Below, piece by piece: positions 1 to 64,000 of a stretch of 64,000 nucleotides of DNA (position 1 is the first letter of the stretch; each line of letters opens with the position of its first letter). The notes under the pieces are model-generated. The model made no database searches. It saw only the letters and a program-made list of their open reading frames with translations, and had not been told where the DNA came from. Source of the DNA: a bacterium (GTDB lineage: Bacteria > Patescibacteriota > Microgenomatia > UBA10105 > UBA927); assembly GCA_021817785.1 (NCBI GenBank), contig JAKAFY010000002.1, positions 11,750 to 75,749 on the forward strand. The letters are read 5' to 3'. The position numbers and the translations under genes were made by a program.

Positions 1-28
1 TACGCCGTTTGGCGGAGAAAATCTGGAC

Positions 29-379
29 GTGCTCAAAGGGGATTTTCGGTTGTACATCGCCAAAGGTGGGGAAATGTGGATTCCGATCGGCGGCGATAAA
101 GCGAAGCCTGCATTACCAGGCGAGCTGGTATGGGGAGACGATATCGATTTGTCGACCAGGGCGCTCAACTGGCGCCAGTGCGACAGGACGAAGATGACAG
201 AGGAAACCACCAACGGATTTTTTGTCATGGACGGCTTTAACGGCGTCAATAAAGACGTTATGGAAGCTGCCGCAGCAGAATTTATCCATATAGCAACCAC
301 TCTGTGCGGCGGGAATGCGGAAGTCTATTGGATGTCGTCAGGATCGAAATATGCGATAATATCGATGCAGGATGACTGA
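29..379 (+). CDS. hypothetical protein, possibly 5'-truncated at the window edge
   Basis: Open frame from the window start with no recognisable motif. It lies just upstream of argS on the same strand. Confidence 0.25.
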   Translation: MLKGDFRLYIAKGGEMWIPIGGDKAKPALPGELVWGDDIDLSTRALNWRQCDRTKMTEETTNGFFVMDGFNGVNKDVMEAAAAEFIHIATTLCGGNAEVYWMSSGSKYAIISMQDD

Positions 380-640
380 GGAATAGATTCTATGCATGCC
401 GAAGGTAAACATACATGGATAGGTTTGCATGGCGGGACAATAGAGGTATGTGAACAGGTGGGAGGTCGGCTGTCGTGGTATAGGGTAGATGAGATTTGTG
501 CCGATGAAGTGTGTACTTCAGGCAGGGCGACTAATGGAGCGGAATTTCCTGATATTCGTCCCGGCATATTGAAATTCGGTAGGATGGGTTGGATAGTGTG
601 TAAAATACGGTATCCGGAATCCGCTGAATCATAGTCATGT

Positions 641-2668
641 ATGAAATTAGAACTACAACAATTATTTCAGGATGTTTTGAACGAAGTCGGAGTTACTGAC
701 ATCGTTCCCGACGTTGTCATGTCTGCCGACAGCAAACACGGGGAATACACCACCAACGTTGCCATGAGACTGGCAAAACCATTGAAAAAAAGTCCGATGG
801 ATATCGCACTACAGGTTAAAACGAGCATCGAGAAGCGAGTATCGGGTGTCAGGCACAAGATTCCAGATCAGAAGAATAGCAAACCAGATCAAAAGAATGC
901 AGGCAATGTAACGGAAAAAAATACATTACAGGATAAAGATAATACGAAGTTGTCGACCAGCGATATCTTGTCGTCCATTGACCGCATAGAAATAGCTCCT
1001 CCCGGCTTTATCAACGTGTTTTTAAAGGATGTCGCCCTAAGCAGTCAGGTGAGGGAAGTGCTAAAAGATGGGGAGCGCTATGGAAAGAGCCAAAGCGGAA
1101 AAGGGAAGCACCTTATGGTGGAATACACCGACCCCAATCCGTTTAAGGAATTGCATATCGGACACTTATATAGCAATGCCGTAGGGGAGAGTTTGGCCCG
1201 TCTGTACGCTGCAATAGGATGGGATGTTTCCCGCGTGGACTACTTTGGAGATGTCGGTATGCATGTGGCCAAGTCCATATGGGGACTGCGGAAAAAAATG
1301 GCAGAAGATCATGTCACCCTGGCTGTTTTGGAAAGTAAGCCGCTTCCGGAACGGGTGCAATATTTGGGCCAGGCCTACGCAAAAGGCGCTACCATCTACG
1401 AAGAAAAGACGCCGGAGGCGGAGAAAGCCAAAGAAGAGATGAAAGACATAAACTACATGGTGTATCTGGCAGCCCAGGAGTATATGGAAAAGGCGCTCAA
1501 ATGGACGCCGCAGGTGGATTACCGCCAGTATGTGCAGGTCGATGATACGCTCTATCAGGAAGTGAAGGAACTATACGAAAAAGGCCGCACCTGGAGTATG
1601 GACTATTTTGAAACGATTTTCCGCCGGTTGGGCACGCATTTTGATGCGTATTATCCTGAATCCATCGTCGGAGAATATGGCGCAAAGCTTGTCCGGGAGC
1701 ATATAGGCAAGGTATTTGAAGAAAGCGACGGAGCCGTGGTCTTTCGCGGAGAATCCTCGAAAGCCGGACTGCATACCCGGGTATTTTTGAATTCTCTGGG
1801 ATTGCCGACCTATGAGGCCAAAGAATTGGGGTTGAACTGGAAAAAGAGCCAGGATTATGCCCTGGATAAGTCGTTTATCGTGACCGGCAACGAAATCAAC
1901 GAATACTTTAAAGTCCTGTTTGCTGCCATGGAGCAGGTTATTCCGGAAATCGGGGCAAAAACGAAACATATAGGCCATGGCATGGTGAGAAATGCGGACG
2001 GGAGCAAAATGAGCAGCCGTACCGGAAACGTCCTGACCGGCGTGGGTATGCTGGAAGAGGTAAAGAAATCAATCTATGAGATACTAGATAAAAGTGAATC
2101 ATCCTCCTTCGTTAAAACGTCTGAGGACAAGGAGGAGATAGCGGAGAAAGGTGCAATAGCAGCTGTGAAATATAGTCTGCTTCGTGTGGCATTACCCTCG
2201 AATGTTTCGTTTAGTATCGCGACATCTATTTCTTTTGACGGCGACTCGGGGCCGTATCTTTTGTACACCTATGCCCGGTGTAAGAGTGTGCTGCGGAAGG
2301 CCTCTTCTGCATCAGCATTGGTTCCCAGTTCCTTAGGTGACTTAGGTAACCTAGGTGACGTACGTTTTAATGAAGATGAGCGTGCATTGGCGCGCCTCAT
2401 CCACTTCTTTCCGGAAATCGTAGCTGCTGCGGCACATGATTTGGCGCCAAACGTCATCTGTACCTATTTATTTGATCTCGCACAGTCCTTTAATACGTTT
2501 TATCAGAAACATCAAATTATCGAGCAGCGAGAACCGAGCAGTGAGAACCGAGGCTCGATGCTCGATACTCGATACTCGAATTTTCGTCTCGTCCTCACTG
2601 CCGCCACTGCCCAGGTGTTGCAAAATGGCCTTAATCTTCTGGGCATCTCCACAGTTGAACGGATGTAA
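641..2668 (+). CDS. argS: arginine--tRNA ligase (class I) carrying in-frame insertions
   Basis: HIGH-type motif PNPFKELHIGH, a class-I catalytic core, and a C-terminal anticodon-binding domain ending ...LLGISTVERM. At 675 aa it is longer than typical ArgRS because of insertions (see findings). Confidence 0.9.
   Translation: MKLELQQLFQDVLNEVGVTDIVPDVVMSADSKHGEYTTNVAMRLAKPLKKSPMDIALQVKTSIEKRVSGVRHKIPDQKNSKPDQKNAGNVTEKNTLQDKDNTKLSTSDILSSIDRIEIAPPGFINVFLKDVALSSQVREVLKDGERYGKSQSGKGKHLMVEYTDPNPFKELHIGHLYSNAVGESLARLYAAIGWDVSRVDYFGDVGMHVAKSIWGLRKKMAEDHVTLAVLESKPLPERVQYLGQAYAKGATIYEEKTPEAEKAKEEMKDINYMVYLAAQEYMEKALKWTPQVDYRQYVQVDDTLYQEVKELYEKGRTWSMDYFETIFRRLGTHFDAYYPESIVGEYGAKLVREHIGKVFEESDGAVVFRGESSKAGLHTRVFLNSLGLPTYEAKELGLNWKKSQDYALDKSFIVTGNEINEYFKVLFAAMEQVIPEIGAKTKHIGHGMVRNADGSKMSSRTGNVLTGVGMLEEVKKSIYEILDKSESSSFVKTSEDKEEIAEKGAIAAVKYSLLRVALPSNVSFSIATSISFDGDSGPYLLYTYARCKSVLRKASSASALVPSSLGDLGNLGDVRFNEDERALARLIHFFPEIVAAAAHDLAPNVICTYLFDLAQSFNTFYQKHQIIEQREPSSENRGSMLDTRYSNFRLVLTAATAQVLQNGLNLLGISTVERM
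2519..2590. repeat. family-A in-frame repetitive element in argS (CGAGCAGCGAG ... CTCGATACTCGATACTCG)
   Basis: Homologous at the nucleotide level to lepA 13510-13580. It encodes EQREPSSENRGSMLDTRYS at a position where ArgRS orthologs are about 15 aa shorter. Confidence 0.6.
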
Positions 2669-2716
2669 CACGTGAATCTTCATATTTTGGCATAGTTTGA
2701 TATCATTAGTATCCTT

Positions 2717-2947
2717 ATGACAATAGAATATTACTGTGACGATTGTGATGTGACAGGCACCATCAACATGACGAATCAGTTTTCTGCGCAGTTTCAAAAA
2801 AGAGCGTTGAAGTCGTTGGAGTTTAAAGAATTAGCTCGTTTAGGACGAATGCATAAACGGTTTAATTCTGAGCATAGGTTGAAAGGATTTTTTCATATTC
2901 CCGATGGGTATGAAGAGCATCGCGGTCGACTATATAGGCGTATCTGA
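2717..2947 (+). CDS. small Cys-containing hypothetical protein
   Basis: 76-aa ORF in the argS-kup intergenic region with a YYCDDCD motif. No homology is recognisable. Confidence 0.2.
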   Translation: MTIEYYCDDCDVTGTINMTNQFSAQFQKRALKSLEFKELARLGRMHKRFNSEHRLKGFFHIPDGYEEHRGRLYRRI

Positions 2948-2967
2948 GGGTCTGAATCAAGAAATGA

Positions 2968-4962
2968 TTACGATAGCTCCACGGGGCACACGTCGATCGT
3001 GAGTTGATGGTCGTCTCCCAGGCCGAAATATTCATCCGCTTTTTCCGTATTGCGGTGGATGAACTGATACATCGCAAAGCGCACGCGCGTAAGCCACGAT
3101 GCTTTGGCAGAGGGGATGACGCGTTCATGCAGCGCTTTAAATACCCACTGTTCCGGCGGGTGAGTAGACGGGATGTCTTTGTTGCGGATAAAGTACCGCA
3201 CCAACGGTTCCAGATCCGGGTCTTCCATAAATCCAAACTGGACGGTGATACTCGTCACCGTTCCGTTTTTGTCGTTGCCTTCGGTAAAGTTATTTATGCG
3301 TACCCGCTGTTTGGCGTGGGGCACTTTCAATAGGTCGACGTTGAGCATGACCAAATGCTGCGGCAGGACGGCGTTTCTCTCCCAATACCGCTGGAGCTGG
3401 ATGGGGACGGTATCGGTCGTTTCCGTGATGGCTTTGCGTGTCAGAAATACCATAGTGCGGGGAAGGTCCAGCGGCGTCGTTTGCTGCAGCCGGACAATCT
3501 CCCGTACCGTCATGGTTTTATACGTATTAAACGTATGGATCGTGTGATATCTGCCCCATTTCCACGTTTCGATAATGCCGAAAATCGAAAGCCCTATGGT
3601 AAGCGGGATAAATCCTCCCTCGACAAATTTCAGCGAATTGGAAAGCAGAAAAAGCGCGTCAATCATGGCAAACGGGATAAATAAGCCGTAGACGTATACG
3701 CGGTTCCATTTCCACAGGCGGGAGGCGATCACGATCATTCCCAGCGTGGTGACCAGCATGACGCCGGAAACCGCCAATCCGTATGCACTAGCTAATTTGT
3801 TGCTCGACTGGAAGATGAGCACCAACAGCACGGCTCCGACGTAGAGCGCCCAGTTAATCTGGGGGATGTAGATTTGCCCCTCGTGTTCTTCGTGCGTATG
3901 TTTTATGGGCAAATACGGCAGAAGCCGCAATGATATCGCCTGCATGGTAAGCGAAAATGCTCCGGAAATGAGCGCCTGGGACGCGATGATGGTTGCCAAC
4001 GTTGCCAATAAAACCATGGGCGCCAAAAGTAACCGCGGCACCATGCTGAAAAATATGTTGCCCCCCAGTATTTCATGGCCGCTTAACAGATACGCGCCCT
4101 GCCCGAAATAATTGGCGACCAACGCGGGGTAGGCGACCAGATACCATCCCAGGCGGATCGGAGTCCTGCCGAAGTGCCCCATGTCCGCATACATAGCTTC
4201 ACCGCCCGTGATCACCAGCATGACGGATCCCAGGGTCAGGAGCGTGGTGACAAACGAGTGATTTCTCAAAAATGCATAGGCGTGCAGCGGATTGAGTGCC
4301 GCCAGAATGCCAGGCGTATGTATGACGGCCGTAGTCCCGATGACGCCGATAGCTGTAAACCACACGATCATGACGGGCCCAAACAGTCTCCCTACTTTAT
4401 GCGTGCCGTTTTTCTGGATGGCAAACAATCCGGTCAGGATGGCTATCGTAATCGGGATAATGTATGGCTCCAACGAATGGGTGACGATGCGTACTCCTTC
4501 TACTGCGGATATGACGCTGATGGCAGGCGTGATGATGCCGTCCCCGTACAGAAGTCCCGCAGCGATGATCAGTAGTCCGAGTAATACCGGATGGGATTTC
4601 GGCAGGTCGGCAATCAGGTTGTAGAGCGCAAACACGCCGCCTTCGCCGTCGCTGTCTGCACGCAATACAAAAAAGACGTATTTTATGGCGACAACCATGG
4701 TAAGCGCCCAAAACACCAGGCTTATGCCGCCCAACACATCCGTCCGGGTGAACGAAGAGAGCGCATGTCCGAAAAACATTTCGTTTATGGCATAGAGGGG
4801 GCTGGTGCCGATATCGCCGTATACCACGCCCAACGCGCCCAGGGTGAGAAGTGCCAGTCCGGCATGGGAATGCGGCTTTCCGTGTCGTTGGCCGGGGTCG
4901 TCCGGATGTGAGTCAGATTGTGTCATAGAAAAAAAGAAAAAGGATGCACACCCAGGGCGCAC
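2968..4962 (-). CDS. kup: KUP/HAK/KT family potassium transporter
   Basis: Hallmark motif VYGDIGTSPLY near the N-terminus, about 12 TM helices, and a long cytoplasmic C-terminal domain. The true start may be the internal Met at about 4926. Confidence 0.9.
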   Translation of the reverse strand: MRPGCASFFFFSMTQSDSHPDDPGQRHGKPHSHAGLALLTLGALGVVYGDIGTSPLYAINEMFFGHALSSFTRTDVLGGISLVFWALTMVVAIKYVFFVLRADSDGEGGVFALYNLIADLPKSHPVLLGLLIIAAGLLYGDGIITPAISVISAVEGVRIVTHSLEPYIIPITIAILTGLFAIQKNGTHKVGRLFGPVMIVWFTAIGVIGTTAVIHTPGILAALNPLHAYAFLRNHSFVTTLLTLGSVMLVITGGEAMYADMGHFGRTPIRLGWYLVAYPALVANYFGQGAYLLSGHEILGGNIFFSMVPRLLLAPMVLLATLATIIASQALISGAFSLTMQAISLRLLPYLPIKHTHEEHEGQIYIPQINWALYVGAVLLVLIFQSSNKLASAYGLAVSGVMLVTTLGMIVIASRLWKWNRVYVYGLFIPFAMIDALFLLSNSLKFVEGGFIPLTIGLSIFGIIETWKWGRYHTIHTFNTYKTMTVREIVRLQQTTPLDLPRTMVFLTRKAITETTDTVPIQLQRYWERNAVLPQHLVMLNVDLLKVPHAKQRVRINNFTEGNDKNGTVTSITVQFGFMEDPDLEPLVRYFIRNKDIPSTHPPEQWVFKALHERVIPSAKASWLTRVRFAMYQFIHRNTEKADEYFGLGDDHQLTIDVCPVELS

Positions 4963-5111
4963 ATCCCAGTACGATCACTATTGTAGGGGATTTGTTCTGG
5001 ATTTCAAGAGGAATTCTCGTATTGTTAGATATCAAACAATATACAGATACATATTGCCGTCGTATAGGAAGCACACACATAAATATCTATGATAAATATG
5101 TTGGTGATCTC

Positions 5112-5411
5112 ATGTTTGGTGGATTGCCGAAGGGGTTTCGTCCGAAAGTCCGGGCTGGGGTGCAGGGGATTCCCAGATGTAAGGGGTGCGAGGTGGAGCC
5201 GCAGTTATGTCCTCAGTCCTACATCCTTCAGGATGTATTTACAAAAAAATGGTTAGATCTCCATCCTGATGGTGTACCGGATGCGCGAACATCCCCAGAA
5301 TATCTGGCGTATCGTATTGAACGCTTTGAGCAGTGGGGAAAAAGACAGGGGTGTTTCGGGCGCGTCTATTTTGAAACGGCAATGAGCGAGCTTGCGGCAT
5401 TACTGCAGTAG
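5112..5411 (+). CDS. hypothetical protein
   Basis: ORF 4944-5411 trimmed to an internal ATG at 5112 to avoid overlapping the kup start. No motif; coding status uncertain. Confidence 0.2.
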   Translation: MFGGLPKGFRPKVRAGVQGIPRCKGCEVEPQLCPQSYILQDVFTKKWLDLHPDGVPDARTSPEYLAYRIERFEQWGKRQGCFGRVYFETAMSELAALLQ

Positions 5412-5650
5412 TGCTTTGGGGGCATGTCGACGTATGCGCTGTGATTTTTTTCCAAAGAAACACGATTCTCGATGGTGTGATGAATGCACGTAAAGGAGAA
5501 ATAGAGCATACGCGTGCATGCGGGGCAGTTGCTTCAATGCGTGTCTCGTGTGTGAGTTTGATGGTGTGCTATTTATTACATATTTTGCATACATATCTAT
5601 GATGTATTGATGCAGATGCGTTCTTTTTCTACTATGCGGGAGTTTCCTAT

Positions 5651-6133
5651 ATGTTTGGCACACTTGTTTCAGGAAAAGAATTATTATATCCTGTTGTCCT
5701 TGTTCGGCAGATTTCCGGCGTACCCCCTTTTGAGGTTAGAACAACAGTGGTGTCCGGTGGAGAAAAAACATACAGACAAAACAGTATCCGAAGCCAAAAC
5801 AGGTTGTCTGCATGGTCTTTATTGGATGTTACTGCACGGATGGAGGTTGTGAGGCCACGTCGTGTGACACGTCAAGTAAGCCGATTTGGACAACTAGACA
5901 TCTCCACGGAAATGCGAAGCGTCGGAAAATTAGATATTAACGTCCCCTCCATGTCTGCTGCGGATAATCCTTCTGCAGGGTGGCCGCGAGTGCGAGCAGA
6001 GGGTATATGGGGACGTTTAGGATTTTCTCGACAGGTTCATCCCGGTAAACCTATAGAAGTAACACGTGGAGGGGTGACGTTTCAAATATCGACGAGATGT
6101 GTCAGTGCGGAAGACCTGCGGCAATATTTATAA
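5651..6133 (+). CDS. hypothetical protein
   Basis: 160-aa ORF in a 1.2 kb gap between kup and the Nramp gene. No recognisable domain; it could be non-coding. Confidence 0.2.
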   Translation: MFGTLVSGKELLYPVVLVRQISGVPPFEVRTTVVSGGEKTYRQNSIRSQNRLSAWSLLDVTARMEVVRPRRVTRQVSRFGQLDISTEMRSVGKLDINVPSMSAADNPSAGWPRVRAEGIWGRLGFSRQVHPGKPIEVTRGGVTFQISTRCVSAEDLRQYL

Positions 6134-6144
6134 GATAGACCATT

Positions 6145-7407
6145 TCACCACCCCAACACCTGTCCTGCGATGGAAAGCAGGGAAGCTGCCGTGATAAATA
6201 CGCCGCCGCCGACGAGTAACCAATTCTGGAGCCGGGTATTCCGGTGTTTGCCCATAATTTTTTCATTATTCACGAACCGGTACAGGAAGAAAAAGATGAT
6301 CGGCAGTACGGCGCCATTGAAGAAATTGCCGATCACGGTGATGGAAAACAGGGTCACGGCAGGGAACAGGACGATGATGGTGCCGAGGGCGAGTTGAATC
6401 AGCAGGATCGTGTAAAAAAGCCGGCTTTTATGAAAATCCTCGTTTAAACTTCCGGGATAGCCAAAAAATTCCGAAAATGCATAGGAAGTGGAAAGCGGTA
6501 CGATGATGCAGCCAAACAGCCCGGCGACAAACAGCCCCATACCGAACAACAGGCCCGCCAGATTGCCTGCGAACGGTTTTATGGCGATAGACGCTTCCGC
6601 CGCTCCGGTAATCTGGACGCCGTGGACAAACAGCGTGGCGATTACCGCCACCATCATAAAAAATGAAAATAAATCGGTGAGGAACGCGCCCGTATACACT
6701 TCCCAGCGGTTGTACTTTAAATGCTCGACGGTCAGATGTTTGTCTTTGACGGTGGAATTGATAAAAAATTGCCCCCATGCGGTTATGGTGGTGCCGACGA
6801 CGGCTATGGCCGTATAGATAAACTTCGGGGAAAACGGCCCTTCCGGCAGGATCATCGATCGCACCGCCATACCCCAGTCCGGTTTGGATAGGATGGCGGA
6901 TACCATGTATACGAGATAAAACCCGATGGTGATCAGGAAAAACCGTTCAGTGGTTTTGTATTGCACCCGGACGATAAACAGGAACAGCAGGCCGACGATG
7001 ATCGGTAGCAATATCGTTGGCAGACCAAAGAGTGCGAGTGCGGATTTGACGCCCGCCAGATCCAGTACCACGACCGTAAAGTTTACGATAAACAGAAGCA
7101 CGAACATAGCGATAGAAATCCGTACGCCGTACTGTTCGCGGATGAGGTCGGCAAGTCCTTTGTCTGCCACGATACCGATTCTGGCGCCTATCTCCTGGGT
7201 TAATGCGAGCAATATGGTCATTGGGATGGTGATGATCAGGATCCTATAGCCAAATGTTGCCGCGGACACAGAATAGGCGGATACGCCGGCCGCATCATTA
7301 TCCGCAAATGCGGTAATAAGCCCCGGTCCGATGATGAGAGCGACGACCAGCAGCCGTTTCCATTTATATTTGATATACCGCAATATGGCGTAAAGTTTTT
7401 GGTTCAT
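6145..7407 (-). CDS. Nramp-related divalent cation transporter with a non-canonical metal site
   Basis: GPGLITAFADNDAAG aligns to the Nramp TM1 motif GPGFLMSIAxxDPGN, and TAIAVVGTTITAWGQFF aligns to TM6 (A-x-x-M-P-H). The protein has about 11 TM helices. Confidence 0.8.
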   Translation of the reverse strand: MNQKLYAILRYIKYKWKRLLVVALIIGPGLITAFADNDAAGVSAYSVSAATFGYRILIITIPMTILLALTQEIGARIGIVADKGLADLIREQYGVRISIAMFVLLFIVNFTVVVLDLAGVKSALALFGLPTILLPIIVGLLFLFIVRVQYKTTERFFLITIGFYLVYMVSAILSKPDWGMAVRSMILPEGPFSPKFIYTAIAVVGTTITAWGQFFINSTVKDKHLTVEHLKYNRWEVYTGAFLTDLFSFFMMVAVIATLFVHGVQITGAAEASIAIKPFAGNLAGLLFGMGLFVAGLFGCIIVPLSTSYAFSEFFGYPGSLNEDFHKSRLFYTILLIQLALGTIIVLFPAVTLFSITVIGNFFNGAVLPIIFFFLYRFVNNEKIMGKHRNTRLQNWLLVGGGVFITAASLLSIAGQVLGW

Positions 7408-7467
7408 AGTTCATGGTTCATAGGAAGATATTCTTGCGCTCTTGCTATGAACGTTCTTTCTGTCTTG

Positions 7468-8739
7468 CTAAATAAGCCGTCCCTCCATCCGTTCCAGTAA
7501 ATCGTCGATGGTGACGAGTCCCAGTATTTCCCGTTTTTCGTTGATAATCGGCAACGCATAGAGTTTGTATTTGATCATTTTTTTCATGGCGATTTCTTTG
7601 GGGGTAGTCAGGGAAATCACGATGACATTGGGAATCATAAACTTGTAGACGGGTATATCCGCATCCTGGGCAAGGAGTTCCTGCAGGTTAAAGACGCCGA
7701 CTAATTCCTTCTTTTTGTTGACCACATACACGTACGATAACTGGGAAAGTGTGGCGGATTCTCCTTTCAGGCGCGCCTTTACTTTGCCGGCCAGTTCTTC
7801 GGGATCCGCGGTCGCATAGTCATTGGTTGCAAGGTCTCCGATATCCGTAGCGGACAAAGATATCAGATAGTCTATAGGTGTTTTGACTTCCGGGGAAAGG
7901 AACGGCAGGATGAGCGCCCGCCGCCGTTCGGAAAGGGTAAGCAGGATGTCTGCCGCCTCATCGGGATCGATACGGGAAAGGATGTTGGCAGCTTTTTCCG
8001 GCTTGATGTTGCGGAGTAGATCGCGCTGTCTACCCACGTTTAAGTTCTGGATGACGTCCGCTTCGTATTCAGTGGGAAGCAAATCCAGGATTTTGGTAAG
8101 GTTTTTCAATGACAGCCGTTCCAGGTGGTCTGCCAGGTCTTCCGGGGCGAGTCTCGTCAGTTTGGTTTCTTCGCGTTTCAGCATGACCTTTCCTCGGGAA
8201 AGTTCGACGGGTTGCACGTCGTCCCAGCTTAAAAAATTCGAGGTAACGGTTTTGCCGATCATGGCCAGTGCTTTGTTCAGATACTGTTCAACGTTCAGCC
8301 ACCTGGCAATGCCCAGGACCCCCACGTCCACGCCTGCGATGACATAATACGGTTTTTGCTGGATGACGACGTCATTTACCCGCACCACTTTGTTGCCTTG
8401 TATATCAATAATCTGCTGATCGAGGAGATGGGTACGGATGGAAAGTTCCTGTTCGGTCGGCTCTACGGATTCATGATCCGGAGCCAGGATAATGGTGCCG
8501 TTGATGGATTTGACGCTGGTAATGGGAATATAGAGGTATCCGACAGAGCTGACGACACAAATCTTTGTGAGGAGTGGTTGGTCGGAGCCCAGGAAATAGA
8601 AGTCATAGAGCTTCCCGATACTTCCGCCATCAGATGAAACCACGGGCTTGCCCGCGAGCTCGGCAAAATAGAGCATAGGACAATTGAAAAATACCGTTTT
8701 TGCTATGCAGATACGCCGGAGAAGGCACGCATCTGTCAC
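7468..8739 (-). CDS. soluble MgtE N-terminal domain plus tandem CBS domain protein, with no transporter TM domain
   Basis: PEDLADHLERLS...DPDEAADILLTLSERRR matches the MgtE_N helical domain, and the C-terminal VVNKKKELVGVF...ILGLVTIDDLLERM matches a CBS pair. The N-terminal roughly 170 aa is PRC-barrel-like. There is no hydrophobic C-terminus. Confidence 0.7.
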   Translation of the reverse strand: MTDACLLRRICIAKTVFFNCPMLYFAELAGKPVVSSDGGSIGKLYDFYFLGSDQPLLTKICVVSSVGYLYIPITSVKSINGTIILAPDHESVEPTEQELSIRTHLLDQQIIDIQGNKVVRVNDVVIQQKPYYVIAGVDVGVLGIARWLNVEQYLNKALAMIGKTVTSNFLSWDDVQPVELSRGKVMLKREETKLTRLAPEDLADHLERLSLKNLTKILDLLPTEYEADVIQNLNVGRQRDLLRNIKPEKAANILSRIDPDEAADILLTLSERRRALILPFLSPEVKTPIDYLISLSATDIGDLATNDYATADPEELAGKVKARLKGESATLSQLSYVYVVNKKKELVGVFNLQELLAQDADIPVYKFMIPNVIVISLTTPKEIAMKKMIKYKLYALPIINEKREILGLVTIDDLLERMEGRLI

Positions 8740-8785
8740 ATATCTGATTGTAGTCCGGTCATTTTATCCCCGTCAATCACCCAAG

Positions 8786-9808
8786 TTATCGGGATGGTTG
8801 TTCCCGGAGCAATGAGAGTACTTTTTGGTGTATTTCTGGGGTTCTGCTGATGACAAAAGGTATGCGATAAGTATCATCTTCGTGTTTTTCAATGACATGA
8901 CGTACTATGGCAGATATATCTATGGGATTGTTATCCCAGTCCGTGACAGGATACCCGAGTGCTTGAGCTGCTGATGCCCAGATAGCGACTTCGTACCATG
9001 GATTTCCTTTGATGGGATCGATGATCGTGTCTATGGTTCCTTCCTGAAGGCCCAATACGGCATAGCCGCTAGCGCAGTCTAGGTCCCATTTGCCGCCCCT
9101 GGTAAATAATGGAAGCGAGCGGAGATTGTGCATCCGTCGGGTTAGTGTAGCGACGCGAACTGATTGGGTGTCACTGTTTTGGTCAATAGGTGGTAGAGCA
9201 AAATTCGTGTAGACGCGGGTCTGATCGGTACATTCGATAAAGGCGAATCTGGTATCTACTAAGCTTGCGATTCCGACCGTTTTGAGCGTTCCATTTTGGT
9301 CAAATATCGAAATGCCGGTTGTTTGTACCCGATTGCCTTTGGTTAACGAATGCGTCATGTCCAAGGGGTCGATAATAGCAAATCGGAGACCATCCCGTGG
9401 TACTGCGGAATTATTCTCGGGAGTTGCCCGTTCCCAGGCTGCACTTTCTTCGCTGCGCAACCAAAATTTAGGGATATCTTTTGTTTGAGCGGCAAGTTGT
9501 AATGCGACGGCAGTTCCAATTTCGTCGATACTGCGGTGCGGATTGTATTCTGGGCCTCCTGTGGGTTCCAATAAATCTGCGTTAACCAATGCCATATCGT
9601 TTAATGCAGGAATAAGAAGTCGCTGGGTGGCGGTAAGATACGCAAAGACAAATTTTCCCTCCGGAGTGGTTGCGATATCGGATTCTTTTGCTTCTTTTTG
9701 TGCCTGTTCAAGAACGCTCGGCATTCGGGAGAGAATATCCCGATAGGATTGCACGGATTTTTGTTCCCGTTGCGAAAGAAGTCGTGCCCGTTCGGCTGTG
9801 GCTGCCAT
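8786..9808 (-). CDS. inositol monophosphatase / 3'(2'),5'-bisphosphate nucleotidase family protein
   Basis: AIIDPLDMTHS resembles the IMPase DPIDGT metal-binding motif, and WDLDCASGYAVL resembles the WDxAAG motif. Confidence 0.65.
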   Translation of the reverse strand: MAATAERARLLSQREQKSVQSYRDILSRMPSVLEQAQKEAKESDIATTPEGKFVFAYLTATQRLLIPALNDMALVNADLLEPTGGPEYNPHRSIDEIGTAVALQLAAQTKDIPKFWLRSEESAAWERATPENNSAVPRDGLRFAIIDPLDMTHSLTKGNRVQTTGISIFDQNGTLKTVGIASLVDTRFAFIECTDQTRVYTNFALPPIDQNSDTQSVRVATLTRRMHNLRSLPLFTRGGKWDLDCASGYAVLGLQEGTIDTIIDPIKGNPWYEVAIWASAAQALGYPVTDWDNNPIDISAIVRHVIEKHEDDTYRIPFVISRTPEIHQKVLSLLREQPSR

Positions 9809-9916
9809 AGGCGGATGGTATCAAAATATGGCCTATAATGCAAATTAGATAGGTTGATTAGATTCTATTGCAGTATTCTCCAATTTGTATAAGAAACAAT
9901 ATAAAAAAGTGTGCAT

Positions 9917-10186
9917 CTAAAATTTTCCTCCCTTTTTTCCGCGGCGAAGAAATTGAAGCGGCCCCCTTTTAATAGCGATATTTCCATTGTTATCTATCGT
10001 TATGTGACCATCGGACCGGGCTATTGTTGTTTGTAACATTCTTTCTGATGCGCCCGCTGCTTCAAGAACGTCTTTCGCATTGACGGATAATTTATTGTCG
10101 CCAAGAAGACCACGTAAAATACTTTCAATTTTTGTTGCCGGGCCATCGGTCTTTCTCCGGATATATTTATCTAACATACGATTCAA
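9917..10186 (-). CDS. small hypothetical protein
   Basis: 89-aa ORF in an intergenic region with no recognisable domain. Confidence 0.25.
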   Translation of the reverse strand: MNRMLDKYIRRKTDGPATKIESILRGLLGDNKLSVNAKDVLEAAGASERMLQTTIARSDGHITIDNNGNIAIKRGPLQFLRRGKKGGKF

Positions 10187-10245
10187 ATTATATCATAAAA
10201 ATGATCATAAATATAGTTATAGGATATGATATACTACCGATTTGT

Positions 10246-11070
10246 ATGGCCATGATTGAACGTTCTACATTTCGATCGCCCGAAACGCACCCTCATTCCA
10301 CGCGTGCATTGTTGTGGGCAACGCTGACCAGCGCTACTGTGGAAAAGGACTATGTGCCGAACCGAGAGCGGCAAAACACGGTATTTGACCGCATAGACTG
10401 GAGCACATTTGAGTCCGAAGTGGCTGCAGAATCGACAGGAACTGGTGAAGGAGCGGGAAAAAGGCTTCGCGGTAAGATTTTTGAGATGTTTATTCAGGCG
10501 GATCCTGAATTCGGAGAGCGTACTCCGTTGGAAAAGGAATTATTGGCCTTGGCTCACAATCCAGATGCATTTGGATTGGGGAAAGAATTAGGCTACCACC
10601 GAAACCCCGATATGGCGTTTCTTATTGTCCAAAAAGAGGATGGTGTGGTCATCGAGGGAGTCGGAGAATCGAAATTGGGACTACTAAACGAGCGCTCGTT
10701 TAAACAACTATCCGAAACAGGCTTTGCTGCCGGGGTGAAAGCGTTAGCAGACGTGGTCAATACATTGCCGAACCCAGAAGCGCATGGGCTTGTCGAAGTG
10801 GCAAAAGCACGACAGGCACTGGCTCCGGGCAAGCAGCTGCTTACAATCTCTCCGGAATTTACCCAGCTTCTTGTGGTGCCTGCAAACCGCACAATTGAGT
10901 GGGCGAGCACGCTTATTAACCGCCGAGAGTTTAGTCCAGCCGGCAGGCAGGAGTTTTACGAGTTATTGAACGATACCCGTCATGTTCGGACGGCGAGAGC
11001 GGCCTTTAGTACGGCAGAGGTATCCGCAGTTGCGAATTGTTTTTCTCGCAATTTGACGAGAGGTACATAA
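10246..11070 (+). CDS. hypothetical protein
   Basis: Start trimmed to the ATG at 10246 within ORF 10132-11070. No recognisable domain. Its last roughly 55 nt are duplicated at 12036-12090. Confidence 0.4.
   Translation: MAMIERSTFRSPETHPHSTRALLWATLTSATVEKDYVPNRERQNTVFDRIDWSTFESEVAAESTGTGEGAGKRLRGKIFEMFIQADPEFGERTPLEKELLALAHNPDAFGLGKELGYHRNPDMAFLIVQKEDGVVIEGVGESKLGLLNERSFKQLSETGFAAGVKALADVVNTLPNPEAHGLVEVAKARQALAPGKQLLTISPEFTQLLVVPANRTIEWASTLINRREFSPAGRQEFYELLNDTRHVRTARAAFSTAEVSAVANCFSRNLTRGT
10984..11039 (+). repeat. 55-bp direct repeat, left copy (3' end of the 10246-11070 gene)
   Basis: GTTCGGACGGCGAGAGCGGCCTTTAGTACGGCAGAGGTATCCGCAGTTGCGAATTG is about 87% identical to 12036-12090. Confidence 0.6.
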
Positions 11071-11117
11071 TTTTTTTCTCTCTTTGTTATATTCGTGGTA
11101 TACTCCTGGGCTGTCCT

Positions 11118-11924
11118 ATGCTGCGAAGTCAATTTATTGAGTGTGTGCATGATATTTACCCGTCGCCGAGTAATTTGTTGTCGTCGGTTGCGCGGCGCAA
11201 CCTGTCTGTTCTGAAGCAGTTGTTTCCTGAGTCTAAAAGAGAACGGGATCTATGGCCTTGGCGTATCAGACAAGTAGGAGATGGACAATTGGAATTAAAA
11301 GGGAGCAATAATACATCTGCACTCGCAAGTACCATATATGTAGATATTGTAGCAGGACGTATACAACGGAGTGATACACGAAGAGGGCGGGCAGACCTTT
11401 TAATGCTCCCCACGGCATTATCTTGTATGCGTCGCGTTGCAAAAGCGTATCGTATGCACGTGGTTGGAAATGAACCGATCGTGCAGCGCAGAGGTGTGAG
11501 ACTGGAAACGGAGCCACTTCATGATGAAAGTGCAGTGATTTCTTCTCTTGCGTCGTGCACGGTTGGCAATACGTTTCCGTACGGTAGCTTGCTTGCTCAT
11601 ACCGCGGAAACGGTGATGTCAGATACAAAATGCGGCCGGTGTTTGACCCAACGACCTTTCACGGCGTCGTGGGAGATACAAGTTGCCCTCAAGGGAAAAC
11701 GGCCGTTTGAACGATTGTTTGCTGCGCCATTTGGAAACACGATTGTCTACGTTGCCGGATTTGGTGATCATAGAGACATGTCAGATACACACTGGTCGTT
11801 GCTCAAAGACACCTTTCCTTGGGTTATAAAACAAAAGGGAAACGCAACAAGAACCTGGGATTGGGTGATTAGTCGCATGGGTTCCAATCCAGTGAATATG
11901 CTAAAGACAAATAGCTGGCGGTGA
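11118..11924 (+). CDS. hypothetical protein flanked by direct repeats
   Basis: Start trimmed to the ATG at 11118. No recognisable domain. It sits between 55-bp direct repeats. Confidence 0.4.
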   Translation: MLRSQFIECVHDIYPSPSNLLSSVARRNLSVLKQLFPESKRERDLWPWRIRQVGDGQLELKGSNNTSALASTIYVDIVAGRIQRSDTRRGRADLLMLPTALSCMRRVAKAYRMHVVGNEPIVQRRGVRLETEPLHDESAVISSLASCTVGNTFPYGSLLAHTAETVMSDTKCGRCLTQRPFTASWEIQVALKGKRPFERLFAAPFGNTIVYVAGFGDHRDMSDTHWSLLKDTFPWVIKQKGNATRTWDWVISRMGSNPVNMLKTNSWR

Positions 11925-12035
11925 TTATTTGGCGCACATTTTTTTGTTATCTATCGTACAGTCCTAATGCGTTTAGCGCAGTTGAATGTGATTATGTTCG
12001 GTCGAAAGCAGAAAGTACAAGTGTTGTTTGGCAAC

Positions 12036-12090
12036 GTTCGGACGGTGAGAGCGGCCTTTAGTACGGCAGAAGTAAGCGCGGTGGCGAATG
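12036..12090 (+). repeat. 55-bp direct repeat, right copy (intergenic)
   Basis: GTTCGGACGGTGAGAGCGGCCTTTAGTACGGCAGAAGTAAGCGCGGTGGCGAATG. Together with the left copy it brackets the 11118-11924 ORF. Confidence 0.6.
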
Positions 12091-12269
12091 TCTTATTTAA
12101 AGCCAGGCTTTGAGATTGGTTAGCTCATTGTGGCGAGCTAAATTTTTTAGTTCAGATATCATCTGGACACAAAAACATTCATTTCCGTACAATTCCATAT
12201 TTTTTCATTAGAGCGTACAAAATGGTGTTAAAAAATACGTTTGATAGGGGTAAAAAACGAAGGAATGAA

Positions 12270-12551
12270 TTAGTTGTCGCTAGTGTTGACCGCGTCTTCT
12301 GCAATTCTTTTTTTCAAAAGTCGTCGTAATCGTATCGTTAAGTTTGATAACAGATCGGTCTTCGTGTCTGGTGTAGACTCCATGAGTGTAACGTCACCTT
12401 GTATGGCTTGATTTATTCCCTGAATTCTTCTAAACGCTTGTACTTGCTGCAAATCCTTTCGATTCATTGATGTGCTGCCTTTTTTTTCTGCCATATTTAA
12501 TAAATATATTAAATATAATTTCCAATGTCTATATTTTACAAATAAGGTCAA
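12270..12551 (-). CDS. small hypothetical protein
   Basis: 93-aa ORF upstream of lepA on the opposite strand with no recognisable domain. Confidence 0.25.
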   Translation of the reverse strand: MTLFVKYRHWKLYLIYLLNMAEKKGSTSMNRKDLQQVQAFRRIQGINQAIQGDVTLMESTPDTKTDLLSNLTIRLRRLLKKRIAEDAVNTSDN

Positions 12552-12627
12552 GCGTTAAATTTGACTAGGCTATTATAACGCGCTAAATTTTTATCACTTC
12601 TTGCATTTTTTCTGATACAATAGCTTC

Positions 12628-14646
12628 ATGTCAGATCAATCCCACATTCGAAATTTCGCCATCATTGCCCACATAGATCATGGCAAGAGCACGCTTGCTG
12701 ATCGGTTGTTGGAGCTTACCCATACTGTCGCTCAGCGGGACATGCATGCCCAGCTTCTGGATAGCAACCCCATCGAGCAGGAGAGGGGGATTACCATCAA
12801 ATTAGCGCCGGTGCGGATGATGTATCAAGCGAAAAACGAAAATGGAAAAACGAAAAATGAACATACGCAACACATTTCAGATTTTCCATCGTACATTTTA
12901 AATTTAATTGATACTCCGGGACACGTAGACTTTGGGTATGAAGTCAGTAGGTCGTTGGCGGCCTGTGAAGGCGCGCTCCTCGTCGTCGATGCGACGCAGG
13001 GCGTACAGGCCCAGACATTGGCCAACCTGCATCAAGCCCGTCAGCACAATCTCACCATTATTCCTTTGATAAACAAAGTCGATATGCCGCATGCTCGGAT
13101 TGCAGAAACACGAGAGGAGCTTAGAAGCTTAGGTTTTAACGATGAAGAAATGATCGAAATATCGGCAAAAACCGGGGTAAACGTGGAGAAAGTGCTGGAA
13201 GCGGTTATCGAACGTATACCACCACCCCATGGAGATCCGGATGCGCCGCTTCGGGCGCTTATATTTTCGTCCCAATACGATACGCATAAAGGCGTCGTTA
13301 TATTTGTACGGGTAGTAGATGGTAGTATTCACTTTGATCCACTATTGAGACTGAGATTTATGGCATCAAAGAGTGACAACGCTCCTATAGAAGTTGGGTA
13401 CTTTTCCCCGCAGTGGGTGGCGACTACCGATTTGCATTGCGGCGAGGTAGGGTATATCGCCACGGGACTCAAAGATGTGAAGTTGGCAAAGGTCGGGGAT
13501 ACCGTAACGATACTCGAGCAACGAGCAGCGAGTAGAGAGAAAAGGGTGTCATCGACTCTCGATACTCGTTCCTCGATGCCCGTCCCGCTTACCGGGTACA
13601 AAGAGCCCAAGTCCATGGTGTTTTTGGGGCTGTTCCCGCTGGCTGCGGATGAATATCAGGAAACGCGGGAAGCGGTAGAAAAGCTTCAGCTATCAGACAG
13701 TGCGTTTTCGTTCCGGCCCATATCGTCGCTTGCTTTGGGCAACGGCTTCCACTGCGGATTTTTAGGACTCCTGCATGCAGAAGTGGCCCAGGAACGGATT
13801 TTGCGTGAATTTGGCCTCACCATGATCGCGACCAGTCCGAGTGTGGAATATCACCTAACCCTTCATCCCGGAGTTGATTATCATAAACTTGGTTTTACAC
13901 AATCATCTGTCATTGCGAGTGAAACGAAGCAATCTCATGATGATAACGAGATCGCCACGTCCCGCGATGGCGGGACTCGCGATGACATGGGGGTGACGGT
14001 TGCCATCCAGTCTGCGGAAGAGTATCCGGATCCTTCACAGGTGGCGTCCGTCAAGGAGCCGATTATGAGCGTGGATATTTACAGCCCGAAAAAGTATACC
14101 GGCGCCATCATGCAACTTTCCCAGGAAAAACGGGGGGTGTATATGGACTTGACGTACGTTGGAGACCAAGCGCACTTTGTATACCTTATTCCGCTTTCCG
14201 AAATGATCGTCGACTTCTTTGATCGGCTAAAGAGCGTGACCGAAGGGTACGCCAGTTTGGACTACGAATTTTTTGATTGGCAAGAGGTAGAAGTCGTTAA
14301 GGTCGATATATTGGTCAATAAAGAACAGGTCGATGCACTGTCATTTCTCATCACCCGCGATGCGGCACTACAGCGCAGTCGTGAGCTGGTGGAACGCTTG
14401 GCAGGAGTGATTCCTCGCCAGCAGTTTGAAATCCCCATACAGGCCACCATAGGCGGCCAGGTGATCGCACGATCGGACGTGAAAGCGTTTCGCAAAGACG
14501 TCACGCGCAAGCTCTATGGCGGTGACCGCACCCGGAAAGACAAACTCTTGGAAGCACAAAAGAAAGGCAAGGCGAAGATGAAAATGATCGGGAGAGTGGA
14601 GATACCACAGTCAGCGTTCTTTCAGGTGCTGAAGCGGACGAATTGA
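12628..14646 (+). CDS. lepA: elongation factor 4 (LepA) translational GTPase with three in-frame insertions
   Basis: IRNFAIIAHIDHGKSTLADRLLE G1 motif, DTPGHVDF, NKVD, and LepA-specific C-terminal domains. At 672 aa it is about 70 aa longer than typical LepA. Confidence 0.92.
   Translation: MSDQSHIRNFAIIAHIDHGKSTLADRLLELTHTVAQRDMHAQLLDSNPIEQERGITIKLAPVRMMYQAKNENGKTKNEHTQHISDFPSYILNLIDTPGHVDFGYEVSRSLAACEGALLVVDATQGVQAQTLANLHQARQHNLTIIPLINKVDMPHARIAETREELRSLGFNDEEMIEISAKTGVNVEKVLEAVIERIPPPHGDPDAPLRALIFSSQYDTHKGVVIFVRVVDGSIHFDPLLRLRFMASKSDNAPIEVGYFSPQWVATTDLHCGEVGYIATGLKDVKLAKVGDTVTILEQRAASREKRVSSTLDTRSSMPVPLTGYKEPKSMVFLGLFPLAADEYQETREAVEKLQLSDSAFSFRPISSLALGNGFHCGFLGLLHAEVAQERILREFGLTMIATSPSVEYHLTLHPGVDYHKLGFTQSSVIASETKQSHDDNEIATSRDGGTRDDMGVTVAIQSAEEYPDPSQVASVKEPIMSVDIYSPKKYTGAIMQLSQEKRGVYMDLTYVGDQAHFVYLIPLSEMIVDFFDRLKSVTEGYASLDYEFFDWQEVEVVKVDILVNKEQVDALSFLITRDAALQRSRELVERLAGVIPRQQFEIPIQATIGGQVIARSDVKAFRKDVTRKLYGGDRTRKDKLLEAQKKGKAKMKMIGRVEIPQSAFFQVLKRTN
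13510..13580. repeat. family-A in-frame repetitive element in lepA
   Basis: CTCGAGCAACGAGCAGCGAG...CTCTCGATACTCG encodes EQRAASREKRVSSTLDTRSS, about 17 aa longer than LepA orthologs at this loop. Confidence 0.6.
13909..13986. repeat. family-B palindromic element, 78-bp in-frame copy in lepA
   Basis: GTCATTGCGAG...CGAAGCAATCT...GTCCCGCgatgGCGGGAC...CGCGATGAC, with terminal inverted repeats. It shares the 5' 13-mer and the CGAAGCAATCT box with 32608-32699, and is exactly 26 codons long. Confidence 0.65.
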
Positions 14647-15384
14647 TTATTTTGCGACCAGTTTCCGTTTCGTCAGTTTTTCCACGCCGTGGATCAACAG
14701 CTTTGATAGCAAAAATAATGCGACGTTTAGCCCCACGATCCATCCGATATTCGTTGCCATCCCAGAAAGAAAAAGCTGCACATCGTAGGCTACGGTGTCG
14801 GTGAGGGAGACGCGGATGCCCACTATGTAGAGCGCTGTTGCGATAAGGGCCACGATGATGGCTACCGGCCAGAAGCCATCCATATCTTCCGGAGAAGAAA
14901 ACATGGTGTTGGAAACGGCAAAAAGAGCGTACCCGGCGATAATCAGTAGATACACGGAAATATTAGAAAATACCGTGCCGGCTGCGGCATCGAGCTGTGT
15001 TTGCTGCCATAAGCCGGGAAGAAAATACGAAAGAAGCCCCAGCGCACCCAGTCCCACAAATACCGGTGCTACCCCGATAATCGCTCTGCGAATAGGATCG
15101 GATTGGGCGATAGAAACACTCCCGGTGCGCACCTCCGTTTTTTCCAATCCTTCGGGTACTAACGTAAGACCGCTTGTTTTTACGCCCAATATTTCTGCGA
15201 CAAACAGATGGGCGAGTTCATGAATCACCGTTCCCGGGAAAAAAATCAGGGAAAGAAATCCGATGCTCACTTCCCGCGATTTGGTGAGCAAAAAAGCGGC
15301 GACATACAGATTTTGCGTCATCCGGCGGGAGAGTAACCAGAGAAGAAAGAGTTCGATAGCAAGAAGTATGATGAGAAATGCCAT
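14647..15384 (-). CDS. putative membrane zinc metallopeptidase (M50B/DUF3267-like)
   Basis: HELAHLF (HExxH) motif at the edge of a TM segment, and about 6 TM helices in 245 aa. The gene is convergent with and abuts the lepA stop. Confidence 0.5.
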   Translation of the reverse strand: MAFLIILLAIELFLLWLLSRRMTQNLYVAAFLLTKSREVSIGFLSLIFFPGTVIHELAHLFVAEILGVKTSGLTLVPEGLEKTEVRTGSVSIAQSDPIRRAIIGVAPVFVGLGALGLLSYFLPGLWQQTQLDAAAGTVFSNISVYLLIIAGYALFAVSNTMFSSPEDMDGFWPVAIIVALIATALYIVGIRVSLTDTVAYDVQLFLSGMATNIGWIVGLNVALFLLSKLLIHGVEKLTKRKLVAK

Positions 15385-15513
15385 GGTTGCGTTCGGTAGC
15401 CGTTATGGTGTCAATTTGTTACTTTGTCAAAAGTTGCGCCTTTTTCTGCAATATTTGTCCAAGAAAGCGTTGCTTTTGTCTGCGAACTATGAACTTTCTT
15501 TCTGTAAACTCGT

Positions 15514-16452
15514 TTAGTGTCCGCCACCCTCGTTTTGGCCGGTCATGAGCGGCATAAAGAACATCAGTACTAATGCCCCTTTCATAAATAACGGCATAAG
15601 GACATCCATAAATGCCACTTGTTCTTCTGGAGACATGTGTTGTATCCGGCCGAATATCTCATGTGCTTTGGAAAGATTTTCTGTCGTTGTTTCTATTCCG
15701 GCAAGTTGCAAAATATTTTCCGGGGTCGGATGAAGACCTGTGAACCCGTCTACGCCGGTCAATTCTTTCCAGACTGGTTGTGCAAGATCGGCGTTGGTTT
15801 GCAATAACTGTGCGATGGTGCTTCCGGCATCCCGTGAGCCGGATTTGATTTGGTGTATGACTTCGGCGGGTACTGCTTTATCTGGGTGTGCTTCATTATA
15901 TGTCGCAATAATCGGAAGCAAAGCACTTTGCTCCGGATCAGGTTCGGGAAGCTTAAGGTCGGTAATCTGTTTTTGCAACGCATCGAGCTTTATGACGGCG
16001 TCGGGCGGCATGTCTGCATTACTCATTTTACTGACCATACGAAGCGCATCGAGACGCATTTCATTTCCGAGCGGTGTATCAGCGGCCTGTGTCGCAAGGG
16101 CGGAGAGAACCAAACGCATATCACGTAATTCCAATAGCAGGGCATTAGTCTCTGTCAGTAGGTGATCAATAGCTTCTTTATTTGGCAGAGACTCTTTTGT
16201 CCGGGTTGTCACCTCGGTATTCGTGGATGCCGATGTTTCAGTCGAAGAAACGCTTTTTGCGGCCGCAGCGTTTTCTGATATTATCTCTGTGGCTTCTGCC
16301 ACCGGAACTCCTCTGGCGATTTGTTCAAGCGCGGTATGGGCTGCATGAGCGGGTTTTGACTCGAATGGTGGTGCTGCTTGTGGTTTTTCTTTTGCGGCAA
16401 CCTGCGGATGTGGGTGTTCCTTTGGCGGGGGAATGGGTGCAATCTCTGTCAT
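15514..16452 (-). CDS. hypothetical protein with a low-complexity N-terminus and hydrophobic C-terminal tail
   Basis: 312 aa with a Pro/Ala/Glu-rich N-terminus and a C-terminal FMDVLMPLFMKGALVLMFFMPLM tail-anchor-like segment. Confidence 0.4.
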   Translation of the reverse strand: MTEIAPIPPPKEHPHPQVAAKEKPQAAPPFESKPAHAAHTALEQIARGVPVAEATEIISENAAAAKSVSSTETSASTNTEVTTRTKESLPNKEAIDHLLTETNALLLELRDMRLVLSALATQAADTPLGNEMRLDALRMVSKMSNADMPPDAVIKLDALQKQITDLKLPEPDPEQSALLPIIATYNEAHPDKAVPAEVIHQIKSGSRDAGSTIAQLLQTNADLAQPVWKELTGVDGFTGLHPTPENILQLAGIETTTENLSKAHEIFGRIQHMSPEEQVAFMDVLMPLFMKGALVLMFFMPLMTGQNEGGGH

Positions 16453-16554
16453 AGATATAGTATAGGCAGATTTATCTGTAGGAAGTCAATGTTGCTGCTA
16501 CATGATGCTCATGGACACACAATAAACCACTATATCTGTTTATCATTTGCTAAT

Positions 16555-16580
16555 TTCCCCAATTGGTGAAATTGACAAAT
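16555..16580 (+). promoter_or_regulatory. palindromic operator-like motif copy 1 (TTCCCCAATTGGTGAAATTGACAAAT)
   Basis: Contains CCAATTGG and the CAATT-N5-AATTG inverted repeat plus a TTGACA -35-like hexamer. It lies 30 bp upstream of the PaaX-like gene. Confidence 0.45.
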
Positions 16581-16608
16581 TACCATACTACATCGTACGA
16601 TAGGGAGT

Positions 16609-17190
16609 ATGGCTAGGCGGGGGGCTAAAAAAGACATGAAGCAGCACGCGACGAAAGAAATTATATTAGAGTTGTTGCGTGAGGGCGGAACCCTTCTTAT
16701 CAGCGCGATAAAAGCAGGCCAGGAGCTTCGGCATCTTCGGGTACTTCGTGACCCGCTTCCGTCCTGGGAAGCGTATTATCCTTCGTCGGTCAATCGGCAA
16801 CTCAACCGTTTGTGGCGGAAAGGATATGTGGATATACGGGAAACGACTGAAGGATATGTTGTAACGATTTCTGATCGGGGGAAGACAGAAGTGCTTCGGT
16901 ATGACCTCAATACGATGGCAATTCCTGCTCAAACACAGTGGGATGGTAAATGGCGCATGGTGATATTTGATATTCCTGGGAGCGAAGAAACCGTACGGTC
17001 CGCATTTCGTAATCATTTAAAATCATTGGGATTTTACCAAATGCAAAAAAGTGTCTATGTCTATCCCTACCCTTGCGACGAGCAAATTCATTATCTGCGT
17101 GAGGTGTACAACATTCCGCATTCCGTTAAAATCGCGACGATTTCTGAGCTGGAAAACGATGAAGATTTGCGAAAAATCTTTCATTTATAA
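16609..17190 (+). CDS. PaaX-family transcriptional regulator
   Basis: N-terminal winged-helix region, and the C-terminal WDGKWRMVIFDIPGSEETVRSAFRNHLKSLGFYQMQKSVYVYP matches the PaaX_C signature W-G-W-x-V-x-F-x-P-E...LGFG. Confidence 0.7.
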   Translation: MARRGAKKDMKQHATKEIILELLREGGTLLISAIKAGQELRHLRVLRDPLPSWEAYYPSSVNRQLNRLWRKGYVDIRETTEGYVVTISDRGKTEVLRYDLNTMAIPAQTQWDGKWRMVIFDIPGSEETVRSAFRNHLKSLGFYQMQKSVYVYPYPCDEQIHYLREVYNIPHSVKIATISELENDEDLRKIFHL

Positions 17191-17192
17191 GT

Positions 17193-17235
17193 ATATATTT
17201 GTCAATTTTCCCAATTGGTGGATTTGACAAATATA
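17193..17235 (+). promoter_or_regulatory. palindromic operator-like motif copy 2 (ATATATTTGTCAAT-tttCCCAATTGGtgg-ATTTGACAAATAT)
   Basis: Near-perfect 13-bp inverted repeat flanking the CCAATTGG core. It lies between the paaX-like stop and the first gene of the paralog array. Confidence 0.5.
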
Positions 17236-17251
17236 TCCAAATACACAGCAT

Positions 17252-18298
17252 ATGAGTGAAATGGCATCACAGACACCGGGAGAGATAAGGAATAAAATAC
17301 CAGTAGGGGCAAAACCGCTGGAGCGGAGCGTTTTGATAGGTATGTGGGATGTAACCAAAAAAGCAGTGGAGAGTCAGAGCGCTCGTGCATGGAACGAACG
17401 GATTATCAAAACGATAAATGAAAAGATCATCCCGAAACGCACTCCAGAAGAACTTGCATTTATCGCCAAACATCACATGGCGATCGAACGAGCTGCGACA
17501 GTCTCGGGGATTATTATTTCCTCCGCGGAAATATATACAGTTTTTTTGCTTGCCGCTCTAGGGAAATTGCAAATTGACCGCATGAGGGCGGTTTCCCGCT
17601 ATCGAGAGGCATTACAGAAGCATTTTGCCGCAGACCCCGGATTTCAGGATATAAAGCGTGTATATGATGGTATCCATTCCGGTAAAAAAACCGTCGGCTT
17701 TTTCGCATTTGCTACGGCTATAAATACCTTGTTAAACCAGATTGAATCAGGACAACGGCAGCAAATCAATGCGATGCTGCGTACGCCAAAAAATATACAA
17801 GAGGCCGACATCGTGCTGGAACGGATCTATAAGTCAGCATTTTGTGAAGCGAAAAATATAGAACGCCGGGCGTTAGGTCAGCCGGCGTTACCTCTCGATA
17901 ACCCCCGGCTGGCAGAGGAAGCGAACGCATCCTATGGAGAATGGAGAAACATACAGTGGAGGGGGTTGGATGGTGTTCTGCACCAGATGCGCTTTCCCCG
18001 TGGCCGAAAACGGGGATTATATCAGGCGATGCAAGGGGTGGACAATCACGCAATACTTGCCCAGTACATACAAAGCATTATGCCTTTGACCGGCGATGAA
18101 GCCATGTTAGGTGGTCCGCCAATCGTCGTTGATGAATCTGTCGAACACGATGGAACAATAGTGCACCGGGAGAAAAAATATCATGGCCCTCCACAATCTC
18201 CTGTTGGGCTTCGCGAAGGGCGTGAATATCAACTAAACGCAAAAGGACGGATGAAGACACGAAGAAATGAACATGGTCAAAATGGGAATGTCTGGTGA
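17252..18298 (+). CDS. paralog-array protein 1 (conserved N-terminal module, variable C-terminus)
   Basis: N-terminal roughly 90 aa share a pattern with the four downstream genes (G...A.K......GK..L..Y..L....T.EEKK, then a hydrophobic helix AIGW/VSGI...). Confidence 0.55.
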   Translation: MSEMASQTPGEIRNKIPVGAKPLERSVLIGMWDVTKKAVESQSARAWNERIIKTINEKIIPKRTPEELAFIAKHHMAIERAATVSGIIISSAEIYTVFLLAALGKLQIDRMRAVSRYREALQKHFAADPGFQDIKRVYDGIHSGKKTVGFFAFATAINTLLNQIESGQRQQINAMLRTPKNIQEADIVLERIYKSAFCEAKNIERRALGQPALPLDNPRLAEEANASYGEWRNIQWRGLDGVLHQMRFPRGRKRGLYQAMQGVDNHAILAQYIQSIMPLTGDEAMLGGPPIVVDESVEHDGTIVHREKKYHGPPQSPVGLREGREYQLNAKGRMKTRRNEHGQNGNVW

Positions 18299-18322
18299 GT
18301 ATAATGAGATACGGAGGAATAT

Positions 18323-19906
18323 ATGGTTGAGGGTGCAGGAATACGAGAGTCATCGCTGATATCGCCTGAGCCGTCCAAAAAGACGGTACTCTATGGTATT
18401 GGACGGGCGGGGGAGGCAATCAATAAACAATTAGGGCCGAAAGCCTGGGAACAGCGGGTGGACAACGCCATAAGCACGTACATTATCCCTCATGTTTCTC
18501 CCGAGATGCGGGAGACGATAGAAACGTATAAGCCGGAAATAGCCAAATGGTCGGGCTGGGCGATTACCGGCGCCGAAGTGGCGGTAGTAGCTGCCGCAAC
18601 CTATGGTGGCATCCGGTTGGTGGTGAACAAACTTCATAAGCGGCACGTTCCCACTCCAAATTCTCCTGTTCCGGTTACCCCGGATTTGCATATTCGTTCT
18701 GATGCGAAGGAATGGTGGGAACGCATACGCATGGAGGGAGACATACCTGAAGATGATTCCGGTCTTGATTTGCTTAGAAAATTGAGTGCAAAAAAGCCCG
18801 CACCCCCGCCAGTATTTGTTGTAGGTCCGGACGAAGTTCCGTCATGGCTTCGTGAATTAGCAGGGGATCATGCGCCGGCCGGTGCCAAAGCAGATAATGT
18901 TCCTGATTGGGTGCAGGAAGTTATGCATCGCCGCACGTTACAGGGCGCTGATAAAGTGCCAGATTTTTTGAGAAAAATATCCGCACGCAACCATGTATCA
19001 CAAGCCAGCGAAGCGGCTGCGAGCGACATTGGTTCTCATACTTCACGATGGTGGCAAGACCGAGCTGCCGCAGGGTTGGATACGTCTGTATTGCACACCG
19101 TACGCAAAATACCCAAACCCAGGACCAGATCATCGCCTTCGTCCGTTCCGATCAAGGATTTGCCCGTTCATACCAGGATATATTTTGACAAGAAAAAGAT
19201 ACAGAACATTTTTGCACGGAGACGTTCTCGACGTATTCGGGATATTCAAAACCAGGTACGGCGGGTAAAAGAACGCCGTTTTTCGGACTTGGCGCACCCG
19301 ATCGACCCAATGGCTTCGGCCAATGCAGTCGTTCAGGTCTCCCCACGTGCGGAAGAATATCAACAGTTACTCAGACGAAAACGGGCTGAAACAGAACGAC
19401 TGTATATAGACGATATGCGCCTGCGGCAAGAGATGAGAGAAAATGCGAGGCTCCGGGCTCTCGAGAAGAAACGAGCAATACTGAAAGAAAAAATAGATGC
19501 AGTAAGAAAAAGAATGGGGGAACACCCTTATGCCGTCCAAATGGTAGCTCCGCGTATACAAGATGAGATTACGCGGGCAGCACAGTCCAAGGTACTTACT
19601 GCCAATCCGGTCCGGTCCGAGCAACAGGGATGGATTGCGGATCAGCTTCGGGAGGTGATGGAACGGATACATGAACCAAAGGTTCGCAGGCAGTTAGATC
19701 GGTTGCTCATAGCCCCGACAGATCTAACATCATCAGCAGAACGCGCTGAAGTCGGCCGTATCGTCACTGATTTATTTCAGGCAGTTCAGTCGGACAAAAC
19801 CCCCTCAATGCAGGCAACAGTTATTCAGCGGGGCAGTCAGTGGGTTTCGCTTGGTATGCCCGGGCTACATCATGTGATTGATTATTTCATCTCACATAGA
19901 AAATAA
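18323..19906 (+). CDS. paralog-array protein 2, with an Arg/Glu-rich coiled-coil C-terminus
   Basis: Conserved N-terminal module (KTVLYGIGRAGEAINKQ...SGWAITGAEVAVVAAATYG). The C-terminus has RRRSRRIRDIQNQVRRVKERR and long R/E-rich helices. Confidence 0.55.
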   Translation: MVEGAGIRESSLISPEPSKKTVLYGIGRAGEAINKQLGPKAWEQRVDNAISTYIIPHVSPEMRETIETYKPEIAKWSGWAITGAEVAVVAAATYGGIRLVVNKLHKRHVPTPNSPVPVTPDLHIRSDAKEWWERIRMEGDIPEDDSGLDLLRKLSAKKPAPPPVFVVGPDEVPSWLRELAGDHAPAGAKADNVPDWVQEVMHRRTLQGADKVPDFLRKISARNHVSQASEAAASDIGSHTSRWWQDRAAAGLDTSVLHTVRKIPKPRTRSSPSSVPIKDLPVHTRIYFDKKKIQNIFARRRSRRIRDIQNQVRRVKERRFSDLAHPIDPMASANAVVQVSPRAEEYQQLLRRKRAETERLYIDDMRLRQEMRENARLRALEKKRAILKEKIDAVRKRMGEHPYAVQMVAPRIQDEITRAAQSKVLTANPVRSEQQGWIADQLREVMERIHEPKVRRQLDRLLIAPTDLTSSAERAEVGRIVTDLFQAVQSDKTPSMQATVIQRGSQWVSLGMPGLHHVIDYFISHRK

Positions 19907-19907
19907 T

Positions 19908-20729
19908 ATGCCCGAACGAAAAAAAACAGTCAGTCATAATACACCGTTCGTTGAACGGATGTTTATCGGTGTCGCACGCGCACCCAAAGCCTGGTCGGAA
20001 TATCAGGGGAGAAAGGCACTTGATATCTATGATGCGCTCAAATTTACCAAATTAACCTCCGAAGAAACAAAAATAGCAGATAAAACCCGTGCGTTTATCA
20101 ACAAACACCAAAAAGCTATCGGCTGGACGGCAACCGCATTCGAGATCGCTGTGATAGCAAAGATAGCGGCAGCAGGATACGGGCGATTGCATAAAAATAG
20201 CGACCATATAGTACAGGACTCGCAACCCGCATTCCCAACAGACTATGTCGCTGATTTGGCACCGGAGAGGGCAACCATGAAAGACGTCGTATCCGTATTG
20301 GCGATGGGTATTGTTCCGAAAGATCAATCTGCGGCGATTCTCGAAGCGCATTTTGCTCAATTTGCCGCAAAAAACAGTATTCCCATTCATCTGAAAGCAG
20401 AGAACACGCAATTACTATTCTCCCTTATAGGGGACGCGATACTCGGATGGAGGGGAATAGCGCAGGAATTTTTCACGGCTGATTTTTACACGCTTTGCAC
20501 AGCGATCTTTCTGAGGATAGCGTCCACGGACAAGGAAGACTCAATAGACTTGATGCATCAGGCTACGTTTGTATTGGACGGAGCATTTCCACATGATCCC
20601 CCTCAGGACGATGGTCCGGTGCAGACGGGTGTTGATGTCTGGAAATCACTCCAATTTTTCGGCATGAAAGATATTGCGTATCATTTTATTTCGGTATTTA
20701 AACGGAACGCTCATGAAGGAACAGCATAA
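19908..20729 (+). CDS. paralog-array protein 3
   Basis: ATG immediately follows the upstream stop. N-terminus FVERMFIGVARAPKAW...TSEETKIADK...AIGWTATAFEIAVIAKIAAAGYG. Confidence 0.55.
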   Translation: MPERKKTVSHNTPFVERMFIGVARAPKAWSEYQGRKALDIYDALKFTKLTSEETKIADKTRAFINKHQKAIGWTATAFEIAVIAKIAAAGYGRLHKNSDHIVQDSQPAFPTDYVADLAPERATMKDVVSVLAMGIVPKDQSAAILEAHFAQFAAKNSIPIHLKAENTQLLFSLIGDAILGWRGIAQEFFTADFYTLCTAIFLRIASTDKEDSIDLMHQATFVLDGAFPHDPPQDDGPVQTGVDVWKSLQFFGMKDIAYHFISVFKRNAHEGTA

Positions 20730-21783
20730 ATCAGCGGATGCACCGCGCGTAAAACAGGTGTTTGTCGGGGTAGGAAATGCACTGAAACATATGACTCCCG
20801 AACATCAGGGAAAAGGCATATTGGCTCTGTACGACCATCTGTATTATTCTACGCTGACGGATGAAGAGAAAAAAGTGAAAGGCAAACTCCGGCCGATTAT
20901 AGAAAAGAATACCGCCGCCATCGGCTGGGCAGCAACGGGAGTAGAAGCAGCCACTCTCATCGCAATTGTTGCTATGGGTCTCAAGAAGTTTCGCTCAACG
21001 CGTGCTTCGGAAATGAATGCCGCAATAAAAGATGGAGTGATTCCCCAGCCAAAATTTATGCGTCCGGATGGAGAATTCCTTACGGAAGTCAGGCAGGGGC
21101 TTATGCGCACACATAATGAATTCAAATCAGAAGATATCGAGCTGATGTTGCATATGGCATTTGGCCAACGACCCACAGCAAAAGTAGCAGGAGCGATTGA
21201 TGAAGCCCTTCGGGAACGAAGCAGTCTGAACGATGCACACCTGGAAGGCGCATTCATAGAGCACGTCTATACTATATACAATAAACTGCCGATCCTTCGT
21301 AGGAGTATCGATAAGGATTTAGCGGTTCTCCATGAGGCAAATTTCCCCGGATTTGAACATATTATCATGGAACAGTGGAAATGTATGCCGGAGTCTCTTG
21401 CGACAACCGTTATCGATGCGCTCTCTAAGCATGTTGATTTGGCTGCGGCTAAACAACTTTGGGAGTTGCTGCATCCGTATCGAGAGGAGGCGTATACTTT
21501 TGAATCCTTTGCGAGTCCGCTTCACTGGAGTTCGATGTGGAACGGGCTTATATGGGGAGTGTTTGAGCGGTTTGTGCATATGCCAAGATCGGCAGAAGAA
21601 CGGAGCGCTTTGTTGAATCAGCCGGATATGTCGGAAGCGTGGTATACATTTTTTCAGTCATTCCGTATAGATGATCCGACGCATATAGCACAGCACATAC
21701 TCGACGACATATGTATAAAAGGGGCACGAGAGCTCGGGGACAGTTTTTTGAACAAATCCGTGTTGGAAAAACTGATAGGATGA
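20713..21783 (+). CDS. paralog-array protein 4
   Basis: 17-nt overlap with the upstream gene. N-terminus VKQVFVGVGNALKHMTPEHQGKGILALYDHLYYSTLTDEEKKVKGK...AIGWAATGVEAATLIAIVAMGL. Confidence 0.55.
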   Translation: MKEQHKSADAPRVKQVFVGVGNALKHMTPEHQGKGILALYDHLYYSTLTDEEKKVKGKLRPIIEKNTAAIGWAATGVEAATLIAIVAMGLKKFRSTRASEMNAAIKDGVIPQPKFMRPDGEFLTEVRQGLMRTHNEFKSEDIELMLHMAFGQRPTAKVAGAIDEALRERSSLNDAHLEGAFIEHVYTIYNKLPILRRSIDKDLAVLHEANFPGFEHIIMEQWKCMPESLATTVIDALSKHVDLAAAKQLWELLHPYREEAYTFESFASPLHWSSMWNGLIWGVFERFVHMPRSAEERSALLNQPDMSEAWYTFFQSFRIDDPTHIAQHILDDICIKGARELGDSFLNKSVLEKLIG

Positions 21784-21784
21784 T

Positions 21785-22648
21785 ATGCATATGCCGGAAG
21801 TGTCTCGGACAACCTACCATGCCAAAGATACGCTCAAACGCGTCCTGATAGGCTCATGGAATGCAGTCAAACCTGAGCACCAGGGGAAAAAAGTGCTGGA
21901 ATTTTATGAAAAACTTCGGTTCCCAAAATATACGGACGAAGAAAAGAAAGTCGCAGACAGAATATATCTTCTGCTGAAAACGCATTCGAACGCCGTGGGA
22001 GTCGGGGCAATCGTTGGAGAGACGGCGGTGGCAGCTGCAGTCGTGTGGGGATATACACGTTTAAAACATCATAAGAAGTCTCTGCTACGGTCACAAGAAG
22101 GGCAACCTGCAGAGAAAATAAGCGGAGAGGTACTCTCGGTTGATGATTATCTTCAGAATACATTGGTCCCTCGCGATACCGCCATAGGTATTGTTATGGA
22201 TGAAGGAGTTGAAACATGGGGGATAGAAAAAAGAATATTAGATATATTAGGATATCACGATGAAGATCGTGTTGGTGAGATGGCATTTCTGCTTGGCTGT
22301 GCTGCACGAGTGCTCGATCCGATGAAGCCAAACGAACTACAGTTGGGTGATATCGGCACCGTGCTTTTGGATCCGAAGAACTTCGAAAAAATGAATGAAC
22401 TAGCGAATCACACTCCTCTGGAAAGCGGATTTCAGGCATTTCCCGTGGATCCGCATGTGGTTATAGACCGTCTTCGGTTCCTGTTTCGGGATGCTCCGGG
22501 CGGGTCTGACCTCTTTACGTATTGGGGCAGAGTTTTGCGTTTTACCGGGCTCCACGCCCTTATTCCCGGAGGGACGACACGTACGGATGGCGGCGCGGGT
22601 GTCCATCGGGTCTTGACGTGGCTATATATGGCCATGTCCTCATCGTAG
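21785..22648 (+). CDS. paralog-array protein 5
   Basis: ATG lies 1 nt after the upstream stop. N-terminus LKRVLIGSWNAVKPEHQGKKVLEFYEKLRFPKYTDEEKKVADR...AVGVGAIVGETAVAAAVVWGY. Confidence 0.55.
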   Translation: MHMPEVSRTTYHAKDTLKRVLIGSWNAVKPEHQGKKVLEFYEKLRFPKYTDEEKKVADRIYLLLKTHSNAVGVGAIVGETAVAAAVVWGYTRLKHHKKSLLRSQEGQPAEKISGEVLSVDDYLQNTLVPRDTAIGIVMDEGVETWGIEKRILDILGYHDEDRVGEMAFLLGCAARVLDPMKPNELQLGDIGTVLLDPKNFEKMNELANHTPLESGFQAFPVDPHVVIDRLRFLFRDAPGGSDLFTYWGRVLRFTGLHALIPGGTTRTDGGAGVHRVLTWLYMAMSSS

Positions 22649-22746
22649 TGTATTTTTCTTATTGCATATGTTTCGATATTTCCTCATACTTATATTCTTG
22701 TAATGTACCGCACAATCTCATGCGCGAACGACTGACCGTTACTAGT

Positions 22747-23007
22747 ATGACAGAACAATCATCCCCAGCGCCAAGACACACGGATGAGGGTGCCTTGCGG
22801 CATCCCGGGGTCCCGGCGACGTCCATAGAAGAAGAAGCATTGCGCGCAAACGCGAAGGTCCAGGGTGTGGAAGGAAAAGAGAGTGAAGAAGTGTCTGCAA
22901 TAGAACCGGGAAATGCCCCTGCAAAACTCCCTGAGTCCGGGCCGGTAAAGATACTTAATGACCGCCGCCGCCCTATCGTAAACCACCACGGTAAACATTC
23001 GTTTTAG
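22747..23007 (+). CDS. small acidic hypothetical protein
   Basis: 86-aa Glu/Pro/Ala-rich ORF from the ATG at 22747 with no recognisable domain. Confidence 0.25.
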   Translation: MTEQSSPAPRHTDEGALRHPGVPATSIEEEALRANAKVQGVEGKESEEVSAIEPGNAPAKLPESGPVKILNDRRRPIVNHHGKHSF

Positions 23008-23056
23008 CACTATATTTCTTGTTGATTGTTCGTGCTCTTTTTCATAGGATAGAAAT

Positions 23057-23368
23057 ATGATCCTTCTTTATCATGAAGAAGTGAGATTATTTATCCGGAC
23101 TTTGGAAAAGTCCACACAATCGAAAACGCTACGTGGATTAGATCTTCTTGAAAAATATGGTATGAGTGTCGGATTGCCTCATGTGAAGAAAGTCACGAGG
23201 ATGCTTTATGAATTACGCATTCGAGGTGTTCAGGAAATACGAATATTTTTCGTATCCCAACAATCTAGAATTGTATTACTGCACGGATTTATCAAAAAAT
23301 CTCAAAAAATTCCTCAAAAAGAGATTCGAGTTGCGCAAAAGCGATGGGAGATGTTGACAAGAATATAA
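23057..23368 (+). CDS. type II toxin, HigB/RelE-like (Gp49/DUF891 family)
   Basis: LYELRIRGVQEIRIFFVSQQSRIVLLHGFIKKSQKIPQKEIRVAQKRWE matches the Gp49-like toxin signature. It is followed 23 bp later by an XRE-family HTH gene. Confidence 0.75.
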   Translation: MILLYHEEVRLFIRTLEKSTQSKTLRGLDLLEKYGMSVGLPHVKKVTRMLYELRIRGVQEIRIFFVSQQSRIVLLHGFIKKSQKIPQKEIRVAQKRWEMLTRI

Positions 23369-23391
23369 CATATATGTGATACTATGAACCT

Positions 23392-23679
23392 ATGAATATA
23401 AATGATCTTAAATCATTTTCTCAATTAAAAAAAGAATTACTCGCAGATCCAGAAGTTAAACGAGCATATGATGCCTTGGAGCCGGAGTTTGCACTCATCC
23501 GTTCGGTCATAGAAAAACGATTGGCAAAAAAGATGTCCCAAAAGGATTTGGCAGATAAAATGGGGACCAAACAATCGGCTATTTCTCGATTGGAATCTGG
23601 GACGGCAAATCCGTCTATGAAGTTTCTCCAAAAAGTCGCAACCGCCCTTGATGCGCGCCTCACCGTGGCTATTCAATAA
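23392..23679 (+). CDS. HTH XRE-family antitoxin (HigA-like)
   Basis: MSQKDLADKMGTKQSAISRLESGTANPSMKFLQKVATAL is a classic Cro/C1-type HTH. It is 95 aa and lies directly downstream of the toxin. Confidence 0.8.
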   Translation: MNINDLKSFSQLKKELLADPEVKRAYDALEPEFALIRSVIEKRLAKKMSQKDLADKMGTKQSAISRLESGTANPSMKFLQKVATALDARLTVAIQ

Positions 23680-23691
23680 GAGAATTAGCAC

Positions 23692-24894
23692 TCAATGATG
23701 TTTGATTGCTAGTGTTAGCAGTCGATAGTATCCAGTGACAATTTGGTGCCAATCAAAGTGATGGACAAGATGTTTTTGGAGCACTTTGGCAATCTTTTTC
23801 CGTTTTTCCGTATGGGTAAGTGCCCATAAAAGTGCTGCCCGTATGGCATGGTCATCTCCTGCAGGAATGAGTTTGCCGGTTTTATTGGGTACTATGACTT
23901 CCCGTACGCCCGCTACGTCGGTTGCTATGACGTATGCGCCGCTTGCACCCGCTTCCAGGATAACGTTGGGGAATCCTTCGTTATGATGGGAAGGGTGTAC
24001 AAATATGTCCGAAGCTTGGAGCGTATCGCGGACACCTTTGGTGTTTAGTGGACCCAGGAAAACGACACGGTTTTCCAGATTGTCCTGCCGAATCTGTTTT
24101 TTTATGGAGTCGGATAACGGACCATCACCTGCTATGGCGAAATAGACATTGCGTTTGAGTTTTGGGAACAACTGCCGAAATATTTTGTATATTTTAAGCG
24201 CCCCTTTGGCCCAGATGAGGCGACCGACAAAAGTGATAAAGATGTCTGTAGGCTTTACCTTGCGGCGTATGCCTGGTATACGACGTTTATTTCGCGCGAT
24301 AGGAGAAAAGTATGCAGTATCCACGCCGCCGTATACGAGCCGGATATTTTGTTTGAATGTATATGTGCGATTGAGAAACAATTGGGCAGATTTATTGGTT
24401 GCTGTGACAAGATCATAGCGGGGGAGGCTCCATGCAGCAAGGGTGTGGTCGACGAGGTTGGCTATGGCCTCTACTGTTTGATTTTCGTGTACCGGACGAC
24501 CCGCTACGTGTTCTGTGAATATACTTTTGGCTCCGATTATTTTGGCATACAGCCACGTCCACCAGGCCGAGTCGAAAAACCGCAGGTGGGTATGGACAAA
24601 CGTATAGTTATTGTGAGCCAGTTTGGATAATACCATGCAGAGTGCAATAGGATTTGGAAGAGCAAACTGGTCAGGGAGTATCTGCCAGCCGGGTATTCGG
24701 TATATCGTAAGACCGCGATAGGTTTCTACCGCGGGAGCATTGTCGGTGTTATAGCACACCACATCCACGGAGATGTGTTTATACGTTTCCATAAGGTGGA
24801 CGTAGAGCTCTTCCATATACCGCTGACTCCCCCCGATATGGGGGTAGAAGTACGGAGAGATAAGGAGGATATGTAATTGTGTTTTGCGTTTCAT
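23692..24894 (-). CDS. GT4-family glycosyltransferase
   Basis: N-terminal GGSQRY donor/acceptor fold, and the C-terminal EGFPNVILEAGASGAYVIATDVAGVREVI matches the GT4 E-x7-E motif region. Confidence 0.85.
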   Translation of the reverse strand: MKRKTQLHILLISPYFYPHIGGSQRYMEELYVHLMETYKHISVDVVCYNTDNAPAVETYRGLTIYRIPGWQILPDQFALPNPIALCMVLSKLAHNNYTFVHTHLRFFDSAWWTWLYAKIIGAKSIFTEHVAGRPVHENQTVEAIANLVDHTLAAWSLPRYDLVTATNKSAQLFLNRTYTFKQNIRLVYGGVDTAYFSPIARNKRRIPGIRRKVKPTDIFITFVGRLIWAKGALKIYKIFRQLFPKLKRNVYFAIAGDGPLSDSIKKQIRQDNLENRVVFLGPLNTKGVRDTLQASDIFVHPSHHNEGFPNVILEAGASGAYVIATDVAGVREVIVPNKTGKLIPAGDDHAIRAALLWALTHTEKRKKIAKVLQKHLVHHFDWHQIVTGYYRLLTLAIKHH

Positions 24895-33871: not shown

Positions 33872-34858
33872 TTACGGCCGCGGGCTAGGAAACGCACCAG
33901 TCAACGTATACGTGTTGAGTTGACCGTCCACATTGAATTGCCACTTATCCTGATACTGGCCCATGTAAACACCCTCACTGCAATTTGTTAGGTCGCGTGA
34001 GCTGCTTGCAAAATATTCAGTTACATGGCTTTGCGTCGGGCAGACGTAGTAAACCCGTCCTATAAGGAGGGCTTCCGTGCTCACAAATGCGTAGCCACCC
34101 GCTGCGTTATCTGGATACATGGTGACTACTTCGCCAGGCTGACTGCCGTTGATGTCATATAAGAACACGCGGTACGCCAGTTTGTTCAACAGTCGACCCG
34201 CTTCGCAATTGCTTTCGGTATGATCGTTGTAATCGCCCTCTGCCTTGTAGCGAAGTTCATATTGACCATTGCCCGGACAAAACAGATAGTCATTGCCTTC
34301 CTTCATGTCGGACCACGGCACGATGTTTGCTACTGGCGCGGGTGCTTCCACGCTTGTTGTTGAAAGGACGGCGACATGGAATATTGCAGTTATAGTCCAA
34401 GGCTTTTTGTCGGCCTTGCAGGTCACCGTTACATCTTTGCTCGTGGTTAAGTCCGGGTTTTGACCATCTTTAAATCCACAAGTGGTGGGGAACACAACTT
34501 CCAAATTCGAGTTGATACCATCGAATTTTGTATTCCCACCCCATGGTTGTCCCTGATAGATGCTAAGCGGGTAGCGAGCTGCACCTTGAACCAGATCACC
34601 ATCTATCTTGAAACGCACAATGTCGTTTTCAAGTTTTTCACTGGTTACGTTTGTCGCTCCTTGGACTGAATACGTAACTCCCACGACATTGATGGTGCCG
34701 GCAGCCGTGACTGTCGCAACTGGCGTGTAGTCCTTTGCGGACCCAGTTGCTTGTGCGGCGGGCGACGCTGTTGCTGTTGGTGTGCTACCAGCACTGCATC
34801 CCCAAAGTGAAAATGCTACGATCAACATGCTTAAAAACGCGAGCAGTTTCTTATTCAT
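33872..34858 (-). CDS. putative lipoprotein
   Basis: Signal peptide with lipobox LWGCSAG. The 328-aa Cys-rich extracytoplasmic domain has no recognisable homology. Confidence 0.5.
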   Translation of the reverse strand: MNKKLLAFLSMLIVAFSLWGCSAGSTPTATASPAAQATGSAKDYTPVATVTAAGTINVVGVTYSVQGATNVTSEKLENDIVRFKIDGDLVQGAARYPLSIYQGQPWGGNTKFDGINSNLEVVFPTTCGFKDGQNPDLTTSKDVTVTCKADKKPWTITAIFHVAVLSTTSVEAPAPVANIVPWSDMKEGNDYLFCPGNGQYELRYKAEGDYNDHTESNCEAGRLLNKLAYRVFLYDINGSQPGEVVTMYPDNAAGGYAFVSTEALLIGRVYYVCPTQSHVTEYFASSSRDLTNCSEGVYMGQYQDKWQFNVDGQLNTYTLTGAFPSPRP

Positions 34859-35537
34859 TCTCTATCACTCCTGATTAGTATTTTTCCAAAATCCCTCAAA
34901 TACCCCCTGCCGGAGATATTTTTAGGGTTACTCGTTTGGCCGCAGATGTGCTCGCGGCGTTTTTCTGCTTTTTGTTGTGGTTTAATTTTTCTTTTTTCTT
35001 TATTTCTTCTTTTCCTCTTTCTTTTCTGTTTTTCGAATGGATTGTTTTTTCTTTGTTAAAAAAGAATTTTTCTTTCCCCCACGTATAAATTCTTGATTTT
35101 TTCTTAATATTCCCCTAGTTTTAATACCCCCTATTCAGAAGAGAATATGGTTCTCTCCAAGTAGGGGGTAGTAACCCAAGGGTGCCACAACAATCAGGAG
35201 TTCATGCTACACGACCCCTTATTATTAAATGTATTTCCAACTCTCTCATGTTAATGTGCTCCTCGCGTTGCTCGGAGTGGGTAAACCCACTCACAGCCGC
35301 AATTGGCCGCTTGAACTTCGCAAAGAACCCACGGTCCATCAGCCAGAGGCTGACAAGAGCGTGTTTCCGGTGATTGGTATCACCAGAAGCAAGGGGGAAT
35401 ACAGATTCCACCTTGCTTCCGGCGACTTGAATTATCAATCAATAGTATTAAGTGCTAATAGCATATATACAGGTTGCTACGGCAATCTATCTATATATTC
35501 TATTGACACTCAAGTAGGCGAGATGTAGAGTAAAGTA

Positions 35538-35768
35538 ATGTTGACGAAAAATGATTTAGCGAATATCGGCAAAGTTGTTGATCAAAAACTTGATGCAAAG
35601 CTTGATGAAAAGCTGGATCCAATCAAGAAAAAAATTGATTCAATTGATAAAAAATTGACCTTGTCGATCAAACTTTCTCAAACAGAATCTAAATATCACC
35701 ACTTACGATTGGTGGAATTAGAAACTAAGACAGGTGTAAAAAGGCCTCCGTATCCAACCTCTAATTAA
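35538..35768 (+). CDS. small coiled-coil hypothetical protein
   Basis: 76 aa with heptad-like repeats KLDAKLDEKLDPIKKKIDSIDKKL, followed by a terminator hairpin. Confidence 0.35.
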   Translation: MLTKNDLANIGKVVDQKLDAKLDEKLDPIKKKIDSIDKKLTLSIKLSQTESKYHHLRLVELETKTGVKRPPYPTSN

Positions 35769-35793
35769 TATTAAATTTTCAATGTGCTTGCCA

Positions 35794-35884
35794 TAAAAAA
35801 GGCAGACTCTCGTCTGCCGGTTATTTCGTTACTTCGTTATTTGGTTACTTCGTTACTTGGTAAGGCCGGCAGACCTTTTTTTAT
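35794..35884. terminator. bidirectional rho-independent terminator region with alternative hairpins and tandem repeats
   Basis: A-run, then hairpin GGCAGAC-tctc-GTCTGCC (35801-35819), then tandem GTTACTTCGTTA repeats, then CCGGCAGACC followed by a T7 run (35876-35883). Confidence 0.5.
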
Positions 35885-35906
35885 TGCTTCGTCCTGATGT
35901 TTTATT

Positions 35907-36569
35907 TCAGGCGAGCCGTTTCCTCCCCATCATAAAGAGCAAGACGCCCATCCCGCCGATAGCGGCGAATGTCGCGATAATCATATTGTCTTCAAATCCC
36001 GCAACCGGCAGGGTCGTGGCACCTAAGACTTTGGTTTGTACGCAGAGTGAGCTTGTATCCTGGTCGGATTGGCCGCCCGGACCGGTGGCGGTCACGGTAT
36101 TGACGATATTGCAGGTGATGTCCTGGTTGGCAGGAAATACCGACGTGTCTTTGACTTTGACCAGTACGCGGTTATGGACGGTGGTGCCGGCGTTGAGATT
36201 GGACAATTCGTACGTCAGTTTGTTGGCCGCGGCTTCATACGTGCCCGGACCGGACACAAAGGTCACTTGGCTTGGGAATACGTCGATGACCGTCACCGTC
36301 TGGAAATTCACGTTACTTGTATTGGTTACGGCCACGTCGTATTCCACTTCATCTTTGGGGGAATATGCGGGATCAGCGCTTGTCAGATTTTCGACAAACA
36401 GGTTGGGATTTCCCGGATAGGCCACTTTTTTGTTGACAACGATATTGGTAGCCGGGCAGTCCACGGTAGCGCCGTATTGATTGGTGCAGCCGTCGGCCAG
36501 TGCTCGCGGAGCGATCGCGAATAACGAGCCGATAACCAGGAATGATGCAATTCGTTGTTTTGTGCTCAT
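35907..36569 (-). CDS. sortase-substrate-like surface protein (LPVAG sorting signal)
   Basis: N-terminal signal peptide. The C-terminal LPVAG is followed by the hydrophobic stretch IIATFAAIGGMGVLLFMM and the basic tail GRKRLA, the classic cell-wall sorting signal architecture. The protein is Thr/Val/Asn-rich. Confidence 0.6.
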   Translation of the reverse strand: MSTKQRIASFLVIGSLFAIAPRALADGCTNQYGATVDCPATNIVVNKKVAYPGNPNLFVENLTSADPAYSPKDEVEYDVAVTNTSNVNFQTVTVIDVFPSQVTFVSGPGTYEAAANKLTYELSNLNAGTTVHNRVLVKVKDTSVFPANQDITCNIVNTVTATGPGGQSDQDTSSLCVQTKVLGATTLPVAGFEDNMIIATFAAIGGMGVLLFMMGRKRLA

Positions 36570-36665
36570 ATGATATGGTTTGTGACAGTTGTAAACGCGA
36601 GTCTGCGGACTATATCATAATCAGCCCGGCGTGTCAAATATTATAGGGCATATATTCACATTAAT

Positions 36666-37067
36666 TTACTTTGTAATATCAAAGAATAACTGAGCGATAG
36701 CACTTATGACATCGCGAGCGCTTTTTTGTTCGAGATCTTCAGGTGTACAGATTTCGAGTTTCTGTTTGAGAGTGAGTTTTTCTTCCTGGTTTGGCGGAAT
36801 ATGAAAATGGAATTGCACTTGATTTTTTTCAACGTTATGGGAGGCCGATAACTGAGGCGTTGTTCCATATCGCAACGCGGGTCTGAAGTGCGGAAGTTCC
36901 TCTTGCCGAATACGCATTGCTGCTTCTTCGAGGGTTCTAAATGAACGATACGTCCCAAAATTACGATGCAGCAACTCAGCCAGTTCGTGTTCCACCTTCT
37001 GATAGTCACGTAAATTACACACAGGAGCGGAGGTGTATATGGTTTGTTCACTCGATGTTTTGGCCAT
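36666..37067 (-). CDS. hypothetical protein
   Basis: 133-aa ORF between the surface-protein and sortase genes with no recognisable domain. Confidence 0.35.
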   Translation of the reverse strand: MAKTSSEQTIYTSAPVCNLRDYQKVEHELAELLHRNFGTYRSFRTLEEAAMRIRQEELPHFRPALRYGTTPQLSASHNVEKNQVQFHFHIPPNQEEKLTLKQKLEICTPEDLEQKSARDVISAIAQLFFDITK

Positions 37068-37290
37068 ATTGGCGCCTTTATATATAAACTATAAATTTAC
37101 ATACATGAACCGTCACTCGTTTATTGACCTTTCCGGTTACCGCCGTTTTATAAATACGAAGCCAATTTCAGACTTGTATCAGATCGCGATCCACCATGAT
37201 CTTCTAGTGATCCCGGCGGCTTACCTCGTGCTGCCGCTCTTGCGAGACGAGGTCATAGTCCTCGTGAGCACGTAAGGTGGTGCCGATGGG

Positions 37291-38196
37291 TCAGATAGAC
37301 AAGGTCGAGTCTTGCACCAAATCTGCAAATATAAGAAGTCGCTCTGTCGTAGAACCCGGAGGCCAGCAGGTCTGGAGGATAAGATTTTTGGTGCCTGCGT
37401 GGGGGACGAGGTAAGAAACAGCCTCGGGAGAGACAATCTTTTTTTCGGTGATTTTGTATGTGTACTGGCGGCCTTTGTATATGATAGCTATCTGGTCTCC
37501 CGTGTCCAGGTTTTTGACCAGGTAAAAGACGGCGTTTAGGTCTTTTACAAACCAGTCGTAGCTTGTGGAATGGGAAAAAAGGTACACCGTGCCGTTTTCG
37601 TCCGGAAAGTAGCTTGTGGAGGCGTGTGCGACCCCTTCGGTGAGCGCTTTTTCGTATTCGCCCGGGTTTGCAGGATTGACGGCTGGGATAACCTTGGCAT
37701 TCACCCCGATTTTGGGGATGATGAGGCCAAAGTTGGTGTCCACCGGCACGATTGCGGAGCCGTCCGGATTGGTAAGCGGGGTAAAAAGCACGGTTTTGGC
37801 GTTCGTGGCCACGGGTTTGGGTGCGGGCTTTATGCGGTCGGCAAGGGAGCGCGAAAGCGTAGAGAACGCAGGCACCATACGCTTCGTGGCGCGGGAACCG
37901 TATTGAAGCGTCTCTATAGCAAGGATATCTGCCCGTTTTGCGGCTGTATTGATGATTGTACGAGCCTGCATGCTACGGTACCCAGCCTCTAACCGGATAA
38001 ACGGCGTAAGCGGGCCGGTAAGGCCGCCTAAAGCCAGCGCAATGAGGCCAAGGCCGAGTATTTTGCCAAGATCGGACTGTTTTTTTTGCGTTACTGTCGA
38101 CTGTGAACCGTGAACTACGGACTTTTTATAGTCCCAGTCGTGATAGTAGATGATGCCGGAGGAGCGCATAGAGTTAACAAAGTGACAAATTGACAA
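37291..38196 (-). CDS. sortase family transpeptidase
   Basis: N-terminal TM anchor, conserved His region (YLFSHS), catalytic TLxTC-like LILQTCWP, and RLLIFA (Arg). It lies about 700 bp from the LPVAG substrate gene. Confidence 0.75.
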   Translation of the reverse strand: MSICHFVNSMRSSGIIYYHDWDYKKSVVHGSQSTVTQKKQSDLGKILGLGLIALALGGLTGPLTPFIRLEAGYRSMQARTIINTAAKRADILAIETLQYGSRATKRMVPAFSTLSRSLADRIKPAPKPVATNAKTVLFTPLTNPDGSAIVPVDTNFGLIIPKIGVNAKVIPAVNPANPGEYEKALTEGVAHASTSYFPDENGTVYLFSHSTSYDWFVKDLNAVFYLVKNLDTGDQIAIIYKGRQYTYKITEKKIVSPEAVSYLVPHAGTKNLILQTCWPPGSTTERLLIFADLVQDSTLSI

Positions 38197-38325
38197 AGTA
38201 ACGGGAAATACAGTGTGTGATCTTAATTGGTTACTTTGTTTGTCGGTAATTTGTTATAGTAGTATACACTATAAGCTAGTTGTGGGCAACTGAAGTAACA
38301 AGGTGCATGTATAAAGAAGTACGTA

Positions 38326-38631
38326 TTATGAGCGACGTGCGGCGGGAAAACTGTTTGCATACGCAGTCGGAGATCTCATAGCGCGTATATAGTCCATTTG
38401 TCGACCCATTTTGGCAACTTGCAGTGCTATATCTGCATTTCTTATTCGATCAACGATCGGTGGTTCTCGTAACGCTCGTGCGAGCGGATCAGGCATGCTA
38501 TGGATAAAATCCGCGAGGGCATCGACGGCGTTCCATTTGGCATGCCCGAGCTTCACTATGTCAGAGTCCATATACAAATGATCGAATCCGGATGTAACGG
38601 GTGGGGAGAGACACTCCTTGCTGTCATACAT
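38326..38631 (-). CDS. hypothetical protein
   Basis: 101-aa ORF with no recognisable domain. Confidence 0.3.
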   Translation of the reverse strand: MYDSKECLSPPVTSGFDHLYMDSDIVKLGHAKWNAVDALADFIHSMPDPLARALREPPIVDRIRNADIALQVAKMGRQMDYIRAMRSPTAYANSFPAARRS

Positions 38632-38649
38632 AGGCTATATCATACACCA

Positions 38650-39231
38650 TTATTTACGTATACGCGGTGATGCCGCTATTGGGTGCGGCGATACATACAG
38701 CGATTTTTCAAACCGAACCATGGGAGTACCCGCTATGGTCACCCGGCCGGTTTCTTCAAAGCCTACGCCGGTAAATAACCGGATACTTTTTTCGTTATTG
38801 GGTTTGATCATAGCCCGGACAGACGTAAGGTGCACGGTGTTTTTTGCATACTCCAAGACTTGTTGTATGGTCTGCTTGCCTACGCCTTTACTCTGATATT
38901 CTTTTTCGCCGATGACGATGCCGATTTCTCCGGTATTTTGCGGTTGTTGATCTTGGCGCAAACTGACCAGTCCGATCGTTTTCCCCCCGGCTGTGATGTC
39001 AAAATAATGCCGAAGCGGGTCGGTGGTGGCGTAGTATATCCAGTTATCAATATCCTGCGGCATGCTGGGGAGGTCATCATACATCCATGTGCGTATATCA
39101 GGATCATTCATCCATTTCATCCAGTTGGTAAACGTTTGGTGCGAATCCGTGGTTTTTTTCAGCGTCACAGTCGGTTGGGATGGGATTTCTTTGTGCGTTG
39201 CTGGGATAGGTCGTTCGGCGATGGCGTTCAT
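38650..39231 (-). CDS. GNAT family N-acetyltransferase
   Basis: Acetyl-CoA binding motif region GIVIGEKEYQSKGVGKQTIQQVLEYAK (Q/R-x-x-G-x-G/A). Confidence 0.75.
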   Translation of the reverse strand: MNAIAERPIPATHKEIPSQPTVTLKKTTDSHQTFTNWMKWMNDPDIRTWMYDDLPSMPQDIDNWIYYATTDPLRHYFDITAGGKTIGLVSLRQDQQPQNTGEIGIVIGEKEYQSKGVGKQTIQQVLEYAKNTVHLTSVRAMIKPNNEKSIRLFTGVGFEETGRVTIAGTPMVRFEKSLYVSPHPIAASPRIRK

Positions 39232-39291
39232 GTAAGCTCGGGAGTATAGCAGAATAGCCTATAAGAGGCAACTCTCTGTCTTTATATGCGA

Positions 39292-39333
39292 GATATTTGT
39301 CAATTTCACCAATTGGGAAATATAACAAATATA
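39292..39333 (-). promoter_or_regulatory. palindromic operator-like motif copy 3 (reverse orientation), upstream of the GNAT gene
   Basis: ATATTTGTCAATttcaCCAATTGGgaaATATAACAAATAT is the reverse complement of the 16555/17207 motif. It lies about 65 bp upstream of the GNAT start. Confidence 0.45.
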
Positions 39334-39421
39334 TGTGAAGCGACTCAAGACATACAAAGCCTATCATCTGCTTAGGTGATCCCGTATGCGGAAGGCGGGC
39401 TATTACTGAACGGCCCGTTTT

Positions 39422-40015
39422 TTATATTAGAGCCGGGGGAAGGGAAGGTATGGGCGCTGCTGCTCCCGGCATGCCGCGCATGACCGGAGTGCCGTTTATG
39501 ATTGCCCGGACAATTTGATCGGTGCTGCCGCCAGGAAGTTTGTCCCACATTTTCGCAGCATCCTTGCCGGCGGTTGTTTTGTAGTATTCCTGATACGTAA
39601 TCGTTTCATTTTGGATCGCTTTGCGTTCGTGAGCAATAATTCCCCATGGCCAGAGTGCACTTCCTGCAGCCATCGTCGCTCCTATGGCAATACCCGGCCC
39701 GACTATGCCCGGGAATACGGATCCAGCTGTGGCGGCAACAAGTGCCACCCATGCACCGGGAACCATGCCGAATACACGCATGGTGAGATCACTCATCAGC
39801 GTGTCCACATCTTTAATTTTGAGCATGTCTCTTAGTTTCGGAAGCATATCCTGATAACTCTTTTTGAGCGCCCCTTCAGGAAGTACTAAAATAATTTTTT
39901 GGAATTGTTCAGCGCGGGCGGAAGAAACCGGATGAATGATTTTTTCAATGCCACCTCGTACGCGGTCTACAATAGATGTAGATGATTGCTCGTGAGACAA
40001 GATACGTTCTGACAT
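39422..40015 (-). CDS. hypothetical membrane-associated protein
   Basis: 197 aa with the Gly/Ala-rich hydrophobic segment GAWVALVAATAGSVFPGIVGPGIAIGATMAAGSALW. It lies immediately downstream of the giant gene on the same strand. Confidence 0.4.
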   Translation of the reverse strand: MSERILSHEQSSTSIVDRVRGGIEKIIHPVSSARAEQFQKIILVLPEGALKKSYQDMLPKLRDMLKIKDVDTLMSDLTMRVFGMVPGAWVALVAATAGSVFPGIVGPGIAIGATMAAGSALWPWGIIAHERKAIQNETITYQEYYKTTAGKDAAKMWDKLPGGSTDQIVRAIINGTPVMRGMPGAAAPIPSLPPALI

Positions 40016-40060
40016 GAGCTAAGTATAAAGAGACAAGTCTAAAAATGCAAATTATAGGCT

Positions 40061-43000
40061 TTATTTCGTCTGTTTGGCAAACCGTACCTCGATTTTTTCA
40101 CCAACGACATCTATACGGTCCGCTTTCCAGGTACGACTGATTTTTTTATCCAGATGCTGGAGGACAATGTCATTAAAATTATTGAGCTGATGATGGATGG
40201 TGCCCGAAACCACTTTCATAAGAATCGGCAAGTCCATATGCAAAGAGTTCGGTTCTACGACGAGTCCCTTTTGCGGGTCGGTAATCAGCGTTCCGCTAAA
40301 TGCAGCCTCTCCGAATATGGGCGATTTTGCTTTCATATCAACAAGCTTTGCGGTATTTCCGTCCAGCGTGATTTTTCCCTCAGTAATACGCGTGTTTCCT
40401 GCCATATGGAGTGAAGACTTAAGATAATCCATAAGTTCGCCGGTCGTGACATCCATAACCGCGCTCGTCTGTTCTTTTGACCGGTCCAGGATATAATGCA
40501 TACGGTCCTCAACGCCTTCCGGAAGCATTTCCCGTGACGGCGCCGGCATAGCAACTTCCGGCGTTCCCTGGTTTTGGGTCGATGTAACGTCAGGAGAGGA
40601 AATGGAAGACGCCATGGTTTCCGCCTTCGCTGAAGCTTCGGCGGACAAGTCCGCTGGTCCCTCCGTCGCGGAAGCTTCTGAGGATGAGCCCGCAACATTT
40701 TCCAGTGCTTCTCGGGCAGTTGCCGGTTCCGGTTTCGTGGCCTCAACTACTTCGCTGGCTGCCTGTTTGGCAAACGCTTCCGTGTCTATTTCTGCACCCA
40801 TATTTGCCGATAAGCTGGTCATATCGGTTATCAGGACTTTGTCGTCTTTGACTTCGTATTGTATGCCTAACGCATCCATCGTGCGTTTAAAGTATCCGTC
40901 AAAACGGGCGGGGTTGGCTGCTTTAAGGGACGGATACAGTGTGGCATACATATTCGACAGGTTTGCTTCGAGTTGTTCTTTGGTATAGGATTCCGTGGCT
41001 TTTTGGGCCATATCGGACCATGACATATCTTTGTACGTATCATTCTTTTCAAGCGGGACCTGTTCGGCAAGTCCCATTGGCTGCAAATATTGGTAATAGA
41101 TGGTTTCCTTGGGGTCGATCGTTGTCCGCATTTCGGGAATGATTTGTATACCATCTCCAGAGCCGCGGGCCGACCTCATCATCCAGGAAAGTTCACGGTC
41201 CTCGGCTCCCGGGGAGTCCGCATGATAGCCGCCGACCGCCGCAAGAGAGCCTGCGCGGATAGCCATGTTGCCGCTATAGACATTCGGAATGCTTCCGGTA
41301 TCTCCATGGCGGACAAACGCGTCAAAGAGCTCAAATGCGCGGTGGCTTGCAAATAACATGGGATACTGGGTAAATGCTTCTGCGGGTAATTCATTTGCAC
41401 CACTTATGATATCAACAGTGGGATTGGCATCAGCGGCATCGATAAGGCCTGCGACATACGTGGGTTGTACCGTCATACCCGGCACGGTGTTGTCTGTCAA
41501 AAGCAGTACGTCCGGGTGATCGGCAGGAAGCGTACCTAACCGCGACAGGACGTAGTTCGAAAGATCCCGTTTGATGCGCCCGCTCTTCAGATCTCCGTCA
41601 TAGGTGTGGGAAAGATAGACGACATGTGCGTCCGGGTGCTCGGTCATGAACGTATCAACGTCTGTTTTTACCGTGCTTTCCGCTGCGGGATTGATGTCAT
41701 AGACGATGAGCTCTACCTTTTTAAGATCCAGAGGCGCGCCGTCTTTGGTAGTTTGATTTGTATACTGAGCCAGCCGTTGTCCGATACCGGTCCCCGCCGA
41801 AGACGTGGGGAAGGTGATAACGGTTCGCACATCTGGTGCGATCGGCGCATCATGCTGGGCGACCAGACCGGAAAGTATATTCGTATCCTCCTGCGGGAGC
41901 TGGCTTAGATACCATGCGATTTCCTCCGATTGGGAAAGTTTTGCCTGCGGATTTTCCGTAAGCCGCGGAGATTTCCGGCTATCCATGGTTTCTTTGGAAA
42001 TAAACGCGCCTTCGTTGCCCAGCGGGAAATAAAATGTTTCGGCAGACGGCGCTACTTCCGAAGGAAGTGCTTCCATGGGCGCGGCTTCCAATACGGATCG
42101 CACCGGAAGAATAACCGGGAACCAGGGGATTTCCCCGGCGACTGCGGTGGCAGTGTGTGTGGCTGCCGTGTTGAATTCACTGAATACCTGTCCGATATGA
42201 CGCGTTGCGAAATCTTCCGTTGACCGGCCGACAGACGACCCTGCTGCTGCCACATAGTCACGCGCGGCCATATCGCGCACCCCACGGTCGAGCATGTCCC
42301 CGGCATGTATAGCTTGCGTGGCTGCTGCATCATGAGCTTGTACGGTTTGTGCCGCCACAGCGTCATGTACCTGCGTCATTTCGCTGGGAAGCGTGTAGGG
42401 AATTTTGATCGTATTTCCGATAACAGGTCCGATGTGAGCCACTTCAGCAGTGGGATAGGACGGAGTAATGCTTATAAGATTGTGTGTAGCAGTCGGGGCT
42501 TCAACAACGGGTGCTCCAACGACCGGTGTGGTATGAGGTGCCGTGCCGCTTAAACGCGCCATAAATGAGGTAAGATCCGTCGGGTTCGGTAATTGATTAT
42601 CCTGTCCTACGTACCCGAGTTTCAACGCGATTGCTTCATACCGCGACTCTCCGCCTTTGTCATAAAGGTGTTGTATGGCATCAAGCGGACCCGCCGACTT
42701 TGCGAGTTCCTTCTGATAATCAATAAGCGCTTGGTGTTGAATTTTGGCAAATTCTTTTATGCCATCTGGTCCGAATACCTTCGGATCTACGTGAATTGTT
42801 GCATCGTTGGGAATTCTGGAAAGGTCCATTTCACTCGTTGGCCCTATACCGCCATGTGTAGCATCGCCAAATGTTGCATGGCGGAAGTTTTCCGGATGTT
42901 TTATTGCATCAAAAAAGTTGGCATGAGGTGAATCGTTGGGAATATCAATAACTTTGTCCATGTGATCGTGGGCATACATACGGAACATATTTTTAAAGGC

Positions 43001-46000
43001 GTTTGCCTCTGATACATTATTCGTTTTTCCCAGGAAGTAGTCCCATACGCCGCCCTTCCCAAGCTCTCCACCGGATATAGTCATCGGCTCGGTTACCGTC
43101 GAAGACGGCAGCACATCCGGATTTGTGACGCCGGATGCCGGGACGACGTTCGAAGCTGTGTGGACGTTTGTGGATTTCCAATCAAGGCCGTGTGCATGGA
43201 GCTGGTCGGTAATCCGCTGTAATTCAGTCGGGGTTCCCTGAAAGTTTCCTGTGCCATCAAATTTTACCGTCGTAACGACGGTATGGTTGGGGTCAAGAAT
43301 CTGCCAGTCATGATGGTCCGGGACGTAATGTATCGTGTAATCGGGAGGGAGATTGATGGCCAGCCGATCGACCCCTGCGGGGGCAGTAAGGTTTGGAATA
43401 GTGGGGGAATCATAGGTAAAAGAGCCTGGTTCACCGGCCGGATGTGCGTTTACCATATGGAGTCCTGCGTTGTGTAACGTGTCGGTCAACTGTTGCGGAC
43501 TCATGTCGTGCCCCAGGGTAATGTCGTGCACCGGACCATTGACGTGAAATGCCGCGTCGTAGGTTACCACGCGTTCGTCCGGTCCGCCGGTGACATGCTG
43601 TACGATATCGATTTCTTTGGGTAGTTGATATGTTTGGTTGCCGATGAGGACGGTGTGGTCCGCGGATGGGGGAGAGATCGGAACCGTTTCGGTACGTGTA
43701 CTTATCGGACTAAAGGTAGCCGGTTCGGTGCTGTTTTGTATCGTATCTTTAGCATGCTGAGTGGCGGTGTGGACCGCATCGGTAACCTGAGCATTGTGTG
43801 CAAGTGCTTCGACTCCCTGAATTGCTGCTCCTACGGCGGCACCGATGACACCGGCTTTCACGCCGTATTTGACCGCTTCCAATCTCGCCTCATTATTAAA
43901 CTCGGCAAGGATCGCATCCATACCCATGGCTTTTTCATCCGGTGTCGTTTGGCGTCCCGCAAACGGCCACCGGCGTTTGATCATATCTGCTTCCGGAGCG
44001 TATTGAGAGACGAAACCAAGCGTTGCTTTGACCGGGTCGTCAAAACTATCCATTTTACCGATGCCGTCTTTCAAAATTTGGGTCTGTGCAACGGTAAGTT
44101 TTTCCATGAATTCTGGGAATGCATTGCCGCCGAGTACGTTGTCTAATTTACCTAGGTCACTTAGGTGACTTAGGTCATTTAAGACATTTGAAGCCATAAT
44201 ATCGAGCGCCGCCCGTTCGCTTTCTATCCCTTCCCGGCTGGAATATTGGACCAGTCCGATGCGTTTGGGACCAACCTCACTTATGGCTTTGCGGGCGTGG
44301 AGATCGGCAACAGTCGCAAACGCGGTACGGAGTTCGTCGTCGGTAAGTGTCGTTTTCAGCACCGGCATGCCGCCATCTGCGGGCGTTTCATACAGACTGG
44401 ATTGCATGGTGTGCATCATTTCATTGGCGCTTCGCTGTTTCACACTAAAGCGTTCGAACCATGCACGGCGTTTCATGGTATCCGTAAATTGTGTCCCTGC
44501 CTCGCGTTCCCGCAGGTGCGTAAGATAATCTTTCTGGAGCTGGCCGTATTCTTTCCATCCGGCAAATACACCGCCCGCCAGTGCTCCTCCGGTAATATTT
44601 CCGATCGGTCCGCCGATAATGCGGAATGGAGTCGTTTTTAAAAAGTTCAGCGCGGATAATGCTATGGCGACGCCGGAACCGATCGTCGCTTCGTTAAACA
44701 CCATCGGCACGATGACATTTTTCTTATTGAGCCATTCATAGACTTCGCGCACCCTGCCGATACCGCGTTCGACGGCTGTGGGCTCCAAGCTCGTGACTTC
44801 TCCCATGGCACCCAACCCCAGCCGGATCTGGAGTCCGGACATGGCCTGGTCGATATTGGCAAGTCCTGCCTCATGCGACATTTTATTCCGGAGCATTTCT
44901 GCCGCATCAAAAAGACTCGAACTATATAATTCTGCTTCAGCAAATACATCCGGACGGACATTTTTGAGCGTCGCATTGAAGAATTCTTTTGTTCGTTTAT
45001 CAAACTCTGTTTTGTCCGCTATCTCGCCGGTGGCGTACTGTTTGAGTAATCCTTGTATCCCTTCCACTAATGGTTTGTGTTCTTCTTTGGTGGCATCCAA
45101 AATTTCCAGTTTTTCTCCGAGCTGGGTGCGGACAAACTGATCGGCTTTGTCCATGTCTTGGGAGAAACGCATACGTACCGCTTTTGCTTCCCGTTCAAAG
45201 ATTTCCGCGCCTTTAAGCTCTCCTGCGGCCTTCATGACGCCTATTTCTTCCAGTGCCATGTTTTGGATGGCGCTCCTCATACCGAGCTTATCTTTGAGCC
45301 AATCGATGGCCTTGGTGCCGGCACGTACGATGAAATTGGCATCGTTTAATTTTTTGTTGTACCGTTCGGTGGCCCGGGCTTCTGCCAGGCGGATGGATTG
45401 TTCGGCAAACGGCGTTTCTGCAGTTTTTAACATGTCCATGTAGTATTCCCGCGCCCGCTCATGGAAGTAGATGCCACCGATACTTTGTTTCCAAAGCGAG
45501 GTAAAGACAAACTCATGCACTGCGTGCGCGCCTTCTTTGGTTTTGTCCCAAAGGTTTTTGGTAGCAGCGGCACGCTCGGTCATTTGCGGCGTCGTCATTT
45601 TTTGCATCGCCCGGTCGGCCAGATCCAGTGCGCGGGTTTCATACGCCCGTAACCCGACGATCGTGATGGTATTCGGGTCTTCTGTCAGCGTTTCCAATAC
45701 TTTGCGGGCTTCTTTGGATGGCGTTGGTGTGGCAGGTATTGCCTCTTCTTGCGGCGCTTCCGGCTGTTCTGCAAGTTGTTCCTGCGGTATTTCCGTTTCC
45801 GGAAGGGGAGGTTCCGTCACTTCCTGCGGTAATGCTCCTTCAGCCGGATTGCCGGATTCATCCGGGGGCGTAAGATCTGCCGATACGTCTGATGTGCCTT
45901 TCGGCGTTTCATTATTATCTCCCGGTTGTATGGGAGTCTCTTGTTGGGTATCGGCGGGCGCATCAGCCGGAGACGGCTCGCTGGAGACAGCAGGTTCTGC

Positions 46001-46357
46001 GCCGGCCGCCGGTTGTTCTAATGCTAATGCTTCTTTCGGAATGATGTGCGCTACTCCCGCCTCATCTGTCCACTGGATGCCGGATATTTTGTCCCATGCC
46101 ATCTGGTCCATGGTGTCGACGTGGATGACTGGTTTGTCAATGATTTTGCCTTCCTCACCCTTTTTTCTGCTGGGCTCCCGGACCATAAGGACGCTGCTTT
46201 CGACGCCGGACGGAGAGCGCTTGTCCGATGATTGTATGACGACCGATGTGACCTCCGTGTCGCCCACTTTGATCGGGGTTTTAAGGTACAGCGGCGTCTC
46301 TCCCACAACGATTTGTTGCGGAATATGCATTTCCTGTGTCGGGATAGGGTCAGGCAT
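40061..46357 (-). CDS. giant (2098 aa) multidomain protein
   Basis: Continuous 6.3 kb ORF with a Pro/Glu-rich low-complexity linker near the N-terminus, several Gly/Ala-rich hydrophobic stretches, and a possible degenerate GT-A-like region (VITFPTSSAG...ELIVYDINP...LLLTDNTV). It contains the in-frame TTAGGTGAC repeat. Confidence 0.7.
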   Translation of the reverse strand: MPDPIPTQEMHIPQQIVVGETPLYLKTPIKVGDTEVTSVVIQSSDKRSPSGVESSVLMVREPSRKKGEEGKIIDKPVIHVDTMDQMAWDKISGIQWTDEAGVAHIIPKEALALEQPAAGAEPAVSSEPSPADAPADTQQETPIQPGDNNETPKGTSDVSADLTPPDESGNPAEGALPQEVTEPPLPETEIPQEQLAEQPEAPQEEAIPATPTPSKEARKVLETLTEDPNTITIVGLRAYETRALDLADRAMQKMTTPQMTERAAATKNLWDKTKEGAHAVHEFVFTSLWKQSIGGIYFHERAREYYMDMLKTAETPFAEQSIRLAEARATERYNKKLNDANFIVRAGTKAIDWLKDKLGMRSAIQNMALEEIGVMKAAGELKGAEIFEREAKAVRMRFSQDMDKADQFVRTQLGEKLEILDATKEEHKPLVEGIQGLLKQYATGEIADKTEFDKRTKEFFNATLKNVRPDVFAEAELYSSSLFDAAEMLRNKMSHEAGLANIDQAMSGLQIRLGLGAMGEVTSLEPTAVERGIGRVREVYEWLNKKNVIVPMVFNEATIGSGVAIALSALNFLKTTPFRIIGGPIGNITGGALAGGVFAGWKEYGQLQKDYLTHLREREAGTQFTDTMKRRAWFERFSVKQRSANEMMHTMQSSLYETPADGGMPVLKTTLTDDELRTAFATVADLHARKAISEVGPKRIGLVQYSSREGIESERAALDIMASNVLNDLSHLSDLGKLDNVLGGNAFPEFMEKLTVAQTQILKDGIGKMDSFDDPVKATLGFVSQYAPEADMIKRRWPFAGRQTTPDEKAMGMDAILAEFNNEARLEAVKYGVKAGVIGAAVGAAIQGVEALAHNAQVTDAVHTATQHAKDTIQNSTEPATFSPISTRTETVPISPPSADHTVLIGNQTYQLPKEIDIVQHVTGGPDERVVTYDAAFHVNGPVHDITLGHDMSPQQLTDTLHNAGLHMVNAHPAGEPGSFTYDSPTIPNLTAPAGVDRLAINLPPDYTIHYVPDHHDWQILDPNHTVVTTVKFDGTGNFQGTPTELQRITDQLHAHGLDWKSTNVHTASNVVPASGVTNPDVLPSSTVTEPMTISGGELGKGGVWDYFLGKTNNVSEANAFKNMFRMYAHDHMDKVIDIPNDSPHANFFDAIKHPENFRHATFGDATHGGIGPTSEMDLSRIPNDATIHVDPKVFGPDGIKEFAKIQHQALIDYQKELAKSAGPLDAIQHLYDKGGESRYEAIALKLGYVGQDNQLPNPTDLTSFMARLSGTAPHTTPVVGAPVVEAPTATHNLISITPSYPTAEVAHIGPVIGNTIKIPYTLPSEMTQVHDAVAAQTVQAHDAAATQAIHAGDMLDRGVRDMAARDYVAAAGSSVGRSTEDFATRHIGQVFSEFNTAATHTATAVAGEIPWFPVILPVRSVLEAAPMEALPSEVAPSAETFYFPLGNEGAFISKETMDSRKSPRLTENPQAKLSQSEEIAWYLSQLPQEDTNILSGLVAQHDAPIAPDVRTVITFPTSSAGTGIGQRLAQYTNQTTKDGAPLDLKKVELIVYDINPAAESTVKTDVDTFMTEHPDAHVVYLSHTYDGDLKSGRIKRDLSNYVLSRLGTLPADHPDVLLLTDNTVPGMTVQPTYVAGLIDAADANPTVDIISGANELPAEAFTQYPMLFASHRAFELFDAFVRHGDTGSIPNVYSGNMAIRAGSLAAVGGYHADSPGAEDRELSWMMRSARGSGDGIQIIPEMRTTIDPKETIYYQYLQPMGLAEQVPLEKNDTYKDMSWSDMAQKATESYTKEQLEANLSNMYATLYPSLKAANPARFDGYFKRTMDALGIQYEVKDDKVLITDMTSLSANMGAEIDTEAFAKQAASEVVEATKPEPATAREALENVAGSSSEASATEGPADLSAEASAKAETMASSISSPDVTSTQNQGTPEVAMPAPSREMLPEGVEDRMHYILDRSKEQTSAVMDVTTGELMDYLKSSLHMAGNTRITEGKITLDGNTAKLVDMKAKSPIFGEAAFSGTLITDPQKGLVVEPNSLHMDLPILMKVVSGTIHHQLNNFNDIVLQHLDKKISRTWKADRIDVVGEKIEVRFAKQTK

Positions 46358-46363
46358 ATATGG

Positions 46364-46726
46364 TTAATTACTTTTGGGTGGCTCAGCACCCAGGTACAAA
46401 CTGCGAAAATCGGCAAAAATCTGTGCGACCAATATATCCGGCTCGTTGACATATTTCGTGATAAAGGCATTGACCTGTTCCGGCGCCGGGTTGGTTTTAA
46501 TGAGATCAGACAGCTCATGTACCGCTTCGGGGTTGGCCGTGCTGATCATTTCGATCGTACGAAGGGTGAGGTATTGGTTCAATCGATCGGTTAGTTCCCG
46601 TTTGATGTCAGTAACCGCGGCTTCATCGGGGAGGCGGTCGCCGAATTTTTGGGTAATGAGTTCTTCGATAAACGTGTTGATGGCAGGTAATGATACATCC
46701 ATGGTTAGTATGTCATTCTCGCGCAT
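46364..46726 (-). CDS. small acidic helical hypothetical protein
   Basis: 120-aa ORF whose stop lies 6 nt before the giant gene start. Glu/Asp-rich. Confidence 0.4.
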   Translation of the reverse strand: MRENDILTMDVSLPAINTFIEELITQKFGDRLPDEAAVTDIKRELTDRLNQYLTLRTIEMISTANPEAVHELSDLIKTNPAPEQVNAFITKYVNEPDILVAQIFADFRSLYLGAEPPKSN

Positions 46727-47012
46727 GCGGGAATCCAGCGTATAATAAACTGGATCCCCGATCAGGTCGGGGATGACAAATGTTGTACTATATCCACACT
46801 ACGGGGTTTGGTGAGGGCCTGTCAAGGAGGCCAAAACTATAAAGAAATACTATCAACTAAATCAAAGTAGCCCAATTATTATTCGGAATGATACGGTTGT
46901 TGGGGAAGAAGAGGTAGGTTTGGTACGTTTCGTATGTGTAGTAGGATTGGGAATATTCACATGTGTTATCTGACTAAACCTACTAAACTTCTCAACCTAC
47001 GTAGTTTTTTTG

Positions 47013-47387
47013 TTAGCTCGCTTTTGCACTTCCCGTCCATTCCAGCTTCACATCTTGTTTGATGACTTTATCCGCAAGCATTTGTGCCTCTTTGTATTGT
47101 CCCTGCCGGATGAGGTGCTGCACTTCGACCGCGGCTTTTTGGGTGACGCCCTGTTCGTAATCCCGAAGGTAGGGGATGATGATGTGGGAAATTTCGGTAA
47201 ACGTATCGTCCAGATGGGGAAGCGTCTTGTATAAATCTTCCAGGCTCATGCCGGGCTTTAATTTCTCCAAGATCATCTGTGCCAGTTGCTGAGCGCGTTC
47301 TTCACTCATCTCCTCGGCTTCCACCTTGGCTTTGATAAGGTCGACAATACTGGCCTCTATTTGTTCACGGATATCATCGGGGGACAT
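47013..47387 (-). CDS. small acidic helical hypothetical protein
   Basis: 124 aa, Glu/Lys-rich, with a similar character to the 46364 gene. Confidence 0.4.
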   Translation of the reverse strand: MSPDDIREQIEASIVDLIKAKVEAEEMSEERAQQLAQMILEKLKPGMSLEDLYKTLPHLDDTFTEISHIIIPYLRDYEQGVTQKAAVEVQHLIRQGQYKEAQMLADKVIKQDVKLEWTGSAKAS

Positions 47388-47438
47388 GAGATTAGTATTG
47401 CGTATCAGGTGTCAAGTATCAAGGGGGCGACGTGTCTT

Positions 47439-48341
47439 TTATGGACTGTGCCGTATGGCTTTACTTGAGACCGATTTGGTCTGACGTATGGTAATGGGGA
47501 TGCTCTGGATAATCTTTTTTTGTGCGGAGACTGCGTCTAATTTGTGTAGCAGCCCATCCATTGCCTCCGGAACGGCGCCGTACAGGATTTGTTTGATCTG
47601 GTCGTTGCTCAAACTCTGCCAGTTATGTACTTCTTTGATGAGTACCGGCTGCTGATACGGATCAGTTTGGAGGAAAACCCTCAGCGGAACACTGCCGTCA
47701 TACAGGCTGGTGCCGCCGTTCCAGATGGATATGCCGCCGGCAGTGGTGAGGATAGCCTGGGCTCCGTGGTTTTCGATGATTTTGTTGACGTCCTCCATCT
47801 CGTATGGCCGCATCTTGGCTGCTATCCGTACCAGCACGGTAGAAGGATGCGCATCCGGGTTTTTCATGTCAATGGCAGTGAGTCCGGTGCAGATTTCTAT
47901 GTTTTTACCGGAAAGAGCCATGGCGCCTTTTTCCCGATCCCGGAACCAGGACACCAAATCCCTGGGTTTTTCCAGTACGACGGACGTTTCATCCGAGGTG
48001 TCTCCTGCGTATGCAATACTTATCGTGTCCGAATACATCCTGAGGTGCCTGCCCTCGGTGGCGCTGCCGATTTCTTTGATAATATTTTGGCCGGCAAGTT
48101 CGTTGGTGGCGGCGATGACAAAAAGCGCACTGATGTCCTGGAAGGCTTTTTGTTTGGCCATTTCCATGGGCCATTCCGCCGGCTGAACATTGAGCGGCTG
48201 CTCCATGAGTTCTTCGGTAAATCCGGGTTTGACCTGCCGGACTTTCGTTTGGGGAAGCAGTAGTTCCCAGGAGTGGGTGCGCGCGGAGGAAGATGTGACG
48301 AAATCTACTTGACCGACGGTTTTAAATTGTTCTACTCCCAT
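47439..48341 (-). CDS. hypothetical protein
   Basis: 300-aa soluble protein with no confidently recognisable domain. Confidence 0.4.
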   Translation of the reverse strand: MGVEQFKTVGQVDFVTSSSARTHSWELLLPQTKVRQVKPGFTEELMEQPLNVQPAEWPMEMAKQKAFQDISALFVIAATNELAGQNIIKEIGSATEGRHLRMYSDTISIAYAGDTSDETSVVLEKPRDLVSWFRDREKGAMALSGKNIEICTGLTAIDMKNPDAHPSTVLVRIAAKMRPYEMEDVNKIIENHGAQAILTTAGGISIWNGGTSLYDGSVPLRVFLQTDPYQQPVLIKEVHNWQSLSNDQIKQILYGAVPEAMDGLLHKLDAVSAQKKIIQSIPITIRQTKSVSSKAIRHSP

Positions 48342-48562
48342 GCTGATTGGCGCATTGGCCTTCTGGGCAGAAGTCCTTCATGTATGTATACAAACCAAAA
48401 AACTCACGATTTGTACGAAACCTCACTCGTGAATTTTCCTCTTTCTTTATACACTCTCGGGGTGGGGAGTGGTCAACTGGGAATAAGTAGGAGAATCTCT
48501 ATCAAACTGGGGCAATATTTTCTTCTGGCAAATACTTTGCCGTATTGGTAAGATAAGACCCT

Positions 48563-49849
48563 ATGCATACACAACCATTTATAAAAAAAGTATTACCAAA
48601 CGGCGTGCGGCTATTGCTCGTGCCTGTTCCCAGCGTCAATAGTGTGGCCTCTGCCGTCCTCGTCGGTGTGGGGAGCCGGTATGAAACACCGGACATAAAC
48701 GGCATTTCCCATTTCCTCGAGCATATGGTGTTTAAAGGAACGGCAAAATATCCCACGATGGACGACGTGACGGTGATCGAACGCGTCGGTGGGCTTCAGA
48801 ATGCCTATACCGATATTGATGTCACTAACTACCACAACAAAGTATTGGCGGAAGATTGGGAGTTGGGGCTCGAGATCAATAAAGAATTGGCCCTCCACCC
48901 CAGGCTGGAAGAACAGTGGGTGGACAAGGAACGCGATGTCATCATCGAAGAAATGAAGCGCTATGACGATGAGCCGGCCGCCAAAGTGGAAGAAACGTTC
49001 CACGGCATGTTGTATCGCGGCACCAAACTCGGGATGCGGATCATCGGCGAGGAAGCGAGCTTGAGACGAGTAGCGAGTAGCGAGCTTCGGTCGTATCACG
49101 ACGTCTGGTATATGCCGGAAAAAACGGTGGTGATAGCAGCAGGCAATATAGACGGGAAGCGGGTGTCGAGTATCGAGGGTCGGGTATCCGAATGGTTTTC
49201 CGATATGAAAGGCAGGGCACAGGGGGATATAGAGATGGTAAAAGAAACGCAGACCGCTCCAAAATTGGAAGTGGTGACGAAACCCGACGCACAGCAGGCA
49301 CATCTGGTCATAGGACTTCGGACCTTTGCCCGTGGCAGCGAGGACCGGTTTGCCTGGGGGGTATTTAACCTGTTGATGGGTGTGGGATTTACCTCACGTC
49401 TGTTTAAAGAAGTACGCGAAAAGCGGGGGCTCTGCTATCATGTGAGAAGCGAAAGCTCCGCATTTGCGGACGTCGGGTACTGGGACATTTACGCCGGGGT
49501 GGCCACTGCCAAAGTGGAGGAAGCGACACAGGCGATACTCAGTGAATTATCCAAAGCCGCAGACAAAGGGGTGACGGAAGACGAAGTCACTGTCGCCAAA
49601 AAGCGGCTAAAGACGGTGCTGGCATTCCGGAGTGAAGATCCGGAGTTTTTTACCGAATGGTACGGCCGGCAGGAAGTGTACAATCAGCCGTTGATGACGC
49701 TTGAAGAGTATATCAAAAAGATAGATAACGTATCGAAAGAAGACATACATCGGTTAGTGAGACACTATTTCAAAACCGAAACGCTCAACATGGCACTCGT
49801 CTGGAGCAAAGGGCGGGAAGAAAAATTACTTCAATTGCTGCATATATAA
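48563..49849 (+). CDS. M16 family zinc peptidase (insulinase-like)
   Basis: Inverted zinc motif HFLEHMVFKGT (HxxEH), with the downstream Glu region EEMKRYDDEPAAKVEE. Confidence 0.85.
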   Translation: MHTQPFIKKVLPNGVRLLLVPVPSVNSVASAVLVGVGSRYETPDINGISHFLEHMVFKGTAKYPTMDDVTVIERVGGLQNAYTDIDVTNYHNKVLAEDWELGLEINKELALHPRLEEQWVDKERDVIIEEMKRYDDEPAAKVEETFHGMLYRGTKLGMRIIGEEASLRRVASSELRSYHDVWYMPEKTVVIAAGNIDGKRVSSIEGRVSEWFSDMKGRAQGDIEMVKETQTAPKLEVVTKPDAQQAHLVIGLRTFARGSEDRFAWGVFNLLMGVGFTSRLFKEVREKRGLCYHVRSESSAFADVGYWDIYAGVATAKVEEATQAILSELSKAADKGVTEDEVTVAKKRLKTVLAFRSEDPEFFTEWYGRQEVYNQPLMTLEEYIKKIDNVSKEDIHRLVRHYFKTETLNMALVWSKGREEKLLQLLHI

Positions 49850-49852
49850 TAT

Positions 49853-50134
49853 ATGGGATCCGTTGAGATGCATGAAGTTCCTCGAGGTACTCGGTGCGTT
49901 ATCTGCGGTTCAGCTGCAGATAAATTTTTGGGAGGAAGGGTGTGCGATAAAGTCATGCAGGTTTCCGTAACGGTTATAACGGATATTTCAGGGCATAAAT
50001 ATATTCATTCGCTCATGCCGCCAGAGCATAGATATATGCGGCATAGAGGACGGGTAGATAAGCTACTCCCCATGCATCCTCGATCGTGCGCTCCGAAAGA
50101 TGGAGGGCAAAAGATGCCGTGTATGCGCATATAA
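49853..50134 (+). CDS. small hypothetical protein
   Basis: 93-aa Cys-containing ORF with no recognisable domain. Confidence 0.2.
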   Translation: MGSVEMHEVPRGTRCVICGSAADKFLGGRVCDKVMQVSVTVITDISGHKYIHSLMPPEHRYMRHRGRVDKLLPMHPRSCAPKDGGQKMPCMRI

Positions 50135-50215
50135 ATTGTTAATTTCGTGCCTCGCTTTAAAATGACGGGGTTAGAACACACTTGGTCTATTTTATTGTGA
50201 TAATTTGCATATTTT

Positions 50216-50578
50216 GTGTGGGTTTTATATACTCTCGCGATGGCATTGGGATTAGAAACATATACACGCCGTCAAATCTTAGGGGTTGATGCGGTGTTGC
50301 TAGAAGAAAGATTAACAGATCTTGCTCGTAGCTTTCGCCTGACACCAGGTCAATACAAAGCTGCGAGGAGTTATGGTGCCGATAGAGCTGCCTCAGTAAC
50401 AGCAAGAACAGCTGAGTTACAAATGCAGGCATTTTTACGTTCTGTAGGACCGCGTTTGGCCACATTGGGGAGGCTTGATGATGATGGAACATTGTTGGAT
50501 GAATACCTGCCTGCTGCCGAACTTATTATTCTTAAAAGCGTACGAAAATCCCATGCGTTAGTAAATGAGTCGGACTGA
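50216..50578 (+). CDS. hypothetical protein
   Basis: 120-aa ORF with no recognisable domain. Confidence 0.3.
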   Translation: MWVLYTLAMALGLETYTRRQILGVDAVLLEERLTDLARSFRLTPGQYKAARSYGADRAASVTARTAELQMQAFLRSVGPRLATLGRLDDDGTLLDEYLPAAELIILKSVRKSHALVNESD

Positions 50579-50664
50579 TTAAGTAGCAAAAGACCATTCA
50601 GTAGAAGATATAGAAATAGAATTCCCCTTGAATTAAAAACTACTATAGGGTATAATAGCCTTCT

Positions 50665-51297
50665 GTGACTCCTACTATACTCGCCATCGTAGGAAAGCCT
50701 CTCGCCGGCAAAGATACCCAAGCCGACTTACTTGTGGCAGCCCACCCCGAAGCCGTCAAAATTTCCACCGGCCATATCCTGCGCGCCGTGCGTGAAGAAG
50801 GGGAGACGCATCGGTTTTGGCCGATTGTAGGGCACCTGATGCCCATGATGGAAGCCGGCCTCAAATTGCCGGATCCCGAGGTCATCGAGATGCTGGGGCG
50901 CGCAATCAGTGAGCAAGTGGCGGAAGGCAAAACACTGTTGGTTATCGCAGGTTCCCCGCGCAGCATTGAGCAGCTGGAAAGCTTTGAAGGGATGGCAAAC
51001 GCGATAGACGGTAAGCTCGTGGTCGTCCATGTCAACGCAACAGATGCCGAAACCTACCGACGAAGCGCCAGCCGCAACGAGGGAAGGGTGGATGATACGC
51101 CGGAGGTGCATGCCGTGCGCCTGAAAGAATACGAAACACATGTCGTGCCGATGGTAGAAAAGTTACGTGCCGACCACAATATAGTGGATATAGACGGGAT
51201 GAAGTCCATAGAGTCCGTATTCCGTGATATGGAACACGTGGTCCGCACCCGCATCCTGGACCCCGAAGTTGCTTTGCCCCGCATGGCCAGGCGGTAA
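50665..51297 (+). CDS. adenylate kinase-like NMP kinase (paralog 1) with an atypical P-loop
   Basis: ILAIVGKPLAGKDTQA...ISTGHILRAV, GSPRSIEQ, and RVDDTPE LID-like motifs match Adk architecture. The P-loop GKDT replaces the canonical GKGT. Confidence 0.7.
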   Translation: MTPTILAIVGKPLAGKDTQADLLVAAHPEAVKISTGHILRAVREEGETHRFWPIVGHLMPMMEAGLKLPDPEVIEMLGRAISEQVAEGKTLLVIAGSPRSIEQLESFEGMANAIDGKLVVVHVNATDAETYRRSASRNEGRVDDTPEVHAVRLKEYETHVVPMVEKLRADHNIVDIDGMKSIESVFRDMEHVVRTRILDPEVALPRMARR

Positions 51298-51306
51298 TTC
51301 ACCCGT

Positions 51307-51948
51307 ATGAAACAGCAACCCACCATCATATCTATACTCGGCCGTCCTATGTCCGGCAAAGACACGCAGGCGGCGTTTCTGAAAGAACGCTATCCCGAGG
51401 CAGTCATCCTGTCTACCGGGGCCATGATCCGAGAGGTAAAAGAAACCGGTCCTTCGCATCGGTTTTGGCCCATATTGGGGCAGGAAATAGAGGTCATGGA
51501 CAAAGGCATACTCATCTCCGAAGACGCCATAAACCAGGTGTTTGAACGGGTGGTACACGAGCAGTTGGAAGCCGGAAAAACGCTGATTATCGCTACCGCT
51601 CACCCGCGGACACCAAAGGAGTTGCAGTCGTTTGACGCTATGCTTGCCCGCGAAGGCTTGCAGTTTATCGGGATACATTTGCAGACGTCAGAAGCGTATA
51701 TGCGCAAGCTTCACAAAACGCGGGACGGGAGCAACCGCGCAGATGACGATGTGGCTGTGCTGGATACGCGGACACAGGAATTTGAACACCGTACCAAGCC
51801 CGTTATAGATGCCCTGCGCAGCGAAGGACGCATTGCAGATATCGACGGGGAGGCTTCGAAAGAAATTGTCTATTCACGCGTTTTGGATGTCGTACGTCCG
51901 GCGTTGGGGGATCCTGAAATTACGTTGCCCATGATGGCAAGGAGATAA
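51307..51948 (+). CDS. adenylate kinase-like NMP kinase (paralog 2) with an atypical P-loop
   Basis: IISILGRPMSGKDTQA...LSTGAMIREV, AHPRTPKE, and RADDDVAV match Adk architecture. It lies 9 bp downstream of paralog 1. Confidence 0.7.
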   Translation: MKQQPTIISILGRPMSGKDTQAAFLKERYPEAVILSTGAMIREVKETGPSHRFWPILGQEIEVMDKGILISEDAINQVFERVVHEQLEAGKTLIIATAHPRTPKELQSFDAMLAREGLQFIGIHLQTSEAYMRKLHKTRDGSNRADDDVAVLDTRTQEFEHRTKPVIDALRSEGRIADIDGEASKEIVYSRVLDVVRPALGDPEITLPMMARR

Positions 51949-51951
51949 CAT

Positions 51952-52338
51952 ATGGGATTGATCGCAGAGGCAAGGTACATGACAAAAGAAGGAAAAGTGA
52001 CGATGGTACCGATCCAGATGAAAATGTCGCCAAAAAACATTTGGAAAATTGGTCCCAAACCGGTCATTCTTTTCAGGGATGACCGATATATGCCGGACTG
52101 CACGCTGCGTTGTAGCCGTACGGAGCATACAGTGTATGTGTACCCCCCGAGTGCAATCTATGAGATACGACCAGATAAGGCATTGCACGGCTTTGTCTAC
52201 GTGAAAATTATGCTTCCCGCCGTGGTTACCGTCCAAGCGGTGCACCCTGGATTCGCATCCACAAATGTACGATCAGGCATAACCTGGCAGATAGACGCAA
52301 AACCAAAAGAGACACATCTGATACGCAGAGAGCAATAA
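51952..52338 (+). CDS. hypothetical protein
   Basis: 128-aa ORF 3 bp after the second adk-like gene. Confidence 0.35.
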   Translation: MGLIAEARYMTKEGKVTMVPIQMKMSPKNIWKIGPKPVILFRDDRYMPDCTLRCSRTEHTVYVYPPSAIYEIRPDKALHGFVYVKIMLPAVVTVQAVHPGFASTNVRSGITWQIDAKPKETHLIRREQ

Positions 52339-52819
52339 AAGGCTTGGAAAGTAAAGAAACACGCGTTAGACAATGCTGTGGGGAGCCAAGTCATTATAAA
52401 AGCAGATCATTTTCATGATTTGTGTAACGCCTTCAATAAATTCTCAATAGAAAAAGCTGTATATTGTATTATCTATTGTTTGGACGACGCTTTTTTGGGG
52501 CCGGATTCATTTTAAGGGCATTTTTGGCAGTCACATCATCTGAAAATACAACGGATGGGGCATCACCAGTAAGGTCTACAGTACCGAATTCTTTTCCAAT
52601 TCCTATAATGCTGTCATGACCTGATTTTGTAAGTTGTCTGTTCTCCCCGCCGTTTTCGGCATATAAACGATTTCCTGCTCTTTTTCAATTATTCACTTTT
52701 TTCTCCAGCATGCCGCCAAGTGACGGAAAAGGGTTAATGTGTAATGGATCTAAATCTTTCTGTCCCATAAAGATGTATATTTTACTACATTTGATTGTCG
52801 TATCCAAATACGCACGAAC

Positions 52820-53257
52820 TTATTTCAGTGATTTGAGGTAGGTGTTCAGAAGTTTGAGCGCCTCTTTTTCGCTCCCGTAGACTAATTCCTTTTTTACGGC
52901 CGGGCACCCGCGAAGCATGCGTGAGATGCGTTTGCCCTTTTCATACATAAGGACGACCGGGATACGGTTTCTTCGGGCATATTCGATCTCGATGCCGGTG
53001 CCTGTGGATGGCTCACCCACATAGGCGATCATGATGTCGCTGGTTTCCAGTTCATACGTGTCTATCTGGTACACGCGGGAAGAGGGGACGTCGGGAGCGA
53101 GTTCCGGATCGGTGCCCCGCTGCCACGCCCAGAAATACTCACAGTCGTTTTTGCGCGCCACATGGGCGAGTTTGGTATAAAATCTCTTCGTTTCTTCCGG
53201 ATTTTTGAGGTCCGTAAGCGGTCCGCCAAAAAAGATACGCATAAGGTGAGTCTCCAA
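52820..53257 (-). CDS. nucleoside 2-deoxyribosyltransferase-like protein
   Basis: MRIFFGGPL N-terminal Rossmann strand and SDIMIAYVGEPSTGTGIEIEYARRNRIPVVLMY match the NDT family D-x-G-T-x-x-E-x-G-x-A motif. Confidence 0.55.
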   Translation of the reverse strand: METHLMRIFFGGPLTDLKNPEETKRFYTKLAHVARKNDCEYFWAWQRGTDPELAPDVPSSRVYQIDTYELETSDIMIAYVGEPSTGTGIEIEYARRNRIPVVLMYEKGKRISRMLRGCPAVKKELVYGSEKEALKLLNTYLKSLK

Positions 53258-53362
53258 CAGAAAGGTAGTATAGCATGAAAAGAGAATGAATGGCCAATAG
53301 CCACGAATTAAGTCAAAAGTGAATTCACAAACTAAACGATAAATACACTTTTATTCTTTTAC

Positions 53363-53400
53363 TATTTGTATTTTTTCCCAATTGGTGGATTTGGCAAATG
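53363..53400 (+). promoter_or_regulatory. palindromic operator-like motif copy 4 (TTTTCCCAATTGGTGGATTTGGCAAAT)
   Basis: Same CCCAATTGGTGGATTTG core as the copy at 17207. It lies between two minus-strand genes. Confidence 0.4.
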
Positions 53401-53407
53401 AGCGGAA

Positions 53408-53749
53408 CTATCGGTTGCGGCTTTTTTGGTGCTGATCGAAATTTGATTGGAATCGCTTGGGAGTAGGTCTAATATTTACTGCCCGCGCTGCCTTATCTTC
53501 ACTTTCGAATTCAACGTGTGGAGTCTTTCCTGTCAGATCAATTGTACCCGTTTCGGAACCAATGCAGATATATGAGCGATGCCCTGCTGTTTGAAGCATG
53601 TGTATTTCTGCGCTGGTGTCCGGGTACACATATTGAGCATCTGATCCCAGGCCTTGACGCCAATTGTGGACTCTTCCTCTCAGAGGTGTTCCCTCTAGCG
53701 ATGGAAATTTGATCGTACGTAGTTCTGGCGGCTGATTTTCGTATATCAT
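53408..53749 (-). CDS. hypothetical protein
   Basis: 113-aa ORF with no recognisable domain. Confidence 0.3.
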   Translation of the reverse strand: MIYENQPPELRTIKFPSLEGTPLRGRVHNWRQGLGSDAQYVYPDTSAEIHMLQTAGHRSYICIGSETGTIDLTGKTPHVEFESEDKAARAVNIRPTPKRFQSNFDQHQKSRNR

Positions 53750-54139
53750 GCCGGAAATAATACTACGAAGAATTCTCCTTGTCTATCTACTCATCTTACC
53801 GTCTTGACCTAGGGAGATGAAAGGCACCGACGCCCCGTCCGGCAGGTATAACGCTATGAGATTCAACTTTATACCCCTTCAAAGCTAGAATTTTGGATTC
53901 CGTCATTATTCTTGAACTTGTGCGCAAGCCTAGCGTGCCTTTTGCGAATAATCCGGATCCGGATACCGTATACATAAACTCATGAAGTTCGCCGTCATGC
54001 CCTCGGGCCTGGAGGAATATTTTATTTTCCATTTACACTACCATTGCAGGCAACAGCTCCCGTTTCAAGATATGTTTTTCTCTAGGTTAGCATGCTATAC
54101 TATACTTCCCTCGAAAAAGGCGGAATAAGGAGGAACTAT

Positions 54140-54556
54140 ATGATCGAAAAAACAGTTGTTCTCATAAAACCTGATGGCATGGAAAAGCATGTCGTAGGAG
54201 CTATTATTGACCGATTTGAACGAGCCGGACTAGTACTTTCCGCATTAAAGCTCGTACAACTGACTCAGCCAATCCTTGATACCTGGTATGCCCATCACAA
54301 AGACAAACCGTTTTTTCCGGAATTATCCAAGCAAATGATGAGTACACCAGTCGTTGCCATGGTTTTGTCAGGCGAAGGTGCGATCCAAAAAGTATTTGAT
54401 ATCTGCGGTCCGACCGACCCAGCCGAGGCCGCCCCCGGCACTATTCGCCGTGACTATGGCGTGGATAAACCACATAACGTAGTCCATCGTTCAGATAGTG
54501 TGGAAGCTGCAGCCAAAGAAATCGGGCTGCTGTTTACCCCTGACGAGTTGCACTGA
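54140..54556 (+). CDS. ndk: nucleoside diphosphate kinase
   Basis: Strong RBS AAGGAGG 7 nt upstream of the ATG at 54140. VVLIKPDG... and NVVHRSDS (N-x-x-H-G/R-S-D active-site His). Confidence 0.85.
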   Translation: MIEKTVVLIKPDGMEKHVVGAIIDRFERAGLVLSALKLVQLTQPILDTWYAHHKDKPFFPELSKQMMSTPVVAMVLSGEGAIQKVFDICGPTDPAEAAPGTIRRDYGVDKPHNVVHRSDSVEAAAKEIGLLFTPDELH

Positions 54557-54565
54557 CGATTATTT

Positions 54566-54916
54566 TTGTTCTTGCTAGGATTGATCTCCCTGCAGTATAG
54601 TACAGAAAACGGTATGAGCCATAAAAGTCCAGAAGACCGATACTGGTGCGTTTATAGCCTCGAAAAATCACCAGCTGAGGGGATCAGCGGTAATCTGACC
54701 GTCTTTGTTACCCGAACAGGTCGACGTAAAACAACATTTAAATTAATAGTTCCCGCATTTCAAATTGGCGACCTTTATGAACGATTAGACATACAAACGG
54801 AATCGGTATATCATCCGCGATCGGATTATCGGTATCGTAAAGCGACTCGGGATCTTCAACAAATGCTACGGGATTGTCATGCAGAGCGCTATAGACCATT
54901 GCCTTTGGCGGCATGA
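54566..54916 (+). CDS. hypothetical protein
   Basis: 116-aa ORF 10 bp after ndk. Confidence 0.3.
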   Translation: MFLLGLISLQYSTENGMSHKSPEDRYWCVYSLEKSPAEGISGNLTVFVTRTGRRKTTFKLIVPAFQIGDLYERLDIQTESVYHPRSDYRYRKATRDLQQMLRDCHAERYRPLPLAA

Positions 54917-55273
54917 ACCGCCATGTAGCAGATAAAGGTTACTCGTTAGCAGTATCGGTCAGGTCGATTCGCACATTTGTTGCTACCCATCCATGTTTTG
55001 ACGAACCGATGTAATATTCACCGTCTCCGGCGACATGCGTGTGCCCATGATCCAATATGTATACTATTTCTCCAATGCCGACTTTAAAGAGCGAGATATT
55101 TCGAGAGGGACGAGAGCCATCTAACGTATCAGCCTGTTTCGTTCCAGGGTGAGTTTCTCGACCTCTGTCATAACGACATGTGGCAACCACCTGGTAGTCA
55201 TCTGCAGTATACGTGCGGGTACACTTCTGTCAACGGATGTGTACTGTATCTTACATAGGTAAGAGATAAGGAT

Positions 55274-55738
55274 TTGATATATCCTATAGAAATTGGTACA
55301 CTATACAACTTGTTCAATATGCATAAACGCGAGTTCGGTTTTGATTATGTTCTTACGCATGAAACGGCAAACGGGGATAAACTTGCTTTTCTCCCGCGTG
55401 GTATTCGTGGATTTAAACTGATCCGTCATGAAGGTGGTGGTGGAGGTCTCCCTGTGGCAGCTCGGGTAGAGCCTGAGGAGGGTGAGAGCGGGACATCCAT
55501 AGAATATATGCTGGAGGAGCATGTATTTTCTATCCTACACGGAACGCATACGGCATTATACCAAGCAAATCTTCGTAGGGATAAACGTATCGGCATGTCG
55601 GAAATGGATGATGAATATATGCGACTGAAAGCCCAAGAGGAAGTCCTCATGGGGCTAGCAAACACCGGGAGACGGATTTTTGAAGGATTTACAAGAACGC
55701 TACTTCCATGGCGCTCATCCGGTATCGGGGCGAGATGA
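55274..55738 (+). CDS. hypothetical protein
   Basis: 154-aa ORF with no recognisable domain. Confidence 0.35.
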   Translation: MIYPIEIGTLYNLFNMHKREFGFDYVLTHETANGDKLAFLPRGIRGFKLIRHEGGGGGLPVAARVEPEEGESGTSIEYMLEEHVFSILHGTHTALYQANLRRDKRIGMSEMDDEYMRLKAQEEVLMGLANTGRRIFEGFTRTLLPWRSSGIGAR

Positions 55739-55754
55739 TTTTTGACGCGGATTA

Positions 55755-56615
55755 TTATTTCAGAATAAGAATGCGCATTGTCTCGATAATGCCATACACC
55801 CCCAACCCGATAAACGCCAAAGCTCCCAAAAATGATACGACTTCATTTTTCACCGCATTGATCGTGCGTGTGGGGGAGAGGAAAAGCGCGATATTAAGGA
55901 GCGTGTGGGCTGCTATGACGCCAATGGCAAAGCCGTAGACGTTGACGACGGAGAAAAGGGGCACGTAACCCGCAAAGTCATCGAGTCCCAGGATAAACGG
56001 CACGGTGACGGCAAATCCGATAAGCCCCATCCAGGTAAGCCCTGCTTTGCCTTTCATTTTCGCCGACAAATCCGGCATGATGCGCAAAAGTATGGGGTCG
56101 ATGAGCTTTTTCACCGGGTCGAGTATGCCGTGCATACCGAAAAATCCTATGCGTTGGGGGAGTGATCCGCTTTGCCACATTTCGAAATGTTCCAGACTGG
56201 CGTGGGCCAGTTCAAACAGCACCAGGGATGCCATAAACACCATAAGGGCAAGCAAAATACTGATATCTTTGAGGAGTACCCACAGGATAATGATGGCGAT
56301 GGTACCCACGGCATTTCCCACTGCCGTGCCGATTTCTATAGCCACACGACTCCGCCAGCCGGGGTTTGCGGCCATCATGCGGCCCATGAATATGGCAAAG
56401 TCGATGCTGGTTTTTAAATAAATCGTGGCTCCTACCACCACATCATACCATCGGAGGTCCAAACGGATGGGTTGGGCGGCGGGAAGGATATTTGCGAAGA
56501 ACAGGGAAGCGTGTAATAGCCCGATGAGACCCGCCATAACGACGAGGGTAAGCGTCAGCGGGATACATTGTGCAAGTATCGGCGATCGGTCTACCCGGTC
56601 CAAAAATGCATCCAT
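55755..56615 (-). CDS. integral membrane protein (at least 7 TM)
   Basis: 286 aa, strongly hydrophobic throughout. Family not recognisable from sequence alone. Confidence 0.5.
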   Translation of the reverse strand: MDAFLDRVDRSPILAQCIPLTLTLVVMAGLIGLLHASLFFANILPAAQPIRLDLRWYDVVVGATIYLKTSIDFAIFMGRMMAANPGWRSRVAIEIGTAVGNAVGTIAIIILWVLLKDISILLALMVFMASLVLFELAHASLEHFEMWQSGSLPQRIGFFGMHGILDPVKKLIDPILLRIMPDLSAKMKGKAGLTWMGLIGFAVTVPFILGLDDFAGYVPLFSVVNVYGFAIGVIAAHTLLNIALFLSPTRTINAVKNEVVSFLGALAFIGLGVYGIIETMRILILK

Positions 56616-56645
56616 GGGGATATTGTAACACTCACATGTCCAGCT

Positions 56646-56894
56646 TTATTCAATAGCAGTACATCCATATTCACGCTTCTTCGTTCTGCGTCTTGCCTGA
56701 ATGCGTTCGAGTGCAAGTTCCAGACCAATGACAGACTGTTCCATATGATGTAATTCCTCTTTACTATAATCCTCCGGATGTGCGAGAGCTGCACGTAAAT
56801 TGCCTAGGCGCGTAATTGGGCTTTCTCGCGCCGCGTTTGCTTCCGCGTCTACGCGACAATGCCTAGCTTTTTTACAGTGTTCACAGAAAACCAT
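56646..56894 (-). CDS. small hypothetical protein with a CxxC-containing N-terminus
   Basis: 82 aa with FCEHCKKARHC. Confidence 0.25.
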   Translation of the reverse strand: MVFCEHCKKARHCRVDAEANAARESPITRLGNLRAALAHPEDYSKEELHHMEQSVIGLELALERIQARRRTKKREYGCTAIE

Positions 56895-57371
56895 AAGGGT
56901 GGGAGTATATCAAAAAAAGAGAGGAAATAAAGTTATAGGCTATAGTATACGTATATTTTGACTAGATATCCTCGGGCACTCTGTGTAGCGCCACCGACAT
57001 GGCGCGATACCTGTCCCATGCGGGGAGAGTAATACATTTGACTGCGATGTCATGCAGAAATAGGCAAAAGTTGGGAAAATGCGCTATACTACACCTTCAT
57101 TTTATATCCCTATGGAACGAAAAATACAACGGAACGGTAACGTGGAATACGTCGTGCAACCTGATGAAGTGAACCGTATGGAAGCGGCTAAAAAAGCCGG
57201 ATTGTGGTTCGTGTTTGCCGGGGGCAAAAAAGGAGGCGTACGACGCGTATGCTTTAACAAACGTAATCCTATAGATGTGGCTGCGGAATCGCTTTTTTGT
57301 TCAAACGCCGCTGATGCAAATGTTTTTCCGGAGTAGGGGCGTCACAATATGTTTTCTGCCCATGGTACTTA

Positions 57372-57944
57372 TTAGGCACGTATTGCGAGCTCTGTCATTT
57401 CCGATGATGCGAGCACCACCATAGTGCGTATGGCATCGGAAAATGGAAGCGTTCGGATCGGTCGGACCACAAGCATGGGGTGTTCCTCATGGGGCCTAAA
57501 TGGTACTTCTCGAGGATGGACGAGGGTCCAACAGTGAGCGGGATATTCTCCGTCGGGCGGGTCTTTGGATATATCAGCAATGAGTCCCGTGACTGAGTGC
57601 GCCCATGGGTAGGCAAGCGTGTGCATGTGGATTGCGGGGATATGTTTGGCATGGTGCCGGATAGGAATGATTTTATATTGTGCTCGTTCGGGATCGGCTA
57701 TGGCGAGCAGATCTACCGGAAGCTCTCCATTTGCCATAGCGCGGATCAATTTATCCGCTTCTGGTGAAGGCATGTTTCTTCGCCTGGCAGAAAAATTGAC
57801 GACCTGACATTCCAGTGTATCCAATAAATCTTTCCAGCTCAGAGCAATGTGTGTAGGTAGTTTTTGAATATGTTGGGCTCGTAAAGATTCAAATGTGGGC
57901 ATATAAGAAGGTTGCATCATACAGCGATGCATTTTTTCTGTCAA
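57372..57944 (-). CDS. hypothetical protein
   Basis: 190-aa His-rich ORF with no recognisable domain. Confidence 0.35.
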   Translation of the reverse strand: MTEKMHRCMMQPSYMPTFESLRAQHIQKLPTHIALSWKDLLDTLECQVVNFSARRRNMPSPEADKLIRAMANGELPVDLLAIADPERAQYKIIPIRHHAKHIPAIHMHTLAYPWAHSVTGLIADISKDPPDGEYPAHCWTLVHPREVPFRPHEEHPMLVVRPIRTLPFSDAIRTMVVLASSEMTELAIRA

Positions 57945-57976
57945 TATAAATCTGTGAGATAGATTACAAATTTGTT

Positions 57977-58357
57977 TTGATCGTCAGAATGAGCTATAGT
58001 ATGTCTTCTATGCGGAAAATGGGGATAGAATTTGAATTTGATCAGATACTCACCAACCAGCGTCCAACTGATGGGGAGCGCGATATGGCGCGTGCATTGC
58101 GCAATCCGAATAACCATATCGCGGCTCATCAGTCGTATGTGTTTACACACAGCGATGTTCATAAAACAGGGTCATATTATTTTGAGCAACCCCTCACTCC
58201 ACAACAAAGAAAAGAGTATGAGGATAAGGGATTTACGATAACGGATACGGGGTTTATTAAAGATGACGCACCCGTAGCCGCCGGCGTTATCCATAGACCT
58301 AGAGGCAAACAACGGATTGGGGTAAATAGAGGTCTTCCTGTTGATATCATAACCTAA
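57977..58357 (+). CDS. small paralog family protein A
   Basis: Shares the FDQILTNQ...DMARALR N-terminal motif with the two downstream ORFs. Confidence 0.4.
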   Translation: MIVRMSYSMSSMRKMGIEFEFDQILTNQRPTDGERDMARALRNPNNHIAAHQSYVFTHSDVHKTGSYYFEQPLTPQQRKEYEDKGFTITDTGFIKDDAPVAAGVIHRPRGKQRIGVNRGLPVDIIT

Positions 58358-58547
58358 CATCATAAATTTCCGCTTTTGAGACATATATATGGGTAGATGT
58401 TGCAGGGCCATGCCCTGCAAGGAGCTACCATCGACACCGTTCTGCGTCTGGCATGAATGTTCGTATAGCGAGATGTAAAGAAAAAGAAAGTACACCCGTG
58501 TGCCACCCGTTGATAATAGGCTTATAGTATGTTAAAATACGCGTTCT

Positions 58548-58889
58548 ATGCCACATAGATCCGAATCACTCTTTGACATGATCTTAACCGGTCAAGCGCC
58601 CCCCCCTCAGGTTGCAGACATGCAGTGTGCTGTTCGTCGTGGGAGTCTGAAAGGAGTATTTGCGCCATATGAACAGTATCGTAATAGGTTTGGCACAATT
58701 TTTATTTATGAAGATGTATTGCCGGAAGACAAGCGGAAAAATTTAGGATTAAGCCATGTCACACATCTCGAAGAAGGCGATGTGATAAAACGAACCAAAG
58801 GCGGGAACTGGGTATTGGATTCAGGGAGTATGGCAACATTTGGGAGAGGTACGGCAAATCACGCCAGGTTTATAAAGAAAAATAAGTAA
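58548..58889 (+). CDS. small paralog family protein B
   Basis: LFDMILTGQAPPPQVADMQCAVRRGSL shares the motif. Confidence 0.4.
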   Translation: MPHRSESLFDMILTGQAPPPQVADMQCAVRRGSLKGVFAPYEQYRNRFGTIFIYEDVLPEDKRKNLGLSHVTHLEEGDVIKRTKGGNWVLDSGSMATFGRGTANHARFIKKNK

Positions 58890-58893
58890 CGAT

Positions 58894-59286
58894 ATGAAAC
58901 GAATAGAAAACGGCCAGAGTATTGTTCGACCACGAAGGATTCGTGATGGAGTAGACATGTTTGATGCGATTTTGACCTATCAGGCATCGTTGCCACAGGT
59001 TCTCAGCATGGAGCGAGCGATACAACGAAGTGCGCTGTCGGGCGGACTTGCCGCGCATCATCATTTTATTGATGGGAAAGGACATCATTATTATTTTAAT
59101 TCGCTTTCTGCCGAAACGATGCGGACCAAAGGTCTTACAGAGATTGGGCCATATATCAACGTAGGGGATGTCTTTCCTGATCCGGGCGGATCAGGAAAAA
59201 TGTATAGGCACGTCGACAAAAAGATACCTGGCAGCGAAATGATCGGAAGGGGCGAGGGGCTTCGGGTAGTGGAAGTAACGGAATGA
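58894..59286 (+). CDS. small paralog family protein C
   Basis: MFDAILTYQASLPQVLSMERAIQRSAL shares the motif. It starts 5 bp after B. Confidence 0.4.
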   Translation: MKRIENGQSIVRPRRIRDGVDMFDAILTYQASLPQVLSMERAIQRSALSGGLAAHHHFIDGKGHHYYFNSLSAETMRTKGLTEIGPYINVGDVFPDPGGSGKMYRHVDKKIPGSEMIGRGEGLRVVEVTE

Positions 59287-59434
59287 GTATGTGACCTCCT
59301 TGTTCTTGCAGGTCATAGCCCCGCAAAAAAAAGCAAAAGAAATATAAAGCTAGAATGCTTTATGCAATCATAGAGTCCTTTTGACCGGATAGTAAAAAGA
59401 TCGTTTTGTTGGGTGTAGAAGATGTAGTGGTAAC

Positions 59435-59764
59435 GTGAAAGAGATACAAAATTTGTGTTTCTATATAAAAAATTTACGTACGTTGATTATGTCCAGAAAA
59501 GGCGTCGAGAAATTTATAGGGCATATGGTTACTCGTAGACTAATTAGGCATTATGTCCTGATGGGGAACGTCACTGGTGCACTTAGATTGTATGATCTCG
59601 ATGAAACAGATCGGCAAAATATAAATCGCGCGGTGCATACTCAGCACGACTTGTTGATAACATATGCATTATCAGAGCAGCGCATGCATGAGAGCGAGGT
59701 ATTGGGAAACATAGCATCGAGTTTACAAGGGTATATGGAGTCGCGGTATCCCCGAAAAGAATAG
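59435..59764 (+). CDS. hypothetical protein
   Basis: 109-aa ORF with no recognisable domain. Confidence 0.3.
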   Translation: MKEIQNLCFYIKNLRTLIMSRKGVEKFIGHMVTRRLIRHYVLMGNVTGALRLYDLDETDRQNINRAVHTQHDLLITYALSEQRMHESEVLGNIASSLQGYMESRYPRKE

Positions 59765-59768
59765 CGAG

Positions 59769-60419
59769 TTACACAATAATTTTCAGCTGGCGGAGGATGG
59801 GGAGTAATACTTCAAACGGCAGGCCGATGACGTTGGTGTAGGAGCCATCAATTTTGGTGACTAAATCCCACGGCGTTTCGTTTAGGGCGTAGCCCGCTGC
59901 AAAGCGCGTAAAGTCGTAGTGGGTCACATAACTTTCGAGTTCCGGGCCGGTCAACTTCCTGAGTGTTACTTTGGTTTCCACGGTCTTCGTCCAGGTCTTT
60001 TTTAACTTCCCCATGGCGATATGGGAGATGACGACACACGTCGTAAACGTATGGGTTTTGCCCATGAGATCCTTCAAGATCCGGATGGCGTCATCGCGGT
60101 CTACGGCTTTGCCGTAGCTTTTTTTGCCCACGATCGCTTCAGAGTCCGCCGTGATGACCACCACATCCCGATCTTCCGGGATCATGTAGACTCTCGGATT
60201 GTTGACGATTTCCGTATTTTTGGCCGCGGCCCGTTTTTGGATCATTTTAGCAGGGTTCGGATCCGTGATTTTGTCTTCATCCAGGCGGGTGACAGCCACG
60301 CGGAAACGAATGGCTAGCTTTTCCAAGAGGCTTCTCCGGCCGATGGACTGGGAGGCGAGCACGACATCGGGCGCTAATGGTTCTTCTTCCTGATTTTTGG
60401 AGGCGAAAGATAATTTCAT
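59769..60419 (-). CDS. maf: Maf-like nucleoside triphosphate pyrophosphatase
   Basis: VVLASQSIGRRSLLEKL matches the Maf S-x-S-P-R-R region and VIGLPFEVL matches the C-terminal GLP motif. The true start is probably an internal codon. Confidence 0.7.
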   Translation of the reverse strand: MKLSFASKNQEEEPLAPDVVLASQSIGRRSLLEKLAIRFRVAVTRLDEDKITDPNPAKMIQKRAAAKNTEIVNNPRVYMIPEDRDVVVITADSEAIVGKKSYGKAVDRDDAIRILKDLMGKTHTFTTCVVISHIAMGKLKKTWTKTVETKVTLRKLTGPELESYVTHYDFTRFAAGYALNETPWDLVTKIDGSYTNVIGLPFEVLLPILRQLKIIV

Positions 60420-60782
60420 TATGCCGTAGTATAGCGTATTTTGGAGAATTTTGCGAGGAGGGGATTATGTAGGCCACTGCAACGGTCGGCCTCTCCCATT
60501 TTGTTCTGTGACTAATTTTTGAAATTTAGCTTCTCGTCGAGTTCGAAATATTTTGTTGGCTTTTTCGCCCGTAAAATTTTTAGCGAGTTCCGCAGCATCA
60601 TCTCCTGCGGCCTGTCGGAGTGAAAAATCATCACCCTTTATTTCAACCGTTTTACTATGTATGGATACATACATATTTGTATTATACCCCACAATACAAG
60701 CGGTGTGCCGCTATGGGGCTTGATTGACTCGTTAGCGAATCGATGCATATCGATGAGTGTACGTCATCAATCCTAGCGCTTT

Positions 60783-60850
60783 GTGCCCCTAGAGGGAATT
60801 GAACCCCCATCTTGCCCTTAGGACGGGCCTGCTCTCCGCCTGCCATAGCC
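60783..60850 (-). pseudogene. tRNA-Arg-like partial copy (anticodon arm plus T arm only; no foldable 5' half)
   Basis: The minus-strand sequence GGCCCGTCCTAAGGGCAAGATGGGGGTTCAATTCCCTCTAGGGGCAC is about 80% identical to the 3' two-thirds of the adjacent tRNA-Arg. The 23 nt upstream cannot form an acceptor or D stem. Confidence 0.35.
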
Positions 60851-60852
60851 TG

Positions 60853-60924
60853 TGCCCTTGGGGGGAATCGAACCCTCATCTCACCCTTAGGACGGGTTTG
60901 CTCTATCCATTGAGCTACAAAGGC
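60853..60924 (-). tRNA. tRNA-Arg (anticodon CCT), no encoded CCA
   Basis: Manual fold. Acceptor stem GCCTTTG/CAAGGGC (one G-U pair), D arm GCTC-AATGGATA-GAGC, anticodon stem with loop GTCCTAA (U33, CCT, A37), T arm GAGGG-TTCGATT-CCCCC, discriminator A. Confidence 0.75.
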
Positions 60925-60976
60925 GCCCAGGTATTATAGCATCATAAACCACACGGTTGACACCCGTGATGTCTGG

Positions 60977-61384
60977 GTGCATAATCAATTCATGTATTCT
61001 ACGCATCAAAAGGGTGTGTATGGTGAATTAGCATTTACGCTCCGGCTTATCGAAAAAGGATATTCTGTCTTGCACCCGGTCAATCCGAATTCCAGTTATG
61101 ACCTTGTCGTAGAAAAGGATGGTGTTTTTCAACGAATACAGGTAAAATACCTTACATCGCGACATGGAGTAGTCCGTATAGAGCTTGATCGTCCGAAACG
61201 GAAGACCGCTTCATATCGTGATCGCAAGATTGATGCGATAGGGGTGTATGAATCGACAGGGAAAAAATGCTATCTGATTCCTATCGCGTCTATACAAGTG
61301 AAATCTGATTATTGGTTGCGGACGGATAATCCAAAAAATAATCAATATAAAGGGATTCATTTGGCGACGGAGTTTGAATTGTAG
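60977..61384 (+). CDS. Hjc/YraN-like PD-(D/E)xK nuclease-fold protein
   Basis: KGVYGELAFTLRLIEKGYSVLHPVNPNSSYDLVVEKDGVFQRIQVKY matches the G-x-x-x-E ... D-L-V ... I/V-x-V-K core of Hjc/UPF0102. It is 135 aa and its stop abuts the tRNA-Pro start. Confidence 0.5.
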   Translation: MHNQFMYSTHQKGVYGELAFTLRLIEKGYSVLHPVNPNSSYDLVVEKDGVFQRIQVKYLTSRHGVVRIELDRPKRKTASYRDRKIDAIGVYESTGKKCYLIPIASIQVKSDYWLRTDNPKNNQYKGIHLATEFEL

Positions 61385-61460
61385 CGGGGTGTGGCTCAGT
61401 TGGTAGAGCGCTTCGTTCGGGACGAAGAGGTCGTGAGTTCAAGTCTCACCACCCCGACCA
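61385..61460 (+). tRNA. tRNA-Pro (anticodon CGG) with encoded CCA
   Basis: Manual fold. Acceptor stem CGGGGTG/CACCCCG is fully paired. U8, D arm GCTC-AGTTGGTA-GAGC, anticodon stem CTTCG/CGAAG with loop TTCGGGA (U33, CGG, G37), T arm GTGAG-TTCAAGT-CTCAC, discriminator A, then CCA. Confidence 0.85.
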
Positions 61461-61469
61461 TAATAAAGG

Positions 61470-62771
61470 TTACTTTAAATTCACCACATAGAGGTTGTTG
61501 ACTTCGGAGGCCGATGAATTGAGGTTGGTTAAAATCACGAGTTTCCCGCCGCTGGCCCAGGGCACGGCGAAACTATCCCAAAACGGGCCGGCGTAGGCCG
61601 TACGCACATTTGCCCCGTCGTAATCCATGATCTGTACTTTATCTTTGACCACATATACCAGATGCCGTGAGGTAGGCAGCCAGCGCAGTATGGTGCTGAC
61701 GTCGACAACGGGCGTTGGTGTCGGAAGTGTGCCTTTCCGTACCGGTGTGGGAATCGGGGCGACGGGAAACTGCGCCGCATTTAACACCAGGTAATTCCTA
61801 TCTTCTTTGATGTCGTAGACGTAGAGATTGTTCGGTTTGATCGTGCGGGTTTCTTCCGTAGGATCGGTGCCGATAATCGGCGGGGTGATGATTTGGGGAA
61901 GGGTTGCGCTTGCGGTGGCTTCATACAGAATCTTTGTTTCGTCCGGGGACAGGGCGATGATGGTAGCAGACGTCGATGCCACATCGGTAAACGCGGGAGG
62001 GATGGTAACCAACTGTTCTTTGGTCCGCTGATCTTTGAGCGTTTGCCAATCAGTTTGAACTGTTTTGATATTGATAAGCGTAAGATTGGGATTGAGTTTG
62101 TCGGTATCCAAAAGGTAACCGAGTGGTGCGGACAGGCCGGTCTGTGTCGGCGGAGTGGCGAGTATCTGCTTGCTGTCCGGAGACCAGTGCAGCGCGGCCT
62201 TGCTGAAGTCTGTGCCGTTACTCTGGGCAATCTGCCGGGCATCGCGGTTTAATCCCAGTGGTTTGTCTACCAGGTCTAATACCCATATGCCGGGTCGGGT
62301 AGGAGAAAGCGTACCGGAAATGGTGGCCTGCGGCTGGTCCGGGACGACGTAGGCAAGCTTGCTGCCGTCGGGAGAGAGTATCGGCGATACCACTCCGCTG
62401 ACGGTAAGGGCAGTCAGAGACGGATTGACGGGTAAAAGTAGTGCATCGATTTTTGTGACCACTTCTCCCTGGACTTTGACCCGTTTTTTCCAGGGCTGGA
62501 ATCCTTCTTTGGCTATAGTGACGTTGTACCAGCCGGGAGCGAGAGTGAGGGTGGCCTGTGTGGCCGTGGTAATTTTGTCATCCACGATGATCTGGGCGCC
62601 TGACGGATCGGACTGCGCGACGACCAGCCCTGTGGCATTGAGTTCCCGGTCGCCGAAATTAAACCGGTAGCCGCGCCCATAGGAAATAATCGCGGCAGCC
62701 GTGCCGAATATGATACATACCGTAACGAAAGATATCAGAAATGATCGGATATTTGAAAACATACGGAACAC
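61470..62771 (-). CDS. membrane-anchored PEGA-domain plus PD40/TolB-like beta-propeller protein
   Basis: N-terminal TM anchor, a PEGA-like region (LAPGWYNVTIAKEGFQPWKKRVKV), and repeated WSPDSKQIL/LSPDGSKLAY/LSPDETKILY PD40-type blades. Confidence 0.6.
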   Translation of the reverse strand: MFRMFSNIRSFLISFVTVCIIFGTAAAIISYGRGYRFNFGDRELNATGLVVAQSDPSGAQIIVDDKITTATQATLTLAPGWYNVTIAKEGFQPWKKRVKVQGEVVTKIDALLLPVNPSLTALTVSGVVSPILSPDGSKLAYVVPDQPQATISGTLSPTRPGIWVLDLVDKPLGLNRDARQIAQSNGTDFSKAALHWSPDSKQILATPPTQTGLSAPLGYLLDTDKLNPNLTLINIKTVQTDWQTLKDQRTKEQLVTIPPAFTDVASTSATIIALSPDETKILYEATASATLPQIITPPIIGTDPTEETRTIKPNNLYVYDIKEDRNYLVLNAAQFPVAPIPTPVRKGTLPTPTPVVDVSTILRWLPTSRHLVYVVKDKVQIMDYDGANVRTAYAGPFWDSFAVPWASGGKLVILTNLNSSASEVNNLYVVNLK

Positions 62772-62975
62772 ATATGGTGTGGGAATACCGAAAATGTTCC
62801 TGATCGATAGTTCTCTCCGATGGATCGCGTTCCGCGCAGCTTTTTGATCTACAAGTATATCGTAACGTCGGTATACCGGAGGTCACACTCGGGAAGTGAT
62901 CAGCGAAAATTTTTGTTCCCCTGCACCCGTGTACTGTCGCCCGTATTATACGTCGTACTGTGTTAGAATACTACT

Positions 62976-64000
62976 ATGTTCGGATTCACGAAACGGTTGG
63001 GAATTGACTTGGGCACTGCCAATAGCGTCGTGTGGCTGGCAGGCAGCGGCGTGGTCTTAAACGAACCCACTGTAGTCGCTGTAACGGTAGATGACGGGCG
63101 GGTGGTGGCAGTAGGAAACGAAGCCAAGGATATGTTGGGCAGAACCCCGGGCAATATCACCGCCAGTCGTCCCATGCGGGACGGGGTGATAGCCGACTAT
63201 CAGATCACGGAAGCCATGCTCTCGTACTTTATCGACCGCGCAGTCGGCAGAAACCGCATATTTAAGCCGGAAATCATGATCTGCGTGCCTACCGGGGCCT
63301 CCCAGGTGGAGCGCAGGGCGGTCATCGATGCCACGCTTGCCGCCGGTGCACGGGTGGCATATCTCATCGAAGAGCCGCTGGCTGCTGCCATAGGCGCCAA
63401 AATCCCCATAGCCCAGGCGTCGGGACACATGATCGTGGATATCGGCGGAGGGAGTACGGAAGCGGCCGTCATATCACTAGGCGGCGTCGTAGTCCACAAA
63501 AGCGCCCGCGTAGCCGGAAACAAGCTGGATGAAGCGATCGCCAACTTTGTGAAGAAAAATTACAACCTGATTATCGGCGAACGGATGGCAGAGGCGATCA
63601 AAATCACTATCGGGGATGCAATGGGAAGTCAGACAAAAGTAAACAGTTCACAGTTCACGGAAAAACAAAAACAATTGGCAACTGGCAACTCAAAACTGCC
63701 TGCTGATTCTATGGAGGTGCGCGGCCGGGACGCGGTATCCGGATTGCCGAGAATCATCACGGTAACGCGCGCAGAGCTTACGGCTGCGATAACGCCGGTG
63801 CTTCATCACATCATTTCCGCCATAAAAAGTGTCCTGGAGGAAACGCCGCCGGAGCTTGCCGCGGATATTATCGACAAAGGGATCGTCATGGCAGGAGGCA
63901 CGAGCCTGCTGCGGAATTTTGACAAGCTGGTGACGCAGATGACCGGCGTGCCGGCCCACGTGGCCGATGAGCCGCTTCTGTGTGTCGTGCGGGGCACCGG
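62976..64000 (+). CDS. mreB: rod shape-determining protein MreB (3'-truncated by the window end) with an in-frame insertion
   Basis: MFGFTKRLGIDLGTANSVV, MICVPTGASQVERRAV, and IVDIGGGSTEAAVISLGG actin-fold motifs. No stop codon before the window end. Confidence 0.9.
   Translation, partial: MFGFTKRLGIDLGTANSVVWLAGSGVVLNEPTVVAVTVDDGRVVAVGNEAKDMLGRTPGNITASRPMRDGVIADYQITEAMLSYFIDRAVGRNRIFKPEIMICVPTGASQVERRAVIDATLAAGARVAYLIEEPLAAAIGAKIPIAQASGHMIVDIGGGSTEAAVISLGGVVVHKSARVAGNKLDEAIANFVKKNYNLIIGERMAEAIKITIGDAMGSQTKVNSSQFTEKQKQLATGNSKLPADSMEVRGRDAVSGLPRIITVTRAELTAAITPVLHHIISAIKSVLEETPPELAADIIDKGIVMAGGTSLLRNFDKLVTQMTGVPAHVADEPLLCVVRGT

Follow-up and report, generated by a model that had tools for sequence, protein, structure and literature searches.

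In the genome of an ultra-small bacterium (Patescibacteria), the gene for a small PaaX-like protein is bracketed by two copies of one palindrome, and a similar bracket, each time with a palindrome private to the locus, recurs in most of the homologous loci compared. Based on comparison of these loci, the bracket most likely represents an undescribed kind of self-regulating switch. We consider it rather probable that the palindromes are the operators of the dimer encoded between them, that the gene is autorepressed, and that the downstream palindrome acts as an auxiliary operator, either in a loop or as a roadblock. A search of the literature for PaaX in combination with Cas2, CPR and Patescibacteria names did not yield any account of the family, nor any mention of PaaX-like regulators from Patescibacteria.

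Within the window, i.e. the whole 64-kb stretch of DNA that was analysed, a repeat search and direct reading of the sequence identified exactly four copies of a palindrome of about 36 bp, which have the form ATTTG-N9-CCAATTGG-N9-CAAAT (36 bp) in common and are all intergenic with respect to the open reading frames of the window (Table 1). Two of them, S1 and S2, bracket the regulator gene as its upstream (U) and downstream (D) copy, with dyads located 46 bp 5' of the ATG and 24 bp past the stop codon, respectively; the solo copy S3 aligns with the other copies as the reverse complement. Scored with a symmetrised position weight matrix (PWM) derived from 11 sites, including the four window copies themselves, S1 to S4 reached 47.4 to 57.9 bits, with the next best position in the window at 8.6 bits and none of 20 shuffles above 14.4 bits; the copy number of four is far above chance. 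This next best position (9863-9904) was considered as a candidate fifth site and was rejected, as its score falls inside the shuffle range. S2 is the best palindrome among the four and the only one in which both arms are full (TTGTCAA/TTGACAA), while S1, S3 and S4 have one degenerate arm each. An earlier sequence-only reading of this DNA had described four motif copies with outer TTGACA arms on both strands, two of which flank a PaaX-like gene. All four copies proved real, the first having been delimited too narrowly at its left side (16555-16580), and the flanking of the PaaX-like gene by S1 and S2 was confirmed; the description of the arms holds in full for S2 only.

Table 1. Palindrome copies, genes and promoter at the regulator locus and at the two solo sites of the window.
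Feature	Position	Strand	Core	Dyad	PWM score (bits)	Remarks
S1, upstream (U) copy	16543-16584	+	CCAATTGG, 16559-16566	16562/16563	56.1	
Sigma-70-like promoter of regulator (predicted)	16572-16601	+				-35 TTGACA 16572-16577, 18-nt spacer, -10 TACGAT 16596-16601
Regulator gene	16609-17190	+				193 aa; Pfam PF20803 and PF09827 matches
S2, downstream (D) copy	17195-17236	+	CCAATTGG, 17211-17218	17214/17215	57.9	
Five co-directional ORFs 3' of S2	17252-22648	+				Function-unassigned
S3, solo copy	39293-39334	-	CCAATTGG, 39309-39316		53.4	One arm degenerate
S4, solo copy	53362-53403	+	CCAATTGG, 53378-53385		47.4	One arm degenerate

According to its structural model, the regulator is a two-domain protein, here termed mini-PaaX, which consists of an N-terminal winged helix and a Cas2-like C-terminal domain. 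The latter was assigned to PaaX_M by Pfam (PF20803; E 1.5e-21, 76.7 bits at a cut-off of 24, residues 109-186), and the regulator also matched the Cas2 family (PF09827; E 3.9e-6). Similarly, a Cas2 signature was identified by NCBIfam (TIGR01573; 28.5 bits at a cut-off of 24.5) and by PADLOC, in which Cas2_II (E 1.7e-8) was the only match. TIGR02277 scored 33 bits at a cut-off of 264.55, matching only profile positions 37-156 of 279, and the C-terminal PaaX_C effector (phenylacetyl-CoA) domain is absent from the protein, which stops at residue 193. The AF2 model predicts a beta-alpha-beta-beta-alpha-beta fold with pLDDT values above 90 for the Cas2-like domain, and helices at residues 16-35, 52-55 and 60-70 along with three strands at residues 73-98 for the N-terminus, where pLDDT is low (40-55 for residues 1-70); no Pfam wHTH family scored above threshold in the N-terminal part. 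A Foldseek search against the PDB returned E. coli PaaX (8a39) as the best match, followed by Cas2 proteins (TM up to 0.66, target-normalised), and the alignment with 8a39 spans 148 columns across both domains at an rmsd of 14. A sequence search of the PDB resulted in weak Cas2 matches only (E about 0.1), and PaaX was reached through the fold search alone. All homologs in the alignment share Asp121, at a position that corresponds to the FDLP motif found in true Cas2 proteins, a motif that presumably carries the metal-binding Asp. An identical protein is encoded in the MAG GCA_021842445.1, and the family amounts to about 2,500 clusters at 50% identity (E <=1e-10). The regulator had no match in PHROGs and no relative among 2.9 million viral contigs, and a phage-repressor origin was dropped on the latter ground.

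The palindromic bracket is a property of the family. Among 69 distinct homolog loci (31-65% protein identity), 53 share at least 20 of 24 bases between the 150 bp upstream and the 260 bp downstream of the gene, compared to 5 of 207 mismatched flank pairs, and the shared element is a locus-specific palindrome, the arms and core of which vary among loci. Orthologs at 52-63% identity have the same bracket, and their arms persist while the core changes: the window, L004, L007 and L010 have CCAATTGG, L008 has CCGATCGG and L009 has TGCATATGCA. The position of S1 is common to all five of these orthologs; in the palindrome of L010, TTGACA is replaced by arms of the sequence TAAGCA/TGTGCA. Further cores of the family, such as CGATCG, GCGATCGC, CTCGAG, CACGTG and GCGGCCGC, look like restriction-type sites. 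The dyads of the U and D copies are 652 bp apart in the window and 584-850 bp apart across the family (median 663 bp). D copies often abut the stop codon, and in one subfamily their dyad is located 17-22 bp past it. Similarity between U and D copies ends about 21 bp from the dyad, and longer repeats are absent. Along the site, symmetry and U=D identity rise and fall together, ranging from 0.81 to 0.99 at positions 1-4 from the dyad, from 0.47 to 0.69 at positions 5-7 and from 0.72 to 0.90 at positions 8-17, with background levels beyond position 22. This profile suggests two contact blocks per half-site, as would be expected for recognition by a protein. Taken with the locus-specific palindromes and the residue-base tracking described below, the frequency of the bracket strongly supports the earlier notion of a palindromic operator for the dimeric PaaX-like factor that it brackets. 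The locus looks vertically inherited, given that synteny with L004, the ortholog of 63% identity, extends to both sides. Upstream, it includes LepA together with two unnamed ORFs on the minus strand that are similar in length and, downstream, the ORF of 527/528 aa (compared by position and length, and following the D copy in L004), an ORF of 952/976 aa and a GT1 gene; linkage to LepA was also observed at L009.

A connection between protein and palindrome is provided by residue 127, which is part of the Cas2-like domain and covaries with position 4 of the core, the outer core base (K-G 27, R-A 17 and E-C 5 loci). In one subfamily, the association is complete, with R-A in 12 of 12 and K-G in 19 of 19 cases (Fisher 7e-9, a statistic that ignores phylogeny). 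In a tree built without residues 118-136, the residue and base states are interspersed, requiring about 19 and 23 parsimony changes; the covariation arose through many independent switches. Mutual information was phylogeny-inflated over all protein columns (z 2-8 everywhere), and only the outlier residue 127 was taken from it and then tested on the tree. We propose residue 127 as a candidate determinant of the outer core base pair, by which E127 of the window's regulator would go with CCAATTGG, and K or R at this position with GCAATTGC or ACAATTGT. Tentatively, it might further be speculated that the Cas2-like domain recognises individual bases of the central core, a role in DNA recognition that would be new for the Cas2 fold.

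The sigma-70-like promoter predicted for the regulator gene has 10 of 12 consensus matches, and its -35 box is the right arm of S1. Orthologs keep this layout of arm, -35 and -10 (TTGACA-18-TAAAAT, TTGACA-18-TATGAT and TTGACA-18-TAGACT). As the ATG is located only 7 nt beyond the -10 box, the regulator mRNA may be leaderless or nearly so, with its start deduced from the promoter sequence. A promoter score of at least 10/12 was obtained for 21 of 65 U copies, compared to two sense and one antisense case among D copies (Wilcoxon 5e-8). The promoter scan did not find a promoter for the TTGACA of S2, and D copies have no promoter partner on either strand family-wide. Thus, of the previous suggestion that the TTGACA arms form -35 boxes of divergent promoters, the part concerning the gene-proximal arm of S1 is plausible, while a promoter from the other arm found no support and S2-type copies have no partner in either direction. 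At the solo sites, S3 overlaps a weak promoter-like site directed at a GNAT gene, and S4 contains another weak one on the minus strand (TTGCCA-16-AAAAAT), directed at a nucleoside 2-deoxyribosyltransferase-like gene.

We hypothesize that S1 to S4 are binding sites for the mini-PaaX dimer which is encoded between S1 and S2. Each site of about 36 bp would be tripartite, with two outer arms and a central core of 8 bp; the arms (positions 8-17 on each side of the dyad) are probably contacted by the two winged-helix domains, and the core probably by the Cas2-like dimerisation domain placed on the dyad. Since S1 overlaps the -35 box of the gene's own promoter, the bound protein would compete with RNA polymerase, resulting in negative autoregulation, as described for E. 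coli PaaX at Px. S2 could serve as an auxiliary operator that stabilises repression by forming a loop with S1; alternatively, protein bound at S2 may block transcription leaving or entering the gene, and would then also control how much transcription reads through to the ORFs at 17252-22648. We know of no precedent for a promoter-less operator located after a stop codon, and our assignment of the D copy is for this reason a guess. S3 and S4 might represent further low-copy targets, affecting the GNAT gene and the deoxyribosyltransferase-like gene. An argument against the operator reading is that the sites are conserved only around their own gene, leaving a regulator with no obvious output.

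It might alternatively be hypothesized that the palindromes mainly function as nucleic-acid hairpins, either as RNA 3' ends or as DNA cruciforms, with protein binding being secondary or absent. Such structures would stabilise or end the regulator transcript and shield the gene against transcription from its neighbours. Some features do appear to point to selection on base pairing, instead of or besides protein contacts. Double differences between U and D copies were compensatory in 44 of 94 cases, compared to 5-11 of about 60 (8-17%) in shifted controls, and the sense strand of D copies contains 69 G.T versus 29 A.C pairs where composition predicts about 1.2:1, a bias for which the shifted-pairing controls fluctuate. 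Moreover, D copies, which so often abut the stop codon, are the better palindromes and form the better hairpins, with a median of -13 kcal/mol compared to -7 kcal/mol for U copies, and S3 and S4 are also located directly 3' of co-directional ORFs. However, at least five T within 8 nt past the stem occurred in only 8 of 68 D and 4 of 67 U copies; an intrinsic (Rho-independent) terminator was rejected because of this missing U-tract, and a terminator scan at S1 to S4 reported none. Unlike in a uniformly selected stem, symmetry and U=D identity dip together at positions 5-7, and the U copies overlap the promoter and would lie outside its transcript. Hairpins would also leave unexplained the locus-private sequence, its sharing between U and D copies and the correlation with residue 127, and we regard them as an unlikely, though not far-fetched, main function of the palindromes.

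The arrangement of palindrome, gene and palindrome might also be a selfish or mobile cassette with an active nuclease or recombination factor in the Cas2-like domain, of which S3 and S4 would be scars or targets. Near-identical palindromes enclose the gene tightly in most members of the family, the cores resemble restriction-type sites, Asp121 is invariant at the position of the Cas2 motif, and there are few conserved sites beyond the bracket (extra copies in 4 of 69 loci, in 335 kb). On the other hand, the conserved synteny with L004 and the LepA linkage at L009, the occurrence as a single copy per locus, the restriction of U-D similarity to the vicinity of the dyad and the lack of viral relatives all speak against mobility, as do the U copy doubling as promoter and searches of Pfam and NCBIfam that did not reveal any transposase, HUH or integrase domain, rendering a mobile cassette very improbable. 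We find it hardly more credible that the locus is an autonomous Patescibacteria module in which Asp121 confers site-specific nuclease or recombination activity on the flanking palindromes; if true, the module would be a selfish or insulated cassette that might link PaaX-type regulators and CRISPR adaptation proteins in evolution. Finally, the motif might be a generic promoter module, for example a TTGACA -35 box with an element upstream of it, or a sequence recognised by an alternative sigma factor. Such a module would account for the TTGACA within the arms in the window's clade, the -10 box at 18 nt from that of S1 and the promoter-like sites at S3 and S4, but D copies, S2 included, have no -10 partner, and the palindrome of L010 persists with arms other than TTGACA. 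Furthermore, arms and cores vary by locus with the site being tied to a single gene family, and the 64 kb contain no more than four copies, so that we attach next to no weight to this explanation.

The five co-directional ORFs downstream of S2, the first of which (17252-18298) starts 16 bp beyond it, may be co-transcribed with the regulator gene. The ORFs of this group that were scanned had no matches in Pfam, NCBIfam, PADLOC or PHROGs. The group had been described as a five-gene paralog array with S2 just ahead of it, and as part of a candidate regulon. Three of the ORFs (283, 369 and 287 aa) are clear paralogs (34-42% identity), whereas the other two, of 348 and 527 aa, show weak relatedness only (27% over 55 aa, E 0.003). 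A specific role of S2 as promoter or operator of this array found no support as a general rule, as D copies are promoter-less and occur irrespective of the orientation of the next gene (26 co-directional versus 25 convergent). The more distant sites had been taken to extend the candidate regulon to the GNAT gene and to the locus at 53.4 kb, which is plausible but weak and not conserved. S3 is located between an ORF at 39422-40015 and the GNAT gene at 38650-39231 (both on the minus strand), about 59-94 bp 5' of the start that the conserved promoter of the GNAT gene predicts; S4 lies between the minus-strand ORFs at 53408-53749 and 52820-53257, the latter being the deoxyribosyltransferase-like gene (PF05014, E 1.2e-6). 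In the GNAT ortholog L158 (64% identity, conserved synteny), the promoter is kept and the palindrome was not found, and a 1.2-Mb contig of a related genome contains strict-pattern matches at the two bracket sites only. Scanning 185,579 species genomes for the strict pattern TTTG-N8-MCCAATTGGK-N8-CAAA yielded 67 stretches, about 64 of which are single matches in unrelated phyla at an estimated chance expectation of about 35-70; this collection apparently does not include the window's genome, as none of the four window copies was returned. True matches were L046 (Ca. Gottesmanbacteria, two bracket sites), L049 (a pair 850 bp apart) and L062 (one Paceibacterota site).

Mini-PaaX resembles E. coli PaaX in combining a putative DNA-binding N-terminal domain with a Cas2-like (PaaX_M) dimerisation domain. 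The E. coli operator is TGATTC-N27-GAATCA, and at Px PaaX represses its own gene through steric hindrance (PMC9493321). Similarly, the site predicted here is a long palindrome with arms far apart (ATTTG-N26-CAAAT), which, in the case of S1, overlaps the regulated promoter at the -35 box. In contrast to PaaX, mini-PaaX does not have the C-terminal phenylacetyl-CoA-binding domain, its palindrome has an additional conserved 8-bp core at the center, and a second, promoter-less copy follows the stop codon family-wide. In addition, the host belongs to the Patescibacteria, and no paa gene was recognised in those ORFs around the four sites that were scanned. Flanking operators and DNA looping are features of repressors such as lambda CI (OR/OL), DeoR and GalR, in which the second operator controls a promoter or is located within or upstream of the regulated operon. 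The mini-PaaX gene likewise sits between two operators, as predicted, for the same protein at a loop-compatible spacing of hundreds of bp; however, its D copy is promoter-less and indifferent to the orientation of the neighbouring gene. CRISPR Cas2 shares with the C-terminal domain its ferredoxin-like fold and sequence motifs. In Cas1-Cas2 complexes the Cas2 dimer lies across the middle of the DNA duplex, a geometry which, by analogy, resembles that proposed for mini-PaaX. In mini-PaaX, unlike in Cas2, a predicted DNA-binding domain precedes it in the same polypeptide, and the contact proposed between residue 127 and core position 4 would be base-specific, whereas Cas2, to our knowledge, touches the DNA backbone only. 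The window contains no CRISPR array, and neither a cas1 gene among its ORFs that were scanned nor a Cas1 domain in the genes called beside homologs was identified. REP/RAYT elements, IS200/IS605 ends and dif modules also comprise a gene between two similar, presumably protein-recognised palindromes. They differ from the locus described here, in which no HUH/Y1 or tyrosine recombinase domain was detected and the palindrome is low-copy, resides in conserved synteny and, as the U copy, is part of a predicted promoter.

Patescibacteria are a large and mostly uncultivated bacterial group with tiny genomes, in which gene regulation is nearly undescribed. With the present analysis, a predicted binding site is available for each examined member of a large regulator family, and the candidate specificity residue is located in an unexpected domain, the Cas2-like one. 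The pairing of K, R or E at residue 127 with G, A or C, respectively, at position 4 of the core makes specificity appear re-programmable, so that a set of orthogonal repressor-operator pairs could be drawn from the family. The putative promoter-less operator right behind the stop codon is a conserved architecture, and it raises a testable question for minimal genomes, namely whether the D copy would act by looping or as a roadblock.

The palindrome described by the sequence-only reading is indeed present four times in the window, as confirmed by direct reading, a repeat search and scores of 47-58 bits against a symmetrised weight matrix of 11 sites, four of which are the window's own copies. 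The runner-up position in the 64 kb reached 8.6 bits, and the maximum over 20 shuffles was 14.4 bits. The earlier coordinates were essentially right, except that the first interval starts too far to the right and falls short on its left side; the interpretation as a whole is partly supported. All four copies (S1-S4) are located between ORFs and have in common the 36-bp form ATTTG-N9-CCAATTGG-N9-CAAAT. Both arms (TTGTCAA/TTGACAA) are intact in S2 only, and one arm is degenerate in each of S3 and S4. An additional intergenic candidate at 9863-9904 (TTCTATTGCAGTATTCTCCAATTTGTATAAGAAACAATATAA, 8.6 bits) was rejected, as it lies inside the score range of shuffled sequence.

Palindrome copies in the window and how they were located
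Copy	Position	Orientation	Located by
S1	16543-16584	(+)	read directly and repeat search
S2	17195-17236	(+)	read directly and repeat search
S3	39293-39334	reverse complement matches other copies	read directly and repeat search
S4	53362-53403	(+)	read directly and repeat search

S1 and S2 bracket ORF 16609-17190, the 193-aa product of which matches PaaX_M (PF20803, E 1.5e-21) and Cas2 (PF09827) over residues 109-186. The protein passes the cut-off of the Cas2 model TIGR01573 (28.5 vs 24.5 bits) and is far from reaching the PaaX equivalog TIGR02277 (33 bits vs a cut-off of 264.55). In the AlphaFold model, the Cas2-like domain is confident (pLDDT above 90) and an N-terminal helix-helix-helix-wing region is at low confidence; the top match among solved structures is E. 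coli PaaX (8a39), which covers both domains, followed by many Cas2 proteins and M. tuberculosis Rv0674. Thus, from the domain matches, the failed equivalog, the model and the fold matches, the regulator is a two-domain "mini-PaaX" without the ligand-binding C-terminal domain. An identical protein is present in MAG GCA_021842445.1, a 63%-identical homolog resides on a contig of 1.2 Mb with the label Ca. Gottesmanbacteria, and homologs carry Patescibacteria annotation. At 50% identity the family comprises 4,300 clusters (E 0.001 or better), or 2,537 at E 1e-10 or better. The FDIP motif of the Cas2-like domain, directly followed by residue 127, is invariant.

The bracketing of the regulator gene by an upstream (U) and a downstream (D) copy is conserved, and the palindrome is private to each locus. 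Among the closest homolog loci, L004 (63% identity) carries the motif on both gene flanks (TTTCCCAATTGG...TTGACAAAA), and L007 (61%) and L010 (54%) have CCAATTGG palindromes on both sides, with arms in L010 (TTTGCATA...GCAAAT) that deviate from the other copies. In L008 (58%) and L009 (52%), the palindromes before and after the gene have the cores CCGATCGG and TGCATATGCA, respectively. The analysis was extended to 80 further homologs of 31-50% identity from metagenomes. In 53 of the 69 distinct loci with enough flank, the 150 bp before the gene and the 260 bp after it agreed at 20 or more out of 24 bases, compared to 5/207 mismatched flank pairs. When centred on the dyad, U and D were identical at 22 or more of 36 bases in 70/78 loci, a bare count, the mismatched-pair control covering the first measure only. 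Between loci, cores differ widely (among them ACGATCGT, GCGATCGC, CCGATCGG, GCTATAGC, GCGATAGC, GCTCGAGC, GCACGTGC and GCGGCCGC), and the arms are as diverse. The dyad of U precedes the start codon by about 18-120 bp and that of D follows the stop codon by about 17-100 bp, with a U-D spacing of 584-850 bp (median 663). The similarity between U and D ends about 21 bp from the dyad, and the copies are therefore not parts of longer duplications. In one subfamily (L080-L092, e.g. L081) the palindromes sit directly against both ends of the ORF: the upstream dyad precedes the ATG by 18-27 bp, and the downstream dyad follows the stop by 17-22 bp. Here the entire promoter lies inside the upstream palindrome, implying leaderless mRNAs. 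L007 has a third CCAATTGG palindrome (1722-1757) inside a called 244-aa ORF (1405-2139, minus strand), reflecting either a wrong ORF call or an intragenic site.

Several lines of evidence suggest that the palindrome is read by the protein encoded between its copies. Palindromic symmetry and U-D identity follow one common profile along the site, with values of 0.81-0.99 at positions 1-4 from the dyad, 0.47-0.69 at positions 5-7, 0.72-0.90 at positions 8-17 and background beyond 22. Based on this succession of high, low and high values, the predicted site is tripartite with two contact blocks per half-site. Mutual information between protein columns and site bases gave z = 2-8 throughout, values inflated by common ancestry, and a single outlier pair at z = 15, residue 127 and the outer base of the 8-bp core (position 4). 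The combinations counted were K-G 27, R-A 17 and E-C 5, and within the "LY" subfamily R-A occurred in 12/12 and K-G in 19/19 cases (Fisher 7e-9, kinship ignored). On a neighbour-joining tree built leaving out residues 118-136, the R/A and K/G states are intermixed across the branches, with about 19 and 23 parsimony changes; thus, residue and base have switched together many times. The Cas2-like domain appears, as judged from covariation, to contribute base-specific recognition of the central core. In an informal comparison, recognition-helix types (residues 56-72) follow arm types.

Overlap with sigma-70-like promoters is much commoner for U than for D copies (Wilcoxon 5e-8). A promoter score of at least 9/12 was found for 38/65 U copies vs 10 D copies on each strand, and of at least 10/12 for 21 U copies vs two (sense) and one (antisense) D copies. 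In the layout of the window, the gene-proximal arm provides the -35 element (TTGACA-18-TACGAT at 16572-16601), as in L004, L007 and L008 (TTGACA-18-TAAAAT, -TATGAT and -TAGACT, respectively); in a second layout the -35 is the distal arm and the -10 lies between core and proximal arm. In both, the promoter would be occluded once a dimer is bound, and PaaX represses its own Px promoter by occlusion (PMC9493321). No promoter partner was found for the D copies, including S2, and the gene that follows is co-directional in 26 and convergent in 25 loci, indicating that the D copy is tied to the regulator gene rather than to an operon that follows it.

The D copies without a promoter partner contradict a role of the palindrome as a generic promoter module, as do the arms of L010, which are not TTGACA. 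A pure hairpin or terminator function is likewise contradicted: a uniformly selected stem would lack the dips seen in the position profile, U copies overlap promoters, residue and base covary, and the U-tract of a canonical terminator is missing, with five or more T in the following 8 nt in only 8/68 D copies. That palindrome, gene and palindrome form a mobile cassette might be proposed from the very tight delimitation of the unit and the invariant Cas2-type Asp of the family. However, synteny between the window and L004 is conserved on both sides of the gene, upstream with LepA and a pair of minus-strand ORFs, unnamed and similar in length, and downstream with a 527/528-aa ORF, a 952/976-aa ORF and a GT1 gene; in addition, copy number is low, no transposase domain was found, and the search of viral contigs revealed no family member. 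A cassette is thus contradicted as well, though with the tight delimitation and the Asp in its favour it keeps a small probability.

For the D copy as part of the regulator's own operator system, one of the simplest readings would be an auxiliary operator looping to U; alternatively, it might act as a protein roadblock insulating the gene. With no promoter detected from the end of the regulator gene to ORF 17252, read-through into the five ORFs that follow could be gated by a roadblock at S2. Three signals hint that base pairing is an additional target of selection. Double differences between U and D are compensatory in 44/94 cases (8-17% in shifted controls), folding is better for D than for U copies, and on the sense strand D copies show an excess of G.T over A.C (69 vs 29; about 1.2:1 predicted from composition, shifted controls noisy). 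The D copy might thus serve both as DNA operator and as 3' RNA hairpin.

The sequence-only reading had proposed a regulon linking a five-gene paralog array, the GNAT gene and the locus at 53.4 kb. The solo copy S3 has a minus-strand ORF on either side and is located upstream of the GNAT gene, and S4 separates a 113-aa ORF from a nucleoside 2-deoxyribosyltransferase-like ORF; each overlaps a weak minus-strand promoter-like site aimed at the downstream gene. The GNAT promoter (TTGCCT-17-TATACT, with the ATG 11 nt on) is kept in an ortholog of 64% identity, which also has the same genes next to it (for a giant protein of roughly 2,000 aa and a sortase), but no palindrome is present at that locus. 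Family-wide, additional copies are rare (4/69 loci in 335 kb), and a strict pattern on the Gottesmanbacteria contig matched the two bracket sites only. Thus, a regulon link is plausible here, as a small and lineage-specific one. The array itself holds three clear paralogs (34-42% identity), the other two ORFs being weakly related. The local family of 283, 369 and 287 aa (19878-22648) has an N-terminal region in common and, where scanned, no match in Pfam, NCBIfam, PADLOC or PHROGs; as the syntenic position in L004 (10695-12281) holds one 528-aa and one 80-aa ORF, the array seems to have grown in the lineage of the window.

The start of the GNAT gene (38650-39231, minus strand) is ambiguous, with 156 aa in the public call, 193 aa from the first ATG and 170-179 aa in homologs; the position of the conserved promoter just ahead of the first ATG supports the predicted long form with a very short leader. 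On the plus strand, a promoter-like TTGTCA-18-TATAAC within S3 precedes, by roughly 90 nt and with no intervening ORF, a terminator-like hairpin at ~39397-39425 (CGGGC, 12-nt loop, GCCCG, then TTTTTT), which the terminator scan did not call, probably owing to its loop-size limit. The segment 39335-39425, without a match in Rfam, could encode a small RNA under S3 control. Of the other repeats, two intergenic pairs, of 37 nt at 89% (15440-15476 with 27762-27798) and 31 nt at 84% (15400-15430 with 38174-38204), sit upstream of the 952-aa ORF, near the start of a sortase ORF and in the gap from ORF 14647-15384 to ORF 15514-16452, and may be shared promoter/operator motifs of another regulator. A 54-nt direct repeat (89%) occurs where ORFs 10132-11070 and 11037-11924 meet (10984-11037) and, 1052 bp apart, after the latter (12036-12089). 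The 54 nt at 60782-60835 match a part of the neighbouring tRNA-Arg gene (60852-60924, minus strand) at 83% identity and, since neither ARAGORN nor Rfam calls a tRNA there, may be a decayed tandem copy.

The geometry of the window's palindrome matches the experimentally defined operator of E. coli PaaX, TGATTC-N27-GAATCA (PMC9493321), a further sign that the encoded protein reads the site. The PaaX_M domain is common to both proteins, and the element putatively works as an autorepressing repressor-operator pair of the PaaX type. In contrast to PaaX, mini-PaaX has no effector domain, which accounts for the failed equivalog test, and no paa genes were recognised among the ORFs scanned. Our literature search returned no description of the family or of the bracket arrangement. 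Relative to what could be found, new are a two-domain family abundant in Patescibacteria, a private palindrome on both sides of each gene with the second, promoterless copy right after the stop codon, and a Cas2-like domain that appears to read the central core base-specifically.

Follow-up and report, generated by a model that had tools for sequence, protein, structure and literature searches.

Five tandem paralogs with a shared N-terminal module, probably acting at the cell membrane, in Candidatus Gottesmanbacteria

The PE and PPE proteins of mycobacteria are lineage restricted and occur as two related subtypes side by side. They have a conserved helical N-terminal domain of ~100 amino acids and highly variable C-terminal regions, and many of the paralogs carry no enzymatic signature. 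Polymorphic toxins of the LXG, Rhs, and CdiA-CT type combine a constant N terminus with divergent C termini and are arranged in tandem. The RsgI set of Clostridium thermocellum consists of paralogous anti-sigma factors with variable sensor domains. Each genome contains several such paralogs, in which a conserved N-terminal domain of ~50 to 90 residues is accompanied by a single hydrophobic helix and by C-terminal regions that vary. In minor pilin and pseudopilin operons, the paralogs have in common a hydrophobic helix that carries a conserved Glu, and they assemble through that helix. CPR bacteria encode many proteins specific to their lineages, and little is understood of what underlies their envelope biology and their presumed dependence on hosts.

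We analyzed a window of 64,000 nt, the whole stretch of DNA considered here, from a member of Candidatus Gottesmanbacteria (Microgenomates, CPR). It contains an array of five genes (g1 to g5) that resembles each of these systems in the features just listed, assembly through the helix being a proposal for the array. It has no sequence or fold match to the PE/PPE proteins. The array locus lacks type VII secretion genes, and PE/PPE domains lack the 21-residue uncharged Glu-bearing helix of this family. Unlike the LXG, Rhs, and CdiA-CT toxins, the array has no known trafficking domain, toxin domain, or immunity genes, and it showed no polymorphism between the samples compared. Unlike the RsgI set, it has no partner sigma factor and no RsgI_N, zf-HC2, or RskA domain, and it forms one operon rather than separate sigma/anti-sigma pairs. 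Unlike that of the minor pilins, its helix is internal and lies behind a conserved folded domain, and the locus has no prepilin peptidase context.

The five genes are consecutive on the forward strand, with gaps of 24, 1, -17, and 1 nt. The first-pass annotation had described this head-to-tail arrangement, and its coordinates and spacing were reproduced. The genes belong to two old subtypes, A (g1 and g2) and B (g3 to g5), and other species keep the same subtype order. The array did not arise by recent variable expansion. The A-type gene g1 (17252..18298) encodes 348 amino acids, or 345 from an alternative start at 17261. It contains the N-terminal module at approximately residues 19 to 109, with the hydrophobic Glu-bearing helix at approximately 81 to 104. 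A conserved helical domain (g1C) follows at approximately 129 to 276, and residues 277 to 348 form a basic disordered tail. The second A-type gene, g2 (18323..19906), encodes 527 amino acids with the module at residues 15 to 99. Its long C-terminal region (g2C) contains repeated short motifs resembling VPxW/FLR and a conserved C-terminal subdomain whose last residues are WVSLGMPGLHHVIDYFIS.

The B-type gene g3 (19908..20729) starts with ATG and encodes 273 amino acids, with the module at residues 10 to 95 and an orphan C-terminal region of 170 amino acids. Gene g4 (20713..21783) also starts with ATG. It encodes 356 amino acids, with the module at residues 8 to 94 and an orphan C-terminal region of 254 amino acids. 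Gene g5 (21785..22648) encodes 287 amino acids, with the module at approximately residues 12 to 95.

All five genes share a homologous N-terminal module. Pairwise BLASTP matched the N termini of g3, g4, and g5 to each other (E, 3e-9 to 3e-15), and those of g1 and g2 weakly and to each other only (E, 0.1 to 1). We built a module profile from g3 to g5 and their relatives in other genomes, with g1 and g2 left out. It recovered g1 at an E value of 6.6e-18 and g2 at 2.4e-13; the best unrelated open reading frame (ORF) among ~5,900 reached 0.13. The relatedness that had been proposed by inspection is thus significant in a held-out search. The module is ~85 to 90 amino acids long and keeps its N-terminal position throughout the family. 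It contains a nearly invariant Gly, Pro, and Gly, and a nearly invariant Glu within the hydrophobic helix. AF2 models of g1 and g4 show the same arrangement of three short helices followed by one long helix. The g1 model had a pLDDT of 72.5 (75 to 95 across residues 30 to 260), and the g4 module had a pLDDT of 81 to 91.

The long helix begins with ~21 residues (family median, 21) of an uncharged Ala/Gly/Val/Thr run with one central Glu. It had been called hydrophobic and probably membrane anchoring. The helix is real, but its character as a membrane span is borderline, with KD19 values of 1.43 to 1.80 and Hessa sums of +2.7 to +5.5. The KD19 is comparable to that of the single anchor of a sortase in the same window (1.80). 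In 74% of members, the flank on the C-terminal side of the helix carries more positive charge than the one on the N-terminal side, the A-type proteins have very basic C-terminal tails, and the long charged N-terminal part contains no signal peptide. With these features, charge rules do not favor a simple single-pass topology with the N terminus in and the C terminus out.

The C-terminal regions had been described as unrelated. In the window this holds by pairwise BLAST, which found no match among g1 to g5, and by hhalign, which found no link among g3, g4, and g5. However, g1C and g2C are fused into one protein in some relatives, an argument for joint function of the two genes. The g2 and g3 tails also have a weak terminal motif in common, which is marginal for this pair alone (shuffle p, ~0.02). 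An HMM built from the GYPGLEELGIRLK tail gained no members beyond 15. A looser tail pattern, defined after inspection of the data, was 8-fold enriched. The Arg/Glu-rich coiled coil that had been reported for one C terminus is confined to ~50 residues of g2. Residues 351 to 400 are highly charged (57% in the 40-residue window 351 to 390), and a heptad-like stretch lies at 374 to 408.

The A-type C-terminal domains are conserved across relatives, and that of g1 is predicted to be all helical. The B-type C termini are hypervariable, with at least 30 classes behind a conserved module, and they differ completely between species. For the C-terminal domain of g5, there are four relatives (three of them cluster representatives and one a locus ORF), all behind the same module. 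In word-indexed searches, g3, g4, and g5 each matched only themselves, so at that sensitivity no free-standing or otherwise fused copy of these C termini was detected. AF2 models the g4 C-terminal region as all helical with low confidence (pLDDT, 40 to 69).

The family comprises 92 real clusters among 1.84 billion and, on present evidence, is confined to Candidatus Gottesmanbacteria. A metagenome scan with a narrower A-type alignment found four loci only, and viral contigs scanned with A-type and B-type module alignments contained no relatives. The locus context is chromosomal and housekeeping. Genes g1 to g5 matched nothing better than an E value of 0.02 in Pfam-A, NCBIfam, PHROGs, and PADLOC. 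Among the 93 listed family proteins, no Pfam match passed the cutoff or recurred at E values up to 5. Profile searches of the PDB with the module, the whole family, and p377 (a neighbor described below) gave no match, and no PDB chain showed sequence-profile or fold similarity. As judged by these searches, the family appears in no library searched. This agrees with the first-pass annotation, which had recognized no known family, and profile searches placed none of the five proteins in a characterized housekeeping family. Novelty here means no detectable relation to any described family and is not a demonstration of new biology.

Gene order and neighbors recur in 17 related loci with the family. 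In other species, mem245 and p312 diverge from the A-type genes, which are followed by p184 and the HExxH protein p377, the B-type genes, and mem952. A small protein follows the B-type genes, and a large membrane protein and a glycosyltransferase adjoin the conserved cluster. In this window, p312 (15514..16452, reverse strand) is divergent from the array. It has a Pro/Lys-rich N terminus, a conserved helical domain, and a C-terminal hydrophobic segment with the last residues GGG-H. Of the 12 related loci that reach upstream past the A-type gene, 11 have p312 together with the family, and p312 is also found in loci without the family (L008, L010, L022, and L032). An intramembrane salt bridge between the nearly invariant Glu and a Lys in the C-terminal helix of p312 was considered and rejected, as the Lys occurs in this genome alone and is not conserved. 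The gene mem245 (14647..15384, reverse strand) encodes a polytopic membrane protein with site-2-protease-like motifs, HELAH and NTMFSSPEDMDG. All related loci contain it, whether or not they also have the family. The p377 proteins contain an invariant HELGH..E motif. Both p184 and p377 are kept in most relatives and are absent from this window. The last gene in the operon encodes p95 (22720..23007, forward strand), a small acidic protein with an orthologue at the same position in the nearest relative (L007).

A gene for a PaaX-like regulator of 193 amino acids (16609..17190, forward strand) lies directly upstream of g1. It matches PaaX_M (Cas2-like; PF20803) above the cutoff (E, 1.5e-21) and has only weak winged-helix matches (E, 0.004 to 0.03). 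Its score against TIGR02277 was 33 bits, far under the cutoff of 265 bits, so we class it as short and PaaX-like rather than as a PaaX equivalog. Downstream, at 23057-23679, is a HigB/HigA-type toxin-antitoxin pair consisting of a Gp49/HigB-like gene (PF05973; E, 7.7e-21) followed by an HTH_3 gene (PF01381; E, 1.3e-15). The array had been placed between a regulator and such a pair, and both assignments hold. A 36-nt, operator-like palindrome occurs four times in the window against zero expected. One copy (16545..16580) lies upstream of the regulator gene and overlaps a TTGACA hexamer. Another (17197..17232; ATTTGTCAATTTTCCCAATTGGTGGATTTGACAAAT) precedes the start codon of g1 by 20 nt. Two further sites are at 39295 and 53375. 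The nearest relative likewise has the palindrome before the regulator gene and g1. It was not found in the other fetched loci, and those of them that were mapped gene by gene contain no PaaX-like gene. The operon is probably under PaaX-like control through this putative operator, both here and in the nearest relative.

In our most likely reading, which we hold tentatively and at a little short of an even chance, the five genes are paralogs encoding co-assembling, membrane-associated proteins. The leading rival is that they are soluble cytoplasmic proteins, a scaffold or regulatory set in which the Ala/Gly-rich Glu helix lies buried at the center of an oligomeric helical bundle or coiled coil. 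The helices of g2 and g3 have KD19 values of 1.43 to 1.45, just above those of the soluble LepA and ArgRS in the window (1.33), and a soluble M16 peptidase there reaches 1.84. AF2 places the segment inside one continuous helix of 40 to 53 residues, and the positive charge on both flanks and the very basic A-type tails also fit a soluble protein. We nevertheless consider it unlikely, because soluble helices do not usually contain a 21-residue run with a single Glu as its sole polar residue, kept across ~100 diverged sequences, and the conserved neighbors are membrane proteins. Another possibility is regulated intramembrane proteolysis. The proteins may be bitopic signal transducers with a variable outer sensor, in which mem245 (or, in relatives, p377) cleaves the helix and releases the N-terminal module into the cytoplasm in an anti-sigma-like manner. 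A conserved N-terminal domain, a small-residue helix, and a variable C-terminal region fit this, as do the HELAH and NxxxxxPxDxDG motifs of the ever-present mem245 and the HELGH..E of p377. This is quite improbable, as neither the window operon nor the mapped related loci contain a sigma factor or anti-sigma domain, the match of mem245 to Pfam M50 reaches only an E value of 0.26, mem245 is also present in loci without the family (L013, L035, and L059), and the charge bias runs against an outer C terminus.

The constant N terminus and the hypervariable orphan B-type C termini also recall a polymorphic effector or toxin array, or diversified anti-phage sensors, with a constant delivery or pore module and variable domains. 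The Cas2-like regulator and the HigBA pair adjoin the array, and the first-pass annotation had noted a resemblance to effector or immunity families. That reading is not upheld, and we give it a low probability. None of the 93 proteins (0/93) has a toxin, enzyme, or other Pfam domain, and there is no PADLOC match. The five genes abut and each carries the module, which leaves no room for interleaved immunity genes. The subtype order is kept across species in a housekeeping locus, no copies were found on viral contigs, and the HigBA pair is absent from every related locus examined. In six contigs from other samples, whichever part of the array is covered matches at 100% identity, and all six may come from one population. 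The alternative suggestion of variable surface proteins is likewise not supported. The proteins open with 60 to 80 charged, helical residues that include neither a hydrophobic segment nor a lipobox Cys, and no variation was seen between samples. Tandem paralogs with a conserved Glu-bearing hydrophobic helix and variable C-terminal parts might also be subunits of type IV pilin or pseudopilin kind whose leader is unusually long. A class III signal peptide has a short basic leader, Gly at -1, Glu at +5, and then ~20 apolar residues at the N terminus. The helix starts at residues 67 to 85, behind a conserved 70-residue helical domain. The conserved Gly is 7 residues ahead of the Glu instead of 5, and the apolar stretch after the Glu is only ~11 residues long. 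No pilus-assembly family matched among the neighboring proteins scanned. Such an identity is extremely improbable, and we rejected it on motif spacing and position. The earlier interpretation thus stands for the arrangement and the module, but not for the toxin/immunity and surface-variation readings.

Under the preferred reading of co-assembling, membrane-associated paralogs, the family probably acts at the cell membrane, and the five proteins would act jointly and not as alternatives. The shared module would be the assembly and anchoring part. It may tether the proteins at or in the cytoplasmic membrane and let the paralogs come together with one another or with a partner that they all use, for which p312 is the best candidate. 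The helical regions after the module would carry the subtype-specific function. Nothing suggests an enzymatic role, and searches for sequence and structural analogues returned none that gives a functional handle. The very fast evolution of the B-type regions suggests that they contact a quickly changing target, such as the envelope, host, or phage. A bolder version, which we find possible but on the unlikely side, makes the five proteins and p312 (joined in relatives by p184 and the HExxH protein p377) subunits of an undescribed, Gottesmanbacteria-specific membrane apparatus. The paralogs would co-assemble via the Glu-bearing helix. Its working end would be formed by the hypervariable B-type regions, turned toward a partner that changes quickly, for example the surface of a host cell or a phage. 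If true, a CPR lineage would have a machine of a new kind, serving the envelope or contact with a host.

Five "hypothetical proteins" become a testable unit: a family of ~92 clusters in two subtypes, with a delimited module, conserved partners, and a candidate regulator and operator. If they do not form a membrane assembly, they are simply a new domain family. If they do form one, and its exposed part evolves fast, contact with a host or phage would be a candidate role for them in Gottesmanbacteria.

The array consists of five genes on the plus strand. In the ORF list these are g1 (17252-18298, 348 aa), g2 (18323-19906, 527 aa), g3 (19908-20729, 273 aa), g4 (20713-21783, 356 aa), and g5 (21785-22648, 287 aa), with g3 and g4 counted from ATG. 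Successive genes are spaced by 24, 1, -17, and 1 nt, as the first-pass annotation described. Independent public contigs with the same DNA carry matching gene calls and add a 95-aa gene, p95, at 22720-23007 (+). BLASTP matched g3, g4, and g5 to one another (E 3e-9 to 3e-15) and matched g1 weakly to g2 (E 0.1-1). With a g3-g5 profile, g1 and g2 took fourth and fifth place of all 441 window ORFs, at no better than E 0.005 and 0.086. The decisive test used a profile iterated from g3-g5 with relatives from other genomes, with g1 and g2 removed from the database. It scored g1 at E 6.6e-18 and g2 at 2.4e-13, and the next ORF at 0.13. Because this profile was trained without g1 and g2, the scores indicate that all five proteins have one homologous module of about 85-90 residues, the shared N terminus already proposed in the first-pass annotation. 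The module alignment splits into an A type (g1 and g2; '..AW..RII..I..IIPKLSPEQ..') and a B type (g3-g5; '..PE.QGK...YD.L.FPKLT.EE.K..'). By module similarity, g3, g4, and g5 each cluster with proteins from other genomes and not together, so their duplications look old.

A five-module profile, run exhaustively with HMMER against 1.84 billion cluster representatives, retrieved 93 proteins at the cutoff of E 0.001, one of them a false positive. The 93 proteins were 80 to 1033 aa long, and the module always started inside the first ~90 residues. No Pfam domain was found in any of them, and weak matches pooled up to E 5 showed no recurrence. g1-g5 had no match in NCBIfam, PHROGs, or PADLOC, and neither the module profile nor the whole-family profile matched PDB sequences. 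No relatives were found in the viral contigs searched. Sources that name members label them hypothetical proteins. This is a protein family not described by any searched library, in agreement with the earlier view that no known family was recognizable. The surrounding gene cluster is probably likewise not described in these libraries. The family looks specific to one CPR lineage.

Related LepA neighborhoods share a backbone of LepA, the polytopic membrane protein mem245 (-), p312 (-), and an A-type gene divergent from p312. The window LepA (12628-14646) is 66-78% identical to LepA of about thirty of the loci fetched. It is 672 aa long and its relatives align over about 610-626 residues, so it has ~45 extra residues, in low-complexity insertions. 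The A-type gene is usually followed by p184 and then by one or two copies of p377; both are absent from the window. One to three B-type genes sometimes come next, then a small ORF and a ~950-aa membrane protein; in the window a GT4 glycosyltransferase gene adjoins the latter. L062 and L063 share the window's order of g1-like, g2-like, B-type, and the short contig L061 ends after a g1-like and a g2-like gene. L009/L064, L047, and several database proteins have one long A-type protein that combines the module with the g1 C-domain and the C-terminal portion of the g2 region. Thus, g1 and g2 correspond to pieces joined in other species. In more distant relatives (L013, L035, and L059), mem245 adjoins the large membrane protein, and p312 and the family are missing. 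Four loci (L008, L010, L022, and L032) contain p312 and lack the family.

Several neighbors have features of their own. mem245 (14647-15384, -) is kept beside LepA in all related loci. It has six hydrophobic peaks, and its HELAH and 'NTMFSSPEDMDG' resemble both site-2-protease motifs, but its Pfam M50 match is weak (E 0.26). p377, a conserved protein of ~377 aa with an invariant HELGH..E (for example, L009 18966-20105 and orthologues), matched nothing in Pfam or PDB and may represent a new metallopeptidase family. It forms a pair with p184, a conserved 184-aa protein. The small operon-closing ORF of most relatives ends in 'RTLRWPIHSNTPRITF', a tail also found on p377 ('GKRPLHSNTxRITF'). Such ORFs occur at L009 21281-21514, L010 17300-17611, L011 17773-18093, L012 14460-14741, L018 19964-20248, and L033 18910-19215. 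A variant of this ORF, with the tail '..RRRP..HHGK.SF', is represented by p95 and its L007 orthologue.

The C-terminal regions differ between the types. Among 110 members, those of the A type all connect into a single group of 43. The B-type C-termini split into >30 groups, with 24 singletons (g3 and g4 among them), and g5 has four relatives. Profile-profile comparison joined B groups by a few weak links (53-60% probability), none of them involving g3, g4, or g5. In word-indexed searches of 5.8 billion proteins, g3, g4, and g5 each returned the query alone. A-type regions are net basic (R+K 14-18% versus D+E 11-13%), and B-type regions are net acidic (R+K 7-10% versus D+E 13-15%). Some C-termini of both subtypes, and many relatives, have a short terminal motif, W-x(2-9)-[PAFT]-G-[LIVM]-x-x-[LIVMFY], as in 'GYPGLEELGIRLK', g2 'WVSLGMPGLHHVIDYFIS', and g3 'WKSLQFFGMKDIAYHFIS'. 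In g2 (about 19838-19906), g3 (about 20640-20729), and g5, it falls within the final ~40 residues. With a pattern defined post hoc, 33% of members versus 4-4.5% of controls have the core [PAFT]-G-[LIVM]-x-x-[LIVMFY] within 40 residues of the C terminus, and 27% versus about 2% have the core with an upstream Trp. The first-pass annotation called the five C-termini unrelated. This holds in that BLASTP gave no match between them, but the g1 and g2 domains are fused in relatives, and within the window the motif is marginally significant for g2-g3 only (p about 0.02).

In the picture that the sequences suggest, the module is conserved and the C-terminal regions are private to the family; these regions are stable in the A type and evolve very fast in the B type. 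This does not look like cassette exchange from a general domain pool. C-terminal swapping between samples, raised earlier, did not appear: six contigs of other samples, which may all come from one population, were 100% identical across whatever part of the array each covers. One divergent contig, L005, differs only in the glycosyltransferase gene. Its 56 substitutions cluster in ~280 nt (23758-24040), in the 3' part of the GT4 gene (23692-24894, -); the remaining 3.9 kb match exactly. Recombination or a chimeric assembly could account for this tract.

A PaaX_M/Cas2-like protein of 193 aa with weak winged-helix matches is encoded upstream of the array (16609-17190), and a Gp49 (HigB-like) and HTH_3 pair lies downstream. 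Both the regulator and the toxin-antitoxin pair had been anticipated. The HigBA pair was not seen in any related locus examined. A 36-nt palindrome, ATTTGyyAAtTTtCCCAATTGGTGrAwTTGACAAAT, has the core CCCAATTGG between TTGACAAAT arms and is present in four copies across the window, where chance predicts 0. Copies lie before the PaaX-like gene (16545-16580), 20 nt before g1 (17197-17232), upstream of a GNAT acetyltransferase gene (39295-39319, -; gene 38650-39231, -), and in an intergenic region near 53.4 kb (53375-53399). Among the fetched relatives, a PaaX-like gene was found in L007 alone, where the palindrome precedes both that gene and the A-type gene (14719-14743 and 15410-15445); searches of the other fetched loci did not find the palindrome. 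This co-occurrence supports the proposal that the PaaX-like regulator controls the operon through a candidate operator. The four sites may define a small regulon. A consensus promoter/terminator scan was uninformative (15 sites versus 12 expected).

Elsewhere the window has ordinary chromosomal content: ArgRS, Kup, Nramp, sortase, M16 peptidase, two adenylate kinases, and Maf. The adenylate-kinase-like genes are in tandem (50665-51297 and 51307-51948). Near the sortase gene (37291-38196, -) is a 2098-aa ORF without a Pfam domain (40061-46357, -) that may encode a giant surface protein.

An AlphaFold2 model of g1 was built on a 92-sequence alignment. It had a mean pLDDT of 72.5, with 75-95 across residues 30-260. 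It contains three short helices (26-41, 44-62, and 65-73), a 53-residue helix (75-127) that holds the hydrophobic stretch, a helical domain (129-276), and a disordered basic tail (277-348). Family-wide, the hydrophobic helix is an uncharged stretch (median, 21 residues) with one nearly invariant central Glu. This Glu is preceded, at a distance of 7 residues, by a nearly invariant Gly, and a Gly is common ~11 residues past the Glu. Helix hydrophobicity is borderline. KD19 is 1.43-1.80 in g1-g5 (family mean, 1.54), and simple Hessa sums are +2.7 to +5.5. In the same window, KD19 is 1.80 for the single-anchor sortase, 1.98 for the p312 C-terminal segment (15514-16452, -), and 1.5-2.8 for polytopic membrane proteins. 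The segment looks like a weak membrane helix, and membrane association of the proteins is likely. A simple N-in/C-out orientation appears unsupported by charge rules, because 74% of members carry more positive charge in the C-terminal flank than in the N-terminal one (net +3.4 versus +1.7), A-type proteins terminate in Arg/Lys-rich tails, and the part before the helix is long, charged, and without a signal peptide.

The old subtypes in fixed order, the joining of g1 and g2 domains in one protein of related genomes, the tight translational coupling, and the conserved membrane-protein neighbors fit paralogs that work together, not as alternatives. We tentatively favor membrane-tethered, associating paralogs with their function in the helical C-terminal regions. 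The module would hold the proteins at the membrane and would bring the paralogs together or bind a common partner, with p312 as the best candidate. The specific function would reside in the helical C-terminal regions, and those of the B type would face a fast-changing thing. The main rival, about half as probable, makes the helix the core of a soluble oligomer; the maximum KD19 is 1.84 in the soluble M16 peptidase and 1.33 in soluble LepA and ArgRS. Proteolytic signaling via mem245 or p377 is unlikely, with neither a sigma factor nor any recognizable domain present. Slightly less probable still is a toxin/immunity or defense-sensor array, a reading that did not pass its defining tests: none of the 93 proteins has a toxin domain, and no immunity genes are interleaved in the array. 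The architecture drawn in the first-pass annotation and its lack of a known family therefore stand, and its effector or surface-variation analogy does not. Pilin-like subunits are very improbable, as the motif position and spacing are wrong. Lineage-specific families are common in CPR genomes; for this one, boundaries, partners, and a candidate regulator have been defined and are open to testing.

Follow-up and report, generated by a model that had tools for sequence, protein, structure and literature searches.

A giant gene of a Patescibacteria bacterium and its DUF5663 neighbour as a candidate intracellular glycosyltransferase-family module

The giant gene in the 64,000-nucleotide stretch of DNA analysed here (the window) encodes, with a probability that we put at about 55%, an intracellular multi-domain protein of the glycosyltransferase (GT) family which, together with the DUF5663 gene next to it, makes up a two-gene module conserved across the Patescibacteria. 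The Patescibacteria (CPR) represent a large share of bacterial diversity, and for the majority of the genes that are conserved in, and specific to, their lineages no function has been assigned. The genes concerned are the following.

40061..46357, minus strand: giant gene, a single ATG-started ORF of 2098 aa plus stop
46364..46726, minus strand: up120, small acidic helical protein placed in the DUF5663 family, 120 aa, pI 4.46
47013..47387, minus strand: up124, acidic orphan protein, 124 aa, pI 4.86, 286 nt upstream of up120
39422..40015, minus strand: dn197, basic protein carrying a hydrophobic stretch rich in Gly and Ala, 197 aa, pI 9.36

The giant gene had been read in a preliminary description as a single 6.3 kb ORF of a reduced-genome organism, and both points held. 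The organism is a CPR bacterium related to Candidatus Gottesmanbacteria, and the ORF is intact in the window and conserved over its full length in more than 50 assemblies of that group. More than 50 full-length homologues (1,700-2,140 aa) show that the ORF is a real gene without interruptions; we infer a chance of about e^-100 that 2098 sense codons would stay open. The family spans 19 species-level loci of Ca. Gottesmanbacteria relatives. The protein gave no sequence match in Pfam, NCBIfam or the PDB, none of 56 homologues has a Pfam domain, and no PKS/NRPS-type multi-enzyme architecture was found. This Gottesmanbacteria family lies inside a Patescibacteria-wide "helical core + GT-A" superfamily, which takes in both Gottesmanbacteria and Ca. 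Paceibacterota. The superfamily is previously undescribed; the giant genes in bioRxiv 10.1101/2023.11.21.568195 come from different lineages and do not belong to the family described here. The protein is laid out as follows, from the N-terminus, with pLDDT values from the AlphaFold model.

46010..46324, minus strand: N-terminal beta-rich domain, residues 12-116 (pLDDT ~80, 8 strands)
45713..46009, minus strand: acidic Pro/Glu-rich disordered linker, residues 117-215 (pLDDT ~30)
43718..45712, minus strand: all-helical core, residues 216-880 (pLDDT 50-85)
44015-45154, minus strand: superfamily-wide core segment, residues ~402-781
44552-44716, minus strand: Gly/Ala-rich helical hairpin, residues 548-602 (N555-E556 and E603 invariant)
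43178..43660, minus strand: two small beta/alpha modules, residues ~900-1060 (pLDDT 80-88)
42533..43087, minus strand: "mid" alpha/beta domain, residues 1091-1275 (pLDDT ~90)
40688..42040, minus strand: glycosyltransferase region, residues 1440-1890 (pLDDT >90)
41075-41839, minus strand: GT-A core, residues ~1507-1761 (AlphaFold and Foldseek)
40064..40525, minus strand: C-terminal alpha+beta domain, residues 1945-2098 (pLDDT ~90)

A weak GT-A-like spacing had been noticed at about 40960-41770, and this stretch proved to lie inside a confidently modelled GT-A domain. In the model the GT region alternates strands and helices in a Rossmann-like GT-A fold, and Foldseek returned 68 PDB matches to it at E<=1e-3, all of them GT2-type GT-A, with 6yv7 the best (8.8e-9). 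At the level of sequence, the window protein had no Pfam match and did not reach PF00535 or its clan models above the curated threshold, while a few family members gave sub-threshold matches to the Pfam GT2 clan (E 0.002-0.007) and NCBIfam EpsD gave a weak match (E 0.013). The HMM of the window GT domain matches the relatives P0061 (7e-48) and P0115 (9e-68), which pass or match Pfam Glycos_transf_2 (PF00535), and GT2 membership is therefore supported transitively. Residues ~1507-1761 are modelled as a GT2-like GT-A domain, a cryptic domain in a "hypothetical protein" that the curated profile libraries overlook.

The giant protein has in common with the GT2 GT-A enzymes PcManGT (6yv7), WrtF (9omn), RmlT (8bz5), K4CP (2z87), SpsA (1h7q) and GtrB (9nye) the beta/alpha/beta fold as well as the beta1 "V-I-P", "G-N-x-A-x-R...GG(Y/F)" and "ED" motifs. 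Unlike in those enzymes, its GT domain sits near the C-terminus of 2098 aa behind a 660-aa helical core, is missed by Pfam, NCBIfam and PDB sequence profiles, and in the window clade has the DXD and two further donor-site residues replaced, whereas distant members of the superfamily keep DAD and reach the Pfam GT2 thresholds. The polyisoprenyl-phosphate GT2s (GtrB, DPMS, PcManGT) are the best fold match, yet the giant protein has neither their C-terminal TM hairpin nor the DXD, and the helices that follow its GT domain are hydrophilic.

The donor site of the window protein consists of D1554, N1601 and LLLT-D1622-N-T-V, with N1623-T1624-V1625 at the position of the superfamily D-A-D. Within the family the residues at D-A-D are of the N/G/T type, with an acidic third position in 1 of 46 members, whereas the GT-A domain of the wider superfamily keeps canonical S-[NE]-D-A-D and ED motifs: D-A-D is kept in 60-61 of 66 distant relatives, its third position is acidic in 60 of the 66, and the position of N1601 is D in 64. 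The beta2 position of the donor site is also replaced in the window clade, again by residues that the clade conserves. These alignments show that the window clade has swapped D-A-D, a conserved Asp and the beta2 position for other clade-conserved residues. The ED base motif is retained as A-E1719-D1720-R-E1722 (E1719 in 44/46 family members, D or E at 1720 in 46/46, and the base-motif D in 61/66 distant relatives), and G-N-x-A-x-R and GGYN are nearly invariant in the clade. Since the metal-binding DXD is missing and the Pfam thresholds are not reached, it is uncertain whether the window GT domain is catalytic, and this clade-specific rewiring offers a test case for either a change of GT-A mechanism or a turn to a binding module.

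If the latter applied, the GT-A domain of the window clade would be a pseudo-enzyme, and the function of a non-catalytic scaffold would reside in the platform of core and DUF5663 protein together with the clade-specific N-terminal, mid and C-terminal domains. The loss of both Asp residues of D-A-D and of the second conserved Asp (N1601) speaks for such a scaffold, as does the existence of many relatives with no detectable GT domain and a conservation that is higher in the core than in the GT domain. We nevertheless consider it rather unlikely, given the near-invariance of the ED base, G-N-x-A-x-R and GGYN and the conserved replacement residues, with an acidic residue one place earlier in 35 of 46 family members, a pattern that suits a remodelled active site. 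Metal-independent GT-A enzymes do exist.

The helical core, ~400-660 aa long, is the best-conserved part of the giant protein in the family alignment, and 19 of its positions are invariant over 8 diverse superfamily members. A search of Patescibacteria with the core profile found 525 cluster representatives (clusters at 50% identity) at E<=1e-3, ranging in length over 1,000-3,100 aa; at E<=1e-10 the number was 351. The core matched no known protein by structure or sequence in the PDB or Pfam. It is, judging from these profile searches, probably a new domain family, and it defines a superfamily of at least 525 clusters. CoreB was found in 137 of 140 distant relatives and a GT domain as in the window protein in 68 (about half), and the other domains fused to the core in relatives are GT9, protein kinase, FHA, PP2C-like, DnaJ, FkbM methyltransferase and HTH. 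Several Gly/Ala-rich hydrophobic segments had been reported in the giant protein, and they are located in the core at residues 550-577, 588-605 and 831-849. The hydropathy of the core hairpin is only moderate; both the hairpin and segment 831-849 could insert into a membrane.

The remaining domains were seen in fewer of the 140 distant relatives: the N-terminal beta-rich domain in 16, the two small beta/alpha modules in 45, the mid domain in 30 and the C-terminal domain in a single one. The last is also missing from shorter basal family members and is essentially specific to the giant-gene family. A fold search with the N-terminal domain gave no match, nor did PDB sequence searches with the mid and C-terminal domains. 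The C-terminal domain had been described as beta-rich; a domain is present there, modelled as mixed alpha+beta rather than simply beta-rich. The linker is Pro/Glu-rich and disordered as first proposed, with the stretch PEAPQEEAIPATPTPS at residues 199-214; it carries a net charge of about -19 and is variable, with gaps of 41-65% in the family alignment.

The gene directly upstream, up120, ends 6 nt before the ATG of the giant gene. A direct Pfam scan of up120 gave no DUF5663 match; in profile comparison it aligned with four Pfam-annotated DUF5663 proteins (hhalign, 97.6%, E 2.9e-12) and matched an HMM built from DUF5663 proteins (E 1.8e-13). The alignment to DUF5663 (PF18908) runs over 97 columns and includes the N-terminal F-I-x-x-L-I-x-x-K and C-terminal F-R-x-x-Y-L-G signatures. 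It has the same size as well, and like the DUF5663 genes it sits immediately before a giant gene that contains the core; up120 is a DUF5663 protein that has diverged enough to miss the Pfam model. Since the homology begins at residues 8-16, translation may in fact start at the internal Met9.

A DUF5663 gene was found directly upstream of the core gene in all 9 informative distant loci, with gaps of 1-33 nt, and in all Gottesmanbacteria loci examined. The other neighbour genes of the 9 distant loci are unrelated to one another, and the genes around the module differ between lineages. Fusions of the DUF5663 and core genes were searched for and none was found. Gene order and homology point to a novel, CPR-wide two-gene module, and this strict pairing gives the orphan Pfam family its first genomic-context partner. 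No paper mentioning DUF5663 turned up in the literature searched. The flanking acidic proteins had been suggested as chaperones or assembly factors. For up120 the pairing fits the role of an assembly factor or partner, with any chaperone activity putative; up124 is a clade-restricted orphan, to which we return below.

How the module might work can be outlined as follows. The DUF5663 protein would bind the helical core, the core would serve as an oligomerisation or membrane-peripheral platform, and the C-terminal modules would supply enzymatic activity. The ancestral activity may have been nucleotide-sugar-dependent glycosyl transfer to an envelope precursor or a protein acceptor, and in the Gottesmanbacteria clade the GT domain would then either work with a different need for donor or metal, or have become a non-catalytic sugar- or nucleotide-binding module. 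A bolder and more tentative reading, which we hold as conceivable, is that DUF5663 and the helical core form an unrecognised Patescibacteria-wide machine, a platform for GT2, GT9, kinase, FHA, PP2C, DnaJ and methyltransferase modules that perhaps organises envelope glycosylation or assembly, with the Gottesmanbacteria form expanded and its GT-A switched or a pseudo-enzyme. If true, this would place a platform machine in organisms whose envelope biogenesis is little understood.

The giant protein had at first been regarded as surface-exposed host-interaction machinery, a view that the present findings do not support. It lacks a signal peptide, a strong TM segment and an LPxTG-type sorting signal, in which it differs from sortase-anchored surface proteins with their N-terminal and C-terminal signals. 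No signal-peptide-like N-terminus was found in the window protein, in its family or among the distant relatives, and a strong TM 19-mer (hydropathy >1.8) was found neither in the window protein nor in 102 of 121 relatives. Since Sec-type signals and strong TM segments are missing and the relatives carry kinase, FHA, PP2C-like, DnaJ, GT9 and methyltransferase fusions of an intracellular type, the protein resembles an enzyme or scaffold of the cell interior rather than surface machinery, and attention moves to a possible role in envelope biogenesis. GT-A enzymes draw on cytoplasmic nucleotide sugars. The missing Sec signals do not exclude non-classical export.

On another reading the giant protein would be a secreted or translocated host effector, with the DUF5663 protein as secretion chaperone, a hairpin that enters the membrane of the host and a GT domain that modifies host targets; the lack of a Sec signal fits chaperone-dependent export. 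In the literature CPR bacteria are regarded as episymbionts, and a very large multi-domain protein with a GT-A domain, a hydrophobic helical region, a small acidic helical partner and a presumed host-dependent lifestyle recalls the large clostridial toxins of the TcdA/TcdB type and the giant effectors of predatory or episymbiotic bacteria. We find this improbable. The giant protein differs from these toxins in domain order and GT family, and it lacks the DXD, the autoprotease and the receptor-binding repeats; Pfam detected no toxin, protease or receptor-binding domain, and the fold neighbours are GT2 biosynthetic enzymes rather than toxin-type GTs. Furthermore, the core is highly conserved and in relatives is fused to cytoplasmic signalling domains, the gene is present in one copy per locus and syntenic with housekeeping-type genes rather than patchy, the hairpin is only moderately hydrophobic, and no secretion-system genes lie nearby in the loci examined.

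A membrane-embedded processive polysaccharide synthase, in which the core would be the translocation channel for a GT2 polymer, is very improbable, and the tests for motifs and TM segments have refuted it for the most part: although the Foldseek matches include the GT domains of hyaluronan, chitin and cellulose synthases and the core has hydrophobic helices, these helices number only 2-3 and precede the GT domain by ~900 residues, there is no multi-helix TM channel as in BcsA, HAS or chitin synthase (no 19-mer >1.8), QxxRW is absent from the window protein (present in 1/55 family and 5/121 distant members), DXD is lost in the window clade, and the best matches are the non-processive GT2s PcManGT, WrtF and RmlT.

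Outside the preferred two-gene module, up124 and dn197 are more narrowly distributed. The two acidic proteins upstream had been taken as similar; their positions and acidity stand, and up124 shows no similarity to up120 (BLASTP E = 27). Related loci carry up124 at 53-85% identity, in synteny only within the Gottesmanbacteria-level clade, and among the distant loci it occurs in L020 only. Its 119 homologues are all unnamed and none has a Pfam domain. It is clade-restricted and lies outside the superfamily-wide module. Downstream, dn197 does follow the giant gene on the minus strand, 45 nt after it, as had been stated, but it is absent from most related loci: a homologue at E<=1e-3 was found in L007 only, L014, L016 and L017 may carry diverged analogues, and the other loci lack it. 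Its best 19-mer hydropathy is 1.67, and a promoter-like match of 11/12, a consensus match only, lies near it at 40051-40080. It is probably a patchy neighbour in a separate transcription unit. Further along, 2 kb downstream of the giant gene, there is a gene for a sortase, and a nearby 220-aa DUF11 protein carries both a signal peptide and an LPxTG-type sorting signal.

The protein encoded by the giant gene is best explained, with a probability of roughly 0.55, as an intracellular helical platform that is partnered by a DUF5663 protein and carries a GT2-like module, the donor site of which has been remodelled in the clade of the window. Its demonstrated steps are the fold and the superfamily, the pairing of the genes, the state of the motifs and the lack of export signals. 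The gene itself is one ATG-started ORF at 40061..46357 (-) coding for 2098 aa, and an open frame of this length cannot have arisen by chance. Since more than 50 full-length homologues (1,700-2,140 aa) are found in independent assemblies, the gene is genuine rather than the product of a frameshift, and the intact ORF of the preliminary description stands. With each GTDB species represented by a single genome, a scan gave 19 giant-gene loci, the informative record titles of which were Candidatus Gottesmanbacteria or Patescibacteria group. Many MAG records with a clear Gottesmanbacteria-type locus (L002, L003, L007, L008, L010, L012-L015, L018 and L019) bear the title "uncultured Gammaproteobacteria bacterium", an implausible name that seems to be a placeholder or mislabel left by bulk deposition. 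The sole 100 %-identical database entry for the giant protein is P0002 (NCBI), a 1207-aa fragment on a 27.9-kb contig, and the entry for the 124-aa upstream ORF, up124, sits on a contig of 184.6 kb; the publicly annotated giant gene of this organism appears to be a truncated version.

The homologues of the giant protein all lack informative names and precomputed Pfam domains, and the giant protein itself had no significant match in Pfam, NCBIfam, PHROGs or PADLOC. PDB sequences, compared with the protein (phmmer) and with profiles of the whole family, GT region, mid, C-domain and diverse core, matched at chance level only, and no paralogue was found within the 64-kb window. The layout was read from conservation, composition and two AlphaFold models (residues 1-1090 and 1091-2098; 46-sequence alignment).

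Domain layout of the giant protein (residues, description, model confidence)
12-116, beta-rich N-domain, pLDDT ~80
117-215, variable, acidic/Pro-rich disordered linker, pLDDT ~30
216-880, all-helical core, the most conserved part (50-75 % column identity, most invariant residues), pLDDT 50-85
900-1060, two small beta/alpha modules, pLDDT 80-88
1091-1275, "mid" alpha/beta domain, pLDDT ~90
1276-1439, variable, poorly modelled stretch, low confidence
1440-1890, alternating beta/alpha region (GT), pLDDT >90
1891-1944, second acidic linker, low confidence
1945-2098, alpha+beta C-domain, pLDDT ~90

The Pro/Glu-rich string quoted earlier lies at residues 199-214, and the C-terminal domain, previously called beta-rich, is mixed alpha+beta in the model.

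The preliminary description had also made a tentative GT-A call at DNA 40960-41770, and this proved correct on both structural and sequence evidence. Foldseek comparison of the C-half model with the PDB gave 68 matches at E<=1e-3, every one a GT2-type GT-A glycosyltransferase; they include PcManGT 6yv7 (8.8e-9), WrtF, RmlT, K4CP, SpsA and GtrB as well as the catalytic domains of hyaluronan, chitin and cellulose synthases. A few family members have Pfam GT2-clan matches, all sub-threshold, and an HMM of the family GT domain finds the distant relatives P0061 (7e-48) and P0115 (9e-68), both of which themselves match Pfam Glycos_transf_2 and the latter of which NCBI labels "glycosyltransferase". 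The GT-A domain itself is of a known kind. Across the 46-member family the beta1 "V-I-P" is kept (P1517 in 45/46), G1593 is present in 46/46, "G-N-x-A-x-R1701" and "G1709-G-Y-N" are strongly conserved, and the GT2 base motif A-E1719-D1720-R-E1722 is retained (E in 44/46, D/E in 46/46). The canonical motif S-[NE]-D-A-D is kept by most of 66 GT domains from distant members of the superfamily (D 61/66, A 59/66, D 60/66), and its D-A-D aligns with N1623-T1624-V1625 of the window protein, where beta4 ends in LLLT-D1622-N-T-V. Relatives with the S-N-D-A-D form include P0076, P0082 and P0115. In the family, residues of the [DE]-N-[GS]-T type stand here, with the third position acidic in 1/46. Furthermore, an Asp conserved in 64/66 superfamily domains has become Asn (N1601), and the end of beta2 has changed from "V-N" to "Y-[DE]" (D1554). 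The basal family members P0050-52 and P0058 still have S-N-D-A-D. Since the substituted residues are themselves clade-conserved, the donor/metal site looks as if it has been remodelled under selection rather than decayed; it may or may not still catalyse transfer. A pseudo-enzyme scaffold, that is, the same platform and partner without catalysis, is a rather unlikely account of the protein, though the foremost of the alternatives.

The helical core defines a superfamily of its own. When a profile built from residues 1-865 was compared with 1.84 billion cluster representatives, 525 matched at E<=1e-3, of which 351 reached E<=1e-10 and 64 reached E<=1e-30. Outside the window's family these are proteins of ~1,000-3,100 aa (median 1,438), in which the match covers chiefly the central core (residues ~402-781 of the window protein) and tends to lie close to the N-terminus. 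Sub-domain HMMs were run on 140 distant representatives.

Sub-domains detected among 140 distant representatives
coreB (central core), 137/140
GT domain of window type, 68/140
pre-GT segment, 51/140
beta/alpha modules, 45/140
mid domain, 30/140
N-domain, 16/140
C-domain, 1/140

By these counts a helical core followed by this GT-A domain is the recurrent architecture, and the window protein represents an enlarged form of it. The core also occurs fused to Glyco_transf_9, FHA, a PP2C-like segment, FkbM methyltransferase, a DnaJ J-domain and an HTH, and to a protein kinase (2/31 sampled). The labelled members belong to Gottesmanbacteria, "Patescibacteria group" and Candidatus Paceibacterota, so the superfamily spans deep Patescibacteria lineages. 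Eight very diverse members share 19 invariant core positions, including a G-E, N555-E556 at the start of a helical hairpin and E603 just past it. The core matched nothing among PDB sequences, PDB structures and viral structures. For the model of the N-terminal half, Foldseek gave 0 matches at E<=1e-3 in either the PDB or the viral BFVD, a weak negative since the core model is of low confidence; what remained were generic long-helix resemblances to SMC-like, tape-measure, colicin Ia and T7 core proteins. Two members are of extreme build: P0061 (L027 22-6951; 2309 aa) has two tandem GT domain copies, both with canonical DAD motifs, and in P0089 (L022 4001-13399; 3132 aa) the core is joined by GT9, FHA and a PP2C-like segment.

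The genes around the giant gene that are discussed below are as follows.

47013..47387 (-), up124, 124 aa, pI 4.86, 286 nt upstream of up120
46364..46726 (-), up120, 120 aa, pI 4.46, 6 nt before the giant gene
39422..40015 (-), dn197, 197 aa, pI 9.36, with a Gly/Ala-rich hydrophobic stretch, 45 nt past the giant gene
38650-39231 (-), GNAT acetyltransferase
37291-38196 (-), sortase (Pfam Sortase, 1.3e-20)
35907-36569 (-), DUF11 protein, 220 aa

The acidic ORF noted earlier at a 6-nt distance, up120, was confirmed in position and composition. A direct Pfam scan of it missed the DUF5663 model, and profile comparison identified it as DUF5663 (hhalign 97.6 %, E 2.9e-12; HMM E 1.8e-13). Contigs were examined for 12 distant relatives, with P0160 and P0061 cut by contig ends. 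A PF18908/DUF5663 gene of ~100-110 aa lies immediately upstream on the same strand, at a gap of 1-33 nt, in 9/9 loci whose contigs include the upstream region (P0082, P0104, P0115, P0089, P0133, P0113, P0095, P0173 and P0192), and all other neighbours differ and are unrelated from locus to locus. Since the pairing is also seen in P0113, P0095 and P0089, where a family-type GT domain was not detected, it follows the core. We envisage that the DUF5663 protein would physically bind the core, that the core would act as a platform, and that the GT module would serve an acceptor. A DUF5663-core fusion of the Rosetta-stone type was sought in ~200 sequences and none was found. As a tentative suggestion, the module of DUF5663 and core may represent a cellular system that is new and CPR-wide. 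The literature library that was searched gave nothing on DUF5663/PF18908, and the published giant-gene and Lipocone papers concern other families. Three features appear to be undescribed so far: the cryptic DXD-less GT-A state, the domain formed by the helical core, and its strict pairing with DUF5663 throughout Patescibacteria.

Neither the window protein and its family nor any of the 121 long distant relatives has a signal-peptide-like N-terminus. No 19-mer with hydropathy >1.8 occurs in the window protein or in 102/121 relatives, and the window protein lacks LPxTG and QxxRW motifs. GT-A enzymes require nucleotide sugars, and the domains fused to the core (GT9, FHA, PP2C-like, kinase, FkbM, DnaJ, HTH) are of intracellular types. 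Together with the lack of export signals, this leads us to favour an intracellular protein. The preliminary description had pointed to host-interaction machinery, and a secreted effector or toxin is the reading in that direction; we consider it improbable, since the structural neighbours are of the GT2 biosynthetic type, the core fusion partners are cytoplasmic, the core is highly conserved and toxin-type domains are lacking. A processive membrane synthase is very improbable, since neither a QxxRW motif nor a strong TM segment is present. Across the superfamily the two hairpin helices are Gly/Ala/Ser-rich and only moderately hydrophobic, their maximum 17-mer hydropathy having a median of ~1.45 and exceeding 1.6 in about a quarter; the hairpin may be tightly packed or membrane-peripheral; a transmembrane label is not warranted.

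Gene order is kept in family genomes (divergent M16 peptidase, Maf-like, up124, up120, giant gene, GNAT, sortase, DUF11 protein), and since these genomes are closely related and the whole region is collinear, family synteny alone tells little on function. The two small acidic proteins had been called similar; up120 and up124 have no detectable similarity (E = 27) and were rejected as paralogues. The up124 family is a compact orphan set of 119 sequences, all >=51 % identical, and among distant loci a homologue occurs at the nearest outgroup locus only. By tblastn, dn197 has a homologue at one other locus, with possible divergent analogues at three more, and it was rejected as a conserved partner since it is missing from most related loci. 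In L007, L014, L016 and L017 the giant gene is followed by analogous genes that have diverged. The hairpin-like stretch of dn197, GAWVALVAATAGSVFPGIVGPGIAIGATMAAGSALWPW, resembles in composition the giant hairpin (residues 548-602).

The 286-nt gap between up124 and up120 (46727-47012) is non-coding, with a promoter-like match at 46836-46865 and nothing from Rfam at gathering thresholds. An 8-bp GC-rich hairpin at 46754-46774 (-), ATCCCCGA-CCTGA-TCGGGGAT, which lies shortly before the start of up120, could be a terminator of up124 or a 5'-UTR element. Promoter and terminator scans gave no enrichment over shuffles, so the operon boundaries are only suggestive. The best NCBIfam match of the GNAT gene is PseH (7.6e-17, below the curated cut-off), the N-acetyltransferase of the pseudaminic-acid pathway, which may faintly hint at sugar modification nearby; the homologue in L006 is extended to 610 aa. 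The DUF11 protein is a probable sortase substrate: it begins with a signal-peptide-like N-terminus, and its C-terminal region carries "LPVAG", then a hydrophobic segment and RKR. Its pairing with the sortase is syntenic in nearly all related loci and recurs downstream of P0061 (L027). Across the whole 64 kb, Rfam matches comprise two tRNA genes only, at 60853-60924 (-) and 61385-61457 (+). Three further sizeable ORFs without a Pfam match at E<=1e-5 lie at 24891-27749 (-; 952 aa), 27984-29249 (-; 421 aa) and 18323-19906 (+; 527 aa). The 952-aa ORF has no paralogy to the core or GT domain of the giant protein; its 4-nt overlap with the start of a GT4 glycosyltransferase gene (23692-24894) suggests that the two form an operon.

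Follow-up and report, generated by a model that had tools for sequence, protein, structure and literature searches.

What event left a partial copy of a tRNA-Arg gene beside an intact one, and what part, if any, was played by the nuclease gene lying between that tRNA-Arg and a tRNA-Pro, are the questions raised by this locus. It occupies positions 60783-61460 of the stretch of DNA analysed (64,000 nucleotides; hereafter the window), and the host chromosome, from an uncultured ultrasmall bacterium, is Gottesmanbacteria-like (CPR/Microgenomates). The features of the locus and its edges are the following, in window coordinates.

60699-60712, minus strand: terminator-like hairpin AGCGGCACACCGCT with a T-rich run, at the left edge of an inverted block.
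60705-60719, minus strand: Psi2, an old 15-nt relic of a tRNA-Arg 3' end (GTGCCGCTATGGGGC on the plus strand).
60720-60782, minus strand: spacer left of the stump, part of a block (60705-60773) homologous to locus L040.
60783-60835, minus strand: Psi1, read as the stump of a resident tRNA-Arg(CCT) allele 'a'; 53 nt, tRNA positions 21-73, from the 3' strand of the D stem to the discriminator.
60836-60851, minus strand: 16-nt filler, AGGCTATGGCAGGCGG on the minus strand, bridging the working tRNA-Arg and the stump.
60852-60924, minus strand: tRNA-Arg(CCT), the working copy, allele 'b' (ARAGORN; Rfam tRNA, 56 bits), without encoded CCA.
60933-60938, minus strand: TATAAT (-10), 8 nt upstream of tRNA-Arg, a putative promoter element.
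60952-60968, no strand assigned: conserved pseudo-palindrome CACGG-TTGACAC-CCGTG, with 5-bp arms and a 7-nt centre.
60957-60985, plus strand: predicted sigma-70-type promoter TTGACA-17-CATAAT (11/12 match), upstream of the nuclease gene.
60992-61384, plus strand: nuclease gene, 130 aa, PF11645 (PD-(D/E)xK, I-Ssp6803I family).
61385-61460, plus strand: tRNA-Pro(CGG) (ARAGORN; Rfam tRNA, 70 bits), CCA encoded.
61461-61469, no strand assigned: right junction of the inverted block; cassette homology stops at about 61463 and the PEGA-gene flank runs from 61468-61470.

The stop codon of the nuclease gene (TAG, 61382-61384) adjoined base 1 of tRNA-Pro at 61385, and CCA was encoded by tRNA-Pro only, of the two tRNA genes, both as in the original prediction. 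The open reading frame predicted there was real, but its length of 135 aa was not, as the start was ATG 60992 (130 aa, as in all homologues) and not the mechanical GTG 60977. All sequences compared came from metagenome assemblies. The locus being MAG sequence and both alleles occurring in related lineages, a chimera of two co-occurring strains with alleles a and b might be suspected. Five records that had been assembled separately (L001-L005, from four ENA samples and one NCBI MAG), however, all showed this arrangement, with identical junctions that included the unique 16-nt filler, and an assembly artefact is therefore hardly credible.

The nuclease matched PF11645 at 91.9 bits (E = 4.6e-26; cut-off 26.1) over profile positions 2-136 of 138. 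I-Ssp6803I, the PD-(D/E)xK homing endonuclease that Synechocystis encodes inside a group I intron of tRNA-fMet, was matched by phmmer (2OST; E = 1.6e-5). It was also the top structural match of the AF2 model (2OST_A; pLDDT 84, TM 0.79, E = 1e-8), with Hjc as the second-best structural neighbour (TM 0.42-0.53). The catalytic motif, an acidic residue followed by (E/Q)-x-K, was kept; D37, Q50 and K52 were invariant over 23 nuclease homologues and aligned to YDL...QVK of I-Ssp6803I. There was no match to Pfam Hjc or YraN at E ≤ 0.1. Because the family profile and the best structural match both pointed to a homing endonuclease, the nuclease is assigned, by profile and model, to the I-Ssp6803I-type family (PF11645) and not to the Hjc/YraN resolvases; its earlier description as Hjc/YraN-like held for the fold (Hjc, TM 0.42-0.53) and failed for the family.

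A nuclease encoded within an intron was rejected, as no group I intron was found at 60300-61700 (Rfam, E ≤ 10) or in 20 related loci. In the same search of 60300-61700 no family other than tRNA was found, bar an 11.4-bit tmRNA T-arm match. The flanks of the open reading frame (67 nt upstream and 0 nt downstream) left no room for a ribozyme.

The second copy of tRNA-Arg, 3' of the intact one, had been put at 68 nt and about 80% identity. Its existence was confirmed by a repeat search, in which 60782-60835 aligned with 60851-60904 (54 nt, 83% identical), but clear tRNA homology was limited to positions 21-73 (53 nt), and the remaining 16 nt, the filler, had no recognisable acceptor or D arm. By chance, 0.00-0.06 matches in the window would be expected for each of two segments of the stump, the 24 nt at its 3' end and the 13-nt core of the anticodon arm. 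The stump region was not called as tRNA by ARAGORN, and Rfam at E ≤ 10 gave no tRNA match at 60783-60851, only the tmRNA T-arm match. A clade-specific tRNA-Pro (not tRNA-Arg) model scored the stump at 11.4 bits and made no tRNA call either, in agreement with the earlier view of a non-functional 3' remnant lacking a valid acceptor and D stem. A non-canonical but functional tRNA, or an RNA resembling a tRNA and lacking, say, the D arm, would be in keeping with the intact anticodon and T arms of the stump, almost unchanged relative to a working gene, and with its probable co-transcription as the 3' trailer of tRNA-Arg, upstream of the terminator-like hairpin. Such an RNA is highly improbable, however, given the missing ARAGORN and Rfam calls, a best acceptor-like register in the 5' 16 nt that paired 5/7 by eye (two G-T), a broken D stem, and the absence of the arrangement from all relatives sampled, hence of conservation or covariation.

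The stump was 52/53 identical to the working tRNA-Arg of L040, 50/53 to that of L042 and 44/53 to the adjacent working copy, with which its longest identical run was 13 nt. This similarity to the L040 gene persisted although synonymous difference between the window and L040 was 0.66, near saturation. The working copy was 72/73 identical to tRNA-Arg of the nuclease-free L043 and only 63/73 to that of the closest relative, L040; it differed from the resident allele in the 5' half too (acceptor pairs 5:68 and 7:66). The flanks of L043 were 73-74% identical to the window, and its tRNA-Pro just 56/73. The tRNA-Pro of the window was 73/73 identical to that of L020 and only 62-64/73 to those of the closest relatives, L039 and L040. 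The tRNA alleles thus formed a mosaic across lineages, with tRNA-Pro matching L020, tRNA-Arg matching L043 (71/72 as counted for this comparison) and the stump matching L040, between flanks of 73-80% identity. Positions 60705-60773 were homologous to a stretch downstream of tRNA-Arg in L040 (73%, 71 nt), so that by orthology the stump sits where the resident tRNA-Arg gene belongs. Because the stump went with L040 and the working copy with the nuclease-free L043, these identities identify the stump as a recently displaced resident tRNA-Arg allele and not as an integrase att scar.

Integrase-mediated integration or excision, the event that the original prediction had put first, would have a phage or island inserted at the tRNA-Arg 3' end and the partial copy as the displaced attR or attL half. 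The remnant was indeed a 3' portion of a tRNA, like att duplications, and short tRNA 3'-end relics downstream (L006, L023, L040 and Psi2) resembled old T-loop-type att cores. Only 16 nt, however, and no island, separated the intact gene from the remnant; an integrase domain was not found in the ORFs scanned (47.4 to 62.8 kb), and when the whole 64 kb was searched for another att half, neither the 3' end nor the anticodon core turned up again. There was no identical core, the working copy being allele b throughout, and a crossover inside the tRNA cannot yield the differences at pairs 5:68 and 7:66. Loci L017 and L033 contained 5' fragments, which integrases do not leave. Since integrase, att partner and island were all not found in the ranges scanned, an att scar is improbable.

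Simple tandem duplication followed by decay was rejected, as the apparent pseudogene was 98% identical to the working gene of a relative, the working copy was the divergent one, and synonymous sites were near saturation. In a more elaborate form, an old tandem tRNA-Arg(CCT) duplication (b then a) would have been followed by lineage-specific loss and by recent truncation of a, with no role for the nuclease. Long-term selection on both copies would then account for the 98% identity that the stump retains to the L040 gene, and the L020 allele resembled a patchwork of a and b, as expected from gene conversion within a tandem pair; tandem tRNA-Arg genes do exist in L036 (CCT then CCG). Against this, no second tRNA-Arg(CCT) tandem occurred among about 30 loci, and L040, L041, L042 and L043 were single-copy, so that several independent clean losses would be required; L039 was uninformative on tRNA-Arg copy number, its contig beginning inside tRNA-Arg. 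The contrast within L043 between tRNA-Arg (72/73 to allele b) and tRNA-Pro (56/73) also points to recent transfer, and the elaborate form of the duplication is rather unlikely.

A tRNA-Arg inserted in L033 has a trailer in which GCTnTGGCAGGCGG of the filler recurs (13/14). Outside the window's own strain, the exact 10-mer of the filler was found only in L033, at the equivalent position, and, at a different position, a single time in L007, which was judged to be chance. Positions 57722-57740 were rejected as a source of the filler, their similarity (16/19) being at chance level. A donor carrying allele b with the 16-nt filler was not found among the relatives, and the trailer of L043 differed.

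The nuclease gene lay directly upstream of tRNA-Pro(CGG) in about 27 distinct Microgenomates (CPR) loci, with at most about 48 nt between its stop and tRNA-Pro(CGG) and zero gap (abutting) in 8. Synteny comparison, as originally proposed, placed filled and empty sites in the same PEGA-Maf frame among relatives, with at least 15 filled loci within it. In the three empty sites sampled (L042, L043 and L044) tRNA-Arg and tRNA-Pro were 47-54 nt apart, and the intergenic sequence was conserved among the three and unrelated to that of filled sites. The PEGA proteins of these relatives were 67-77% identical, as close as those of filled relatives, and empty and filled states were interleaved in the PEGA tree. 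In L020 the nuclease copy was decayed, with two frameshifts, and split over three frames. Presence or absence between the same neighbours, together with a degenerate copy (L020), is what a free-standing homing gene is expected to show. The search for nuclease homologues gave only 26 clusters. For the PEGA gene next door the number of homologue clusters exceeded 1300 (E ≤ 1e-30), and identity was 49% or higher in at least 120 of these. Homologues 25-38% identical were carried by GenBank phages, in or near tRNA clusters in 4 of the 5 contexts checked; no relatives of the nuclease were found in IMG/VR viral contigs.

The nuclease might instead be domesticated, with a host role in repair or one linked to the tRNA locus, and co-transcribed with tRNA-Pro, the stump and the rearrangements being local accidents. 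The gene was under strong purifying selection (dN/dS 0.04-0.23), its tree mostly followed the host trees of the flanking genes (PEGA, Maf), and it was single-copy at one conserved site across Gottesmanbacteria and Roizmanbacteria-type genomes. Both the dN/dS values and the host-like tree fit long residence or domestication as well as they fit ongoing homing among relatives. Three close relatives without the nuclease, one with a frameshifted copy, the small number of nuclease clusters (26) beside that of PEGA clusters (>1300), and the phage homologues in tRNA clusters, like free-standing homing genes, all speak against a host role, as does the family itself, known as a homing endonuclease family with a patchy, HGT-like distribution (PMC3424549). 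Domestication is therefore unlikely. From its sequence and distribution the locus is probably a free-standing homing-endonuclease cassette in a tRNA cluster, a variant of an already known kind of element. The other half of the original prediction, a selfish nuclease gene resident in a tRNA cluster, is thus borne out by a member of the I-Ssp6803I family that was present, absent or pseudogenised at the same site in close relatives.

The cassette was inverted three times independently among the compared loci. In the window, positions 60672-60699, left of the hairpin, matched the Maf-side flank of relatives in opposite orientation, and the PEGA-gene flank was in the orientation opposite to that in the closest relatives. 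In L017 the 5' half of a tRNA-Pro (positions 1-32) was followed by the nuclease and then by a full tRNA-Pro of another allele, and in L033 a whole tRNA-Arg was inserted into the anticodon loop of an older tRNA-Arg. Relics of tRNA 3' ends occurred in L006, L023, L029/30 and L041, and more weakly in L011 and L040; just one old tRNA relic was seen in the three empty sites. Relics of 14-24 nt, from the T loop to the 3' end, lay 60-110 nt downstream of tRNA-Arg in L006, L023, L040 and the window (Psi2). Psi2 was common to L040 and L042, and because L042 is an empty-site locus it predates the events considered here. A motif similar to Psi2 by eye (unscored) was present in L043. The tRNA stumps, the shuffled tRNA alleles and the three inversions mark the locus, as read from the assemblies, as recombination-prone. 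Repair of nuclease-made breaks would be their most likely cause, although stumps and allele mosaics could instead be general features of CPR tRNA genes.

Upstream of tRNA-Arg, TATAAT was conserved in filled loci and would at 60933-60938 be the promoter element of tRNA-Arg. The -35 box of the predicted nuclease promoter lay in the centre of the palindrome, the arms of which covaried between lineages. With 6 nt between the end of the -10 box and the ATG, the mRNA of the nuclease is probably leaderless. TTGACA-17-CATAAT was the only promoter-like site upstream of tRNA-Pro, and with the nuclease mRNA running straight into tRNA-Pro, expression of tRNA-Pro would now depend on this predicted nuclease promoter.

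The palindrome is possibly a relic of a tRNA-Pro anticodon arm, an operator, or both. In the window's clade its arms (CACGG/CCGTG) were identical to the anticodon stem of tRNA-Pro in L042 and L043, both empty alleles. Filled alleles of that clade, and most other filled alleles, carried CTTCG/CGAAG-type stems in their working tRNA-Pro, with L015, L016 and L036 as exceptions. The complete tRNA-Pro 5' half in L017 ended in the left arm of the palindrome, with 43-nt spacing to the ATG, as in L015. A covariance model search for a tRNA-Pro relic upstream of the nuclease left the palindromes undetected and picked up just two sequences, the fragment in L017 (10.4 bits) and the stump of the window (11.4 bits), so that the idea of a relic rests on positional homology with L017 and on the arm sequences.

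By analogy with I-Ssp6803I and tRNA-fMet, and tentatively, the cassette could be a 'tRNA-gene drive', in which the nuclease would recognise the pseudo-palindromic anticodon-arm DNA of tRNA-Pro(CGG) and, rather than shelter in an intron, would have disrupted the resident gene and brought an immune replacement downstream. The identity of the arms with empty alleles, the changed stems in filled alleles and the L017 half fit such a drive. The relic anticodon arm would then survive as the covarying palindrome that supplies the -35 box, perhaps as an autoregulatory operator, and repeated breaks would push tRNA allele replacement, stumps and cassette inversions in reduced genomes. The anticodon arms of tRNA-Arg and tRNA-Pro are dissimilar, and cutting of both by one enzyme is thus not obvious.

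Taken as a whole, a homing cassette together with displacement of the resident tRNA-Arg allele through break repair is the preferred reading of this sequence comparison, with a probability of roughly 0.6. A module of about 460 nt fills the gap between the divergent tRNA-Arg(CCT) and tRNA-Pro(CGG), comprising the putative tRNA-Arg promoter, the palindrome with the -35 box and the 130-aa nuclease gene; in nuclease-free relatives the same gap is an unrelated promoter region of 47-54 nt. A different tRNA-Arg allele with its 16-nt trailer would recently have been copied in upstream of the resident stump. The most likely route would be repair of a double-strand break inside the tRNA gene, with one end resolved by homology and the other by illegitimate joining. 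The nuclease would be the most plausible source of breaks at the locus, because its relatives target tRNA genes and because scars, allele swaps and inversions recur around the cassette.

To our knowledge, PD-(D/E)xK homing endonucleases are known essentially from one characterised enzyme, in a cyanobacterial tRNA intron. What is new is a free-standing branch of the I-Ssp6803I family in ultrasmall CPR bacterial chromosomes, always next to the 5' end of tRNA-Pro(CGG), with filled, empty and decayed alleles coexisting among close relatives and with phage relatives in tRNA clusters too. If the nuclease causes the scars, selfish nucleases would be shaping which tRNA genes and alleles a minimal bacterial genome carries, and how the genes around them are ordered. 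The natural empty and filled alleles and the candidate recognition palindrome make a ready test system, and the approximately 27 variants with covarying palindromes could be mined for DNA-recognition rules.

With Hjc/YraN the nuclease shares the PD-(D/E)xK fold, Hjc being its second-best structural neighbour; I-Ssp6803I itself superposes on Hjc at 2.4 A (PMC3384342). As in integrase att duplications, a 3' tRNA fragment adjoins an intact tRNA and short 3'-end relics lie further downstream, but integrase, island and att partner were not found in the ranges scanned, a different allele is present at full length, and relatives have 5' fragments. SegB is phage-encoded and is described as a GIY-YIG enzyme. 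Like SegB and other free-standing endonucleases of T4-like phages, the window nuclease is free-standing among tRNA genes. SegB shows a statistical association with tRNA genes and brings about segmental duplication of a tRNA region (PMC13096335), and for free-standing endonucleases the mode put forward is intronless homing in which the flanks are co-converted (PMC3984707); partial tRNA duplications and allele replacements likewise flank the window gene. Unlike SegB, the window nuclease is of the PD-(D/E)xK type, lies on a bacterial chromosome, is predicted to be transcriptionally fused to a tRNA, and is a putative homing gene.

The closest likeness in family was to I-Ssp6803I (PDB 2OST), through PF11645, the structural match (TM 0.79), the YDL...QVK motif, a similar size and the tie of both to a tRNA gene. 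The two differ in sequence (22% identity), in host (a CPR bacterium, not a cyanobacterium) and in setting, as the window gene is not intronic and has its place upstream of an intact tRNA-Pro(CGG), not within tRNA-fMet. I-Ssp6803I reportedly recognises the pseudo-palindromic anticodon region of its own tRNA gene; in the window, as a further likeness, a pseudo-palindrome with anticodon-arm geometry sits in the predicted promoter of the nuclease itself.

Two tRNA genes were detected by ARAGORN in the 64-kb window, with an open reading frame (ORF) for a nuclease between them:

60852-60924, minus strand: tRNA-Arg(CCT) (ARAGORN; Rfam 56 bits)
60952-60968, no strand assigned: pseudo-palindrome CACGG-TTGACAC-CCGTG, with 5-bp arms and a 7-nt centre holding the -35 box of the nuclease promoter
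60957-60985, plus strand: sigma-70-type promoter TTGACA-17-CATAAT, ending 6 nt before the nuclease ATG
61385-61460, plus strand: tRNA-Pro(CGG) (ARAGORN; Rfam 70 bits)

A second copy of tRNA-Arg lay directly 3' of the gene on the minus strand (60782-60835 against 60851-60904; 54 nt, 83% identical in a repeat search), and spanned tRNA positions 21-73, comprising the D-stem 3' strand, anticodon arm, T arm, acceptor 3' strand and discriminator. The 16 nt between the working gene and this copy (60836-60851) formed no acceptor or D stem, and the copy was recognised as a tRNA neither by ARAGORN nor by Rfam at E ≤ 10, in agreement with the original prediction that it lacks a foldable acceptor and D stem. 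The sole Rfam match within it was that of the T arm to the tmRNA model (11.4 bits), and chance occurrence of its 3' 24-mer and anticodon-arm 13-mer is not expected. The predicted partial duplicate and wedged nuclease ORF were confirmed, with an identical arrangement in five independently assembled records. The ORF stood but its proposed length of 135 aa, from a mechanical start at GTG 60977, did not: all homologues start at ATG 60992, giving a nuclease of 130 aa. As first described, its stop codon (TAG 61382-61384) immediately preceded base 1 of tRNA-Pro, and CCA was encoded by tRNA-Pro only, not by tRNA-Arg.

The nuclease matched PF11645 (PDDEXK_5; Pfam, 91.9 bits), and its single PDB sequence match was 2OST, the homing endonuclease I-Ssp6803I. 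The best structural match of its AlphaFold model (pLDDT 84) was also 2OST (TM 0.79, E 1e-8), with Hjc resolvases next (TM 0.42-0.53), so that the earlier label of Hjc-like held at the level of the fold only. I-Ssp6803I is a tetramer that binds a 23-bp pseudo-palindrome (PMC3384342), and the distribution of PF11645 is patchy and HGT-like (PMC3424549). Residues D37, Q50 and K52 were invariant among the 23 homologues compared. Pairwise dN/dS was 0.04-0.23 for pairs where it was estimable, which argues that the protein is maintained in a working state.

Among relatives (Gottesmanbacteria, Roizmanbacteria and other Microgenomates MAGs), tRNA-Pro(CGG) directly followed the nuclease gene on the same strand in all of about 27 distinct loci, with a gap of 0 nt in eight loci and of about 48 nt at most. 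tRNA-Arg(CCT) was mostly near the nuclease, varied in position and orientation, and was missing in the most distant contexts. At one related locus (L036, 2642-2883) the nuclease was followed by three tandem tRNAs, tRNA-Pro(CGG), tRNA-Arg(CCT) and tRNA-Arg(CCG). No intron or further RNA family was found at 60300-61700 of the window (Rfam, E ≤ 10) or in 20 related loci. The 6-nt spacing from promoter to ATG was conserved among relatives, which suggests a leaderless nuclease mRNA that runs on into tRNA-Pro.

The arms of the promoter palindrome covaried across lineages (CTCGG/CCGAG, TTCAG/CTGAA, CCCGG/CCGGG), with 90% of cells paired and 8 double changes, where shuffling gave 2.7 (none of 500 shuffles reached this). 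The palindrome had anticodon-arm geometry. Its arms in the window's clade equalled the tRNA-Pro anticodon stem of two nuclease-free alleles (L042, L043), and in the filled locus L017 a tRNA-Pro 5' half terminated with the left arm, whose spacing to the ATG was as in L015. The palindrome was not picked up by a covariance model; it may be the anticodon-arm relic of a disrupted tRNA-Pro, an (autoregulatory) operator, or both.

The neighbouring PEGA-domain gene had over 1300 homologue clusters (E ≤ 1e-30), of which 120 or more reached 49% identity, against 26 for the nuclease. Three PEGA orthologues with 67-77% identity were sampled, no more distant than several of the filled loci. At all three, PEGA and Maf surrounded divergent tRNA-Arg(CCT) and tRNA-Pro(CGG) genes 47-54 nt apart, with no trace of the nuclease between the tRNAs. 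The empty sites had in common the intergenic sequence CTCTATTCTAyC...TGsTACAATACCAAC, which was unrelated to the filled intergenic region; there are thus two allele classes, with limits at the 5' ends of both tRNAs. In the PEGA tree, loci with and without the nuclease were interleaved, together with one frameshifted allele (L020), a pattern typical of a homing-endonuclease gene rather than a core gene. In L020 (2501-2888; Gottesmanbacteria nzgw408, 1.2-Mb contig) the nuclease is probably a pseudogene, being broken across three reading frames; the tRNA-Pro beside it was identical to that of the window (73/73).

Relics of tRNA genes were found at several filled loci. In L017 the native promoter led into tRNA-Pro positions 1-32; after 33-34 nt came the nuclease, and then a full-length tRNA-Pro of a different allele. 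In L033 an older tRNA-Arg was interrupted in its anticodon loop by a whole tRNA-Arg with short flanks, and L006 carried a 17-nt relic of an L041-type allele beside its own tRNA-Arg of a very different type; further relics occurred in L023, L029/30, L041, L011 and L040. At the three empty sites the only relic seen was Psi2, an old 15-nt remnant. tRNA alleles were shuffled relative to flanking genes. Compared with the closest relatives, the whole segment between Psi2 and tRNA-Pro inclusive (about 60700-61463), with tRNA-Arg and the nuclease inside it, lay in inverted orientation with respect to Maf and PEGA (comparison with L039, L040, L020, L006, L010, L007, L015 and L016). The L007 and L015 groups came to the window's orientation independently, giving three origins, each sister to a lineage with the opposite orientation. 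Relics, shuffled alleles and inversions together mark the locus as a recombination hot spot, of which the nuclease is a plausible cause.

The partial copy, a stump at 60783-60835, matched the working tRNA-Arg of L040 at 52 of 53 positions, against only 44 of 53 for the adjacent working copy. L040 is the closest relative with the tRNA-Arg region available (nuclease 82%, PEGA 84% identical), and the proportion of synonymous differences from the window was 0.66 (dS about 1.6). A neutral relic as old as that split is incompatible with 98% identity; the stump thus became a relic very recently, or stayed under constraint until recently. Sequence downstream of the stump, including Psi2, was homologous to that downstream of the L040 tRNA-Arg, which makes the position of the stump orthologous to that of the resident gene (allele a). 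The working tRNA-Arg (allele b) matched that of nuclease-free L043 at 72 of 73 positions; L043 flanks were 73-74% identical to the window, and its tRNA-Pro matched at only 56 of 73. Insertion by an integrase at tRNA-Arg, one of the readings initially offered for the duplicate, was not supported. The simplest reading is that foreign allele b and 16 nt of its trailer were copied in and took the place of allele a positions 1-20 in the resident gene. If the resident tRNA-Arg broke near position 20/21, strand invasion via the 5' 20 nt, which are almost the same in both alleles, then synthesis across allele b and joining to the second broken end would produce the order of allele b, filler and stump exactly. 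The filler (60836-60851) and the trailer of the inserted tRNA-Arg in L033 (19-38), a distant relative (nuclease 55% identical), agreed at 13 of 14 bases (GCTnTGGCAGGCGG).

Elsewhere in the neighbourhood, about 3.1 kb (56616-59768) separated Maf from a conserved 286-aa gene, a distance of about 30-300 nt in L006, L039 and L042. Its small ORFs had no Pfam or PHROG function. Two of them, at 58548-58889 and 58894-59286, were paralogues with 33% identity, and the ORF at 57977-58357 had a short N-terminal stretch in common with them (48% over 25 aa; E 0.003). Sequence from upstream of Maf recurred at 57064-57092 as an inverted copy of 29 nt. A second Maf-like ORF (47439-48341, 300 aa) lay some 12 kb from the genuine Maf gene, and its match to Pfam Maf was weak and below threshold (E 0.0014). 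Neither Pfam nor PHROG matched the 75-aa ORF between Maf and the tRNA block (60465-60692), and tblastn found it in none of the related loci, so it may not be a gene.

The original alternative of a selfish nuclease in a tRNA cluster was supported and sharpened to an I-Ssp6803I-family member. Judged from sequence, the cassette is a free-standing, chromosomal, tRNA-fused member of that family in CPR bacteria, beside a freshly displaced tRNA-Arg allele. GenBank phages encode homologues with 25-38% identity to the nuclease, and these were in or near tRNA clusters in four of the five contexts checked (named loci: L045, Synechococcus phage Sf-FR1; L047, Salmonella phage SM5; L046; L049). In cyanophage Sf-FR1 the nuclease ORF lay between tRNA-Arg(TCT) and tRNA-Val(TAC) and overlapped the latter. 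The two flanking tRNAs in SM5 are labelled Met in the record and were read as Asn and Tyr by ARAGORN. For the phage enzyme SegB, association with tRNA genes and nuclease-driven tRNA gene duplication are documented (PMC13096335); its tRNA association is comparable to that of the PF11645 nuclease, although SegB is an unrelated enzyme.
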